Below are positions 1 to 64,000 of a stretch of DNA of 64,000 bases, in pieces. The position numbers and the translations under genes are program-made. The stretch is from Clostridia bacterium. Its GTDB lineage: Bacteria; Bacillota; Clostridia; TANB77; CAG-508. Each line of letters begins with the position of its first letter. The first letter of the stretch is position 1. Where the stretch lies: positions 75,103 to 139,102 of the forward strand of contig JAFTJF010000006.1 of assembly GCA_017456555.1 (NCBI GenBank). The letters are read 5' to 3'. The notes under the pieces were generated by a model. The model saw nothing but the letters and a program-made list of their open reading frames with translations. It was not told the DNA's origin and made no database searches.

Positions 1-670
1 TAATTTTATGATTTTTATATAATACTTTTAATAATTCATAGGCTATTTCTGTTCTTTCTAAAATATCGTCTTTTATTGTTCCTGTAAAAGCTAAATTTAA
101 AGCAATTTCATCTGATTCAAATTTAGGCCATAAAACACCTGGAGTATCTAATAGTTCTTGATTTTTTCCAATTCTAATCCATTGTTTTGATTTTGTTACA
201 CCTGGTCTATTTCCAACTTCTGTTGAATTCTTTTTAGATATTCTATTTATAAAAGATGATTTACCAACATTTGGTATTCCAAGTATCATTACTCTTATTG
301 TTTTATTTATTCTTCCTCTTGCTGCTTGTTTTGCAATTTCATCTGCCATTATATTTTCAATAGCTTTTGAAACCTTATCAATTCCTTTTCCTGAATTAGA
401 ATCGGTTAAAATAGTTGGGGCTTCTTTTGATAAATAATTTACCCATTTACTATTTATTGTTTCATTTGCTAAATCACATTTATTTAAAAGAATTATTCTT
501 TTTTTATTTTTTGTTAATCTTTTAATGTCTGGATTTCTACTTGCTAGTGGAATTCTTGCATCTAATAATTCAATTACTACATCTATTATTTTTAAATCAT
601 CTTCAATTTGTCTTCTGGTTTTGGCCATATGCCCCGGGAACCAGTTAATATTAAGTTTATTTTCATTCAT
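1..670 (-). CDS. rbgA: Ribosome biogenesis GTPase A (YlqF/RbgA). Partial: the C-terminus runs off the window start.
   Basis: Reverse translation from the ATG at 670-668 gives MNENKLNINWFPGHMAKTRRQIEDDLKIIDVVIELLDARIPLASRNPD. It is followed by NKCDL (G4), GIPNVGKSS (G1) and DTPG (G3), the circularly permuted GTPase order typical of RbgA. It is absent from the ORF track because there is no stop codon inside the window. Confidence 0.85.
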   Translation of the reverse strand, partial: MNENKLNINWFPGHMAKTRRQIEDDLKIIDVVIELLDARIPLASRNPDIKRLTKNKKRIILLNKCDLANETINSKWVNYLSKEAPTILTDSNSGKGIDKVSKAIENIMADEIAKQAARGRINKTIRVMILGIPNVGKSSFINRISKKNSTEVGNRPGVTKSKQWIRIGKNQELLDTPGVLWPKFESDEIALNLAFTGTIKDDILERTEIAYELLKVLYKNHKI

Positions 671-822
671 AAAATCACTTCCTCATTTTAATGTTTTATT
701 TTATATTTTGAACATCACTTTTACAAAAATCTTTTTTCTATATTTTTCAAAAAATAATACTTTATTATTATAACATAAATATCTTATAAAGTCCAATATT
801 ATGTTACTTTAAAAATTGACAC

Positions 823-854
823 AAAAAAACCCTTATGAAAATCATAAAGGTTTT
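823..854 (-). terminator. Rho-independent terminator downstream of the 864..1385 gene
   Basis: Hairpin CCTTATGA-AAA-TCATAAAGG, followed on the minus strand by a T-run. Confidence 0.6.
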
Positions 855-863
855 AAATTTTTC

Positions 864-1385
864 TTAAATTTTATATTGGTTTCTATCAGCTCTTTCATCA
901 AATTCTCTATCAAATTGTTCATTTGTATAGAACCAATCGCCTTTTTTAGTTCCTTTTCCTAATGTTCTATGTTTATTAAACAATATATCAAAAAATGTTA
1001 ATAATGGTATTAATACTCCAATTGCTGTTAACATCATATCTGTACTATTTGCAATTGTAAATCCACCTTCTTGTGCTCCTGTAAAGTTTATATATAATGC
1101 ATTTCCAAAATAAGCTACATATAATCCTAAATAAGCAGCAGCTCCTACAATATTTCTTTTAACCACCAATATTAAACATGGTAATGTTGCAAATAAAACT
1201 ATAATTTCATAAGTTACATTTAATGGTGTTGCAAAAAAATCTGCATCTAGTTGATATAATAATGTTACAATTGCTCTAAATAACCAAAATATAACTGAAA
1301 AAAAAGTAAGTAAATAACTAAATAAACTTGTCATCTGTATACCTCCTAATAATACCTGTAATAAAGATTTTCTATACAATGCCAA
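864..1385 (-). CDS. Hypothetical polytopic membrane protein
   Basis: 173-aa ORF with 4-5 hydrophobic helices and a charged C-terminal tail. It has a flanking terminator. No recognisable family motif. Confidence 0.6.
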   Translation of the reverse strand: MALYRKSLLQVLLGGIQMTSLFSYLLTFFSVIFWLFRAIVTLLYQLDADFFATPLNVTYEIIVLFATLPCLILVVKRNIVGAAAYLGLYVAYFGNALYINFTGAQEGGFTIANSTDMMLTAIGVLIPLLTFFDILFNKHRTLGKGTKKGDWFYTNEQFDREFDERADRNQYKI

Positions 1386-1508
1386 TCGTTAGAAACTCTA
1401 ATAATTTGCATATTTATCTTCTACTTTAAAAGTTTATCACAAATTAACATAAATTTCAATATAAATCGTCGTCTAAATTTTTAATTTCGCACCGATACTT
1501 ATAGACAT

Positions 1509-1536
1509 AAAAAAAGAGCATTTTCATGCTCCTTTT
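1509..1536 (-). terminator. Rho-independent terminator after the DUF1292 gene
   Basis: GAGCAT-TTTC-ATGCTC hairpin flanked by A- and T-runs. Confidence 0.6.
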
Positions 1537-1543
1537 TATTATA

Positions 1544-1852
1544 TTATTGTTCTCCATCTGTAAAGTTAAATTCATCTTTGAATTTTTCTTTAAAAATTTC
1601 AAATACAGCTGTTAATGTTTCTTCATCATCAACACTAACATATGATTCTTCATCACTATTTTCTTCTGAATCATCAACTTTTAATATTACTACTTCTCCG
1701 TCATCTTCTTCTCCATCTTCAAGAACTGGTAGTAATACTACGAATTCTTCTGATTCATATTCTATTAAATCTAAAAACTCAAATTGTACTTCATTTCCAT
1801 TTTCGTCATTTAATATTATGATATTGCTTAATTCTTCTAAATTTTCGTCCAT
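1544..1852 (-). CDS. DUF1292 (UPF0473) family acidic protein
   Basis: The sequence ILNDENGNEVQFEFLDLIEYESEEFVVLLP matches the DUF1292 pattern. It sits at the conserved Firmicute position after ireB-ruvX. Confidence 0.75.
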   Translation of the reverse strand: MDENLEELSNIIILNDENGNEVQFEFLDLIEYESEEFVVLLPVLEDGEEDDGEVVILKVDDSEENSDEESYVSVDDEETLTAVFEIFKEKFKDEFNFTDGEQ

Positions 1853-1965
1853 TTTTTATCTCCTTCCTTTGTATTTCCATACAAATCTAAAAATATAATA
1901 TACTAAACCTATTTTTTTTGCAATAGTTTTTTAATTATTTATATTTTTTTTTAATATAATGTATT

Positions 1966-2385
1966 TTATTTATTTTTATTCATGTACATTTCTAAAATAT
2001 AAACTGCAGATATTGTATCTACAATACCTCTTTTTTTAGTTTTGTTTACATCTAGAAAATTCATAGTTTTGTGAGCAGCAACTGTTGTTAATCTTTCATC
2101 AATTGTTTCAATTTTTAATTTGTTATATTTGCATTTCAATTTATGAATAAACTTTTCTGTAACTTCTGCTCTAATTGTTTTTGTACCATCCATATTATAT
2201 GGCATACCAACAACGATAGTATCTACTTCAGGATATTTTTCTAATATCTCATCTAATCTTCTTAACAAAACTTTGTCATTTCCATTATGAGTTATTGTTT
2301 CTAATCCTTGCGCAGTTATCCCTAAAGCATCTGTTACAGCGATGCCAACTCTACTATCTCCATAATCAATACCTAATGTTCTCAT
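1966..2385 (-). CDS. ruvX: Putative pre-16S rRNA nuclease / Holliday junction resolvase-like protein YqgF (RuvX)
   Basis: The protein starts MRTLGIDYGDSRVGIAVTD, is 139 aa long, and lies in the conserved ireB-ruvX-DUF1292 synteny. Confidence 0.9.
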   Translation of the reverse strand: MRTLGIDYGDSRVGIAVTDALGITAQGLETITHNGNDKVLLRRLDEILEKYPEVDTIVVGMPYNMDGTKTIRAEVTEKFIHKLKCKYNKLKIETIDERLTTVAAHKTMNFLDVNKTKKRGIVDTISAVYILEMYMNKNK

Positions 2386-2391
2386 ATTTAA

Positions 2392-2646
2392 TTAGTCTTC
2401 CAATCCGATGTAATATTTTACCATTTTTTCAAGTAGTTCATCTCTTTCAATTAATCTTATTAAATTTCTAGCATCATTATGGCTAGTAATATAAGTAGGA
2501 TCTCCTGATAAAATATATCCAACGATTTGATTTATTGGATTATACCCTTTTTCTACCAATGCTTGGTATACTTCTTTTAAAATTTCTTTTGCTCTTAGAG
2601 TTTTATCTTTATCTACTTTAAAACTCATTGTCTTATCTATAGCCAT
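2392..2646 (-). CDS. IreB-family regulatory phosphoprotein (UPF0297/DUF965)
   Basis: 84 aa. The sequence [41 protein letters not shown] is characteristic of this family. Confidence 0.85.
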
Positions 2647-2658
2647 ATTCTTTACCTC

Positions 2659-3795
2659 CTAAATATAATTAATTTGATTTTCAGATTTATCTACTGAATC
2701 TAAATATTCTTCTAATTTTTTATTTAATTGTTCAATTCCAGTACCTTTATAATAAGTTGATACTACAAAATTGATTTTTGGAGATGCTGATTTTTCTTCT
2801 TTTAGCTCTCTAACTCTTACTTTTTTACCATTGATTACTTTTACTACTTGAACTTCTTCTGCTTCTTCAACAATCTCAAGTTCTTCCATTTCACGTTTTA
2901 ATTCTTTTAAGAATTCTTCAACACTTGTTTCTTCAACTCCAGAGAATACAATTACAAATTTTGGTCCCATATATCTTACAAAAACATATTGTGCAGCCAT
3001 TTTAGTTTTTACTATATTACTAATTTCTGTAATTATATCATTTCCTATTTGTCTACTTGCTTTTTCATTTATTTCTTCGATGTTTGTAATTTTAAACATA
3101 CAAACTGCTGAAGTTGGATATTTATCAAATGTTCTTTTTGCTTTACTATATAAATATTCTGCTGAATATAATCCTGTAAATTTATCCGTTCTAACAATGT
3201 TTTCCATTGCATCTTGATAAGATATTGTAGATAATACAGAAATTATATTATCTTTTACAACTTCGATTATTGTTGTATCTGTTTTATCAAATGCATGCAT
3301 TCTTCCACTTTCCATTATCCAATATCCAATATAAATATTGTCTATATATAGTGGGAAAAACATTGCTGATTTGGCTCTTCCCATTTCAACTTTTTGATAT
3401 GGAAGTTTTTCATTTTCATTTTCTATTGTTATATATTTAGGGGTAGCTGTGGCAACACTATCTTGGAATATTTCCTCATTGTGTAAGTTTGTTAAAGTTT
3501 CATGATGTAATTTATCTACGTTTGTTGCTTTTATAACATATTCTGCACCATCAAAAACTACAATTGTAGAATATTTTATATCATATTGTTCTATAACTAT
3601 TTCATTAATTTTATTTAACTTAGCCTCTACTGAATCTTCTTCTCCAGCAACTTTCATAAAATCTTGTAAAACAGATAGATTACTTATTTGTTGATTTATA
3701 TTGTTATAAGTATCAATCTTTTTTTGAATATGAATGTTGTACATTATAAGAACTATGATTAGTACAACTAACATTGCGATTATTGCTATTACCAA
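2659..3795 (-). CDS. Membrane-anchored GAF-like protein with a degenerate GGDEF domain
   Basis: N-terminal TM helix (VIAIIAMLVVLIIVLIMY). The GGDEF-type domain opens with DKFTGLYSAEYL, but the active-site pentapeptide reads MGPKF instead of GG(D/E)EF. Confidence 0.6.
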   Translation of the reverse strand: MVIAIIAMLVVLIIVLIMYNIHIQKKIDTYNNINQQISNLSVLQDFMKVAGEEDSVEAKLNKINEIVIEQYDIKYSTIVVFDGAEYVIKATNVDKLHHETLTNLHNEEIFQDSVATATPKYITIENENEKLPYQKVEMGRAKSAMFFPLYIDNIYIGYWIMESGRMHAFDKTDTTIIEVVKDNIISVLSTISYQDAMENIVRTDKFTGLYSAEYLYSKAKRTFDKYPTSAVCMFKITNIEEINEKASRQIGNDIITEISNIVKTKMAAQYVFVRYMGPKFVIVFSGVEETSVEEFLKELKREMEELEIVEEAEEVQVVKVINGKKVRVRELKEEKSASPKINFVVSTYYKGTGIEQLNKKLEEYLDSVDKSENQINYI

Positions 3796-3814
3796 AACAA
3801 TTCACCCCTATATT

Positions 3815-6800
3815 TTAATATTTTTTCTTCATTTGATTTAAAGTATTATTCATATTATTAGAGAAATTATTTTTCCCATAATTTGTTTGTGGAGCTGATT
3901 TTCCATAAGTCGATTTACTTACTAATGGATATACCATATCTCCTAAATTTCTTAGTTTGCTCATAAATTGTTTTGAGTATCCGTTTATTGATACATTACA
4001 ATTTACCATAGCATCTAAATATTTTGAATATGCACTTTCATCAAATGGAATACTACAAGCTTTAACCATATCTTTATTAAATAATTCTGTCATAAATGAC
4101 ATTGATGGATCATTATAGAATGACATACCACCTATAATAGCTTTTGTTGTTAAACTTCTTACTTTTAATTCTTTGTTAATAACAACTCTAACTTTTTCTG
4201 GTTCTAATCCACCTTCTGTTTTTAACTTTCTTAAGAAAGCTGTTAACGGTTGTATTGTTAATATATCCATTGATTGCACTAAGTAAATTTCTTGACAACT
4301 TGCAAAATAAGATGTATCTGTATCAAAATCACAATCTATTAATATTAAAGAATGATTTTGAACTAATGTTGATAAAATTGGTTCAGCATCTGAATAATCT
4401 TTTCCATCATTTGGTAATGCTGTATAAACACTTAAATTTTTTCCAACTTTTATTCCTTCTGCAAATCCTTTTTGTAATTTACTTATAGAATTATATGCAA
4501 TATTTCTTAATTCTTCTTCATTATTTGTATAAATGTAGTAAGAATTTTTATTTTTTGTCATATCTAGAATTGCTGTATTTATTCCTAAAGAAGAGAATAA
4601 AGCTGCTAATGTATTTATTAAGAATGATGTTCCGTTTTTACTTGTTCCAACAAAAGTTACTATTTTCTTATCTTTAGTTAATAAACTATTTAAACTAGAC
4701 ATTGAGTAATCAACTTTTGGTTTAATACTCTCTATTTCTGTTGATTGATTCATTGAAGCAGTTTGTGTTGTAGTATTGAAATCATCTTCAACATCAAAAC
4801 CAGCTAATAAATCATCTTCTCCGTCTTCGAAGTCATCTCCTGCACCTGGTAATATTTCTTCAATACTTTTTTCAGTTTGTACATCAGATTCGCTTTCTAA
4901 ATCATCTAATTCATCAAGTCCAGGTAATGCTACTTCATCAGTATATTCTTCCTCTTCAGCATCTTCACTTACAAGAGGCATTGTTTCATCAACTTCTTCA
5001 AAATCATCCATCATTCCTGGTAAAGTGTCTTCTTCGAAATCTTCGAAGTCATCTCCCATACCTGGTAATGTATCATCTTCAAAGTCATCTAAACCGTCAT
5101 CTTCTAAATCTGGTAATAAATCATCTTCCTCTTCTAAAGGTGATTCTTCCATTCCTGGTAGTAAATCTTCTTCATCTTCAAGAGTATTTTCTTCCATTCC
5201 TGGTAGTAAGTCTTCTTCATCTTCAAGAGTATTTTCTTCCATTCCTGGTAATAAATCTTCTTCCTCTTCGAAAGTATCTTCTTCCATTCCTGGTAATAAG
5301 TCTTCTTCCTCTTCAAAAGTATCTTCTTCCATTCCTGGTAATAGGTCTTCTTCATCTTCGAAAGTATCTTCTTCCATTCCTGGCAATAAGTCTTCTTCAT
5401 CTTCAAAAGTATCTTCTTCCATTCCTGGTAATAGGTCTTCTTCATCTTCGAAAGTATCTTCTTCCATTCCTGGCAATAAGTCTTCTTCATCTTCAAAAGT
5501 ATCTTCTTCCATTCCTGGTAATAAATCTTCTTCGTCTTCAAAAGATTTTTCTTCTACTTCTGGCAATATCAATTCATCATCTTCAAAGTCATCCATCATT
5601 CCTGGTAACATGATATCGTCTAAATCTTCTTCTTTTTCTATTTCTTGAGGCTCAACTTTTTTTGGTCTTCCTCTTCTTTTTTTCTCTGCAGGATCAGTAA
5701 CAACCGCTTTTGGTGTTTTACTTAAATTTATTGGTGGTACTTGCTCTTTTTTCACTTGAGGTGCTACTGGTCTTACCACTTTATTTTCAGCATTTACTTT
5801 TTGAACTGGTTTTACAGTTTTTTCTGCATTTACTGTTTCAACATTTTTGCTTGTTGGAGTTACAGTTTTTTGTGTTGCAACTGGTTGTGCACTTACAGGT
5901 CTTGTTGGTCTAGCAGGAGCTGTTTCAGCAGTTGCTTGAGTTCTTTGTAATTCTGATTTTTTTACAATTTTCTTTGTTCTTTCTTGTTCTGGTTTAGTTA
6001 CAGGAACTTCTATATTATTTCCCATCGGTCTAACCGGAGCTGGTCCTTTATTTTTTGATGTTCTAACAGAAGATGGTATAACTATTGGTCCAGACATTTT
6101 ATTTGCATTCATTTTATTTTCGATAATATCTATTTTTATACCGCTTTGTTTTCTAGCTTCTTGATTAACAGCATCTTGTCTATTTACTTTTTTTACCATT
6201 CCATCTACAGACATTAATTCTTGATATTTTTTACAATCATCTTCAAGAACTACTTTTACATTTGTTGGTAAACAATTAATAATAATTTTTAATTGATCAT
6301 CTGTATATTGAGCTGCTATATTATTAAAACTATCAGCAAATTTATCTGTATTTTTTCCTAATTTTTTGAAGTGAGTTAAAATATTTTGAATTTCTAATTC
6401 ACTAACTTCTTCTGAACTTTTATTAGCATAATTAGCTTCATCAGCATCAATTTGATAATACATTTTTGCTTCTTTTTTTAATCTAGGTTTGTTTATTAAT
6501 CTACAGATTTGTTCTATACTTTTTTCACTACCTAAAAGAGCATTGTATATTCCGATACTGAATAATTTAACTAAAAATGAACTTCCTTTAGTATGTCTAT
6601 CTGAACACACTAAAATTATGGAAGTTTCATTTCCATCTATATCTTGTGCTTCATCGCTAATATCATCAAGTTTTTCAAAGATAAATTTATCTATTGCATC
6701 ATAATTATTATTTGAGAATGACTCTAAATCTTCACTTATAACTATTCTATCATAGCTTTTATCTTTTTGTATCTCTTTTAATATTGCGTTAAAGTAATAT

Positions 6801-6898
6801 ACTTTTTTATAAGAAAGGATTTCTTTGTAATCCTTTTGATATTTCTTTATGATTGCATCAGAAATATTCTCACTACTAACCGCAAATAAAACTTTCAT
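3815..6898 (-). CDS. Giant pseudo-receiver / AT-hook / acidic LPGM-repeat / degenerate ParA-MinD-like protein (TadZ/CpaE-like architecture, orphan)
   Basis: The ORF track gives 3815..6919. A GGAGG lies 9 nt upstream of the internal ATG at 6898 (MKVLFAV), so that start is favoured. The N-terminus is CheY-like. The basic P/V/K-rich middle contains KKRRGRPKK. Nine near-identical units of the form EDLLPGMEEDTFEDE are followed by about six degenerate ones. The C-terminal P-loop has KKIVTFVGTSKNGTSF and LILIDCD. Confidence 0.7.
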   Translation of the reverse strand: MKVLFAVSSENISDAIIKKYQKDYKEILSYKKVYYFNAILKEIQKDKSYDRIVISEDLESFSNNNYDAIDKFIFEKLDDISDEAQDIDGNETSIILVCSDRHTKGSSFLVKLFSIGIYNALLGSEKSIEQICRLINKPRLKKEAKMYYQIDADEANYANKSSEEVSELEIQNILTHFKKLGKNTDKFADSFNNIAAQYTDDQLKIIINCLPTNVKVVLEDDCKKYQELMSVDGMVKKVNRQDAVNQEARKQSGIKIDIIENKMNANKMSGPIVIPSSVRTSKNKGPAPVRPMGNNIEVPVTKPEQERTKKIVKKSELQRTQATAETAPARPTRPVSAQPVATQKTVTPTSKNVETVNAEKTVKPVQKVNAENKVVRPVAPQVKKEQVPPINLSKTPKAVVTDPAEKKRRGRPKKVEPQEIEKEEDLDDIMLPGMMDDFEDDELILPEVEEKSFEDEEDLLPGMEEDTFEDEEDLLPGMEEDTFEDEEDLLPGMEEDTFEDEEDLLPGMEEDTFEDEEDLLPGMEEDTFEEEEDLLPGMEEDTFEEEEDLLPGMEENTLEDEEDLLPGMEENTLEDEEDLLPGMEESPLEEEDDLLPDLEDDGLDDFEDDTLPGMGDDFEDFEEDTLPGMMDDFEEVDETMPLVSEDAEEEEYTDEVALPGLDELDDLESESDVQTEKSIEEILPGAGDDFEDGEDDLLAGFDVEDDFNTTTQTASMNQSTEIESIKPKVDYSMSSLNSLLTKDKKIVTFVGTSKNGTSFLINTLAALFSSLGINTAILDMTKNKNSYYIYTNNEEELRNIAYNSISKLQKGFAEGIKVGKNLSVYTALPNDGKDYSDAEPILSTLVQNHSLILIDCDFDTDTSYFASCQEIYLVQSMDILTIQPLTAFLRKLKTEGGLEPEKVRVVINKELKVRSLTTKAIIGGMSFYNDPSMSFMTELFNKDMVKACSIPFDESAYSKYLDAMVNCNVSINGYSKQFMSKLRNLGDMVYPLVSKSTYGKSAPQTNYGKNNFSNNMNNTLNQMKKKY
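5100..5560 (-). repeat. In-frame 45-nt tandem repeat array with a 90-nt higher-order unit, inside the giant CDS
   Basis: The motif ccattcctgg recurs every 45 nt (5149, 5194, 5239 and so on, nine copies). Blocks 5341-5430 and 5431-5520 are near-identical 90-mers. Confidence 0.9.
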
Positions 6899-6902
6899 TT
6901 GT

Positions 6903-7322
6903 TTAACCCCTCCAACCATTTACTACTATAGCAAATATTAATGGTAATACTTGGCATATTAATAAAATTGTTACGAAAGTGATAATAAGCATAAATCCTC
7001 TATCTCTAACGTCCAATTTTCTAATTCCTAGTACATATTGATATATTGATCCTACGGCAATACCAACAAAGCAGAATGGTATACTATAAATTCTTACAAT
7101 ATTTAATATGTAAGCAGCCACTCCAAATGGTGTTGAACCATATTTTTCAATATATTCTGCTAATTTTCCTTTTGTTGTTTCTTTAATTTCTACTAATTCT
7201 GTTGCTTGTGTTGAATTTAAAACCTCGTTTCCTGTAACTGCGTAAGCGTTATTGGCAAACATAGATATTGTTCCAACTAACATTATAAAAATTATTACAA
7301 CCATTGATATTTTCTTTAACAT
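6903..7322 (-). CDS. Small secreted/membrane protein: signal peptide plus three TM helices
   Basis: MLKKISMVVIIFIMLVGTISMFANNAYA is a signal-peptide-like N-terminus, followed by hydrophobic helices. Its TAA stop lies 4 nt before the ATG of the giant gene, which suggests translational coupling. Confidence 0.6.
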   Translation of the reverse strand: MLKKISMVVIIFIMLVGTISMFANNAYAVTGNEVLNSTQATELVEIKETTKGKLAEYIEKYGSTPFGVAAYILNIVRIYSIPFCFVGIAVGSIYQYVLGIRKLDVRDRGFMLIITFVTILLICQVLPLIFAIVVNGWRG

Positions 7323-7464
7323 AATTTATAAAAAACCCCCTTTAGGCTAATTTTTCTAATATTATACATATAATATAATACTATATATTACAGAAAATAT
7401 CAACCTAAATTACCAAATTTATCAAATTTTTTGCTATTAATTTGATTGTAAAATATTCATAATA

Positions 7465-7493
7465 ATTTTAATCTTAATATTATTTTTTGTCAA
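7465..7493 (-). promoter_or_regulatory. Candidate sigma-A promoter of the 7322-2659 operon
   Basis: On the minus strand: TTGACA, 17 nt, TAAAAT. It lies directly downstream of the ynbB stop. Confidence 0.4.
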
Positions 7494-7500
7494 ACTTAAT

Positions 7501-8760
7501 TTAATCTTCTTTTAACATATTTTCTATTGCCATCATTATGCCAATTTTTCCGTATTCATAAGTTAATCCACCTTGCATATATGCTGTATAAGGTTCACAA
7601 ACTGGTCCATCACAACTTAATTCTATTGTTGCCCCTGGTGTAAAGCTTCCACCAGCCATAATTTCTTTATGTTCATAACCTGGCATGTCGTCGGGTACTG
7701 GTGTTACATAAGATTCTATAGGAGAACCTTTTTGAACACCTTGACAGAATTTTATTAATTTTTCTGCAGTTTTTAATTCTATTGTTTGAATAATATCAGT
7801 TCTTTTTTCATCATATCTTGGACTAACTCCATCAAAACCAAATCTTTCTAGCATTCTACTTGCATATGTCATTGTTTTTAATACTGATTTTACAACAGAT
7901 GGAGCCATAAAAATTCCTTTATAATATGCTAATAATTGATTAAAATTTGCTCCTAAATCTTTTCCAATACAAGGTGCTGTTAATCTTTCTGCAACTTGGT
8001 GTACTAAATCTTTTCTTCCTACTACGTAACCTCCACTTGTAGCAATTCCTGCTCCAAGATTTTTCATTAAAGAACTTATAAAAATATCTGCTCCAACTTC
8101 TGTTGGTTCTTTGTCTTCTACAAATTCTCCATAGCAATTATCTACCATTACAATTACATTATTATCAATTGCTTTTATTTTAGAAATTACTTTTTCTATT
8201 TTATACATTGTTAGACTTTCTCTTTGAGAATATCCTCTAGAACGTTGAATTTCTATTAATTTTATATTTCCTTGTCTTACTCTTTCTTCTATTTTCTCAT
8301 AATCAAAATCATTATTAACAAGGGCAATTTCTTCATATTTTATTCCATGTTTGATTAAAGAGTTTTCACTATCTCCTGAAAGTCCAATAACACTTTTTAA
8401 TGTATCATATGGTTCTCCAGAAATACTAACCATAGTATCTCCATATTTAAGCAAACCAAACAAAGTAATTGTTAATGCATGTGTACCAGACATTATTTGT
8501 GGTCTAACTAGTGCATCTTCTGCTCCAAATATTTGAGCATAAATTCTTTCTAATTTTTCTCTTCCACCGTCATAATATCCATAACCTGTAATTTCATTAA
8601 AATCAGTTGTTGAAACTCTATTATCTTGAAAAGCTTTTAAAACTTTCATACTAGATTTTAAACAATTATTTTCATATTCTAAGAATATTTTTTCTAATTC
8701 TTTTTCTACTTCATTTGAAATTTCGATTATTTCATCTCTAATACCAAATTCTTTATACAT
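7501..8760 (-). CDS. ynbB: PLP-dependent YnbB / aluminium-resistance family protein (Met gamma-lyase-like)
   Basis: 419 aa. The N-terminal region LKAFQDNRVSTTDFNEITGYGYYDGGREKLERIYAQIFGAEDALVRPQIMSGTHAL is typical of the family. Confidence 0.75.
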   Translation of the reverse strand: MYKEFGIRDEIIEISNEVEKELEKIFLEYENNCLKSSMKVLKAFQDNRVSTTDFNEITGYGYYDGGREKLERIYAQIFGAEDALVRPQIMSGTHALTITLFGLLKYGDTMVSISGEPYDTLKSVIGLSGDSENSLIKHGIKYEEIALVNNDFDYEKIEERVRQGNIKLIEIQRSRGYSQRESLTMYKIEKVISKIKAIDNNVIVMVDNCYGEFVEDKEPTEVGADIFISSLMKNLGAGIATSGGYVVGRKDLVHQVAERLTAPCIGKDLGANFNQLLAYYKGIFMAPSVVKSVLKTMTYASRMLERFGFDGVSPRYDEKRTDIIQTIELKTAEKLIKFCQGVQKGSPIESYVTPVPDDMPGYEHKEIMAGGSFTPGATIELSCDGPVCEPYTAYMQGGLTYEYGKIGIMMAIENMLKED

Positions 8761-8778
8761 TTTATTTCCTCTTTTCCT

Positions 8779-8813
8779 AAAAAATGGATACTCTTTCAGT
8801 TAAAAGTATCCAT
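8779..8813 (-). terminator. Rho-independent terminator after the PPIase gene
   Basis: ATGGATACT ... AGTATCCAT 9-bp stem followed by a T-run on the minus strand. Confidence 0.6.
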
Positions 8814-8820
8814 TTCTAAT

Positions 8821-18246: not shown

Positions 18247-18454
18247 TATCACCTCTTTTCGTATTAAATTTTAAATTTGATTTTTTGGTCAATAGAAAAA
18301 TTTGACCTTAAGATAATAGCAAAATCGCTATAATTTGAATTTATTGAAATAAATTTTAAGTATATTACTACAGTTTTATTTATTTGTAAATACTTTTTTA
18401 AAAATTTTATATCAAACTAAAATTTATTTACTCTATAATAAAACCTTTTAATAA

Positions 18455-18512
18455 ATTAAAAAAACAATTGGGGCTAAACCCTACCACAAAAACTTGTTTA
18501 GAGTTTAGCCCC
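18455..18512 (-). terminator. Terminator of the two-component operon
   Basis: Perfect 10-bp stem GGGGCTAAAC / GTTTAGCCCC, followed by a T-run on the minus strand. Confidence 0.55.
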
Positions 18513-18566
18513 TCTCCTATTATTTCCTTTTCTATTTACAATTAAATATTATCAAATATTTTTTTA

Positions 18567-20126
18567 TTAGTCAATATTTCCTTTGTGATTTTTGTGTGAA
18601 TTCTCACTCTCTCCTTTAGCTTCTTGTATATCAAAATAGAATTCTACACCATTTTTCTTATTCTTAACTCCATAAGCACTATTATATTTTGTCATGATAG
18701 CTTTTACTAGAGCTAAACCTATTCCAGTCCCACCTTTTGATCTAGTTCTTGCTGTGTCTACTTTATAGAATCTTGTCCAAATTCTATTTAAGTTTTCTTC
18801 ATCAATTTTCTTTCCAGTATTAAATACTGATACTCTGTATTTACCTAGTTCTTTGCTTTTCTTAATTGTAATTTTTATTTCTTTTACTTTATCTACTTCT
18901 TGAACATTTTTTATTGCATTTGTAAAATAATTTGTAACAACTTGTTCAATATAAAAATCATCAGCAAAAACATATATTGGATTTTCTTCTGAAAAATCTA
19001 CATTAATTTTTTGTTCTGTTAAAACAACTTTTGAATTTTTTACAACAGAATTAATTAATTCTACTAAATCAAATTTATCATCATTAAATTTTCTGTCTTC
19101 ATATTCAAGTTTCATAAGTTCTAACAAACGTTTAACTAATTTATCCATTTTGTTAGCTTCATCTAAAATAACTTCTGCATAAAATTTTTTAGATTCTTCA
19201 TCTGAATTTACATTCTCAACTAAACCTTCTGCATATCCTTGTATTAAAGCAATTGGTGTTTTTAATTCATGAGATACATCAGATATAAATTGTTTTCTCA
19301 TTTCATCAATTTTTGATTTTGCTTCTATATCTTTTTCAAGTTCAGAATTATTTATTTTTAATTGATTAATTGTATCTTCTAATTTATCAGATAATGTATT
19401 TATACTTTTTCCAAGTTCATCTATTTCATCTTCGCTATCATTAATTCTATATTTTCTTTTGAAATTTAATTTACTCATTTCATTTGCTATATCATTTAAT
19501 TCTTCAATTGGTTTTGTAAATCTTTCTGTTATAAATAATATTGCAACTCCACCTAAAATAATTGCTGCAAATCCTAATACATAAATAAATCTATTTGAAA
19601 GTGCTGCACTCTCTTGAATTGGTGCTACTGGAGTTCTTAAATAAAATTGATTTCCATTCTCTAATACTGCATCTACTAAAACATAAGGTATTCCATTTTT
19701 CTTATTAACAATTTTTCTAATGCTTATATTTTCTTTAGAATACATTATATCTGTTTTATTAAATATACTATAATCAACATTATAGGTTATATCATTTATT
19801 GTTCCAAATTCGGATACATAATTTTTATTTGTAGCATATACAGTTTGATCACTATTTACTATTAAAATTTCAAAATTGTTATTTACTGATAGTCTTTCTA
19901 AACTTGAATCATACTGTCCCATTTCTTCTTCATTAATTTCTTTAGGAATGTTTTGATTTACATATTCATACATTTCTAAAGCAGCATTCTTTTTAGAATA
20001 ATAATATAATGTTTCTAAAACAGTATTATTTATTACTATAAAAAATAATATTATCATGAAAATAACAATACATAAAGTTAAAAATAATTTTGCACGAACT
20101 GATTTAAATAAATTTTTCTTTATCAT
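18567..20126 (-). CDS. Sensor histidine kinase (2 TM, HAMP, HisKA, HATPase)
   Basis: SHELKTPIALIQGY H-box and GGTGIGLALV G-box. Confidence 0.9.
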   Translation of the reverse strand: MIKKNLFKSVRAKLFLTLCIVIFMIILFFIVINNTVLETLYYYSKKNAALEMYEYVNQNIPKEINEEEMGQYDSSLERLSVNNNFEILIVNSDQTVYATNKNYVSEFGTINDITYNVDYSIFNKTDIMYSKENISIRKIVNKKNGIPYVLVDAVLENGNQFYLRTPVAPIQESAALSNRFIYVLGFAAIILGGVAILFITERFTKPIEELNDIANEMSKLNFKRKYRINDSEDEIDELGKSINTLSDKLEDTINQLKINNSELEKDIEAKSKIDEMRKQFISDVSHELKTPIALIQGYAEGLVENVNSDEESKKFYAEVILDEANKMDKLVKRLLELMKLEYEDRKFNDDKFDLVELINSVVKNSKVVLTEQKINVDFSEENPIYVFADDFYIEQVVTNYFTNAIKNVQEVDKVKEIKITIKKSKELGKYRVSVFNTGKKIDEENLNRIWTRFYKVDTARTRSKGGTGIGLALVKAIMTKYNSAYGVKNKKNGVEFYFDIQEAKGESENSHKNHKGNID

Positions 20127-20138
20127 TTATTTCATCCT

Positions 20139-20819
20139 TTATTTTATTTCAAATTTATATCCAATTCCTCTTATTGTTTGAATGTGTTTTCCTTTTTTTC
20201 CAAGTTTATGTCTAATTTTTTTGATATGACTATCTATTGTTCTTGAATCTCCATAATAATCATAATTCCAAACTGTATTTAAAATTTTATCTCTAGATAG
20301 TGCAATATTTTCATTATCTAATAAATATTTTAAAAGTTCATATTCTCTAAAGCTTAACTCAACTGCTTTTCCATCAACTGTTACTGTTCTTCCTTCATTA
20401 TCAATAACAATTCCATCATAGCTTTTTAATTCTTTTGCATCTGGTTTTGATCTTTTTAAAATTGATTCTACCCTTGCTACTAAAATTTTAGGGCTAAATG
20501 GTTTTGTTATATATTCATCTACTCCAAGTTCAAATCCGAATAATTCGTCTTGTTCTTCTGCTCTAGCAGTTAGCATAACTATAGGTAATTTTTTATTTTC
20601 TTGACGTATATTACGAAGTACAGACCAACCGTCAAGTTTTGGCATCATAACATCTAATAAAATTAAATCTATTTTTTCTCTATTTTCTTCATAAACTTTT
20701 AATGCTTTTTCTCCGTCTTCTGCTTCTAATATGTTAAAATTCTTTTGTATTAAAAAATCTTTGATTAACTTTCTCATTCTAGATTCATCATCTACTATTA
20801 AAATTGTTGCATCTCCCAT
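20139..20819 (-). CDS. OmpR/PhoB-family response regulator
   Basis: Receiver domain with ILIVDDE ... LLDVMMPKLDG. Winged-helix C-terminus ending IQTIRGIGYKF. Confidence 0.92.
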   Translation of the reverse strand: MGDATILIVDDESRMRKLIKDFLIQKNFNILEAEDGEKALKVYEENREKIDLILLDVMMPKLDGWSVLRNIRQENKKLPIVMLTARAEEQDELFGFELGVDEYITKPFSPKILVARVESILKRSKPDAKELKSYDGIVIDNEGRTVTVDGKAVELSFREYELLKYLLDNENIALSRDKILNTVWNYDYYGDSRTIDSHIKKIRHKLGKKGKHIQTIRGIGYKFEIK

Positions 20820-20939
20820 TTTTTACCTCCATATTTTACTACGTCTTTTATATTTATTAACATCCTTATTAAATTTTCTTCTATTAATCCAATTTAACAG
20901 TATACTTATACCATATAATTATGTTTTTTGTGTGAATTT

Positions 20940-22709
20940 CTAAGCCTCAATTAATTTTTTTAATTCGTTTAAATTTTTCTCAAAATATCTAAACGCTTCA
21001 TCATATGTTTCTTCTTTTTCTAAGTCTACATCTACCATTCTTAGAAGTGTTAATGAATCTTTTGCTCCACCTTGACTTAACATATTTATATATTTTTCAA
21101 CATAACCAGGCTCTCCCGCTAAAATTTTGCTTGCTATTACTATTGCAGAAGTAATTCCAGTTGCATATTTATAGACATAAAAACATCTATAAAAATGAGG
21201 AATTCTAGCCCATTCATATTTTATTGGTTCATCAATAATACAGCTTTCACCAAAATATTTCTTAACTAATTCAAAATAAATATCATTTAGATTATCAGAT
21301 GTTAAGCTTTCACCTGCTTCAATTTTTCCATGAACATCTTTTTCAAATTCGGCAAACATTGATTGTCTTATTAGAGTTGATCTAATCATATCTAGTTGTT
21401 CATTAATTAAAGCCATTTTCTTTTTATTATCATTTTCTTTATTTATTAAATAATTTGCTAAAAGAATTTCATTTACGGTTGAAGCAACTTCAGCAACCAT
21501 TATTGTATAATTTGCGTTTATTATATTTTGATTTTTACTTGCATAAAAACTATGCATTGAATGACCAAGCTCATGTGCTATTGTTGAAACATCTCTTGAT
21601 GAATTTATATAATTTAATAATACAAATGGATGAAGTGTATGAACTCCCATACTATATGCTCCACTCATCTTATTGTCATTTGTATAAACATCAAGCCAAT
21701 TATTTTCAAAAGCATGTTTTAATGTATTTACATATTCTTCTCCCATAGGAGCTAGCGCTTCTAAAACAGTTTGTTTTGCATCTTCATATTCGATTTTTGT
21801 ATCTTCTACATCTAATGTATTTACATATACATCATACATATGGACTTGTTCTTTATTTAAAAGTTTTGCTTTTAATTTTATATATTCGTGATTTAAATAT
21901 AAATTTTTATTTAGCTCTTTTAATAAAGTTTCATATACTTTTACATTTGAGTCATCATGATTTGTTGCAGCATCCAATGATGATTCATAATTTCTTAATT
22001 TACTAGAAATTACTTTTTGTTTTACTCTTGATAAATATAATTCTGTTATTGTATTTATATGTTTTTTATATAAAGAATACATTGATTCAAAAGCTTGTTT
22101 TCTGATACTTTCTGATTTACTCATTAAATATTGTGAAAACATTGCTGATGACATTTTGTGTTCGAAGCCTTCTTCATCAACAATACTTGGATATTCAAAT
22201 TCAGTATTTGTAAAAATATCATAAGTATTTTCACTACTAGAAAATATTTCTGAATATTTAGCAAGAACTTGTTCTACTTCTTCACTAAGAATATGTTTCT
22301 TTTCTTTCATAATATCTCTTACCATTTTTTCATATTCTTTCATTCTATCATCTTTTAAATATTCTTCTAATTGTTCATCAGAAATTTTACTTATTTCTGG
22401 TGACATGAAACTTTCTGCTTCTGAGAATTCCGTAGTTAAAGTTTCAATTCTTTTATATAATTTTATTGCATCTTGATTACTCATATCTTGATGATATTTA
22501 AACATTGCATATGCATAAATTTTTTCTTGTAATTCTAAAGCTTTTTCTAAAGTTTTGAAACAATTAAACATTTCATCCACATTGTTTGCTAATTTTCCTT
22601 TAAATTGTTTTATTTTTCCAATCAAACTATATAGCTCACTAATAGAATTTTCTAAAGCTTCATCATTTTCAAAGATTTCAGTTAAATCCCAATTGTATTT
22701 ATTTTCCAT
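20940..22709 (-). CDS. pepF: Oligoendopeptidase F (M3B)
   Basis: 589 aa, with HELGHSMH zinc motif. Confidence 0.88.
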   Translation of the reverse strand: MENKYNWDLTEIFENDEALENSISELYSLIGKIKQFKGKLANNVDEMFNCFKTLEKALELQEKIYAYAMFKYHQDMSNQDAIKLYKRIETLTTEFSEAESFMSPEISKISDEQLEEYLKDDRMKEYEKMVRDIMKEKKHILSEEVEQVLAKYSEIFSSSENTYDIFTNTEFEYPSIVDEEGFEHKMSSAMFSQYLMSKSESIRKQAFESMYSLYKKHINTITELYLSRVKQKVISSKLRNYESSLDAATNHDDSNVKVYETLLKELNKNLYLNHEYIKLKAKLLNKEQVHMYDVYVNTLDVEDTKIEYEDAKQTVLEALAPMGEEYVNTLKHAFENNWLDVYTNDNKMSGAYSMGVHTLHPFVLLNYINSSRDVSTIAHELGHSMHSFYASKNQNIINANYTIMVAEVASTVNEILLANYLINKENDNKKKMALINEQLDMIRSTLIRQSMFAEFEKDVHGKIEAGESLTSDNLNDIYFELVKKYFGESCIIDEPIKYEWARIPHFYRCFYVYKYATGITSAIVIASKILAGEPGYVEKYINMLSQGGAKDSLTLLRMVDVDLEKEETYDEAFRYFEKNLNELKKLIEA

Positions 22710-22909
22710 TTTCCCTCCTATTTACGAATCTTATCTTTTGAATTAATTATTTAAATATTTATAAAAATAAAGTTAATTAGTATCTTAATTAATTTTATTC
22801 ATTTTTTAGTATTTTATCACAGTTTATAATATTAGAGCAATAAATTTATTTACATTTTCAATTTCTGTGATATAATAGCATTAGCCTAGTATTTAAGGAG
22901 GTTGTTAAA

Positions 22910-23449
22910 TTGAAATTAAATTCAGATGATCAAACACTTGCTGAAAGCAAAATCTTACTTTTATATATTTTAAGTAAAGTAGGAAAACCAATTTCACACA
23001 ACGAACTTTTAGAATTGGTTTCATCAATTGTTGATATGAACTACTTTTATTTCCAACAATTTTTACTAGATTTGTTAGAAGATAATTATATTTTCAAATA
23101 TATACAAGAAGATACCGAAATATATGAAATAACTCCTGATGGAAAAAATGCAATAGATCTTACTATTGATATCATTCCAGGAATTTTAAAATTAGAAGTT
23201 GATAGCAAATTTAAAGCAAACTTAGACACAATAAAAGATAAATTTTCTATCTCAGCAGAATATACTCCTTTATCAGAAAGAGAATTTTCTGTAAGATGTA
23301 AAATTGTTGAAAACAATATCACAATTTTTGATTTACAAGCTCATGCTGGTTCAAGAGAGCAAGCAAAGAAAATTGTCGAAAATTGGAATACTAGAGCAAC
23401 AGAAGTTTATCCAAAACTCCTTGAATTATTAATTGGAGATGAAAATTAA
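22910..23449 (+). CDS. DUF4364-family protein (putative wHTH regulator)
   Basis: TTG start after AAGGAGG. LAESKILLLYILSKVGKPISHNELLELV is typical of DUF4364. Confidence 0.6.
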   Translation: MKLNSDDQTLAESKILLLYILSKVGKPISHNELLELVSSIVDMNYFYFQQFLLDLLEDNYIFKYIQEDTEIYEITPDGKNAIDLTIDIIPGILKLEVDSKFKANLDTIKDKFSISAEYTPLSEREFSVRCKIVENNITIFDLQAHAGSREQAKKIVENWNTRATEVYPKLLELLIGDEN

Positions 23450-23490
23450 ATCTCATTAATTAGCCTTTAAATAAATATTTATAAAAACCA

Positions 23491-23532
23491 AGAAAGAAGA
23501 TAGAGTAAATAAAATTGCTCTATCTTCTTTCT
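23491..23532. terminator. Bidirectional terminator
   Basis: 15-bp perfect stem AGAAAGAAGATAGAG / CTCTATCTTCTTTCT. Confidence 0.7.
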
Positions 23533-23581
23533 TACTTATTACTATTATATATTATTTTCAAATAATGATTTTCATTATTAA

Positions 23582-24385
23582 CTATTTTATTTTTCCTGTA
23601 CTTCTATATGCCTCATATAAAATTACACTTGTTGCAACAGCTGCATTTAAGCTCTCTGTTTTTCCACTCATTGGAATTTTTATTCTAGTTGTAGCTTCAT
23701 TTAATACTTCTTCTGAAACTCCATTAGCTTCATTACCAATAACTATTGCAGATTTTTTATAATCAACATCATAAATACTTTTATCTGTTCTTAAATCTGT
23801 TGCATAAACTTTAATTTTATGTTTTTTCATTTCTTTTATTGTTTTTACTAAATTGTTAGATACAACAACTTTTATTCTAAAAATTGCTCCCATTGTTGAT
23901 CTTACAACTTTTGGATTATAAATATCTGCAGTATCTTTAGATACAATTATTTGTTTAAAATTCAAGCTGTCTGCTGTTCTTAAAATTGTTCCCATATTTC
24001 CTGGATCTTGAATGTTATCTAATACCAAAAAATTATCTTCTTCAAAATCAATTGCATTTTCTGTATTTTCCGGTTTTTGAATTATTGCCATTATTCCTTG
24101 AGGATTAATAACATCAGTTATATAGCTAAATACTTTTTCAGAAACATATATACAATCAAATTTTGCAATTTCATACATTAATTCATTTGGTATACAACAT
24201 GTATTTTTGCAATCATCACATATAATAATAGATTTTATTTTGGCATTTTCATTTATTGCCTCTTCTATCATTTTTATTCCTTCAACTATAAATTCCTTGT
24301 ACTCTTCTCTGTATTTTTTCTCTTTTAATTTTTTTATATGTTTTATAGTTTCGTTATCTTTACTTGTAATCAACATATTTCTCAC
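23582..24385 (-). CDS. TrmH/SpoU-family RNA 2'-O-methyltransferase
   Basis: Contains LDNIQDPGNMGTILRTA, VIGNEANGVS and ESLNAAVA motifs. Confidence 0.85.
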   Translation of the reverse strand: MRNMLITSKDNETIKHIKKLKEKKYREEYKEFIVEGIKMIEEAINENAKIKSIIICDDCKNTCCIPNELMYEIAKFDCIYVSEKVFSYITDVINPQGIMAIIQKPENTENAIDFEEDNFLVLDNIQDPGNMGTILRTADSLNFKQIIVSKDTADIYNPKVVRSTMGAIFRIKVVVSNNLVKTIKEMKKHKIKVYATDLRTDKSIYDVDYKKSAIVIGNEANGVSEEVLNEATTRIKIPMSGKTESLNAAVATSVILYEAYRSTGKIK

Positions 24386-24436
24386 CTTTATTTATTATTT
24401 TACACTTTTTTTCTTTAATTATTCAAGTTTTTATCT

Positions 24437-27400
24437 TTATAATTTACTCAAAAATTCTTTCGTTTCTTCTAGTATGTTCTTCAAGTCTGTAATCTTAAAA
24501 GTTATATATGGATCTTTTGATGGTGAAAATTTAATTCTATTTCTATACATTTTCATAAGCTTATCAACAATGTCAAAATTAAATTTTTCATTATCAAAAT
24601 AAAAAATAACATTTTCTCTTCTTTGAGCAACTTTTAAAATAGATTTTTCTCTAGATAATATTTTTATTCTAGCAATATCTAATAAATTCTCTACCTCATA
24701 TGGCATTTGTCCAAATCTATCAATTATTTCATCAGTCACATTTTCTATATCTTCTTCATTTTTACATAAAGCAATATTTTGATATACTTCAATTTTTAGT
24801 CCAGCATTTTCAATATAATCTTCAGGAATATAGCTTGTAACATCTAGTTCTATTTGAACATCAATTTCTTCTACTATTTCTTCCCCTCTGATTTCTTTTA
24901 CAACTTCATCTAAAAGTTTACAATACATATCATATCCGATTTGTTCCATATGGCCATGTTGAATTTCTCCCATTAAACTTCCTGCTCCACGAATCTCTAA
25001 ATCTCTCATTGCAATTTTGAAACCAGAACCAAATTCAGTAAATTCTTTTATTGCTTTTAATCTTTTATCTGCTACTTCTGATAATAATTTATCTCTTCTA
25101 TAAGTAATATATGCATATGCTTGTTTTTCTGAACGTCCAACTCTTCCTCTTATTTGATAAAGTTGAGCCAAGCCTAATCTATCAGCATTTTCAACAATTA
25201 TAGTATTTGCATTTGGAATATCAATTCCAGATTCTAATATCGTTGTACAAACTAATACATTACACTTTCCATCAACGAAATCTTGCATAATATTTTCAAG
25301 CTGATTACCAGTCATTTTTCCATGAGCATATTCTACTTTTGCTTCTTCAACAATCTCACTTATTTCTAATGCTTTTTTTTCTATTCCTTCAACATTATTA
25401 AATAAATAAAATACTTGCCCACCTTTTTCAAGCTCACGAGTTATTGCTTCTTTTATAACTTCTTTATCATATTCTAAGACATAAGTTTGAACTGGTTTTC
25501 TGTTTTGTGGTGGTTCATAAATAACAGACATATCTCTCATACCAACTACAGACATATGCAGTGTTCTAGGAATTGGAGTAGCAGTCATAGTTAAAACATC
25601 TATACTGTTTTTCATTTCTTTAATTTTTTCTTTTGCTTTAACACCAAATCTGTGTTCCTCATCTATAATTAAAAGACCTAAGTTTTTAAAATTAACATCT
25701 TTACTTAAAACTCTGTGAGTTCCAACTAATATATCTGTTTCACCAAGTTCTACTCTTTTTAATGTATCTTCTTGTTCTTTTTTAGTTCTAAATCTATTTA
25801 AAAGTTCTATCCTTACTGGATATTCTTTCATTCTATCACGAAAACTTTCATATTGTTGCTGAGCCAAAACTGTTGTTGGAACTAAATAGACAACTTGTTT
25901 TTGGTCCATAACAGATTTAAAAGCAGCTCTTATTGCAACTTCTGTTTTTCCATAACCAACATCTCCGCAAAGAAGTCTATCCATTGGTTTTGGTTTTTCC
26001 ATGTCTTTTTTTACTTCTTCAATACATCTTAATTGATCATCAGTTTCAACATATTTAAAACTATCTTCAAATTCTTGTTGCCAAGGGGTATCTTTTGAAA
26101 AAGCAAAACCTTCCATTTTTTGACGTTTAGCATAAAGCTCTATTAACTCTTCAGCAACTTCTCTTAAATTATTTTTAACTCTTGCTTTTGTTTTATCCCA
26201 TTCTTTAGAACCTAATCTATTTAACCTTGGTCCTATTTTTTCTGGTCCAACATATTTTCTAATATTATCCAAACTATTAGTTGGAATATATAAAATATCA
26301 TCATCTTTATATTTTAATTTTATATAATCTTTTGTAATGCCATCAGCTCTAATAGTATTTACCCCAAGGTATTGACCAATACCGTGAGCTTTATGAACAA
26401 TAAAATCTCCTTCTTTTAAATCAGCAAAAACTACTACTTCGCCTTCTTTAAATGCGGAAGGTGTTTTTAGTCTTTTTTTAGGCTTGCTTTCAAAAAGCTC
26501 TTCTGTTGATATTACTAAAAGCTCTGCATCATAAAATTCAAATCCCGCAGAAAAAGCTCCTGGTGTGATGTTTACCACTCCAAGAGTTAAGTCTTCTTCT
26601 AAAAAATCTGTATAGACATTTGGTATTTCTTTTTCTAATAGTAAGGTCGATAGTTTACGACAATTTTCCGTGCTTCCGCCTAGAATTACTGTTTGTTTCC
26701 CTCTGTTAATTGCTTCTTGTAGTTCCTGAAACAGTAAATCCATTGAACTACGAAAAAAGTTGACCTCCCTATAGCTAAAGCTATATCCGTTTCTTTTTGC
26801 ATGCATACTTTCTTTGTCCACAAATCCAATGTCTTGTTTTTCTAAATAAACAACTTGTTTTTTAGTTAAACCTTCAGAGAATTTAATATAATCTTTCATC
26901 TCTGTTAAGATTCCTGGAACTATTTTATTTTTCTCAGTTAAATCTTTCATTAAATGAGTATTATCTTTTGTTATATTTTCCGCTCTTGCTTTAATTTTCG
27001 CAATTTCATCTATAAATACAATACAATCATTTTCTAAATAATCTAGTAATGTATCTGTTTCTGTGTAGAAACAATCAAAATATTTATCAATTTTTGTTAA
27101 AAATTCTCCATTTTTAATTTGATAAATATCATCTTTTACTTTTTCTTTAACAGAATTTGGATATATTTTATCCCCAATTCTTTCGCAAACTGTGTCTATG
27201 TCATCTGCTAACAAGAATTCATATGAAGGATAAATTTCTATTTTCTCTAACATTTTTACTGTTCTTTGAGTTGTTAAACTGAATTTTCTTATTGAGTCGA
27301 TTTCATCTCCCCAAAATTCAATTCTCACACCACTATTTTCAGAAGTAGCAATATCTACTATTCCACCTCTTACACTGAACTGACCTTTTCCTTCTATTAA

Positions 27401-27892
27401 ATCATATCTTTCATATCCAAGTAGAACTAGTTTTTCTTTTAAATCTTCTAAATCAACTTGCTCTCCTACTTTTAATTCCATTACATTTTTATATAGTTTT
27501 TCTTTAGTAATCATTTTTTGCATTGCAGCTTCTATTGTCGTTACAACAATTTTCTTTTCGTTTTTTACTAAAGCATTTAATACAGATATTCTTTTAAATA
27601 GTGTATCTTTACTTTCTGCTACATAGTCAAAACTTATTACATCTCTTTTAGGAAAAAATCTTACTTTTTCACCAAAGAAATCTAAATCTTTTATTATTCT
27701 TTTTGCTTGCATTTCATTATAAGTAATAATACAAATTGGCTTTTCTGAATAAAATTTTGTTGAATAAGCCATATGGATTTTTCCCACATCAGTTAAACCT
27801 GATAGCATAATTGGTGTAGTGCCTTTATTAAGCTCAAATAAATAGTCATTAAACTTTTTAACATTTGGTACTGTCTTGATTAATGAATTCAT
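24437..27892 (-). CDS. mfd: Transcription-repair coupling factor
   Basis: 1151 aa. CarD-like domain, DEAD/H helicase motifs (GDVGYGKTEVA, DEEHRFG) and a TRCF C-terminus. Confidence 0.95.
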   Translation of the reverse strand: MNSLIKTVPNVKKFNDYLFELNKGTTPIMLSGLTDVGKIHMAYSTKFYSEKPICIITYNEMQAKRIIKDLDFFGEKVRFFPKRDVISFDYVAESKDTLFKRISVLNALVKNEKKIVVTTIEAAMQKMITKEKLYKNVMELKVGEQVDLEDLKEKLVLLGYERYDLIEGKGQFSVRGGIVDIATSENSGVRIEFWGDEIDSIRKFSLTTQRTVKMLEKIEIYPSYEFLLADDIDTVCERIGDKIYPNSVKEKVKDDIYQIKNGEFLTKIDKYFDCFYTETDTLLDYLENDCIVFIDEIAKIKARAENITKDNTHLMKDLTEKNKIVPGILTEMKDYIKFSEGLTKKQVVYLEKQDIGFVDKESMHAKRNGYSFSYREVNFFRSSMDLLFQELQEAINRGKQTVILGGSTENCRKLSTLLLEKEIPNVYTDFLEEDLTLGVVNITPGAFSAGFEFYDAELLVISTEELFESKPKKRLKTPSAFKEGEVVVFADLKEGDFIVHKAHGIGQYLGVNTIRADGITKDYIKLKYKDDDILYIPTNSLDNIRKYVGPEKIGPRLNRLGSKEWDKTKARVKNNLREVAEELIELYAKRQKMEGFAFSKDTPWQQEFEDSFKYVETDDQLRCIEEVKKDMEKPKPMDRLLCGDVGYGKTEVAIRAAFKSVMDQKQVVYLVPTTVLAQQQYESFRDRMKEYPVRIELLNRFRTKKEQEDTLKRVELGETDILVGTHRVLSKDVNFKNLGLLIIDEEHRFGVKAKEKIKEMKNSIDVLTMTATPIPRTLHMSVVGMRDMSVIYEPPQNRKPVQTYVLEYDKEVIKEAITRELEKGGQVFYLFNNVEGIEKKALEISEIVEEAKVEYAHGKMTGNQLENIMQDFVDGKCNVLVCTTILESGIDIPNANTIIVENADRLGLAQLYQIRGRVGRSEKQAYAYITYRRDKLLSEVADKRLKAIKEFTEFGSGFKIAMRDLEIRGAGSLMGEIQHGHMEQIGYDMYCKLLDEVVKEIRGEEIVEEIDVQIELDVTSYIPEDYIENAGLKIEVYQNIALCKNEEDIENVTDEIIDRFGQMPYEVENLLDIARIKILSREKSILKVAQRRENVIFYFDNEKFNFDIVDKLMKMYRNRIKFSPSKDPYITFKITDLKNILEETKEFLSKL

Positions 27893-28086
27893 TTTTCATT
27901 CCTTATATTATTATATTTAGGTTTTTAAAAGGTTACCTATAAACCTTTTGTATATTTATATATAATATATATTTCCTTCTTTATATATTATTTGTAAAAT
28001 GCTACACCATTATATACCATATTTTTCTTAATTGCAAGGAATATCAAGGATTTTAACGTTTTTTATTTATAAATTTTATATAATAA

Positions 28087-28122
28087 TAAAAAGCTCGCTT
28101 CAAAGAAGAAGCAAGCTTTTTA
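28087..28122. terminator. Hairpin terminator in the mfd/ylbJ intergenic region
   Basis: AAGCTCGCTTC ... GAAGCAAGCTT stem flanked by A- and T-runs. Confidence 0.5.
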
Positions 28123-28179
28123 TAGTGCTTTTAATACACTGATTTGCGTTTGGTACTAATAGTTTCTGCTTTATAAAAG

Positions 28180-28460
28180 TTTTCTGTATGCAATGGGTTG
28201 ATATTATCCAAAAAAACATATTCAATTGTAGGTTATTTTGCTATTACTTTACCACATTCTTTTCATCGTCATTACTTTCAGCAAACCGCTTGTTGATTAA
28301 ATCGCTAATCTGCTTATTTAAAGCAAAAACAACAAAAACCAGCAAAGCAATGATTATAAGTAAGACCGCGATAATGATTTTGGCCAAAGCCAACTCGAAT
28401 TCTACCATCATCATATTTTCATTTTCCTCCCGTCGTTACTCAAATATTGCATACAGAAAA
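28180..28460. repeat. Perfect 15-bp inverted repeat pair bracketing a small ORF
   Basis: TTTTCTGTATGCAAT at 28180-28194 and its exact reverse complement ATTGCATACAGAAAA at 28446-28460. Confidence 0.9.
28244..28414 (-). CDS. 56-aa hydrophobic peptide (single TM helix plus charged tail), candidate type I toxin-like or small membrane protein
   Basis: It is below the ORF-track size cutoff. GGAGG lies upstream. The peptide is MMMVEFELALAKIIIAVLLIIIALLVFVVFALNKQISDLINKRFAESNDDEKNVVK. Codon usage is GC-richer (GCG, GTC, CTG, CGG). Confidence 0.5.
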   Translation of the reverse strand: MMMVEFELALAKIIIAVLLIIIALLVFVVFALNKQISDLINKRFAESNDDEKNVVK

Positions 28461-28727
28461 ACGGCACTCTCTTAGATATCACATGCATTTCACATGTATT
28501 AAAAGTAAAAATTACCAAGTATGAGATTATATTCATAAATTCTCTTGCTAATTTTCACTTGGAAGTTTAATTATAACACTTTTCAATAATTTATTCAAGT
28601 ATTGACTTTTTTATATGATTATCAAATTCATATTCAAAAATTATTTGTAAAACAAACCTTTACAGTTCATTCATAAAACAAGCTTTGTTGAATATATATT
28701 ATCATAGCATTAGTATTTGGAGGAATT

Positions 28728-29726
28728 ATGAATTTTTTAGTAATCAATTTAAAAAAATATTTTTTCACAGTAATTTTTATACTGTTTACAATATCTCTTT
28801 TATTCTTTTCAGATAATAACTTAATAGCTGCCCAAGAAGGACTTGCTCTTTGGTCCACTAAAGTTCTTCCAAGCTTGTTTCCTTTTTTTGTTGCAACAGA
28901 GATTCTATGCAAAACAAATTTTGCTTATATTTTAGGCAGGTTTTTAAATAAATTTATGAGACCTATTTTTAATGTTCCTGGAGAAAGTTCCTTAGCTTTG
29001 ATTCTCGGAACAATCAGTGGGTATCCAGTGGGTGCTAAAGTAGTTTGCAATTTAAAACAAGAAAAAGTTATTTCAAAAATTGAAGCAGAAAGATTAATTG
29101 CTTACACAAATAATTCTGGTCCTTTATTTATTTTAGCAACTGTTGGTATATCTTTGTTTAATAACAAACGACTAGGAATAATCTTACTTGTATCACATAT
29201 TATTTCAGCAATTTTAGTGGGATATTGTTTTAAATATTGGAAAAAAAATAAATTTGAAATTACTTTTAAAGAATCTAAATTCAACTCAAAAAGCTTACCG
29301 ATAAAACTTTCAAATTTTGGTGAAATATTAGGAAATTCAATAAAATCTGCAATTTCTAACATACTTTCTATTGGTGGATTTATTGTACTTTTTTCGGTAA
29401 TATTATCAATTTTAAATACTTCTGGAATAATTAATCTTATCTCTAGCTTTTTTTATTTTTTTGGTATTCCACAAGAGATTTCATCAGCTCTATTTACTGG
29501 AATTATAGAGCTAACAAATGGTGTAAATCTTACTGCAAACTTATATAAAAATTATAATTTACTTAGTATTTTGCTAACCTCTTTTTTACTAGGTTTTGGT
29601 GGAATCTCAGTACTTTTGCAAGTATATAGCATTATTTCAAAAGAAAATATTTCTATAAAACCTTATTTTTATGGAAAACTACTTCAAGGAATATTTTCAG
29701 TAGTTTTTACATTTATACTACTTTAA
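28728..29726 (+). CDS. ylbJ: Sporulation integral membrane protein YlbJ (nucleoside-recognition domain family)
   Basis: Contains LALWSTKVLPSLFPFFVATEIL and GTISGYPVGAKVV. Confidence 0.75.
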   Translation: MNFLVINLKKYFFTVIFILFTISLLFFSDNNLIAAQEGLALWSTKVLPSLFPFFVATEILCKTNFAYILGRFLNKFMRPIFNVPGESSLALILGTISGYPVGAKVVCNLKQEKVISKIEAERLIAYTNNSGPLFILATVGISLFNNKRLGIILLVSHIISAILVGYCFKYWKKNKFEITFKESKFNSKSLPIKLSNFGEILGNSIKSAISNILSIGGFIVLFSVILSILNTSGIINLISSFFYFFGIPQEISSALFTGIIELTNGVNLTANLYKNYNLLSILLTSFLLGFGGISVLLQVYSIISKENISIKPYFYGKLLQGIFSVVFTFILL

Positions 29727-29786
29727 ATTAAATAATATATCTCAAAAAAATCGGATACTAATTTAGTACCCGATTTTTTATTTATT

Positions 29787-31523
29787 TTATTCTCCATCTA
29801 GTTTATATTTTTCTCTTGCTACATAGTGAGTATGTAATAATTCATGAGATTTATGACTTCCTGGTTTTTCAAAATATTCATCATATAATTTTTTGATAAC
29901 TGGATTTTCATGAGATTTTCTAATAACGCTCTTTTCATCAATTGTATATAAAGCATTTGCTCTTTTTGCTCTTATATCAATTGTAGCTCTTTCTTTAGAA
30001 GATCTAATAGGTTGACCACCACCCATTACACATCCTCCTGGACATGCCATAATTTCAACAAATTGATAATCAGCTTTTCCTGATTTAATTTCTTCCATTA
30101 TAACTTGAGCATTTTTTAATCCTGAAGCAACTGCTACTTTAACTTCTGTTCCATTTAAGTTTAATGTTGCTTTTTTGATTCCTTCTGCTCCTCTAACAGG
30201 TTCATATTCTAATCTTTCCATAGAATTTCCTGTAACTATTTCATGAACTGTTCTGATAGCAGCTTCCATAACTCCACCAGTTGTTCCAAAAATTGCTCCT
30301 GCTCCTGTAGCTTCTCCCATTGGATCATCAAATCCTGTATCTTCTAATCCTGTAAAATCAATGTGAGCTTGTTTAATCATTCTTGCAAGTTCTCTTGTTG
30401 TGATAACTGCGTCAACATCATTTATCATTTCTTCTCTAGAACTTTCAAATTTTTTAGCAACACAAGGCATTACTGAAACTACATATATTTTGCCTGGATC
30501 AATATTATGTTTTTCTGCATAATATGATTTAATTACAGCACCATACATTTGGTGTGGTGATTTACATGTAGAAAGATTTGGAATTAAATCTGGATAATTT
30601 AATTCTAAGTATCTAACCCATCCTGGACTACAAGATGTAATCATTGGAAGTGTTCCACCATTTTGGAATCTATCTAAAAATTCTGTTCCTTCTTCCATAA
30701 TTGTTAAGTCTGCTGCAGTATTTGTATCAAATACTTTATCAAAACCTAATTCTCTTAATGCTGTTACCATTTTTCCAGCCACATTTGTTCCGATTTCCAT
30801 TCCGAATTCTTCACCAAGTGCAACTCTTACAGCTGGTGCTGTTTGAACAACAACATATTTATTTTCATCTCTTAGCGCTTTCCATACTTCTTCTGTTGAA
30901 TCTTTTTCTTTTAAAGCTCCAACTGGACAAGCCTCAATACATTGTCCACAGAAGGTACAGTTTACATCATTTAATGATTTATTTTTGTATGTAGAAACTT
31001 CTGATGTAAATCCTCTGTTTGCAGAATCAATAGCACCAATTCCTTGAACTTTTTTACATGTTGCAACACATCTTCTACATAATATACATTTATTAAAATC
31101 TCTAACAATTGCAGGTGAAGCATCATCTATTTCATGAACATTTCTTTCACCTTTATATCTAATATCATCTACATAAAATTGTTGTGCTAATCTTTGTAAT
31201 TCGCAATTTCCATTTCTTGTACATGTTAGACATTCTCTATCATGATTTGAAAGAATTAAATCAAGTACAACTCTTCTTGCTTCAATAACTGTTGGTGTAC
31301 TTGTTTTTACCACCATTCCTTCTTCTGCTTTTTGAATACATGCTGTAGCAAGACCTCTTCTTCCTTCTACTTCTACAACACACATTCTACAATCTCCAAC
31401 TTCATTTACATCTTTTAAAAAGCATAATGTTGGGATATCTATATTGACTTTTCTAGCTGCTTCTAATATTGTTGAACCTTCTTCAACTTCAACATTTTTT
31501 CCATTTATAGTTAAATGTACCAT
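29787..31523 (-). CDS. hydA: [FeFe] hydrogenase catalytic subunit (HydA of a HydABC-type complex)
   Basis: N-terminal 2Fe-2S and 4Fe-4S domains. H-cluster motifs MPCVAKKFE and EIMACPGGCVMGGGQP. The L1 motif reads TSCSPGW. Confidence 0.9.
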   Translation of the reverse strand: MVHLTINGKNVEVEEGSTILEAARKVNIDIPTLCFLKDVNEVGDCRMCVVEVEGRRGLATACIQKAEEGMVVKTSTPTVIEARRVVLDLILSNHDRECLTCTRNGNCELQRLAQQFYVDDIRYKGERNVHEIDDASPAIVRDFNKCILCRRCVATCKKVQGIGAIDSANRGFTSEVSTYKNKSLNDVNCTFCGQCIEACPVGALKEKDSTEEVWKALRDENKYVVVQTAPAVRVALGEEFGMEIGTNVAGKMVTALRELGFDKVFDTNTAADLTIMEEGTEFLDRFQNGGTLPMITSCSPGWVRYLELNYPDLIPNLSTCKSPHQMYGAVIKSYYAEKHNIDPGKIYVVSVMPCVAKKFESSREEMINDVDAVITTRELARMIKQAHIDFTGLEDTGFDDPMGEATGAGAIFGTTGGVMEAAIRTVHEIVTGNSMERLEYEPVRGAEGIKKATLNLNGTEVKVAVASGLKNAQVIMEEIKSGKADYQFVEIMACPGGCVMGGGQPIRSSKERATIDIRAKRANALYTIDEKSVIRKSHENPVIKKLYDEYFEKPGSHKSHELLHTHYVAREKYKLDGE

Positions 31524-31583
31524 GAGTATTTCTCCTCTCGATTTATTTCAATTTTTATAATTATTTAAAGAAATTTGAATAAT

Positions 31584-33443
31584 TTAGTTCTTGATTGCGT
31601 GGAATGGGCATTTATTAATACAAGTACCACATTTTATACATTTTTCTAAGTCAATAACATGAGGTTGTTTAATTTCACCAACTATTGCATCAACTGGACA
31701 ATTTCTCTTACATAATCCACAACCTTTACAAAGTTCTGGTTCAATATGTAATTGCATTAATGATTTACATTCTCCAGCACTACATTTTTTCTCATATATA
31801 TGTTCTTCATATTCTTTTCTAAAATATTTTAATGTACTTAAAACTGGGTTTGGTGCTGTTTGTCCAAGACCGCAAACAGATGCTGTTTGAATATTTTTGC
31901 AAAGTGTTTCGATTTTCTCAATATCTCCATCTTCACCATTTCCAGCTGTAATTCTTTCAAGCATTTCTAATAATCTTTTTGTTCCTATTCTACATGGTGT
32001 ACATTTACCACAGCTTTCGTCAACTGTGAATCCTAAATAGAATTTAGCAAGGTTAACCATACATTTTGAATCATCCATAACGATTAATCCACCAGATCCC
32101 ATCATAGATCCAATTGCTTTTAATGATTCAAAGTCAATTGGTGTATCTAAGTGTTCTTCTGGAATACATCCTCCTGATGGTCCACCTGTTTGAGCTGCTT
32201 TGAATCCTCTTCCATTTGGAATTCCACCACCAATATCATATACTATTTCTCTTAAAGTAACTCCCATTGGAACTTCAACAAGTCCAACATTCATTACGTT
32301 TCCACCTAAAGCAAATACTTTTGTTCCTTTAGATGTTTCAGTACCAATTGATGAATACCAATCAGCTCCATTTAAAATAATTTTTGTTATATTTGCATAA
32401 GTTTCAACATTGTTTATTAATGTTGGTTTTTGGAATAAACCTGCATTTGCTGGGAATGGTGGTTTTAATCTTGGTTGACCACGTCTTCCTTCAATTGATT
32501 CTAGAAGTGCTGTTTCTTCACCACATACGAATGCTCCTGCTCCAAGTCTTATTTCTAGGTCAAAATTAAATCCTGTTCCCCAAATATTTTCACCTAAAAT
32601 TCCATATTCTCTTGCTTGATCTATAGCTTTTTGGAAACGTTTAACAGCTATTGGGTATTCAGCTCTAACATATATGTATCCTTTATTAGCTCCAATTGCA
32701 TATCCTGCAATCATCATTGCCTCAATTATACAGTGTGGATCTCCTTCTAATATACTTCTGTCCATGAATGCTCCAGGGTCACCTTCGTCAGCATTACATG
32801 CAACATATTTTTGATCTCCAACAGCCATTTTTGTAAATGACCATTTTTTACCTGTAGGGAATCCAGCTCCACCACGTCCTCTTAATCCTGATGCTGTTAC
32901 TTCTTCAATTACAGAATCTGGATTCATTTCAAATAAACATTTTTCTAATGCTTTATAACCATCAAATGCAATATATTCATCTATATTTTCTGGATCTATT
33001 ACACCACAGTTTTGAAGTGCAATTCTTTTTTGTTTTTTATAGAAAGTTAATTCATCTAATCTTTGAACTACACTGTTATCAATATCTTTGCAAAGTAATC
33101 TTTGAACTAATTCTCCGTTTTGAATATGTTTTTCAATAATTTCTTCACAATCTTCTGGTTTAACCATTGCATAAAAAACATCTTCTGGTCTAATAATTAC
33201 TATTGGACCTTTAGCACATAAACCAAAGCATCCTGTTTGAATTACTCTTACATTATCTATATTTTTTTCTTCTAATATTCTTCTAAAATTTTCAATTATT
33301 TTTGGTGATTTTGAAGAAGTACAACCTGTTCCATGACATACTAAGATATGTTTTTCTCTAGTATCAGCTGACATGTTTACTCTTAGGTCTAATTCTCTTC
33401 TTTTTTCTTCTCTAATTTTTCTAATTTCCTCTAATGTCTTCAT
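31584..33443 (-). CDS. hydB: NuoF-like NAD(P)H/FMN flavoprotein subunit (HydB)
   Basis: GLRGRGGAGFPTGKKW, a CGKCTPCR cluster site and C-terminal 2x[4Fe-4S] CxxCxxCxxxCP motifs. Confidence 0.9.
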   Translation of the reverse strand: MKTLEEIRKIREEKRRELDLRVNMSADTREKHILVCHGTGCTSSKSPKIIENFRRILEEKNIDNVRVIQTGCFGLCAKGPIVIIRPEDVFYAMVKPEDCEEIIEKHIQNGELVQRLLCKDIDNSVVQRLDELTFYKKQKRIALQNCGVIDPENIDEYIAFDGYKALEKCLFEMNPDSVIEEVTASGLRGRGGAGFPTGKKWSFTKMAVGDQKYVACNADEGDPGAFMDRSILEGDPHCIIEAMMIAGYAIGANKGYIYVRAEYPIAVKRFQKAIDQAREYGILGENIWGTGFNFDLEIRLGAGAFVCGEETALLESIEGRRGQPRLKPPFPANAGLFQKPTLINNVETYANITKIILNGADWYSSIGTETSKGTKVFALGGNVMNVGLVEVPMGVTLREIVYDIGGGIPNGRGFKAAQTGGPSGGCIPEEHLDTPIDFESLKAIGSMMGSGGLIVMDDSKCMVNLAKFYLGFTVDESCGKCTPCRIGTKRLLEMLERITAGNGEDGDIEKIETLCKNIQTASVCGLGQTAPNPVLSTLKYFRKEYEEHIYEKKCSAGECKSLMQLHIEPELCKGCGLCKRNCPVDAIVGEIKQPHVIDLEKCIKCGTCINKCPFHAIKN

Positions 33444-33495
33444 AGTTTTGCTCCCTTCTAAAATTTAAAATATATAAACCCTTAAAATTTTTTGA

Positions 33496-33972
33496 TTATT
33501 GTTCATTCATATATTTATCTAAAACTTCGTCCATCATTTTTACAGTAGCTTTACCATAAACCTCTTCATTTACTGTAAATACAGGAGCTAAACCACAGGC
33601 TCCAATACATCTTGTTGCTTCTAATGAGAACTTACCATCTTTTGTTGTTTCTCCAACATCGATTCCTAGTCTTTCTTTGGCTCTTTCTAGTACATTTTCA
33701 GATCCTTTAACAAAACATGCTGTTCCTAAGCAAACTGCTATATGGTATTTTCCTTTTGGTTTTAAAGTGAATCTTGAATAAAATGTAACAACTCCATAAA
33801 TTTCAGCCATTGGCATATTTAAATATTCTGAAATTGCCACTTGTGCTTTCTCTGGAACATATCCATAATAATCTTGTACTTCGTTTAAAATTTGAATTAA
33901 ATTATCTTTTGTTTGAACGTACTTGTTAAGTATTTCGCTCATTTTTGGATCAATTCCGAGTACATCCTTCAC
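33496..33972 (-). CDS. hydC: NuoE-like [2Fe-2S] subunit (HydC)
   Basis: Thioredoxin-like ferredoxin pattern: CLGTACFVKG ... CIGACGLAP. Confidence 0.88.
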   Translation of the reverse strand: MKDVLGIDPKMSEILNKYVQTKDNLIQILNEVQDYYGYVPEKAQVAISEYLNMPMAEIYGVVTFYSRFTLKPKGKYHIAVCLGTACFVKGSENVLERAKERLGIDVGETTKDGKFSLEATRCIGACGLAPVFTVNEEVYGKATVKMMDEVLDKYMNEQ

Positions 33973-34132
33973 ATCTTGTATTCTCCATACTCACTACTTT
34001 CTATGTTAGATTTTTTCTAACATATCTCCTTTCTTATTTATTTTAGGCTTTCGCCATTATAAACATCTTATAATTAAAATTTTCCTTTCAATTATATGTA
34101 TAGTTTGTCGATTTGATTATATCATATTAAAC

Positions 34133-34161
34133 TAAAATAGCAAAAGAATTTTGCTATTTTT
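34133..34161. terminator. Terminator after the small membrane-protein gene, upstream of the hyd operon
   Basis: ATAGCAAAA-GAA-TTTTGCTAT hairpin flanked by A- and T-runs. Confidence 0.55.
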
Positions 34162-34246
34162 CGACAAAAATCTGAAATCAAAATACAAAAAAAGATTAAA
34201 ACTTAGATAATAATATCTAAATTTTAATCTTTCCAATATTTTCCTA

Positions 34247-34444
34247 TTATAATGTAAAAAAGTTTATTACTATTTGAATAATATCAAAGCCTTTTGAAGC
34301 TGCAAATAAATATATAAATAGAATTACTCCTATAAATATAACAACTTTTGATATTGTTCCTAAAAGTTTTAATTTATATCTATCTGAAACTAATTTTACT
34401 ATTGCTGCTAATACTATAAATGGTACTACAACTAAATAAAGCAT
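34247..34444 (-). CDS. Small membrane protein (2 TM)
   Basis: 65-aa ORF made of two hydrophobic helices. Confidence 0.45.
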   Translation of the reverse strand: MLYLVVVPFIVLAAIVKLVSDRYKLKLLGTISKVVIFIGVILFIYLFAASKGFDIIQIVINFFTL

Positions 34445-34518
34445 ATTTTTTCTCTCCTTTTCGTTAATACATCTACATTATAGCACCTTTTATTGATTAT
34501 GTAAAGAGAATATAATGT

Positions 34519-34546
34519 AAAAAAGGCTAGCTATAAAAGCTAGCCT
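34519..34546 (-). terminator. Terminator after the aminopeptidase gene
   Basis: AGGCTAGC-TATAAAA-GCTAGCCT hairpin followed by a T-run on the minus strand. Confidence 0.65.
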
Positions 34547-34557
34547 CTTCATATTTT

Positions 34558-35961
34558 TTATTTATTAAAAAATGCTTTATATCCTTTGTAAGCTTGATAT
34601 ACATCAAATTTACTTGTTATTTCATAAGGTGAGTGCATTCCCATTACTGGAACACCAACATCAACAACATCCATTCCTCTATTTGCTAAAGTTAAGGCTA
34701 TTGTTCCGCCTCCACCTTTATCTACTTTTCCAAGTTCACAAGCTTGATATCTTGCTCCAACTTCATCAAATACTTTTCTAAGTTCAGCAACAAATTCTGC
34801 TGGTGCTTCAGAAGCTCCTGATTTTCCTCTTGCTCCTGTATATTTTACAAGTGACATTCCTCTTCCAAAATATGCTGAATTATTTCTTTCAAATGCATTT
34901 GGGAAGTTTGGATTATAAGCAGCATCAACATCTGCTGAAATTGCTTGTGTATTTGAAAATGCTTTATCTAATGATATTGCTCTTGTATTTCCTGTTTTTT
35001 CTAGAAGTTCTAATACAAATGTATCAAATATTCTTGTATACATACCTGTTACACCATTAAATCCAACTTCTTCTTTATCTGTTATTACACACATTGCTGT
35101 TTTTCTAGGATTAATTGTATCTATTATTGCTCTTAATCCTGTATAGCAACAAACTTTATCATCTTGTCCGTATCCTGCTATTAAACTATAATCAAATCCC
35201 ATGCTTTTTGCTTTAAAAGCAGGTACTAATTCGATTTCTGAACTTACGAAATCAACTTCTTTAATTCCATATCTTTCATTTAATAATTTTAATATATTTA
35301 ATTTTACTCTTTCTGAAACTTCATCAGAATCATATGGAATGCTTCCAACTAAAACATTTAATTCTTCACCTTGAACTCCATCTTTTAGTTTTCTTTCCAT
35401 TTGTTCTCCAGCTAAATGTGGTAATAAATCAGAAATTGTAAATATTGGATCTTCTTCTTTTTCTCCAATACAAATATTTACTTTTTCTCCATCTGGTTTA
35501 ATAACTGTTCCATGGATACTTAAAGGAATATTAGTCCATTGATATTTTTTAATTCCACCATAATAATGTGTTTTTAACATTCCTAAACCATTATCTTCAT
35601 ATAATGGATTTTGTTTTAAATCTATTCTTGGTGAATCTCCATGTGCTGCTACTATTTTTAAACCATTTTCTAAATTTTCAATTCCTATAACTGCTGCATA
35701 AAGACATCTTCCTCTATTTACATAGAATACTTTATCTCCTGGAGTTAAAGTTTCTTTTTCAGAAATATCAACAAATCCATTTTTTATTAATATTTCTTTT
35801 GAGTTTTGAACGATTTCTTTTTCTGTTTTTGAATTATTTAAATAATACATATATTCATCTGCAAATTGGAATATATTTTTTAATTCTTCATCAGATAAGT
35901 TTTCCCATCCATTATTTTTGTTTGTAAATAATTTTTCTTTAAGTTCTTTTCCGTCTGTCAT
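34558..35961 (-). CDS. M18-family aminopeptidase
   Basis: 467 aa, with AAHGDSPRIDLK and DKEEVG motifs. Confidence 0.85.
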   Translation of the reverse strand: MTDGKELKEKLFTNKNNGWENLSDEELKNIFQFADEYMYYLNNSKTEKEIVQNSKEILIKNGFVDISEKETLTPGDKVFYVNRGRCLYAAVIGIENLENGLKIVAAHGDSPRIDLKQNPLYEDNGLGMLKTHYYGGIKKYQWTNIPLSIHGTVIKPDGEKVNICIGEKEEDPIFTISDLLPHLAGEQMERKLKDGVQGEELNVLVGSIPYDSDEVSERVKLNILKLLNERYGIKEVDFVSSEIELVPAFKAKSMGFDYSLIAGYGQDDKVCCYTGLRAIIDTINPRKTAMCVITDKEEVGFNGVTGMYTRIFDTFVLELLEKTGNTRAISLDKAFSNTQAISADVDAAYNPNFPNAFERNNSAYFGRGMSLVKYTGARGKSGASEAPAEFVAELRKVFDEVGARYQACELGKVDKGGGGTIALTLANRGMDVVDVGVPVMGMHSPYEITSKFDVYQAYKGYKAFFNK

Positions 35962-36001
35962 TATATTACCACCTTTCTTTTCTTATGTATATTTTGTACA
36001 T

Positions 36002-37300
36002 TTATATAATTTCTATTATATTTTTCTTTGTAATTTTTCTATCACCAATTTTATAAGCATCTTTTATTCTTTCAACACATTCCATTGCTTTTTCTGGTGA
36101 ATTTGCGTGAATGTATGCTAAAACATCACCTTTTTCTACTTCATCTCCAATTTTTTTGTTGAAAATTAACCCTACTCTATAATCAATTGGATCTTCTTTT
36201 TGTTTTCTTCCTATTCCTAATTCTAGTCCTGCTTTTCCAACTTTACCAGCATCTAATTCTTCTACATAACCATCTTCCTCTGATAAAACTGGCATTATTA
36301 TTGGAGCTTTTTCAAATTTTTCTGGATTGTCAATATAAGATACATCTCCACCTTGTCTTATAACAAGTTCTCTAAATTTTTCAAAAGCTTTTCCATTTTC
36401 TATAACTTCCATTACTTTATATTTATTATCTAAAGCATTTGGATATAAACCAGATAAGTTCATCATTTGGATGCACATGTTTAAAACAACATCTTTAACA
36501 TCCTCTGCCATATTTCCTTTTAAAGCATGAATTGCTTCTACAACTTCAACTGTATTTCCTACAGAGTAACCTAAAGGTTCATTCATATCTGTTAATACAC
36601 ATACAGTTTCTCTTTTGGCTAATTTTCCAATTAGAGCCATTAATTTAGCTAATTTTTTTGCATCTTCTTTTGTATTCATAAATGCACCACTTCCACATGT
36701 TACATCTAATACAATTGAGCCTGCTCCTGCTGCTATTTTTTTGCTCATTATACTTGATGCAATTAATGGCATACTATTTGTACAACTAATAGTATCTCTT
36801 AATGCATATATTTTTTTATCAGCTGGTGCTAAATTCATTGTTTGTGTTATTAAACTAATTCCAATATCTTTTATGTTTTGTTTAAATTCATCTATTGAAA
36901 TATTAATATTATATCCTGGAATTGATTCTAATTTATCTGCTGTTCCTCCTGTTATTCCAAGTCCTCTTCCACTCATTTTTGCTACTGGAATTCCAAGAGC
37001 TGCAACTATTGGAGCAACAATTAAAGTAATTTTGTCTCCAACACCACCTGTTGAATGTTTGTCTACAATATTTTCTGAAATATCACTTAAATCTAAAATA
37101 TCTCCTGAATTAGCCATAGACATTGTTAATGCTAAAATTTCATCTTGTGTCATTCCATTAATACAAATTGCCATTATCAAAGCAGCTGCTTGATAGTCTG
37201 TTATTTTTCCATTTGTATAATTCTGAACAAAATATTCTATTTCTTCATCTGATAATTCTTTACCAACTTTTTTATTTTCAATAATATCTAATATATTCAT
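36002..37300 (-). CDS. pdp: Pyrimidine-nucleoside (thymidine) phosphorylase, copy 2
   Basis: DKHSTGGVGDK and SGRGLGITGGTADKLESIPG. Confidence 0.9.
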   Translation of the reverse strand: MNILDIIENKKVGKELSDEEIEYFVQNYTNGKITDYQAAALIMAICINGMTQDEILALTMSMANSGDILDLSDISENIVDKHSTGGVGDKITLIVAPIVAALGIPVAKMSGRGLGITGGTADKLESIPGYNINISIDEFKQNIKDIGISLITQTMNLAPADKKIYALRDTISCTNSMPLIASSIMSKKIAAGAGSIVLDVTCGSGAFMNTKEDAKKLAKLMALIGKLAKRETVCVLTDMNEPLGYSVGNTVEVVEAIHALKGNMAEDVKDVVLNMCIQMMNLSGLYPNALDNKYKVMEVIENGKAFEKFRELVIRQGGDVSYIDNPEKFEKAPIIMPVLSEEDGYVEELDAGKVGKAGLELGIGRKQKEDPIDYRVGLIFNKKIGDEVEKGDVLAYIHANSPEKAMECVERIKDAYKIGDRKITKKNIIEII

Positions 37301-37313
37301 TATTTATCATCCT

Positions 37314-38618
37314 TTATTTTATTATTTCTAAAACTCTAGATTTCATATTTAATTTTTTATTTGTAATTTTAAAGGCTTCTTTTAAATTTTGTGTTGTTCC
37401 ATTAATTTTAGAATCTTCATCTGTATGAATATATGCTAATGTTTCACCAACAGTTACATTATCTCCAATTTTTTTATTTATTGTAATTCCAGCTGTTCTA
37501 TTTATTTTACCAGAATCTTGCATTCTTCCAGCTCCTAAATATCTTGCTATACTTCCAACCATATCTGCATCTATTGCTTCAACTGTTCCTGCTTCTGTTG
37601 CTAAAACTGGCATAATATATTTTGATTTATCTAACAATTCAGGATCTTCTACAAATTCAACATCTCCGCCTTGAGCTTGTACCATTTCTTTGAATTTTTC
37701 ATAAGCTTTTCCTGTTTTCATAACTTCTTTAATCATGTTAGCATTTGCATTTAAATCTTTGCTATCTGTTGCTAAGGCAATCATTATACTTCCTAAAGCT
37801 TCAACTACATCACCTAAGTCTGGTGAAATAATTCCTCTTAAAGCCATTATTGTTTCTTTCATTTCTAAGTTATGTCCTACAGAATATCCTACTGGTTGGT
37901 TCATATCTGTTATTACACAAGCAACTTCTTTTCCTAAAGATTTTCCAAGTCTTACCAATAATTTTGCTAATCTTTTTGCTTCTTCATGTGTTTTAATATA
38001 TGTTCCTTTACCACATGTAATATCAAATACTATTTTATTACTTCCTGTTGCAACTTTTAAGCTCATTAAACTTGCTGCAATTATAGGAAGACTATTTTCA
38101 CATGCAACTTCATTTCTTAATTTATATATTTTTCCTTCTGCTGGTGCAAAATTTAACCCTTGATTCATAATACATACACCAACATCTTTTAAATTTTGTT
38201 TAAATTCATCTACTGTAAGATCTGTTTGGAATCCTGGAATTGATTCTAACTTATCTATAGTTCCTCCAGAAACTCCATATCCTCTACTAGAAACTTTAGC
38301 AACCGGAATATCTAAAGAAGCAAGTATTGGCATTAATAAAATTGTAGCTTTATCTCCAATTCCACCTGTGGCATGTTTATCTACAATATTTTCAGCAATA
38401 TCACTCAAATCAATCATATCTCCTGATTCAGCCATTGCTACACTTAAATAAAGAATTTCGTCTTCTGTAAGTCCATTAATGTAAATATAGCTTAATACGG
38501 CTGATGCTTGAGCTTCTGTTATTTCCTCTCTTACCAATTTACTAACGAAATATCTTATTTCTTCTTTTGTTAGTTCTTGTTTTAGTCTTTTTTTACGAAT
38601 GATACTTTTAATATCCAT
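37314..38618 (-). CDS. pdp: Pyrimidine-nucleoside (thymidine) phosphorylase, copy 1
   Basis: DKHATGGIGDK and SSRGYGVSGGTIDKLESIPG. It is collinear with its paralog. Confidence 0.9.
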   Translation of the reverse strand: MDIKSIIRKKRLKQELTKEEIRYFVSKLVREEITEAQASAVLSYIYINGLTEDEILYLSVAMAESGDMIDLSDIAENIVDKHATGGIGDKATILLMPILASLDIPVAKVSSRGYGVSGGTIDKLESIPGFQTDLTVDEFKQNLKDVGVCIMNQGLNFAPAEGKIYKLRNEVACENSLPIIAASLMSLKVATGSNKIVFDITCGKGTYIKTHEEAKRLAKLLVRLGKSLGKEVACVITDMNQPVGYSVGHNLEMKETIMALRGIISPDLGDVVEALGSIMIALATDSKDLNANANMIKEVMKTGKAYEKFKEMVQAQGGDVEFVEDPELLDKSKYIMPVLATEAGTVEAIDADMVGSIARYLGAGRMQDSGKINRTAGITINKKIGDNVTVGETLAYIHTDEDSKINGTTQNLKEAFKITNKKLNMKSRVLEIIK

Positions 38619-38645
38619 CCTACTCTCTTCCTTTCTTTAGTATAT

Positions 38646-39275
38646 TTATTTAACAAAATTTTTTATAAAACTTTTTCTATGTAAAATACATGGTCCATTT
38701 TCTTTTATTACTCTTATGTGTTCAGCAGTTCCATATCCTTTATGTTTAGCAAAGCCATATGCAGGATATATTTCATCCCATTCTTTCATTATTCTATCCC
38801 TTGTTACTTTTGCAATTATTGATGCTGCAGCTATAGAATAATTTTTGGCATCTCCTTTTACTACTGAAATATATGGAATTCCTAAGGTATCCATATTTGT
38901 TAAAGCATCTACCATTATTACATCTGGTCTTTGCTTTAATCCTTCTAAAGCAATTTTTACTCCTAGTTTTGTTGCATTTAAAATGTTAATTTCATCTATT
39001 GTTTTTTGGTCTACAATTCCAACACTATAACTAATTGCTTCTTCAATTATTTGTTCATATATTTTTTCTCTTTTTTTCTCAGAGATTTTTTTTGAATCAT
39101 TTACTCCTTCAATAAAAGAATCTTTTGGTAAAATAACTGCTCCAACAACAACAGGTCCAGCTAATGGTCCACGTCCAGCTTCGTCAATACCACATATATA
39201 TTGTATATTATTTTCATATAATTTTAGTTCTTCTTCTTTTAGTAAATTTAGTCTTTCAATCTCTTTTTCTTTCAT
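38646..39275 (-). CDS. rnhB: Ribonuclease HII
   Basis: ICGIDEAGRGPLAGPVV, DSKK and ASIIAKVTRD. Confidence 0.92.
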   Translation of the reverse strand: MKEKEIERLNLLKEEELKLYENNIQYICGIDEAGRGPLAGPVVVGAVILPKDSFIEGVNDSKKISEKKREKIYEQIIEEAISYSVGIVDQKTIDEINILNATKLGVKIALEGLKQRPDVIMVDALTNMDTLGIPYISVVKGDAKNYSIAAASIIAKVTRDRIMKEWDEIYPAYGFAKHKGYGTAEHIRVIKENGPCILHRKSFIKNFVK

Positions 39276-39503
39276 GTTTCGCCTTCTATATTTTGATATT
39301 TATATTATATCTTTTTGTAATTTTTTTATAATATTTTTTATATTTCGTTTTATTTTAATTTTAATTTAATTTTATAGAGTTATTATATCTATACGAGGAA
39401 AATATTTCAACACAAAATTGAATTTTTTCTTAATATTTCTATTGTGTATGAATATTTTTTGAGTTATTATATATTCAAACAAAAAATGTTATGGAGGTAC
39501 AAA

Positions 39504-40793
39504 ATGGATAACGAAAATGAATTTAATTTCAGCCCTGATAATAGCTTTAAAAAAAGTTCTGTAAAACGTTCAAATGGTGGTTTTGGAAAAACAGTAGTAG
39601 TTCCTTTCCTTTCAGGTGTAGTTGGTGCAACTTTGGTAGTAGGAACATGTTTTGGAGTTCCTACAATAAAATCAAAATTACTTGGAAATTATACTCCTAC
39701 AACGGTTACATCAGCTGCGACTTCAAATGATACATCAACAAATTTAATAAACATTTCTGACTATTCTGATACATCAGTTTCTGTTGCAGAAAAAGTATTA
39801 CCATCAGTTGTTGGTATAACAGTAACATATCAAATTAGTTCTTTTTTCGGAGGGAGCTCAACTGGTGAAGCTACTGGTTCTGGAATAATCGTTTCAGAAG
39901 ATGGTTATATAGTTACAAATAATCATGTAATAAATTCAGATGCTTCTTCATCATATTCAATAGCTGAAGCTACTGGAATAAAAGTTAATATATATGGAGA
40001 TTCACAAAGCTATGAAGCTACAATAGTTGGAACAGATGTATACACTGATTTAGCTGTTTTAAAAATAGAAAAAACAGGACTTTCTCCTGTTACAATTGGA
40101 GATTCAAATTCTGTTAAAGTTGGAGAATTTGTAATGGCAGTTGGAAATCCTCTTGGAATGGATTATTCTGTAACAAGTGGTATAGTAAGTGCAGTTGATA
40201 GAGAAATTGAAAGTGAAGGTTCTACTTACACAGCAATTCAAACAGATGCTGCTATAAACTCTGGTAACAGTGGTGGAGCTTTAGTAAATAGTAAAGGTGA
40301 ATTAATTGGAATTAACACAATGAAATTTGCTGGAACTGGAATTGAAGGAATTGGATTCGCAATCCCAATTTCATCTGCTACAGGAATTATCGATCAATTA
40401 ATAGAATATCAAACTGTAAAAAGACCTTATATAGGAATTGTTGGTTCTTCTGTTGATAGTGCAACTGCAAAAAGATATAACCTTCCAGAAGGTATATATG
40501 TAGAATCAGTTGAAGAAAATTCACCAGCATCTTTGGCTGGATTACAACAAGCAGATATAATTACAAAAATTGAAGATCAAGAAGTAAAATCTGTTAATGA
40601 ATTAAATAAAATCAAATACACTTATAACATTGGAGACACAGTAAAATTAACTGTTTATAGAAATGGTGAAACATTAGATTTAAATATTGTTTTAGCCGAA
40701 CTTCCTGAAGAGACAGAAACACAAACTCAAGTTCAAACACAAACACCTTCACAAGGAAATTCTGGTGGAAGTATATTTGATTTCTTTAGATAA
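39504..40793 (+). CDS. htrA: HtrA/DegP-family serine protease with PDZ domain
   Basis: GGAGG lies 6 nt before the ATG at 39504. TM anchor present. Catalytic-triad regions TNNHVI, DLAVLKI and GNSGGALVN, followed by a PDZ domain. Confidence 0.88.
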   Translation: MDNENEFNFSPDNSFKKSSVKRSNGGFGKTVVVPFLSGVVGATLVVGTCFGVPTIKSKLLGNYTPTTVTSAATSNDTSTNLINISDYSDTSVSVAEKVLPSVVGITVTYQISSFFGGSSTGEATGSGIIVSEDGYIVTNNHVINSDASSSYSIAEATGIKVNIYGDSQSYEATIVGTDVYTDLAVLKIEKTGLSPVTIGDSNSVKVGEFVMAVGNPLGMDYSVTSGIVSAVDREIESEGSTYTAIQTDAAINSGNSGGALVNSKGELIGINTMKFAGTGIEGIGFAIPISSATGIIDQLIEYQTVKRPYIGIVGSSVDSATAKRYNLPEGIYVESVEENSPASLAGLQQADIITKIEDQEVKSVNELNKIKYTYNIGDTVKLTVYRNGETLDLNIVLAELPEETETQTQVQTQTPSQGNSGGSIFDFFR

Positions 40794-40795
40794 AA

Positions 40796-40829
40796 CAAAA
40801 AAGAAACCTTTAAAAGGTTTCTTTTTTTA
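40796..40829. terminator. Bidirectional terminator
   Basis: AGAAACCTT-TAA-AAGGTTTCT hairpin flanked by A- and T-runs. Confidence 0.7.
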
Positions 40830-40832
40830 TGT

Positions 40833-42425
40833 CTAAAATGGATTTATTTTTACTATCCAATAGTCATCACACTTTATAATTCCTTCTTTTTCAGGCCACC
40901 ATGGAACTGTTTCTGGTGCAGCTATTACTCTTGCCTCTCTTGCCATCTCAGGCTCTGCCCAATTATATTTATATCCATATGCTCTAAGTAAATACACTAT
41001 TGTTTGACTAGACCAATAATACATTGGATCTGTTGTATGTGAATATTCAAATGCTGATGTACCTATTACTTGTCCTCTTATTATCGAATTATTATCTAAT
41101 CCATTATAATGTCCATAGAAATATATTTTATCTTCAAGTTCAGCCCCTGCTTCTGCTAAATCATGTCCAATTTGATAAACTAATTCTTTATCTCTTTCTC
41201 TTGTCAAATAATCTGTGTAATATAAAGATTCTAAATAATAAGCTTGATTCATACCTAAATAGCATATCCCCATAATTAAAACAAAATTAATTAATTGTTT
41301 ATTAATTTTTGTTTTAATAAAATATGATACATATAATATTGCTAACGCTTCAATTATTGGAATATATATTTCGGCTCTTACAACACTACTTTGCCCTATG
41401 TATATTGTTAGTAAAAATGGTGTTACACAAAAAGCTAAATATACACAAAAATATATAATTTTTAAAAAAGTATTTTTGTTTTTTACATTTTTTATAGAAT
41501 TATATATTCCTATAACACTCATACCTATAAGTGAAATTAGTAATCCTATATTATAGAATATACCTTCCCCTAATAGTATTGATTTGCAATGATAATAAAT
41601 ATTTTTCAAAATATCTTTTTTGCGCATGTCAGTTTTCCATGCATTAACTAAATATGTACTTTCTATATTTAGGATTTTTAATGTAATTTGATATCCTACA
41701 AAAACTATTATAAAAGTAATTGAAACAAATAATGCTAATTTTATAATAGAGAAATTTTCTATTTGAATATTTTCGTTTTCCATCACTAATATAAAGCATA
41801 TTATGCACATAGCAATATATATTGCTATAAAAGATTGATATGTTGCAATTGCTAAGAATAACAAAAGCATTCCTATTATTGTAGATATTTTATTTTTTTC
41901 TAATGCTCCTTTATAAATAAGCAAATTAGATAAAACAATAAGTACTAATCCAAAAGATATTTCTGCTATTTGAATAACAAAAATAAATGCTTCTGCCCAT
42001 ATTGGATTTGTAAAACATATTAAAGGGAAAATCAAATTTAAATTTTTTAAATCTTTACCAGATAATCTATAAATTGTGTAATAGCACAATATACAAAAAA
42101 TAAATAAAAATATTATTGTTAAAACTTCTGCATAAAACATATTAAAAGAATTTAAATTCAATATATTTTTTTCTAGTATTAATCCAAATCTTCCTATTTC
42201 CATCCAGTTATAATCATTTGTAGGATTATTAACAAATACATCTGTATCTATACCAACATTTGAATTAAATAACAAATAGCCATGACAAACTATTAATATA
42301 ATAAAAGTAACAAGCAATAAAAACGTCCTATTTTCACAATATTCTATAATATTTTTAAATTCTTTTCCTATTTCTACAAATTGTTTTTTTAATGATTTTA
42401 ACATTTCAATAATTTTTTCTTTCAT
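40833..42425 (-). CDS. Polytopic membrane protein, possibly a GT-C / GtrII-like glycosyltransferase
   Basis: 530 aa with about 12 TM helices and a soluble C-terminal domain. The family call is tentative. Confidence 0.4.
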   Translation of the reverse strand: MKEKIIEMLKSLKKQFVEIGKEFKNIIEYCENRTFLLLVTFIILIVCHGYLLFNSNVGIDTDVFVNNPTNDYNWMEIGRFGLILEKNILNLNSFNMFYAEVLTIIFLFIFCILCYYTIYRLSGKDLKNLNLIFPLICFTNPIWAEAFIFVIQIAEISFGLVLIVLSNLLIYKGALEKNKISTIIGMLLLFLAIATYQSFIAIYIAMCIICFILVMENENIQIENFSIIKLALFVSITFIIVFVGYQITLKILNIESTYLVNAWKTDMRKKDILKNIYYHCKSILLGEGIFYNIGLLISLIGMSVIGIYNSIKNVKNKNTFLKIIYFCVYLAFCVTPFLLTIYIGQSSVVRAEIYIPIIEALAILYVSYFIKTKINKQLINFVLIMGICYLGMNQAYYLESLYYTDYLTRERDKELVYQIGHDLAEAGAELEDKIYFYGHYNGLDNNSIIRGQVIGTSAFEYSHTTDPMYYWSSQTIVYLLRAYGYKYNWAEPEMAREARVIAAPETVPWWPEKEGIIKCDDYWIVKINPF

Positions 42426-42487
42426 AAAATCTCCAAATTCAAATCAAGCCCAAATTGTATATAAACAATTCAGGCTCTTTTTTATAA

Positions 42488-43717
42488 TTATATTTTTAAA
42501 CTTCTTTTTCCATTTACTTTATTTTCTGAGGTTTTTTTGTATATAATTCTATCTCTATTTAAAATTGAATATACAAATGAAGTTATTGGAACTGTACATA
42601 CAACACCAATACTTCCTGCAATTGCTGAAATTATTTGTTCTGCAATTGTTTCTTTATTCAAAATCTCAAATAAATTCATATTACATGCCATAAATAATAA
42701 AATTAAATTTAATGATCCACCAACATAAGCTAAAATTAAAGTATTTGTCATTGTTCCTATAACATCTCTTCCTATGTTCATACCACTTTTTAATAATTCT
42801 TGCCATGTTATATCAGGATTTTTTAATTTTATTTCGTCCAAGCTTGATGCAATAGACATACCAACGTCCATACAAGCTCCCATTGCTGATACTATGATTC
42901 CAGCAAATAATAATTGTCTGAAGTTGAAATTGATTTCTGTCATATTAATACTTAATTGAATTGCATCTTCACCAGCACCAGTTAATTTCGCTAAATTATT
43001 AAATATTAAAGCAACAACTCCAGCAGATATAACTCCACCAAAAGTTCCTATTGCTGCTGTTAATATTTTTTTATTTATTCCATCACCTATAATTATAAAT
43101 GTACCAACAATTACTAGTATTGATGTAATAATAGAATTTTTAATTGCATGATCTCCATTAAAAATTCCTTTTACCATTATAAAGTATATTAGTAAAATTG
43201 TGAATATTAAACCAAGAATTGCTTTAACACCTTTTTTTCCACCTATTAAAATTACTATTCCTAAGAATAAAATAGCCATCCAAGCTATGTATGGAGCTCT
43301 TACAACATCTAATACTGTTGCTGTTGTTGTTCCATTTGCATCTTCTATTATTTGAACAGATACTTGATCTCCTACTTCTAATTCATAAGCTAAAATTTTT
43401 CCATCGATGTCATAAGATAAAACATATTCTGTAGTAAACTCTTCACCAATGTAATCACCTTCTGTAATTTCTACAGTTACCTCTTGTACTTTTTCTTTTA
43501 CAGAACCATTTTGAACATCTTTTACAGCTTGTGTTTCCACAATTTTTCCATATGTGTTTATTAATGTTTCATTATTTTCCACTAGTTCCGCATTTGCCGT
43601 TAAATCTGTTTGTGTTGTATTAGACGTTTGTGTAGCTGGTTCTGTTGCATTTAAAGTTACACAAAACATATTTATCATAAGTAAAAAAACAATAAGTATT
43701 ACTCTAAATTTTTTCAA
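42488..43717 (-). CDS. YibE/F-family membrane protein with an N-terminal extracytoplasmic domain
   Basis: Signal peptide, then a TM bundle containing GTFGGVISAGVVALIFNNLAKLTGAG. Confidence 0.6.
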   Translation of the reverse strand: MKKFRVILIVFLLMINMFCVTLNATEPATQTSNTTQTDLTANAELVENNETLINTYGKIVETQAVKDVQNGSVKEKVQEVTVEITEGDYIGEEFTTEYVLSYDIDGKILAYELEVGDQVSVQIIEDANGTTTATVLDVVRAPYIAWMAILFLGIVILIGGKKGVKAILGLIFTILLIYFIMVKGIFNGDHAIKNSIITSILVIVGTFIIIGDGINKKILTAAIGTFGGVISAGVVALIFNNLAKLTGAGEDAIQLSINMTEINFNFRQLLFAGIIVSAMGACMDVGMSIASSLDEIKLKNPDITWQELLKSGMNIGRDVIGTMTNTLILAYVGGSLNLILLFMACNMNLFEILNKETIAEQIISAIAGSIGVVCTVPITSFVYSILNRDRIIYKKTSENKVNGKRSLKI

Positions 43718-43731
43718 TTAAACTCCCCCTA

Positions 43732-44619
43732 TTAGAAAATTATTATATCCATTTCATTTGTGTAATCATTATTTCCATAAGCATAAACAAGGTATATATA
43801 TCCATCTTGTGTTAAAAAGAAATTAGTTGTATTCTCTACTTTATAAATTTCACTTTCTAAATCTCTTTCATAAAGAGTTCCATAATCAGCAGCAATTATT
43901 TTTGCGTTATTATATGCTTTTTTAATTTCATCATTTATTGTTGTTTGAATTGATTCTAGTGTTAAACCTTTTACTGTTAAAATGTCTGAATAATTTAAGA
44001 CATCTTCTAAAGATAAAATTCTTTTTTCTGGTAAACTATAACAATAAGTTTTTATTGTTACTTTTTCAGCCTTTCCAGCTTCTTTTAATGATGATTTTAC
44101 TACTAAAGATAATACATCTTCGTTTACAAATGATGCATATGTTACAGAATACACAGTATTCCCTTCTGTTCTTCTCATTACATTATTTGCTGTATCATAA
44201 AATTCTGTTTTAATTTCAGCATTTATTTTTTTAGCTTGTTCTGTATCTATATTTAAAATAGGAATTTGTGCATTTACAGTATAAAAATTTTCATCTTCAT
44301 TTAATAAGTTATATCCTGTATACACTAAATCCTTAGAACTTTCAATTCTATCTACTCTAACATTCTCACTATTTATTATTATTGAATTAGTAAAAAGATT
44401 ATTAAAATCTGCTTTTAATATATCTATTTCTTCAGCAGTCTTTTTACTTCCTATATTTATACCTAACATTAACGGATCGGTATCAGAATATTTATAGAAA
44501 AATTGAGTATATATTCCTATACATATTGATACTATACATATTAAAGCAAGTACTGCAAAGAATATATATTTTTTTGGTCCAGTTAATGTACTTACAAATC
44601 TTCTTATTGCTCTTTTCAT
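43732..44619 (-). CDS. Membrane-anchored protein, RsiV-like (DUF4163/DUF3298-like)
   Basis: N-terminal signal anchor. C-terminal FFLTQDGYIYLVYAYG pattern. The family call is tentative. Confidence 0.4.
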   Translation of the reverse strand: MKRAIRRFVSTLTGPKKYIFFAVLALICIVSICIGIYTQFFYKYSDTDPLMLGINIGSKKTAEEIDILKADFNNLFTNSIIINSENVRVDRIESSKDLVYTGYNLLNEDENFYTVNAQIPILNIDTEQAKKINAEIKTEFYDTANNVMRRTEGNTVYSVTYASFVNEDVLSLVVKSSLKEAGKAEKVTIKTYCYSLPEKRILSLEDVLNYSDILTVKGLTLESIQTTINDEIKKAYNNAKIIAADYGTLYERDLESEIYKVENTTNFFLTQDGYIYLVYAYGNNDYTNEMDIIIF

Positions 44620-44810
44620 TTGAATCTCCTTCTTTTAAATTAGCTTCATTATAGCACTTATATTCAAAAATATCAATTATTTATATAAATTTAATTATAT
44701 GTAAAACTGCAAGAAAATTTATAAATTTTTCTATAGCACTCTACATCTTGTATTGCTAATTTTTCTGCTGTAATTTGTATTTTATCAACAAAATTTAGAT
44801 AAAAAATCCA

Positions 44811-44839
44811 TTGACTATATATAAAAAATATTGTATGAT
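44811..44839 (+). promoter_or_regulatory. Candidate promoter of the clpC-like gene
   Basis: TTGACT, 17 nt, TATGAT. Confidence 0.4.
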
Positions 44840-44907
44840 TATGTCTATAGAATTTAAAGTTTATACAATTTTTAACTCAAATATATTAATTCTAAAGGAG
44901 AAAACAA

Positions 44908-47238
44908 ATGATATGTTCAGTATGTAATAAAAACACAGCAGTTGTGTTCTTAAATAAAATTGAAAATGGTAAAAAAACTGTTGAAGGTCTTTGCTATAAT
45001 TGTGCTAAAGAAAAAGGAATTAATCCTCTTGAAGTTTTAGCAAAAAATGCAAACATCTCAAACGAAGAAATCGAAGATATGTCTAACCAATTCGAAAGTA
45101 TATTAAAAGACTTTTCAGAAAATATGAATCTTGAAGCATTAGGAATAACTTCTGAAGATTTAGAAAATCTTGAAAAAATGGATAGTCCAATTGAAGGTGA
45201 AGATAATCCAATTAAAAATATTTTTGGAATTTTCAAAGCATCAAATCCTCAAGATTCTGCATCTCAAGATGAACCTCAAGAATCATCTTCTGGTAAAACT
45301 GTAAAAGTTCAAAAGAAAGAAAAAAATAAAAAGAAAAAATTCCTAGATACATTTGGAACAAACTTAACAGATAAAGCAAAAAATGGTTTATTAGACGTTG
45401 TAATTGGTAGAGAGCAAGAAATCGAAAGAATGATTCAAATTTTAAATAGACGTTCAAAAAACAATCCTTGTTTAATTGGTGAACCAGGTGTTGGTAAAAC
45501 AGCAATTGCTCAAGGTTTAGCATTAAAAATTGCAAACCAAGAAGTTCCTGCAAAACTATTAAACAAAGAAGTTTATTTATTAGACATGACAGCAATTATA
45601 GCTGGTACTCAATTTAGAGGTCAATTCGAAGCTAGAATGAAATCTCTTGTTGATGAATGTAAAACATATGGAAATATAATTTTAGTAATAGATGAAATTC
45701 ACAATATCATAGGTGCTGGTGATGCAGAACATTCTATGAATGCTGCAAACATTTTAAAACCTTCCCTATCTAATGGTGAAATCCAATTAATTGGAACAAC
45801 AACTTTAAAAGAATATAGAAAATATATTGAAAAAGATTCAGCATTAGAAAGAAGATTCCAACCAGTTCTTGTTGAAGAACCATCTATAGATGATACTATC
45901 GAAATAATAAAAGGAATCAAAAAATATTATGAAGATTTCCATAAAGTAACTGTTACTCCAGATATAATTGAAAAAACAGTTAAAATGTCAGAAAAATATA
46001 TTCATGACAGATTTCTACCAGATAAAGCTATCGATTTAATAGATGAAGCTTGTTCAAAAATAAACTTAAAAAATAAAGCTTTATTCGAGCTTGAATTAAT
46101 AAAAAATGAATTAAAGAAAGTTGCTGAAGAAAAAGAAGAAGCTGTTTCTTCAGATTCAATCGAAGAATATCAAAAAGCAGCTGATTTAAAAACTAAAGAA
46201 TGTACTTTAATTCAAAGAATGGAAGAAATCGAGAAAGATTTAAAACCTGCTGTTCTTACAATTCAAGATATTGCAGAAGTAATTGAACGTTGGACAAAAA
46301 TTCCAGTAACAAAAATTACTGAAGCTGAAACTCAAAAATTATTAAACTTAGAAGCAAATCTTCATAAACACATCATTTCTCAAGATGAAGCTGTAACAGC
46401 TGTTTCTAAAGCAATAAGAAGAAATCGTGCAGGATTACAAAGTACAAAACGTCCACCTTCTTTCATATTTGTTGGACCAACTGGTGTTGGTAAAACAGAA
46501 CTAGCTAAAGCTTTAGCTTATGAAATGTTTGGAAGCGAAGAAAATATAATTAGAGTAGATATGTCTGAATTTATGGAAAGTCATTCTACTTCAAAATTAA
46601 TTGGTTCTCCTCCAGGATATGTTGGTTATGATGATGCTGGTCAATTAACTGAAAAAGTAAAAAGAAGACCATATTCAATTCTTCTATTTGATGAAATTGA
46701 AAAAGCTCATCCAGATGTATTTAATATCTTACTTCAAGTATTAGATGATGGAAAACTAACAGATGCTCAAGGAAATACAGTTAACTTTGAAAACACAATT
46801 ATAATAATGACATCAAATGCTGGTTCTAACTTAAATAATAATTCTATAGGTTTTGGAAATCAAACAATAATGAACAAAGACAAAATCTTAGGAGCATTAA
46901 AAGATTTATTTAGACCAGAATTCTTAAACAGAGTTGATGAAGTTATAGTATTCAATTCTTTAACAGAACCAGAATTATTACAAATAGTAGATTTACTTCT
47001 TGCAAAAACTCAAGAAGCTTTAAGCAATAAAGAAATCTATTTATCATTAAACAGTGAAGCAAAACAATATATTGCTCAAAAAGGAACTGACTTAAAATAT
47101 GGTGCAAGACCATTAAGAAGAGCAATTCAAAAATTAGTTGAAGACGAAATTGCTGAAATGCTTTTAAGAGGCGAAGTAGTTTCAGGACAAACAATTCATG
47201 GTTATATAGAAAATGGTGAACTAAAATTTAGTGTATAA
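44908..47238 (+). CDS. Class III-type double AAA+ Clp ATPase (ClpC-like) with an N-terminal C4 zinc-ribbon-like segment instead of Clp_N repeats
   Basis: CSVCNK ... CYNCAKE at the N-terminus. Two Walker A sites (GEPGVGKTA, GPTGVGKTE). UVR-like coiled coil between the AAA modules. Confidence 0.85.
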   Translation: MICSVCNKNTAVVFLNKIENGKKTVEGLCYNCAKEKGINPLEVLAKNANISNEEIEDMSNQFESILKDFSENMNLEALGITSEDLENLEKMDSPIEGEDNPIKNIFGIFKASNPQDSASQDEPQESSSGKTVKVQKKEKNKKKKFLDTFGTNLTDKAKNGLLDVVIGREQEIERMIQILNRRSKNNPCLIGEPGVGKTAIAQGLALKIANQEVPAKLLNKEVYLLDMTAIIAGTQFRGQFEARMKSLVDECKTYGNIILVIDEIHNIIGAGDAEHSMNAANILKPSLSNGEIQLIGTTTLKEYRKYIEKDSALERRFQPVLVEEPSIDDTIEIIKGIKKYYEDFHKVTVTPDIIEKTVKMSEKYIHDRFLPDKAIDLIDEACSKINLKNKALFELELIKNELKKVAEEKEEAVSSDSIEEYQKAADLKTKECTLIQRMEEIEKDLKPAVLTIQDIAEVIERWTKIPVTKITEAETQKLLNLEANLHKHIISQDEAVTAVSKAIRRNRAGLQSTKRPPSFIFVGPTGVGKTELAKALAYEMFGSEENIIRVDMSEFMESHSTSKLIGSPPGYVGYDDAGQLTEKVKRRPYSILLFDEIEKAHPDVFNILLQVLDDGKLTDAQGNTVNFENTIIIMTSNAGSNLNNNSIGFGNQTIMNKDKILGALKDLFRPEFLNRVDEVIVFNSLTEPELLQIVDLLLAKTQEALSNKEIYLSLNSEAKQYIAQKGTDLKYGARPLRRAIQKLVEDEIAEMLLRGEVVSGQTIHGYIENGELKFSV

Positions 47239-47255
47239 AACATAATAATATAAAA

Positions 47256-47287
47256 CCAAAAGAGGTTACAAACGTAACCTCTTTTTA
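47256..47287. terminator. Bidirectional terminator
   Basis: AGAGGTTAC-AAAC-GTAACCTCT hairpin followed by a T-run. Confidence 0.7.
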
Positions 47288-47338
47288 ATTTTAATACCAT
47301 ATTTTATAAAATTAAAGCACATTTGAACTTTCTATTTT

Positions 47339-47887
47339 TTATTCAAAGTCTTCTAAAGCTGAATTTAAATTTCTAGTTCCATAAACAAATATCCCCTCTT
47401 CTAAATTTACTATATCTGTTTCTGTTAAATATTCTCTACTTATATTAGTTGTTTTCAATAATCTAAAATCGTCAAATTCTTCCATCTGATAAATTTCTAC
47501 GTTACTCTCTCCTAGTCTTAATACATAATGCTCATCACACATTGAATCTATATTTTGAGCAAGTACAATTTCTTTATCACTAAATTTTTCAATTTTCCAT
47601 TCAGAATATAAATCTTCAATTTCATCTTTAGTTAAATTTATAAATTCTGTTGGTAATTCAACTTCATTTACTAAGCAATGTCCGCATTCATTATAATATT
47701 TTTTTAAAGCCAGTTCAGCATCAAATGCAACTTTCTCCTCTGTTATAGAAGTTTCCTTAACTTTATTTTCTTGAACTATTTTCGCTTCATCTGGCATATT
47801 TTGTTTTTTCCATAAACTAGCATAATAAAAACCTGTACCAATTGAAAATACAAATATTAGAAATCCATATAATAAAATTTTTCTCAT
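47339..47887 (-). CDS. BofC-like membrane-anchored protein (sporulation checkpoint family), tentative
   Basis: AGGTGA SD before the ATG at 47887. TM anchor present. The C-terminal HYVLRLGESNVEIYQ ... LEEGIFV ... LEDFE pattern resembles the BofC C-terminal domain. Confidence 0.45.
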   Translation of the reverse strand: MRKILLYGFLIFVFSIGTGFYYASLWKKQNMPDEAKIVQENKVKETSITEEKVAFDAELALKKYYNECGHCLVNEVELPTEFINLTKDEIEDLYSEWKIEKFSDKEIVLAQNIDSMCDEHYVLRLGESNVEIYQMEEFDDFRLLKTTNISREYLTETDIVNLEEGIFVYGTRNLNSALEDFE

Positions 47888-47946
47888 ACATATCACCTAT
47901 TTGTAGTATGTATAATTTGGAAATTATTATTCGATTTTTTATAATA

Positions 47947-50442
47947 TTATTCAAAGTTTGACTTAACATTTATTTTATTATCTTTTATTTTAATAACTAT
48001 TTCTCCATTAATATCAGTTCTATAAATTTTAACATTAAAATAATTTAATAACTTCAATATATCTTCTGATGGATGTCCAAATTTATTATCTTCCCCTACT
48101 CCAATTAATGCAATTTCAGGTTTTACCATTTCTAAAAATTCATTTGTTGATGATGTTTTAGAACCATGATGTGCAACTTTTAATACACTTGCTTTTAAAC
48201 TTTGCTTATCATATATTTTTACAATTTCTCTTTCCGCTACTTCCTCAATATCTCCAGTAAATAAAATTGAAAATTCTTTATAACATAATTTAAAAACTAA
48301 GGAATTATTATTTAAAGCATTTTCTTCTATTAATTCATTTTTTATAGGCCATAAAACCTCTATTTTTATATTCTCGTCTAACTTTAAAACATCTCCTGCT
48401 TTTAAAAATTTAATTTCAATTTTCTTTTTATTAGCTATTTTTATTAAAGCTTCAAATTGTTCAGATGGTTCTGGTTGTATTCCAATCAAAACTTGTTCAA
48501 CTTTAAGATTTTCTAAAACCGCAAACAATCCTCCTATATGATCACTATCACAATGAGAAATTATTAAATAATCAATTTTCGTAATTCCTCTATCTAATAA
48601 ATATGGTAGGACTACATTTTCACCATAATCATATTTATCTGTATTTCCTTCTCCTCCATCAATAATTATGTTCTTATTATTTGGAGTTTGAATAACGGTG
48701 CAATCACCTTGTCCAACATCTATAAAATATATTTTTAAAGACGAGTTAATTGATATTAATATAAAAATAAGTATAAAAATAACAAAGAAAATATTTATTA
48801 TACTAGAAATTATTTTCTTTTTAAGAATCATTTTTTCTAAATTAATAAGCTTATTAATTTTTCTCATGATATCAATATCATTGTTATTGTTGTTATTGTC
48901 GTTATTATTGTTATCGTTATTGTTATCGCTTTTATCATTTTTGTAATTATTCTTTATATTGATATTATTAGTAAATTTATTTATTTTTGAAATAATAAGT
49001 TTAAAGTAATTTTTTACTTCTTTTTTCAAAAAAGCAAATGACATTATCAGTTTTAGACAATAGTTTTTTCTTTTATTAAAATATAATACTAAACAAAAAA
49101 TTACTATATAATACAAAAGTATGAAAATAAAATTTGGTGTTGGCACATATATTCTAGAAAACGGAATTTTAGCACAAATTTCTCCTATTTTTAAAATTAT
49201 TGAAATCATAATTTCTTCTATTAATAAGAAAACTTTATAAAAAGGAATTGGAATATATGATACAAAAACAGTAAAATATCCAAAAATTAAAGCTAGAGCT
49301 ATAAATACAGAAACTAAAATATTCGAAATAAAAAATGTAAAAGATATTGTATTAAATGCATAAACCATAATTGGAAAAATCAAAATCTGAGCAGAAATTG
49401 ATAAAAGAAAATTTTCTAAAATATAGTTTAAGATTTTATTTTTGATATTTAAAAAATTAATTAAAAAAGATTCTTTATTTGTTTTTTCTGCTTCAGTAAT
49501 TATTTTTATTTTAATTTTTTTATCTATTCTTCTACTAAATCTGTTACTATAGTAATCCCAAAATCTTTTCAAAAAGTTATAAAAAACAACAATCCCTAAA
49601 GTTCCAAAATACGAAAGCCACATTCCAATATTATATAAATTATAAGGATTTAATAATAAAATAAATAATAAAGAAAATACAAAACTAATGTAAAAATTAT
49701 TTTTTCTATACAAACTTGAAGAAATAAAAATTAGCGCAGACATCAAGCATGCCCTTAAACAAGATACAGCAGAACCTGTTATAATATAAAATACAAATAT
49801 AAAAACTATTAATATTAAATTGCATACTTTTTTATTATTTATAAATTTTTCTACTATAAACTTCATTCCAAGCACCACATAAGTAACATGCATCCCTGAA
49901 ATTGCAAGTATATGAGAAATATTACTTATTTCAAAATTTTCTTCAACTTCTTCTGCGAGTTCATCTATTTTACCAAATAACAATCCATTTAAAAATTGTG
50001 CTATATCTTCTTTAAAAATATTGTTAATCTGATTACAAAATTCTAGTCTTAATAATAAAATTTTAATATATATATCTCTACTTTCTCCTATTTTTTCTAC
50101 ACTTTCACATTTCATAGTTCCGAAAATTTTATTTTGTAATAAATATTTTCTATAGCTAAATCCTTTATAATTTTTTGAGTCACTCGACTTTTCAAATTTG
50201 CCTTTAACAGTTATGATATCACCTGGAAAAAAATCATTTTCTTTTTCTACATATATTATTATTTTTTGATTTTTGGTTTTTTCATAGTTTTGATTTTTTA
50301 TAATTTTCAAAATATATTTATTATAATATTCTTTTTCTTCTTTTATACTTATTATTTTACCCATAATATGCATTTGGTCTTCTTTAGGAAATTGATTTTC
50401 AATATAAAAAAATGAAGCTATATTTATTAAATATAGCCCCAC
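47947..50442 (-). CDS. comEC: DNA internalisation competence protein ComEC/Rec2 (TM domain plus metallo-beta-lactamase domain)
   Basis: ISGMHV competence motif. MBL motif ISHCDSDHIGG. An N/D-rich insert lies between the two domains. The 5' end is uncertain: the track uses GTG, and an ATT at 50472 follows a better SD. Confidence 0.85.
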   Translation of the reverse strand: MGLYLINIASFFYIENQFPKEDQMHIMGKIISIKEEKEYYNKYILKIIKNQNYEKTKNQKIIIYVEKENDFFPGDIITVKGKFEKSSDSKNYKGFSYRKYLLQNKIFGTMKCESVEKIGESRDIYIKILLLRLEFCNQINNIFKEDIAQFLNGLLFGKIDELAEEVEENFEISNISHILAISGMHVTYVVLGMKFIVEKFINNKKVCNLILIVFIFVFYIITGSAVSCLRACLMSALIFISSSLYRKNNFYISFVFSLLFILLLNPYNLYNIGMWLSYFGTLGIVVFYNFLKRFWDYYSNRFSRRIDKKIKIKIITEAEKTNKESFLINFLNIKNKILNYILENFLLSISAQILIFPIMVYAFNTISFTFFISNILVSVFIALALIFGYFTVFVSYIPIPFYKVFLLIEEIMISIILKIGEICAKIPFSRIYVPTPNFIFILLYYIVIFCLVLYFNKRKNYCLKLIMSFAFLKKEVKNYFKLIISKINKFTNNINIKNNYKNDKSDNNNDNNNNDNNNNNNDIDIMRKINKLINLEKMILKKKIISSIINIFFVIFILIFILISINSSLKIYFIDVGQGDCTVIQTPNNKNIIIDGGEGNTDKYDYGENVVLPYLLDRGITKIDYLIISHCDSDHIGGLFAVLENLKVEQVLIGIQPEPSEQFEALIKIANKKKIEIKFLKAGDVLKLDENIKIEVLWPIKNELIEENALNNNSLVFKLCYKEFSILFTGDIEEVAEREIVKIYDKQSLKASVLKVAHHGSKTSSTNEFLEMVKPEIALIGVGEDNKFGHPSEDILKLLNYFNVKIYRTDINGEIVIKIKDNKINVKSNFE
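48878..48930 (-). repeat. Imperfect trinucleotide (AAC/AAT/GAT) tract encoding DNNNDNNNNDNNNNNND inside comEC
   Basis: The plus strand reads ttgttattgttgttattgtcgttattattgttatcgttattgttatc. Confidence 0.8.
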
Positions 50443-50499
50443 TATTAAAATTATTATTTTTTTGAACTTAATGCTAATTCTCCTTTCAAATTAGCCCCT

Positions 50500-51900
50500 C
50501 TATTTAACAATTCTTCTTGCTGTTATATATCTTTCATTATAGTACGAATTGGTATTTAAATTATCTGTTACTACCCCTCTTTTTGGATTGGCTGCATGTA
50601 TAAAATCACCATTTGATATATATACTCCAGTATGACCTATTTTTGTTTTAGCTTCATCATAAAATAGAATTAAATCACCAGGTTGCAAATCACTTCTTGA
50701 AACTTCTGTACCTATATTGTTTTGAGTTGCAGCTGTTGCGCCTAAACTATATCCAAAATTCAAATATACATATCTTGTAAATCCTGAACAATCAAATCCT
50801 GTTGTTGGATTTTTTCCACCAACAACATAAGGATATCCCAAGAATTGTTTTGCATAATCTACAACACTTTGCCCATTTGAACTAGCTGCGTTTTCTGTTT
50901 GTAATGCATTATTTACAGTTTCATTAGTTGTTGTATCAACAGTTGTATCATCTTCTTCATTTCTCTCTTCTGTTAAATACCTTGATGATATTTCTTCGTC
51001 TGTTTTTACTGTTACTAATGTTTTATGTACATAACCTGAAATTTCTTTTTCAGTAAATTTATACCATTCACCTTCTTCTGCAGTTATAGTAATTTTATCA
51101 TTATAATCTAAAAATCCTAAAACTTTTGAAGATTTATCAGCTTTTTCTCTTACTTTAGCCGTTTCTACATTTACAATTCCAGTTTTATTAACCGCAGTTG
51201 AAGTTTGATTTGTTTTATTGTCATTTTCTTTTACAGTATTATTTACTTTATTCTCAGCTACTTTATTGTTTTCTTTTGTTGTATTTGTATTGCTTACTTT
51301 ATTTGTGTTGTTTACTGTATTTTTATTTTCAGCCACTTTGTTTTCTGAAACTTTATTTTCATTTGATGAATTTTCAAAATCTGAAGTATTAACAGTTTGA
51401 TTGTCTGTAGCTATTTTGGTTTTTAAAACCCATCCAGTAGCAATTCCATCAGTTATTTGAACCCAATTTCCCACTTCAGTAAGTTTAGTAAATTCTTTTC
51501 CTGCTGCAGCATTCATTATTGCAGAAGATGTAAGATTTGGAACAAATCTTACTTTTACATCTGCATTTACTTTAACTTTTGAAGAATCTGTTGTTTCAGT
51601 AGGTTTATTAGTTGATTCATTGCTATTTTGAGAAGTTTCTGCGATATCTTCTTTTATTAAATTATTTTTTAAATATCCTACATTACTTCCATATTTTACT
51701 TTATACCATTCACCGTCTTTTTCTAATATTTCAACTTTTTCTCCTTTATAGATATTAGTTAATATATTAGAAGTTGTATTTGCTTCTTCTCTTAATCTAG
51801 CTGCAGATACACTAACCGTAGCAGTTGCAGCATAACAAGCACCTAGCAAAAAACTCCATAGAAGTATAGTAATTATAGATATTTTTCTTAATTTACTCAT
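50500..51900 (-). CDS. Secreted NlpC/P60 cell-wall hydrolase with SH3b domains and an N-rich linker
   Basis: Signal peptide. SH3-like segments (GEWYKVKYG, GNWVQITDG, GEWYKF). C-terminal FDCSGFTRYVY ... HTGVYI catalytic motifs. Confidence 0.88.
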   Translation of the reverse strand: MSKLRKISIITILLWSFLLGACYAATATVSVSAARLREEANTTSNILTNIYKGEKVEILEKDGEWYKVKYGSNVGYLKNNLIKEDIAETSQNSNESTNKPTETTDSSKVKVNADVKVRFVPNLTSSAIMNAAAGKEFTKLTEVGNWVQITDGIATGWVLKTKIATDNQTVNTSDFENSSNENKVSENKVAENKNTVNNTNKVSNTNTTKENNKVAENKVNNTVKENDNKTNQTSTAVNKTGIVNVETAKVREKADKSSKVLGFLDYNDKITITAEEGEWYKFTEKEISGYVHKTLVTVKTDEEISSRYLTEERNEEDDTTVDTTTNETVNNALQTENAASSNGQSVVDYAKQFLGYPYVVGGKNPTTGFDCSGFTRYVYLNFGYSLGATAATQNNIGTEVSRSDLQPGDLILFYDEAKTKIGHTGVYISNGDFIHAANPKRGVVTDNLNTNSYYNERYITARRIVK

Positions 51901-51911
51901 AAAAACCTCTT

Positions 51912-53666
51912 TTAATTATTATTTTCTAAATTTAATTTTATATGTACTTCTTCTAATTGTTTTTCAAATACTTTTGATGGTGCATTCATTAAAAGGTCTC
52001 TTGCTTTTTTGTTTTTAGGGAATGCAATAACTTCTCTAATGTTATCTTCTCTAGCTAATAACATTATTATTCTATCCATACCAGGAGCAGCTCCAGCATG
52101 TGGTGGTGTTCCATAGCTAAATGCATTAAATAATGCTCCAAATTTTCCTTTTACATCTTCAACTGTATAACCAGCAATTTCAAATGCTTTAATCATTATA
52201 TCTTGATCATGGTTTCTTACAGCACCTGATAAAATTTCATATCCATTACATACAGCGTCATATTGATATGCATAAATGTCTAATGGATCTTTTGTATTAA
52301 GCGCTTCTAATCCACCTTGTGGCATTGAGAATGGGTTATGGTTGAAATCTATTGTTCCTTCATCTGATAATTCATACATTGGGAAATCAACTATGAAACA
52401 GAATCTGTAAACATCTTTTTCTAATAAATCAAGTTCTGTTCCAAGTTTGATTCTAACTCCACCAGCTATTTTTACAGCTTTGTTATATTCATCTGCAACA
52501 AAGAATATTGCTGAACCTGGTTTAACATTCATTCTTTCAAAAATTTTAGCTTTTCTTTCATCATCTATAAATTTGCTAATTCCACCATTTAAGTTTCCTT
52601 CTGAATCCACTTTAACCCAAGCTAAACCTTTTGCGTCTAATTCTGAAACAGCATATTCTGACATAGTATCAAAGAATTTTCTTGGTTTTTCTTCCATATT
52701 TTCTGTTACTATTGCTTTAACTGTTTTATCTTTAAATGCATTAAATTCTGTTCCTACAAATATATCTGTTAAATCTGATATTGTTAATGGGTTTCTTAAA
52801 TCTGGTTTATCTGAACCATATTTTTCCATAGCTTCTTTGTAAGGAATTCTTACAAATGGTCCTTCATCAACTTTCCAGTCAGTATTTTGTTTAAATACTT
52901 TTGGAAGTACAGTTTCAATAACTTCAAAAACATCTTCTTGAGTTGCAAAACTCATTTCAAAGTCTAATTGATAGAATTCTCCTGGTGAACGGTCTGCTCT
53001 AGGGTCTTCATCTCTAAAACAAGGTGCTATTTGATAATATTTATCAAATCCAGAAACCATTAACAATTGTTTAAATTGTTGTGGTGCTTGTGGAAGCGCA
53101 TAAAATTCACCTGGATGTAATCTACTTGGTACTAAGAAATCTCTAGCACCTTCTGGTGAAGAGTTTGCTAAAATTGGTGTTTGAACTTCTGTAAATCCTA
53201 GTTCATCCATTGCATTTCTAAAATCTTTTAATATTTTTGAACGTAATTTTATATTTTTATGAATTTTTTCATTTCTTAAATCTAAGAATCTATATTCAAG
53301 TCTTAAATCTTCTCTTACTGTTTGACCTTCTACATTTATTTCAAAAGGTAATGAACTTCTACATTTTCCAAGAACTGTTATTTCTTTTGCAGCAATTTCA
53401 ATTTCACCAGTTGGTATTTTATCATTTTTGCTTGCTCTTTCAACAACATCTCCTGTTACTGTTATTGTACATTCTTTTGTTACATCTTTTAAATCTATAT
53501 TTTCTGAAACTACTATTTGTGTAATTCCGTTTTCATCTCTTAAATCTATAAATGCCATTTTTCCTAAATTTCTAATTGTTTGAACAAATCCTGCTAATCT
53601 TACTTCTTTTCCGCAGTCTGTTATTCTTAATTCTCCACAATTATGAGTTCTATACTTATTTGCCAT
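51912..53666 (-). CDS. aspS: Aspartate-tRNA ligase
   Basis: 584 aa. Class II motifs FRDEDPRADR and GTPPHAGAAPGMDR. Confidence 0.95.
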   Translation of the reverse strand: MANKYRTHNCGELRITDCGKEVRLAGFVQTIRNLGKMAFIDLRDENGITQIVVSENIDLKDVTKECTITVTGDVVERASKNDKIPTGEIEIAAKEITVLGKCRSSLPFEINVEGQTVREDLRLEYRFLDLRNEKIHKNIKLRSKILKDFRNAMDELGFTEVQTPILANSSPEGARDFLVPSRLHPGEFYALPQAPQQFKQLLMVSGFDKYYQIAPCFRDEDPRADRSPGEFYQLDFEMSFATQEDVFEVIETVLPKVFKQNTDWKVDEGPFVRIPYKEAMEKYGSDKPDLRNPLTISDLTDIFVGTEFNAFKDKTVKAIVTENMEEKPRKFFDTMSEYAVSELDAKGLAWVKVDSEGNLNGGISKFIDDERKAKIFERMNVKPGSAIFFVADEYNKAVKIAGGVRIKLGTELDLLEKDVYRFCFIVDFPMYELSDEGTIDFNHNPFSMPQGGLEALNTKDPLDIYAYQYDAVCNGYEILSGAVRNHDQDIMIKAFEIAGYTVEDVKGKFGALFNAFSYGTPPHAGAAPGMDRIIMLLAREDNIREVIAFPKNKKARDLLMNAPSKVFEKQLEEVHIKLNLENNN

Positions 53667-53801
53667 AATACATTTCCCCTCTTTATATCACATATGTGGA
53701 TACATTATATAATATTAATTCTCTTTTTTCAATATACCCGTAAGAAAATTTTAGATTTGTTACATTATATATTACGACAAAATATTTACAATTATATATG
53801 T

Positions 53802-53834
53802 AAAAAAAGAAATCTAGATAACTAGATTTCTTTT
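53802..53834 (-). terminator. Terminator after the FGE-like gene
   Basis: AGAAATCTAG-ATAA-CTAGATTTCT hairpin followed by a T-run on the minus strand. Confidence 0.65.
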
Positions 53835-53839
53835 ACTTT

Positions 53840-54967
53840 TTATTTATATAATATTAATCTGAATCCCCAATAATTATCAGATGTATTTTCTGGATAATAA
53901 ATGTGGCTTGCTGGAGTTCTACTTAAATTAGCACTTCCTCCACGAACAATTCTATGAATTACATTATCTTTATTATTATTATCTTCATTTGCAGATTTGT
54001 AAATTTCTGTTGTCCATTCTCTAACATTTCCTGCTAAATCACATATATTGTTTACAAAGTCTGTATCTGTATATCCTGTTGGATATATTGTATCACTATA
54101 ATTCCCATAATTTACACTTGAAGAATAATGTTCTATTGATTTATCTAACCATTGAATTGTTGTATCCCAAGCATAACTATTTAATAGTGCTGTTGTACAA
54201 TCTGTATATCCATATAATGAATCAGCATTATTTGAATGTTCTGCAGCATTTAAATAAGTAATGTTTGTCCAAGGTTGTTTTCCTGACATAGACGCTGCTG
54301 CAACTTCTCCATCTACTTCATATTGTGATGCTTCATATTTTCCTATATAGAAACCATAATATTTTGCAACGCTATTTACTAATGCAGAAGCTGTACTAGC
54401 TGATTCTTCATAATCTGTACTTAACATTGTATTTCTTGTTAATTTTCCATTTGGAACTGGAATCCAAACAAATTCATTTCCATATGAATCTTCAATTGTA
54501 AATCCTTCATCTACAACATTATGTGTTACATTAAATCCTTCTGGTATATATGGATTTGTTGCAGAACTTTCATTAATTTCTGTAACTTCTATTGATTCTG
54601 TTTTCTTTTCTCCACCTGCTGTAACAGCTGTAAATTCATATATTCCATTGTTTTCTGCTGTAACATTTACTGAATCACCTGTTACTTTACTTCCATCTGG
54701 AAGAATTATTTCTTCAACATAATCTGTTTCAGAATCAAGAGTTGCTGATACTACAATTTCAACTTTAATATCTTTTCCTTCCTTATTAACTTTTTTTTCT
54801 AAAGTTAGAACTGGTTTTACCTCTTCTTCTTGATCTACTACTCCAGTTTGAGTTCCATCTCCACTTCCTGAATCATCTGTAGATAATAGTTTTACTGCAA
54901 AAACTCCTACTCCTACAAGAACAAGTATTAACAAAATAATTATTAAAGGTGATAATTTACCTCCCAT
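53840..54967 (-). CDS. Membrane-anchored formylglycine-generating-enzyme (SUMF1/FGE) family protein with an Ig-like spacer
   Basis: TM anchor. C-terminal GNVREWTTE ... RIVRGGS ... YWGFRLILYK motifs are typical of the FGE-sulfatase domain. Confidence 0.65.
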   Translation of the reverse strand: MGGKLSPLIIILLILVLVGVGVFAVKLLSTDDSGSGDGTQTGVVDQEEEVKPVLTLEKKVNKEGKDIKVEIVVSATLDSETDYVEEIILPDGSKVTGDSVNVTAENNGIYEFTAVTAGGEKKTESIEVTEINESSATNPYIPEGFNVTHNVVDEGFTIEDSYGNEFVWIPVPNGKLTRNTMLSTDYEESASTASALVNSVAKYYGFYIGKYEASQYEVDGEVAAASMSGKQPWTNITYLNAAEHSNNADSLYGYTDCTTALLNSYAWDTTIQWLDKSIEHYSSSVNYGNYSDTIYPTGYTDTDFVNNICDLAGNVREWTTEIYKSANEDNNNKDNVIHRIVRGGSANLSRTPASHIYYPENTSDNYWGFRLILYK

Positions 54968-55119
54968 ATGCTTTCTCTCCTTTTGTAAATTTATATAACT
55001 ATTAAATCATATATCTATATTTTTTTCAAATACTTTTATAAAAAATTATACTTTTTTACAAAGATTTCACCTTAGTTATTTTATTTATAAATTTCTATAA
55101 TTTTTATTTATTATAAAAA

Positions 55120-55151
55120 CAAAAAAGAAGTGACTTTAAATCACTTCTTTT
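55120..55151 (-). terminator. Terminator after rpmA
   Basis: GAAGTGA-loop-TCACTTC hairpin followed by a T-run on the minus strand. Confidence 0.6.
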
Positions 55152-55159
55152 AATCTTAT

Positions 55160-55417
55160 TTACTCTGCTGGATAAACACTTACTTGTTTTTTATCTTTAC
55201 CTTTTCTTTCAAATTTAACTGTTCCATCTACTAAAGCAAATAAAGTGTCATCGCTTCCGATTCCAACGTTTGTTCCTGGGTGTACATTAGTTCCTCTTTG
55301 TCTTACTAAGATATTTCCAGCTTTAACGATTTGTCCATCAGATTTTTTAACACCAAGTCTTTTTGACTCACTATCTCTTCCGTTCTTAACACTACCTTGA
55401 CCTTTTTTGTGTGCCAT
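55160..55417 (-). CDS. rpmA: 50S ribosomal protein L27, with no N-terminal propeptide
   Basis: The protein starts [24 protein letters not shown]. Confidence 0.95.
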
Positions 55418-55478
55418 GAAAGATTCACTCCTTTCGCTTTATAATTTTATTTATATCACATTATTAATTTCGATATAA

Positions 55479-55838
55479 TTATTTAGCTGCTTTTTCAGCT
55501 TTTTCTGTCTTTTCAGCTTTTTCAGCTTTAACTTTAATTGAAGTAATTTCTACTTTAGTATAGTCTTGTCTGTGTCCTCTAGTTTTTCTTTCATTCTTTT
55601 TAGCTTTGTATTTGAAAACTAGAACTTTTTTACCTCTACCATTAGAAATAACTTTTCCTTCTACTTTGGCATTAGCTACATAAGGATTTCCAACTTGTAC
55701 TTTTCCATCATTAGATACTAAAACAACTTTATCAAAAGAAACTTTTTTTCCTTCTTCTGTATCTAATTTTTCAAAATATACAGCTTCTCCTTCTTGTACT
55801 TTGTATTGTCTGCCACATGCTTCAATTATTGCGTACAT
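55479..55838 (-). CDS. rplU: 50S ribosomal protein L21 with a KAEK-repeat tail
   Basis: The protein starts [14 protein letters not shown] and ends [16 protein letters not shown]. Confidence 0.95.
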
Positions 55839-55960
55839 TAAAAATGCACCTCCCTTTTCGTATACTCGCTAACTTCCAACTTGGGTAACTACTTAAATGT
55901 AGTATTTATAGACCCTAGCTAAGCAGTTTACAGTATTAGATTTTAACATGAAACCCTATG
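55839..55960 (-). promoter_or_regulatory. Structured 5' leader of rplU, possibly an L21-leader-type autoregulatory RNA
   Basis: A GC-richer untranslated segment lies directly upstream of rplU. The call is by position only. Confidence 0.25.
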
Positions 55961-56076
55961 TTTGTCAAGGATTTTTTTACAAAAAGCAACAAAAAATCGT
56001 CGTCAAAATTTTAATTTCGTATCGACGATTATATTTGTTAAAATAAAAAAGATAAGCATTTTATAGCTTATCTTTT

Positions 56077-56397
56077 TTATTCGTCTCTTGTTCTTTCTTC
56101 TTTTCTAATTCTTTCTTCTCTTTCTGGAGCCTTAACTTCATGTACAGGAGTTTGTTCTGGTTTATCGTTTTCTTGAGAATCTAAAACAACAGATTTTTCT
56201 ATTCTTTTTTCAAATGCTTTTGAATCCGATTCCATTTTTTTACGTGCAGCTAATAATTGTAAAGATTGTTCAACGGTAATTAATTTTTCTTTAATCGCCA
56301 TTGCAACTGCATCTTTTAATGATTCCCAGCTATTTTCTTGTACATATGTTTTTTCTGGTCTTCCAAAAAAATCTTTAACAGTTTCTAAATAACTCAT
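56077..56397 (-). CDS. Hypothetical protein (106 aa, charged C-terminus)
   Basis: ORF with an AGGAAA SD and its own terminator (56044-56079). No recognisable family. Confidence 0.5.
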   Translation of the reverse strand: MSYLETVKDFFGRPEKTYVQENSWESLKDAVAMAIKEKLITVEQSLQLLAARKKMESDSKAFEKRIEKSVVLDSQENDKPEQTPVHEVKAPEREERIRKEERTRDE

Positions 56398-56469
56398 AAT
56401 TTTCCTAAGCTTTTGGCTTAGTTTTCACCTCTCTTATTCAAAAATAAAATATTTCAATACTATTATAGC

Positions 56470-56499
56470 AAAAAAAGCCTTAGAAATCAAGGCTTTTTT
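56470..56499 (-). terminator. Terminator after rpoD
   Basis: AGCCTT-loop-AAGGCT hairpin flanked by A- and T-runs. Confidence 0.6.
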
Positions 56500-56562
56500 A
56501 TAAAATAATTTACATAACTTCGACAAAATCTGATTTTTTTCTATCATTTTGTCATATTTATA

Positions 56563-57939
56563 TTAACTCATATAATCTTTTAATCTTTTACTTCTGCTTG
56601 GATGTCTTAATTTTCTTAAAGCTTTTGCTTCAATTTGTCTAATTCTTTCACGAGTTACTTGGAATTCTTTACCAACTTCTTCAAGTGTTCTAGCTTTTCC
56701 ATCTTCTAATCCAAATCTTAATTTTAAAACTTTTGCTTCTCTTGGTGTTAATGTTGCCATTACTTCTTCTAGTTGTTCTTTTAATAATGTATATGCAGCA
56801 GAATCATGTGGTGCTGGTGACTCATCATCTGGAATAAAGTCTCCTAAATGGCTATCATCTTCTTCACCAATTGGTGTTTCTAAAGATACTGGATCTTGGG
56901 CTATTTTTTGAATTTCCATTACTTTTTCAACTGGGATTTCCATTTCTTCAGCAATCTCTTCTGGACTTGGTTCTCTTCCTAACATTTGAAGTAAATGCCT
57001 AGAAGTACGAATTAATTTATTTATCGTTTCTACCATGTGAACTGGAATTCTTATTGTTCTAGCTTGGTCTGCAATAGCTCTTGTTATAGCTTGTCTAATC
57101 CACCATGTTGCATAAGTACTGAATTTGTATCCTTTTTTATAATCGAATTTTTCTACAGCTTTTATTAATCCCATGTTTCCTTCTTGGATTAAATCTAAGA
57201 ATAACATTCCTCTACCAACATATTTTTTAGCAATACTTACAACTAATCTTAAGTTAGATTCAGCAAGTTTTTGTTTAGCTTCTTCATCACCATCTAGAAC
57301 TTTTTTTGCAAGTTCTAATTCTTCTTCAAAAGTAAGTAGTGGTATTCTACCAATTTCTCTTAGATACATTCTTACTGGATCATCAATACTAACACCTTCA
57401 ATTGCAGTGTTCATATCTAACTCTTCAAGTTTTATATCTTCAACTTCTTTTAAATCATCTAAGTCTGGTTCTAATAAATCATCATCATCTTTTAGTACAT
57501 TTACACCAATTTCTTCAAAAGCTTCAAAAACTTTATCTATTTGCTCTGGATTTGCTTCTCCAAGTTCTGCCGCAAGCTCTCCATAAGTAATTTTTCCTTT
57601 TGCTTTTGCACTACTTACGATTTTTTGAATTTTATCCTTTTCGTTTTCTTCTTGAGGTTCTTCTTTTTTCTCTTCTTTTACTTTTGAAGATTTTTTTGTT
57701 TCTTTTACTTCTTCAACTTCTTGGCTAGCATCTTCTTTTTTAGTTCTTTTTCTTGTTTTCTTTTCTTCAACAACTTCTGCTACTTCAGCAATTTCTAATT
57801 GTTCTTCTTTTTCAGCTTTTTTAGTTTTTTTAGCCTTTTCTGACTTAATATCTATTTCTTCTTTTTTAGTTGTTTTTTTCTTTGTTGTAGGTTCTTTTGC
57901 ATCTAATTCTTCTACTAGCTCTTTTTCTGTTTTTTTCAT
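56563..57939 (-). CDS. rpoD: Primary sigma factor (RpoD/SigA) with a long K/E-rich N-terminus
   Basis: Region 2 motif [30 protein letters not shown]. Region 4 motif [20 protein letters not shown]. Confidence 0.95.
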
Positions 57940-57955
57940 TTTTTAAAACTACCTC

Positions 57956-64000: not shown

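Follow-up and report, generated by a model that had tools for sequence, protein, structure and literature searches.

A conserved operon-head module of uncultured gut Clostridia pairs a small membrane protein with a large protein of predicted receiver-like and MinD/ParA-like folds

Organization of the locus

Three minus-strand genes are packed together in the window (the whole 64-kb stretch of DNA that we analysed). They encode a small membrane protein (6903..7322, 139 aa), a large protein (3815..6898, 1027 aa) starting at an ATG behind a GGAGGGG ribosome-binding site, and a GGDEF-like protein (2659..3795, 378 aa) starting at a TTG. The mechanical ORF call places the start of the large gene at 6919; we took the ATG at 6898. 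The small and large genes are then separated by 4 nt (stop codon at 6905-6903), and the large and GGDEF-like genes by 19 nt (stop codon at 3817-3815, TTG at 3795). The 178-nt gap 5' of the small gene holds a sigma-70-type promoter-like site, TTGACA-17-TAAAAT (7465..7493, minus strand). It matches at 11 of 12 positions and is the top promoter-like site in 800..9000, in a scan that showed no overall enrichment against shuffles (43 sites found, 54 expected). The gene ends, both gaps, the promoter-like site and the protein length are as the first-pass annotation had read them.

The same annotation took these genes for an orphan operon, which the sequence further downstream contradicts. The three genes run into ireB (2392-2646), ruvX (1966-2385), a DUF1292 gene (1544-1852) and a gene for a 173-aa membrane protein (864-1385), all on the minus strand. 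ireB begins 12 nt past the GGDEF-like gene and its AGGAGG site overlaps the stop codon of the latter. The first terminator-like hairpin on this strand after the three genes lies at 854-826, and the four downstream genes are probably on one transcript with them. The genome has 26% G+C and the composition of the module is that of its surroundings. As reported earlier for tad, conjugation and partition genes, the 64-kb window contains none of these, nor any cpa or flp gene.

Domains of the large protein

The large protein is cytoplasmic, without a transmembrane segment. It has no match among Pfam, NCBIfam, PADLOC or PDB sequence profiles, in line with the earlier statement that it belongs to no described family. 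It founds an undescribed one: clustering at 50% of its members among 1.84 billion proteins gives 427 representatives. The carriers are hundreds of gut Clostridia, and all those found are uncultured MAGs.

Residues 1-148 (6455..6898, minus strand) are modelled by AF2 as a receiver-like (CheY-fold) domain (pLDDT 75). Foldseek supports this prediction, which the first reading had made from sequence: the best superpositions are the receiver-like domains of CpaE/TadZ (4n0p, 4myr, 4dn6; TM(target) 0.63-0.76, rmsd 3.0-4.2 Å), and NarL-type response regulators match as well (E 2e-4). By a mapping onto CheY that was made by eye and that hhalign did not confirm, the domain has neither the acidic pair nor the lysine found in true receivers; the family alignment has an invariant Glu after strand 3. 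It is followed by a conserved sub-domain of five short helices (6212..6400, residues ~167-229; pLDDT 85-91). This sub-domain is possibly HTH-like. Full-length NarL/LuxR-type regulators align over ~215-240 columns, with a TM-score no better than that of the receiver domain alone, and Pfam gives no GerE/HTH match.

The other end of the protein (3818..4720, minus strand, residues 727-1027) is predicted to adopt a MinD/ParA fold (AF2 pLDDT 78.7, pTM 0.78). Foldseek retrieves ParA, Soj, FlhG, MinD and BcsQ (E 5e-8 to 1e-6, TM 0.5-0.7, 12-18% identity), and these matches support a divergent member of the fold. The P-loop GTSKNGTS (4625-4648, minus strand, residues 751-758) is degenerate, as had been noted. 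In the hhalign register against E. coli MinD, Thr stands at both the K11 and K16 positions, such that both canonical lysines are lost, and the conserved lysine is elsewhere, at K754 (K28 of the C-domain). The pattern G-x-x-K-x-G-T-[ST] characterizes the window copy, 52 aligned relatives and distant members, whose P-loops read GANKAGTT, GTNKVGTS, GAHKVGTT and GTSKNGVS. The DxxG glycine of switch II is also missing. Yet G25, K28, G30, S32, D53, D129 and D131 are invariant in the P-loop/Walker B region, so that the label 'non-catalytic' is not established, and the domain may have kept nucleotide binding, even turnover. It ends in a basic/aromatic tail, FSNNMNNTLNQMKKKY (3818-3865, minus strand). 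Throughout the family the tails combine basic with aromatic or hydrophobic residues (KKKY, KKFFG, KKGLF, GLFKRR), with a median net charge of +4 over the last 20 residues. Basic/hydrophobic C-terminal tails are the MinD/FlhG style of membrane-targeting sequence. A hydrophobic-moment test on the tail of the large protein gave no discrimination.

The C-domain shares with MinD and FlhG its fold (Foldseek E about 1e-7) and a short C-terminal tail of this kind, but it has lost both deviant Walker A lysines and the switch II glycine, it sits behind a huge N-terminal extension, and it has no MinC/MinE or FlhF partner. TadZ/CpaE proteins come closer in architecture. They also join an N-terminal non-phosphorylatable receiver-like domain to a ParA/MinD-fold C-domain without the catalytic Walker A lysine, and the presumed role, protein-protein scaffolding and positioning, is common to both. 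The large protein could then be a divergent TadZ/CpaE, the localisation factor of a Tad (type IVc) pilus with its remaining genes at another genomic location. The shared two-domain logic (atypical receiver, atypical ParA/MinD with a crippled Walker A) and the CpaE superpositions of the N-domain speak for this, but we consider it quite unlikely. There is no detectable sequence similarity between the two, no CpaE/TadZ model of NCBIfam or Pfam matches, and the top 50 structural matches of the C-domain do not include TadZ (3FKQ). The TadZ motif K/RGGxGx[ST] is replaced by GxxKxGT[ST], without the signature lysine (T-S-K-N-G-T-S in the window copy), and between the two domains lie the helical module plus a disordered stretch of 200-850 aa. 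TadZ has been described as exclusive to Tad systems. No tad, cpa or flp gene occurs in any distant neighbourhood examined, and tad genes are not nearby in any module genome examined. Here a small membrane hairpin protein is the conserved partner, and ireB, invariably linked, is the conserved neighbour. Hence, of the earlier label 'TadZ-like', the architecture and fold stand, and neither the Walker-A-like motif of TadZ nor a tad gene context is present: the large protein resembles TadZ and is not a TadZ family member.

The sequence between the domains starts with a basic Pro/Val/Lys-rich disordered segment (5618..6211, residues 230-427, net +17), at the end of which lies an AT-hook, KKRRGRPKK (5657-5683, residues 406-414). 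An acidic disordered segment follows (4799..5617, residues 428-700, net -129; all on the minus strand). Both the hook and the acidic repeats had been noticed before; we count 16 LP[GDE] motifs. The core of the acidic segment is a 15-aa repeat, EDLLPGMEEDTFEDE, part of which is encoded by a tandem array at 5110-5587 (45-nt unit, 10.6 copies, 89% matches). The segment is 61% identical to that of the nearest relative (L001), against 86-96% for the flanking domains. The basic-then-acidic order of charges recurs in the 45 full-length orthologues. Distant lineages instead have coiled-coil, Pro-rich, N/Q-rich or mixed low-complexity linkers. Judging from these alignments, the linker is swapped wholesale between lineages and conservation is confined to the N- and C-domains; the ~600-aa insert described earlier has no conserved content. 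HubP/FimV-type polar hubs also have a long, highly acidic, repetitive cytoplasmic region and are associated with ParA-family proteins. HubP, a LysM-anchored transmembrane protein, recruits ParA-like ATPases as separate proteins, whereas the large protein carries its acidic repeats in one chain with the ParA-like domain, and the repeats are not a conserved feature of the family.

These features bear on the suggestion that the protein tethers the nucleoid to the membrane or positions the chromosome, with AT-hooks on AT-rich DNA, the MinD-like end on the membrane and the acidic block acting in auto-inhibition or DNA mimicry. The canonical hook at the basic/acidic boundary, AT-hook-like cores in 34/46 orthologues (one or two each), a precomputed Pfam AT_hook match in the homologue P0146, the low G+C content of the genome and the possible HTH-like sub-domain are consistent with it, and ParA-family proteins classically act on the nucleoid. 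But 12/46 close orthologues, some of them 89-90% identical in the C-domain, have no hook, only one of five distant members read over their whole length has any (P0336, with two), and there is no ParB/parS-like partner. Since relatives lack the hooks and the linker is replaced, DNA binding or the nucleoid tethering suggested earlier cannot be the core function of the family. We regard this explanation as unlikely; DNA binding may be a lineage-specific addition.

The two companion proteins

The small protein has a signal-peptide-like N-terminus (…NAYA/VT), a soluble stretch of ~45 aa and then two hydrophobic helices separated by a basic loop, RKLDVRDRG. With the product of the upstream gene of a distant locus, L081, it shares 35% identity (E 5e-23). 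Its topology is VirB2/TrbC-like, and distant members approach the threshold of PF18895 T4SS_pilin (25.8 bits in L085 and 21.7 in L083, both below the cut-off of 26.6); the window copy has no match to this model. One could thus see in the module a domesticated conjugative or mobile-element remnant, made of a ParA-like partition protein and a VirB2-like pilin. We give this almost no credence. The chromosomal position is constant across genomes whose RuvX are only 48-56% identical, the composition does not differ from that of the surroundings, no other T4SS, relaxase or integrase genes lie beside the module, and neither the small protein nor the C-domain has tblastn matches in 72,556 plasmids. 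The sub-threshold likeness to T4SS_pilin could be an effect of transmembrane-hairpin composition. L085 does carry an integrase, 5.6 kb beyond the module and past six housekeeping genes.

The 378-aa protein has one N-terminal transmembrane helix, a conserved alpha/beta region (residues ~40-190) and a degenerate GGDEF domain (~186-318) that matches Pfam GGDEF (E 3.7e-10), TIGR00254 (3.2e-11) and PDB profiles of diguanylate cyclases (E 6e-12). The motif RYMGPKF (2956-2976, minus strand) replaces RxGGDEF and is invariant in 77 orthologues. Together with these matches, the loss of motifs in orthologues supports the earlier view that the domain is catalytically dead. The alpha/beta region is possibly GAF-like: GAF_2 matches upstream of the GGDEF domain are sub-threshold and occur in a minority of orthologues, which leaves the GAF-like domain previously proposed weakly indicated.

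As the first reading suggested, the protein might bind c-di-GMP or GTP and control the scaffold. The GGDEF fold is conserved in 27/27 orthologues tested, the weak GAF_2 matches fit, and degenerate GGDEF receptors exist, namely PelD (transmembrane, GAF and degenerate GGDEF) and BcsE (PMC7439463 and references therein). PelD has the probable layout of our protein (membrane anchor, possible GAF-like domain, inactive GGDEF domain), but it has four transmembrane helices instead of one and binds c-di-GMP at an I-site RxxD. The I-site, used by both PelD and BcsE, is absent from our protein (AAQY; ESDD in one sub-clade), the metal- and GTP-binding residues are replaced (DxD by F/K..T, GGDEF by MGPKF), and no pel genes accompany it. 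Moreover, because the gene is missing from most distant family members, it is accessory rather than core. Nucleotide sensing is therefore an improbable account of the module.

Conservation, synteny and possible role

In 45 of 66 related genomes, a single uninterrupted ORF (754-1364 aa) spans the N- and C-domains. Another 17 fail this test solely because the tblastn start precedes the true one by a few codons, and in four the ORF is broken, three times by runs of N and once by an early stop. Such conservation indicates real genes, not chance ORFs. All 80 species-level genomes show the gene order small, big, ggdef, ireB, ruvX, DUF1292, as far as contigs reach. The small gene is directly upstream of the big one in 66/66 Scatovivens-group loci extending that far, nearly all of 79 loci have 6-29 nt between ggdef and ireB, and module genes are tightly packed or overlapping. 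In distant members the N- and C-domains are 32-42% identical, and six of eight contigs show small, big, IreB, RuvX and DUF1292 without the GGDEF gene (the other two are too short to show this order). The expected joint conservation of the trio thus applies to the 80 genomes and not to the distant members, which keep the small and big genes with ireB. Gene order points to a deep conserved unit of small membrane protein, big protein and ireB-ruvX-DUF1292, with the GGDEF-like gene a later, lineage-restricted insertion. We read the module as the leading part of an operon conserved on the chromosomes of uncultured gut Clostridia (Candidatus Scatovivens and relatives), and we found no published description of its core two-gene part.

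The same parts list is found in enterobacterial cellulose secretion, in BcsQ-BcsR/BcsE/BcsF (PMC7439463, PDB 6ybb): a MinD/ParA-like protein, a degenerate receiver, a degenerate GGDEF and a short membrane polypeptide for recruitment of the complex. There, the degenerate GGDEF domain of BcsE binds the MinD/ParA-like BcsQ, and the small membrane protein BcsF brings them to the membrane (PMC7439463). Foldseek ranks BcsQ structures among the best matches of the C-domain. In the module, by contrast, the degenerate receiver and the MinD-like domain belong to one polypeptide, and the degenerate GGDEF, without the I-site RxxD, to another that is anchored in the membrane. The host is Gram-positive, the operon has no bcsA/bcsB or other synthase, and there is no sequence similarity.

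We tentatively propose that the large protein could well be a membrane-associated positioning scaffold that is non-catalytic, or cycles slowly at most, and that may be linked to the cell envelope. The small protein would be its exported, membrane-embedded hairpin partner, and the MinD-like end would reach the membrane through its C-terminal tail, this partner or both. The receiver-like end, presumably phosphorylation-incompetent, would bind a client, while the disordered spacer would set reach or drive clustering. The Scatovivens branch would have gained two accessories: the AT-hook and acidic repeats in the spacer, and the membrane-anchored dead GGDEF protein, which might dock on the MinD-like domain by analogy with BcsE and BcsQ.

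The invariant ireB linkage and the frequent cell-wall enzymes upstream suggest that what this scaffold organises is a process of the cell envelope or of division. IreB/ReoM, a substrate of PASTA kinase, controls MurA and peptidoglycan synthesis (PMC8528326). The wider region is also syntenic (PF06838, HI0933-like and other genes), and the module may lie by ireB for historical and not functional reasons. The cell-wall enzyme genes, absent from the 64-kb window, are seen in distant loci: directly upstream of the module lies a PBP5-type D,D-carboxypeptidase gene in four of them and a glucosaminidase gene in a fifth.

Gene order and spread of the locus

The locus comprises three closely spaced minus-strand genes: a small gene (6903..7322) for a 139-aa membrane protein, a large gene (3815..6898) encoding 1027 aa from an ATG behind a GGAGGGG ribosome-binding site, and a GGDEF-like gene (2659..3795) that starts at a TTG and specifies 378 aa. 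The first-pass annotation had described this trio as a self-contained operon with gaps of 4 and 19 nt. The gaps are confirmed, but the unit is not closed. The GGDEF-like gene's stop codon shares bases with the AGGAGG of ireB, whose start lies 12 nt further on, and ireB is followed by ruvX, a DUF1292 gene and a gene for a 173-aa membrane protein. The best promoter-like match within the surrounding 8 kb, TTGACA-17-TAAAAT, lies on the minus strand at 7493-7465; as a class, such sites are not enriched in these 8 kb. Because ireB abuts the third gene and the first terminator-like hairpin on the minus strand is at 854-826, a single transcript probably spans positions ~7465 to ~830. An Rfam search over the window found neither a riboswitch nor a leader ahead of the operon; across 1..64000 no family reached its gathering score, be it tRNA, riboswitch, T-box or leader. 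The DNA of the trio has 26% G+C, and its composition equals that of the flanks.

We scanned one genome per species by pattern and found relatives of the MinD/ParA-fold end of the large protein (C-domain) in at least 308 species-level genomes. The best 80 of these 308 are, without exception, MAGs of uncultured Clostridia from the guts of animals and humans; the closest carry the name Candidatus Scatovivens (96% identity). The order small gene, large gene, GGDEF-like gene, ireB, ruvX, DUF1292 is kept in 80 of 80 loci as far as the contigs reach, with tight spacing throughout and the large gene a single ORF of 754-1364 aa. The gene upstream of the small gene varies among the 80 loci. In the window and in its closest relatives this position is occupied by a PF06838 gene ('Met_gamma_lyase'/YnbB-like; 7501..8760, minus strand). 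In distant relatives the same gene lies downstream of DUF1292 (comparison of contigs L081, L083, L084, L085 and L088), which indicates that the surroundings of the module were rearranged locally.

When 1.84 billion representative proteins were searched exhaustively with a profile (E <= 1e-3), only 427 matches came back, many of them 700-1434 aa long with the domain at the C-terminus. This points to a family that is sizeable yet isolated in sequence from canonical ParA/MinD proteins. Distant members show 32-42% identity in the end domains, with RuvX at 48-56%, and retain both the MKVLFAV… start of the receiver-like N-domain and a GxxKxGT[ST] P-loop. Their linkers are wholly different, consisting of Q/E/K/A coiled-coil-like repeats, Pro-rich tracts or N/Q-rich tracts, with AT-hooks in some. 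In six of the eight distant contexts read, the order is small gene, large gene, IreB, RuvX, DUF1292, and no GGDEF gene is present. In L087 a GGDEF gene follows the large gene just before the contig end, and L082 is too short to show the order. The proposal that the trio forms a unit thus holds among close relatives and fails in most of the distant contexts. Gene order makes a two-gene module, the small and the large gene, the conserved unit instead of the trio. Its fixed position before ireB and the wholesale exchange of the linker are new features. That the position is fixed across such deep divergence argues against the module being the relic of a mobile element, as does a tblastn search of 72,556 plasmids with the C-domain and a small-protein homologue, which gave no match. 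The short contig L082 (positions 1..3144; Logan SRR27608101) carries the large gene twice in tandem: the upstream ORF ends in a C-domain (241-996), a complete 649-aa paralogue follows at 1195-3144, and no small gene lies between them.

Folds and motifs of the large protein

Profile searches, which the first-pass annotation had proposed, place the large protein in no characterised family (Pfam, NCBIfam, PADLOC and PDB profiles). Neither NCBIfam nor Pfam recognised it at E <= 0.1, and PADLOC gave no match; the sole hit, to Peptidase_S49, stays below threshold (17.2 bits for a cut-off of 24.9), and we took it as chance. Neither phmmer with each domain nor hmmsearch with the family profiles found anything among PDB sequences. 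The CbiA, AAA_31, ParA and MipZ models of Pfam leave the window protein unmatched; one distant member scores 18.6 bits with CbiA, under the cut-off of 25.4. The large protein is a member of a family without a sequence model, and this is new.

Structure prediction supports the MinD/ParA-like fold that had been proposed for the C-domain. AlphaFold2, run on the C-terminal 301 residues with 52 homologues, gave a model with a pLDDT of 78.7 and a pTM of 0.78. Foldseek matches it to ParA, Soj, FlhG, MinD and BcsQ with probability 1.00 and E from 5e-8 to 1e-6, at TM 0.5-0.7 and 12-18% identity. The claim that Walker A is degenerate is also borne out. The P-loop reads GTSKNGTS in the window and GxxKxGT[ST] across the family, which departs from the deviant Walker A xKGGxGK[ST]: in the register of E. 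coli MinD both the signature lysine (K11) and the catalytic lysine (K16) are Thr, and an invariant Lys sits at G13, the second Gly of KGG. This register comes from an hhalign comparison of the C-domain profile with MinD that is not significant (probability 0.2), and we used its sole aligned stretch (the expected helix 1, strand 2 and switch I) for the register and for nothing else. The Asp residues of switch I and of Walker B are invariant in the family alignment; therefore nucleotide binding may be retained. We know of no precedent for this P-loop, which with its apparently relocated lysine may be a new element. WNK kinases, which relocate their catalytic lysine, offer a loose parallel. A BY-kinase of the CapB/Wzc type was considered for the C-domain and set aside, as the domain lacks a Walker A lysine and a Tyr cluster and has no adjoining Wzz partner. 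The C-termini of the family always combine a basic cluster with Phe, Leu or Tyr. The tail may target the membrane, an idea that we take from composition and position alone, because a hydrophobic-moment test was uninformative (authentic MinD tails get low scores under the same settings).

The CheY-like fold suggested for the N-domain is likewise supported. The model for residues 1-274 (pLDDT 75) predicts a receiver-type (beta/alpha)5 fold at residues 1-148, and the tightest Foldseek superpositions are with the receiver-like domains of CpaE/TadZ (TM 0.63-0.76, rmsd 3.0-4.2 A). The receiver-site residues, mapped by eye on the predicted strands, depart from those of receivers. The acidic pair after strand 1 is absent (consensus S-N/S-E, not conserved), an invariant Glu (ISEDLEP) follows strand 3 where the phospho-acceptor Asp is expected, and the Lys after strand 5 is absent. 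We take the CheY counterpart of ISEDLEP to be ISDWNMP. Aligning the N-domain profile to CheY with hhalign gave a spurious 5-mer and did not confirm the mapping. A confident five-helix module follows at residues ~167-229. It is possible but unproven that this module is an HTH, because full-length NarL-type regulators align over it without gain in TM-score.

The disordered linker between the two ends is as had been described. Its basic segment is Pro/Val/Lys-rich (net +17) and ends in an AT-hook, a putative DNA-binding motif (KKRRGRPKK, residues 406-414) that satisfies the R-G-R-P core with basic flanks. Its acidic segment (net -129) has 16 LP[GDE] motifs, ten of which come from a 45-nt tandem array. 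Opposite this array lie antisense ORFs of 277-299 aa, Ser/Lys/Pro-rich (4749..5648, plus strand), which we rejected as genes because they are artefacts of the codon periodicity of the repeat. The AT-hook brings up the possibility that the large protein tethers the nucleoid. This may hold for the lineage of the window; with AT-hooks in only some of the distant linkers, it cannot be the function of the family.

All folds in the models are known, and their arrangement, an atypical receiver followed by an atypical ParA/MinD domain, echoes TadZ/CpaE. The likeness is at the fold level only. The two domains of the large protein are ~580 residues apart, and while TadZ has the Walker-A-like motif K/RGGxGxS/T and keeps the signature lysine, the large protein does not fit this motif and has Thr at that position in the MinD register. 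The earlier statement that no tad genes are nearby holds for the 64-kb window, and neither the window nor the eight distant neighbourhoods contain tad/cpa genes (tadA, tadB, tadC, flp). What stands of the proposed TadZ-like architecture is thus the fold of both domains; the motif, the tad context and the curated models do not support it. That the protein could be a TadZ serving a tad locus elsewhere in the genome is disfavoured, since motif, gene context and model searches are all against it.

The GGDEF-like and small membrane proteins

In the 378-aa protein a transmembrane helix at the N-terminus is followed by ~150 well-conserved residues and by a true GGDEF domain (PF00990, 40.3 bits, cut-off 23.8; TIGR00254, 43.2 bits, cut-off 37.4), which matches diguanylate cyclase structures at E 6e-12 in a PDB profile search and is found by its profile in all 27 orthologues tested. 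The first-pass annotation had called this domain dead, and its sequence agrees: RYMGPKF replaces the GG[DE]EF active site in 77 of 77 orthologues and the metal-binding D-x-D of cyclases has become F/K..T, so that the active-site motif and the metal-binding Asp are lost from a fold that is kept. The I-site RxxD is also absent, AAQY standing in its place (ESDD in one sub-clade), which sets the protein apart from degenerate-GGDEF receptors of the PelD, BcsE and PopA type, which carry it. The putative GAF region scores 13.7-14.9 bits with GAF_2 (cut-off 28.6), with the match covering almost all of the profile in four orthologues; an alignment scan found GAF_2 in only 3 of 27 orthologues, always sub-threshold, and a PDB profile search of the region gave no match. 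A reading in which the module senses a nucleotide through this protein is unlikely: the fold is present, but the binding motifs are lost and the gene is accessory.

The small protein begins like a signal peptide; ~45 soluble residues follow, and then two hydrophobic helices with a basic loop between them, a topology compatible with VirB2/TrbC-like proteins. Scans of it with Pfam, NCBIfam and PADLOC models gave no match. PF18895 (T4SS_pilin) leaves the window protein unmatched; it matches two of 30 members, both distant and below the cut-off of 26.6 bits (25.8 in L085, 21.7 in L083). The small proteins are homologous over deep distance (35% identity, E 5e-23), and the small protein may be an obligate membrane partner of the large one, which would be a further new element. 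There is a precedent for the set of large, GGDEF-like and small membrane proteins in BcsE-BcsQ-BcsF, where a MinD/ParA-like protein is bound by a degenerate GGDEF domain and their complex is recruited by a small membrane protein (PMC7439463).

Possible role of the module and other features of the window

ParA/MinD-type proteins are the main bacterial means of positioning cell contents, and time and again the discovery of a new branch has brought new cargoes to light. Because its ends are a pseudo-receiver, a fold that serves as a protein-binding module in TadZ, and a MinD-like domain whose tail is MinD-style, we favour a role for the large protein as a membrane-associated spatial organiser. 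It would hold or cluster a client. With two conserved ends and a middle that would be merely a long, exchangeable spacer, it would be a bipartite scaffold, to which the lineage of the window has added putative DNA-binding hooks, acidic repeats and the dead-GGDEF membrane protein.

Three observations suggest that the organised process is the envelope or division: the linkage to ireB is invariant, IreB/ReoM has a part in the control of MurA by the PASTA kinase (PMC8528326), and cell-wall enzymes lie upstream in distant loci. Directly upstream of the small gene, five distant loci (L081 4227-5264, L085 5350-6483, L086 3089-4267, L088 2795-3970 and L087 1719-2972) have a PBP5-type D,D-carboxypeptidase (Peptidase_S11) in four cases and a G5-SH3-glucosaminidase in one. 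The window's own upstream region has no cell-wall genes. Naming the process is the weakest step, since the region in its entirety is housekeeping DNA in synteny. On the boldest reading, a new MinD/ParA branch with a relocated P-loop lysine, still binding or slowly turning over nucleotide, would with its obligate small partner form a hitherto unknown spatial-organising system and feed into PASTA-kinase/IreB control of peptidoglycan synthesis or division in a large clade of uncultured gut Clostridia; we give this reading a low probability.

The large-protein branch is invisible to every sequence model tried, and its carriers are abundant, uncultured animal-gut Clostridia. In the lineage of the window the module appears to be built entirely from 'dead' signalling domains (receiver, MinD/ParA and GGDEF). 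The constant place before ireB offers a testable lead on how the carriers organise cell-wall growth or division. A long disordered spacer that can be swapped wholesale with both end domains kept may also inform work on tethers and condensate-forming scaffolds.

Two other loci of the window deserve mention. The pyruvate formate-lyase gene (12154..14388, plus strand) is split by a single in-frame TGA at 13912-13914: a PFL-like ORF of 586 aa stops at 13914, and after a further 9 nt the Gly_radical part (154 aa) begins in frame with it. No other real gene of the window 'ends' in TGA. We rejected recoding of TGA, since relatives stop at TGA in 19 of 567 conserved genes and Trp in the small gene is TGG. 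More probably the split reflects a nonsense mutation at this site, an error of sequencing or assembly, or a gene that is truly divided. Finally, the region 15536..18035 (minus strand) encodes a 432-aa surface protein with a SpaA fold and a thioester domain (TED), and on either side of it lies an ORF that no Pfam model matches; the region adjoins a histidine kinase and OmpR-type regulator pair (18567..20819) and looks like a sortase-type adhesin locus.

Follow-up and report, generated by a model that had tools for sequence, protein, structure and literature searches.

The 281-bp segment at 28180-28460 of the window (the whole 64,000-nucleotide stretch of DNA analysed here) is probably the core of a stand-alone, monocistronic mRNA of about 480 nt (~28563..28084, minus strand) that is closed by pairing between its UTRs and encodes a small single-pass membrane protein. 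In the arrangement we propose, a hairpin at the 5' end (P1) would be followed by a helix (helix A) whose partner precedes the terminator and then, further in, by a second helix (helix B). Imperfect pairing would fill the interval between the two helices, and the resulting long, interrupted UTR duplex would enclose the Shine-Dalgarno sequence (SD) and the ORF. The unit adds a hitherto undescribed member, confined to one genus, to the UTR-closed small-protein mRNAs. It provides a covariation-supported case of paired UTRs around a small membrane-protein ORF in Clostridia for which almost no RNA biology is known. Its features, in the order of transcription, are as follows.

28570..28598, minus strand: promoter with a -35 TTGAAT, a 17-nt spacer and an extended -10 TGTTATAAT (consensus scan, 10/12 matches plus the TG)
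28504..28560, minus strand: P1, the 5'-terminal hairpin, 3-4 nt from the predicted start, with the conserved AGAGAAUUUAUGAAUAUAAUCUC in its loop (MFE folds)
28495..28505, minus strand: 5' strand of helix A, CUUUUAAUACA, directly after P1, a perfect 11-nt complement of 28128-28138
28446..28460, minus strand: 5' arm of helix B and right-hand repeat arm, UUUUCUGUAUGCAAU, 14 nt upstream of the SD (repeat search, folds, covariation)
28426..28431, minus strand: Shine-Dalgarno GGGAGG, 11 nt before the first of three ATGs (sequence)
28244..28414, minus strand: ORF whose 56-aa product has a single TM helix and, at the C-terminus, a charged tail (translation, dN/dS, homologue search)
28180..28194, minus strand: 3' arm of helix B, AUUGCAUACAGAAAA, 49 nt after the stop codon, the left-hand repeat arm (repeat search, covariation)
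28128..28138, minus strand: 3' strand of helix A, UGUAUUAAAAG, a few nt before the terminator (repeat search, folds, covariation)
28086..28123, minus strand: intrinsic terminator, a 16-bp stem plus U run, which separates the unit from the mfd promoter (terminator call)

The predicted transcription start lies near 28563, with a predicted leader of ~150 nt and a predicted 3' UTR of ~160 nt. Every family member read carries the promoter TTGAAw-17-TGyTATAAT (the -10 is also written TGnTATAAT). The unit stands between Mfd (24437..27892, minus strand) and a Gate-domain, YlbJ-type membrane protein (28728..29726, plus strand), and we take it to be monocistronic because the mfd promoter (28037..28009) comes after its terminator. 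The terminator stem covaries at 9/14 pairs in a 10-sequence test. Rfam holds no family for the unit, and a sub-threshold Thr_leader match covers the terminator hairpin only. P1 and the U-run were considered as an attenuator and rejected: the U-run is taken up by P1, as its 3' strand, and by helix A, as its 5' strand. A first-pass annotation made from the sequence had described the spacer segment as a compositional island. Its G+C is indeed higher, at 0.29-0.36 across 28200-28500 vs 0.15-0.23 in the flanks, but this is the coding-like composition also seen in the neighbouring genes and not a foreign island.

The same annotation had placed the ORF, its SD and its translation exactly where we find them (28244..28414, minus strand; GGGAGG at 28431..28426). 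The product, MMMVEFELALAKIIIAVLLIIIALLVFVVFALNKQISDLINKRFAESNDDEKNVVK, is designed as a single hydrophobic helix of ~25 residues followed by a charged tail. Among the five members with 56 codons, dN/dS is 0.16-0.62 at a dS of 0.7-1.2; by this pattern of substitution the 56-aa ORF is a real gene under purifying selection. The SD, the start region, the TM segment, an ALNKQI-like motif and the charged tail are conserved across homologues, and GGAGG or GGAG is kept 6-11 nt 5' of the start codon in all family members. Longer relatives of 77 aa and 114 aa have long charged tails. In aligned relatives the UTRs and leader are 87-91% identical vs 73-78% for the CDS, and the UTRs evolve far more slowly than the synonymous sites of the ORF. 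The peptide has no match above threshold to known families in Pfam, NCBIfam, PADLOC, PHROGs or PDB.

Two other frames were examined and set aside. A plus-strand ORF of 95 aa (28188..28475), antisense to the whole small gene, is closed or out of phase in relatives; long antisense frames resembling it occur in some of them, with differing phases. A 41-aa leader ORF (28536..28411, minus strand) begins inside the P1 loop, and its TGA overlaps the main start codons. The corresponding frames in relatives stop after 5-20 codons or have no ATG, so it does not qualify as a conserved uORF.

The arms that define the segment form a perfect 15-nt inverted repeat, with TTTTCTGTATGCAAT at 28180-28194 and its exact complement at 28446-28460, as first described. 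When the 835-nt mfd/ylbJ spacer was shuffled 200 times with dinucleotides preserved, the longest inverted repeat reached 14 nt; as 0/200 shuffles reach 15 nt, the repeat is not a chance product of AT-rich DNA. The predicted ~480-nt RNA folds with an MFE of -124.6 kcal/mol (z = -4.9; 0/100 shuffles equally stable), and the MFE fold of the full transcript contains P1, helix A, helix B and the terminator. In the 10 relatives folded first, helix A formed in all and helix B in 8. A hairpin at the position of P1 appears in the folds of all members, though weak in one (L073), and its shape is kept while its stem sequences vary (AAGUGAAAAUUA/UAAUUUUUACUU, AAGCAGAAAU/AUUUUUGCUU, UGCCA/UGGCA and UGCUA/UAGCA). 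By RNAduplex, additional imperfect pairs join the 5' and 3' UTRs, the leader after P1 pairing with essentially the whole 3' UTR at -17 to -34 kcal/mol in 15 members. The predicted UTR duplex is thus long and interrupted, and the SD and ORF would therefore sit in a large enclosed loop.

To assess covariation, the UTRs of 14 distinct members were joined and aligned with MAFFT, and the alignment was left unfitted. Standard pairs form in 90.3% of the cells of helices A and B, vs 35-57% after a shift of the 3' partners by 1-3 columns. Compensatory double changes occur at 8/25 pairs of the two helices (24 cells), and none of 500 shuffles reached the observed pairing or covariation score. A test on 10 sequences, with P1 and the terminator included, agreed with this. 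Helix A was recovered in 15/15 members, and helix B or an equivalent in 13/14 members having a 3' UTR, by an automatic and unbiased helix finder; the helix B arms of L015 are mismatched and do not reach its cut-off. Among relatives the 5' arm of helix B differs (UUUUCUGUAUGCAAU in the window, then UUCUGCAUACA, AAUUUUCUACU + CUAUUACAA, AAAUUUUCUACU + UAUUGCAG and AAUUUUCUACAUACAG), each time with a matching 3' arm:

Window: 5' arm TTTTCTGTATGCAAT; 3' arm ATTGCATACAGAAAA
L006: 5' arm TTCTGCATACA; 3' arm TGTATGCAGAA
L022: 5' arm AATTTTCTACT + CTATTACAA; 3' arm AGTAGAAAATT + TTGTAATAG
L067: 5' arm AAATTTTCTACT + TATTGCAG; 3' arm AGTAGAAAATTT + CTGCAATA
L222: 5' arm AATTTTCTACATACAG; 3' arm CTGTGTGTAGAAAATT

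Across the aligned relatives, then, the complementarity of the UTRs is maintained by compensatory change, and the arms behave as the 5'-3' closure that had been suggested for them. Helix A pairs in 96% of its cells (14 sequences) and is nearly invariant in sequence, which hints at a role beyond pairing, such as a protein or RNase site.

About 16 relatives share this layout. All are single-copy, adjoin ylbJ and were found in one genus of uncultured gut Clostridia, in which an RNA model found the unit in 8/75 species-level genomes, one copy each. A word-indexed search added three close homologues on short metagenome contigs, and an exhaustive HMMER scan of 1.84 billion cluster representatives returned 13 clusters only, all of the same type and of 49-108 aa; the four that were examined with their DNA had an identical layout. 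Other searches gave nothing related: an order-wide protein profile search found no credible match, only TM-helix noise inside larger proteins; a pattern scan of genome contigs gave chance matches only, the RNA model rejecting 79/80 and the remaining one lying inside a coding region; two metagenome pattern scans returned nothing related; and the phage and plasmid collections searched held no homologues.

Every instance examined sits on the promoter side of ylbJ, with mfd downstream of the unit, sometimes beyond an inserted ECF-sigma gene pair. A gene for a 174-aa sigma-70 family (ECF-type) protein and a following gene lie downstream in L061 (G050, 2053-3076), L063 (G049, 2011-3073), L222 and L226, and in G050 no mfd was found in the ~1.5 kb upstream of ylbJ. 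What adjoins the unit on the right is thus variable, and ylbJ on the left is constant. Many members of the genus have short ylbJ-mfd spacers of 174-436 nt that lack the unit. The distribution fits an old element with repeated loss, because the YlbJ identity of carriers to the window spans 55%-87% while several non-carriers reach 81-82%. Among the variants, 77-aa forms occur in three genomes, and a 114-aa form (G083) keeps P1 and helix A and has no helix B. Elsewhere, the ylbJ-mfd spacer of L075 (G084) encodes a 110-aa protein with a TM segment and charged tail behind a P1-like leader (AAGAAGATTATTAATATAATCTT), with no recognisable helix A or B; this protein may be a distant family relative that lost the UTR closure.

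Single copy number and a fixed locus weigh heavily against the possibility, raised at first, that the segment is a miniature mobile element (MITE) with a chance ORF. Perfect 15-nt, terminal-looking repeats and a G+C above that of the flanks are what such an element might present. However, the genome (1.67 Mb, 88.5% complete) holds one copy each of the unit and its arms, relatives have one per genome, and the locus is always ylbJ. No target-site duplication is seen in the flanks (...ATAAAAG and ACGGCAC...), in agreement with the first reading. The arms differ among relatives yet stay complementary, and purifying selection acts on the ORF. Conservation also reaches beyond the arms, taking in the promoter, P1, helix A and the terminator. 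We give the MITE reading next to no credence and reject it on copy number, fixed locus and the lack of target-site duplication.

The alignments do not by themselves tell on which strand the pairing acts. A wobble test with unbiased scoring gave 5 G.U vs 4 A.C and favoured no strand, and the duplex energies of the sense and antisense strands do not differ systematically. We infer from context that the pairing acts in the sense RNA, because the helices border directly on P1 and the terminator, pairing runs along the UTRs as several interrupted helices, and the ~16 instances share one orientation. A DNA switch, with the nested repeats as recombinase sites at which the SD-ORF segment would invert relative to the promoter, might also be read into a gene flanked by inverted repeats with its promoter outside them. 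Arm covariation is expected of recombining repeats as well, the wobble counts do not favour RNA, and a separate 87-bp repeat-flanked spacer segment is inverted between two relatives. Yet ~16/16 assembled instances have the same ORF orientation relative to promoter and terminator, no recombinase gene adjoins any locus examined, and several interrupted helices along the whole UTRs, abutting P1 and the terminator, are typical of RNA. We consider such a switch highly improbable.

A sense mRNA with paired UTRs raises the question of toxin-antitoxin function. Closure of the 5' and 3' ends is a named design of type I toxin mRNAs, as in the fbi element of hok and the long-distance interaction of AapA1. 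A 5' stem-loop, a terminator and a 5'-3' long-distance interaction are the published descriptors of such mRNAs (PMC8594479), and the 'upstream helix' of fst is a case of such pairing (PMC7472228). All three descriptors are found in the window mRNA, as predicted by folding and covariation. Like hok/Sok, H. pylori aapA1/IsoA1 and E. faecalis par RNA I, the unit is predicted to encode a small hydrophobic single-TM peptide on an mRNA with a stem-loop at its 5' end, a long structured leader and a terminator, and to pair a 5' segment with one just upstream of the terminator; all are stand-alone, intergenic and patchily distributed (PMC8594479, PMC7472228, PMC5416894). Unlike these systems, the window unit has no detected antisense antitoxin gene, no conserved anti-SD and no sequence similarity to known toxins, its relatives reach 77-114 aa, and it is single-copy at a fixed locus. 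The Clostridioides difficile pairs CD2517.1-RCd8 and CD0956.2-RCd10, also from Clostridia, resemble it in their hydrophobic N-terminal part, charged C-terminal tail and long 5' UTRs; the toxins CD2517.1, CD0956.2 and their relatives have 50-53 aa (PMC6563280). They have mapped convergent antisense RNAs and lie in prophages or beside CRISPR arrays, whereas the window unit shows neither an antisense signal nor a mobile-element context and is not homologous to them in sequence.

A complete type I module, in which the peptide would be a membrane toxin and an undetected cis antisense RNA over the 3' UTR or leader would block translation or trigger decay, is in our view somewhat doubtful. Besides the peptide and its charged tail, the strong conserved promoter, the long structured leader and the 5'-3' closure agree with it, as do the design and long 5' UTRs shared with the C. 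difficile toxins (PMC6563280). The greater conservation of the UTRs than of the CDS could also be produced by an overlapping antisense gene, and the sporadic distribution (8/75 genus genomes, with the ylbJ-mfd spacers of many relatives short and empty) speaks for it too. The antisense side, however, is not borne out. In the 3' region, no antisense promoter keeps its position from one family member to the next. The TGgTACTAAT element first put forward for that role, which reads TGGTACTAAT at 28151-28160 and not at about 28158-28166, is kept only by the closest relatives. Within P1, 7 members carry a recurrent antisense site that looks like a promoter, but the version found in the window's clade is CATAAA, without the essential last T. 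We saw no conserved antisense terminator, and no locus elsewhere in the genome is complementary in trans to the transcript above chance. Toxin families in Pfam, NCBIfam, PADLOC and PHROGs gave no match, and phages and plasmids gave no homologues. The SD, too, has no conserved partner, with a mean P(unpaired) of 0.51 over 16 full-length mRNAs. Of the original type I toxin-like assignment, the sequence design of the peptide and the mRNA layout fit. A conserved antisense promoter is missing, and, in contrast to hok, sequestration of the SD is not consistent.

Whether or not an antisense RNA exists, the peptide itself may be an actual toxin, which by analogy with known systems is a tentative possibility. 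It is plausible because of the peptide design, the strong invariant promoter, the tight constraint on the UTRs and the patchy distribution. We stop short of favouring it because the antitoxin is missing, the SD is free, the relatives are long-tailed (77-114 aa is long for a type I toxin) and the single locus is fixed. If the peptide is toxic, the unit would represent a new type I toxin family, with an unusual antitoxin or none at all; with a non-toxic peptide, 5'/3' UTR control in the style of hbs and icaR would extend to a small membrane protein.

In icaR, the 3' UTR pairs with the mRNA's own 5' UTR and thereby controls translation and decay, and it carries an anti-SD that pairs directly with the SD. 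The predicted window helices, unlike those of icaR, lie upstream of the SD, which is not consistently paired. For S. aureus icaR, control of translation by 5'/3' UTR pairing is described in the literature (PMC3868564). In the B. subtilis hbs mRNA, a long-range 5'UTR/3'UTR helix of ~14 bp modulates RNase Y cleavage (PMC5737220). Like hbs, the window unit is a Firmicute monocistronic mRNA with a structured leader and a long-range 5'UTR/3'UTR helix, here predicted; unlike hbs, which encodes an abundant DNA-binding protein, it has two nested helices with intervening pairs around a small membrane-protein ORF. Judged by covariation, its UTR-UTR pairing has evolutionary support and is of the hbs/icaR type.

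The preferred reading, a UTR-closed mRNA for a small membrane protein, would make the pairing a control on protein yield: both RNA ends would be shielded from RNases and the ribosome-binding region gated. Setting mRNA stability and ribosome access is the most likely function of the pairing. A more specific scheme is suggested by the window's clade only, in which the 5' arm of helix B (UUUUCU) pairs with GGAAAA of the SD region once the 3' UTR is taken away. There the SD has a predicted P(unpaired) of 0.6-0.85 in the full-length RNA and of 0.1-0.2 without the 3' UTR, and other clades show no such effect. The mRNA could then be that of a self-gated toxin without an antitoxin, the 5' arm of helix B (UUUUCU...) acting as an anti-SD in nascent or 3'-damaged RNA until freed by an intact 3' UTR (...AGAAAA). 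The integrity or processing of the 3' end, and not an antisense RNA, would license or trigger translation of the peptide. On these modelled folds we judge this scheme unlikely.

The RNA might also have two functions, encoding the peptide and base-pairing with other mRNAs through unpaired conserved segments (the P1 loop and ACGCAAA in the 3' UTR). Pairing alone does not require the degree of conservation seen in the P1 loop AGAGAAUUaUgAaUAUAAUCUC and in parts of the 3' UTR, and the UTRs evolve far more slowly than synonymous sites. Against this, the transcript has no extended complementarity to other loci of the genome, no Rfam family and no identified target, and we hold a dual-function RNA to be improbable. 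Under any of these RNA-based readings, the promoter, leader and arms make up a compact natural cassette whose logic is testable by a few compensatory mutants.

Finally, the 87-bp segment mentioned above, whose sequence is unrelated to the window's unit, is a G+C-richer stretch upstream of ylbJ in two relatives, L076 (G069, 88-196) and L077 (G071, 110-218; both in reverse-complement coordinates), where it lies in opposite orientations. It is flanked by 11-nt inverted repeats, TTATTAGTGAT / ATCACTwATAA, and the two copies are identical at 76/87 positions when one is reverse-complemented vs 43/87 when both are read in the same direction. The segment could be an inverton or else a small element that was inserted in both directions.
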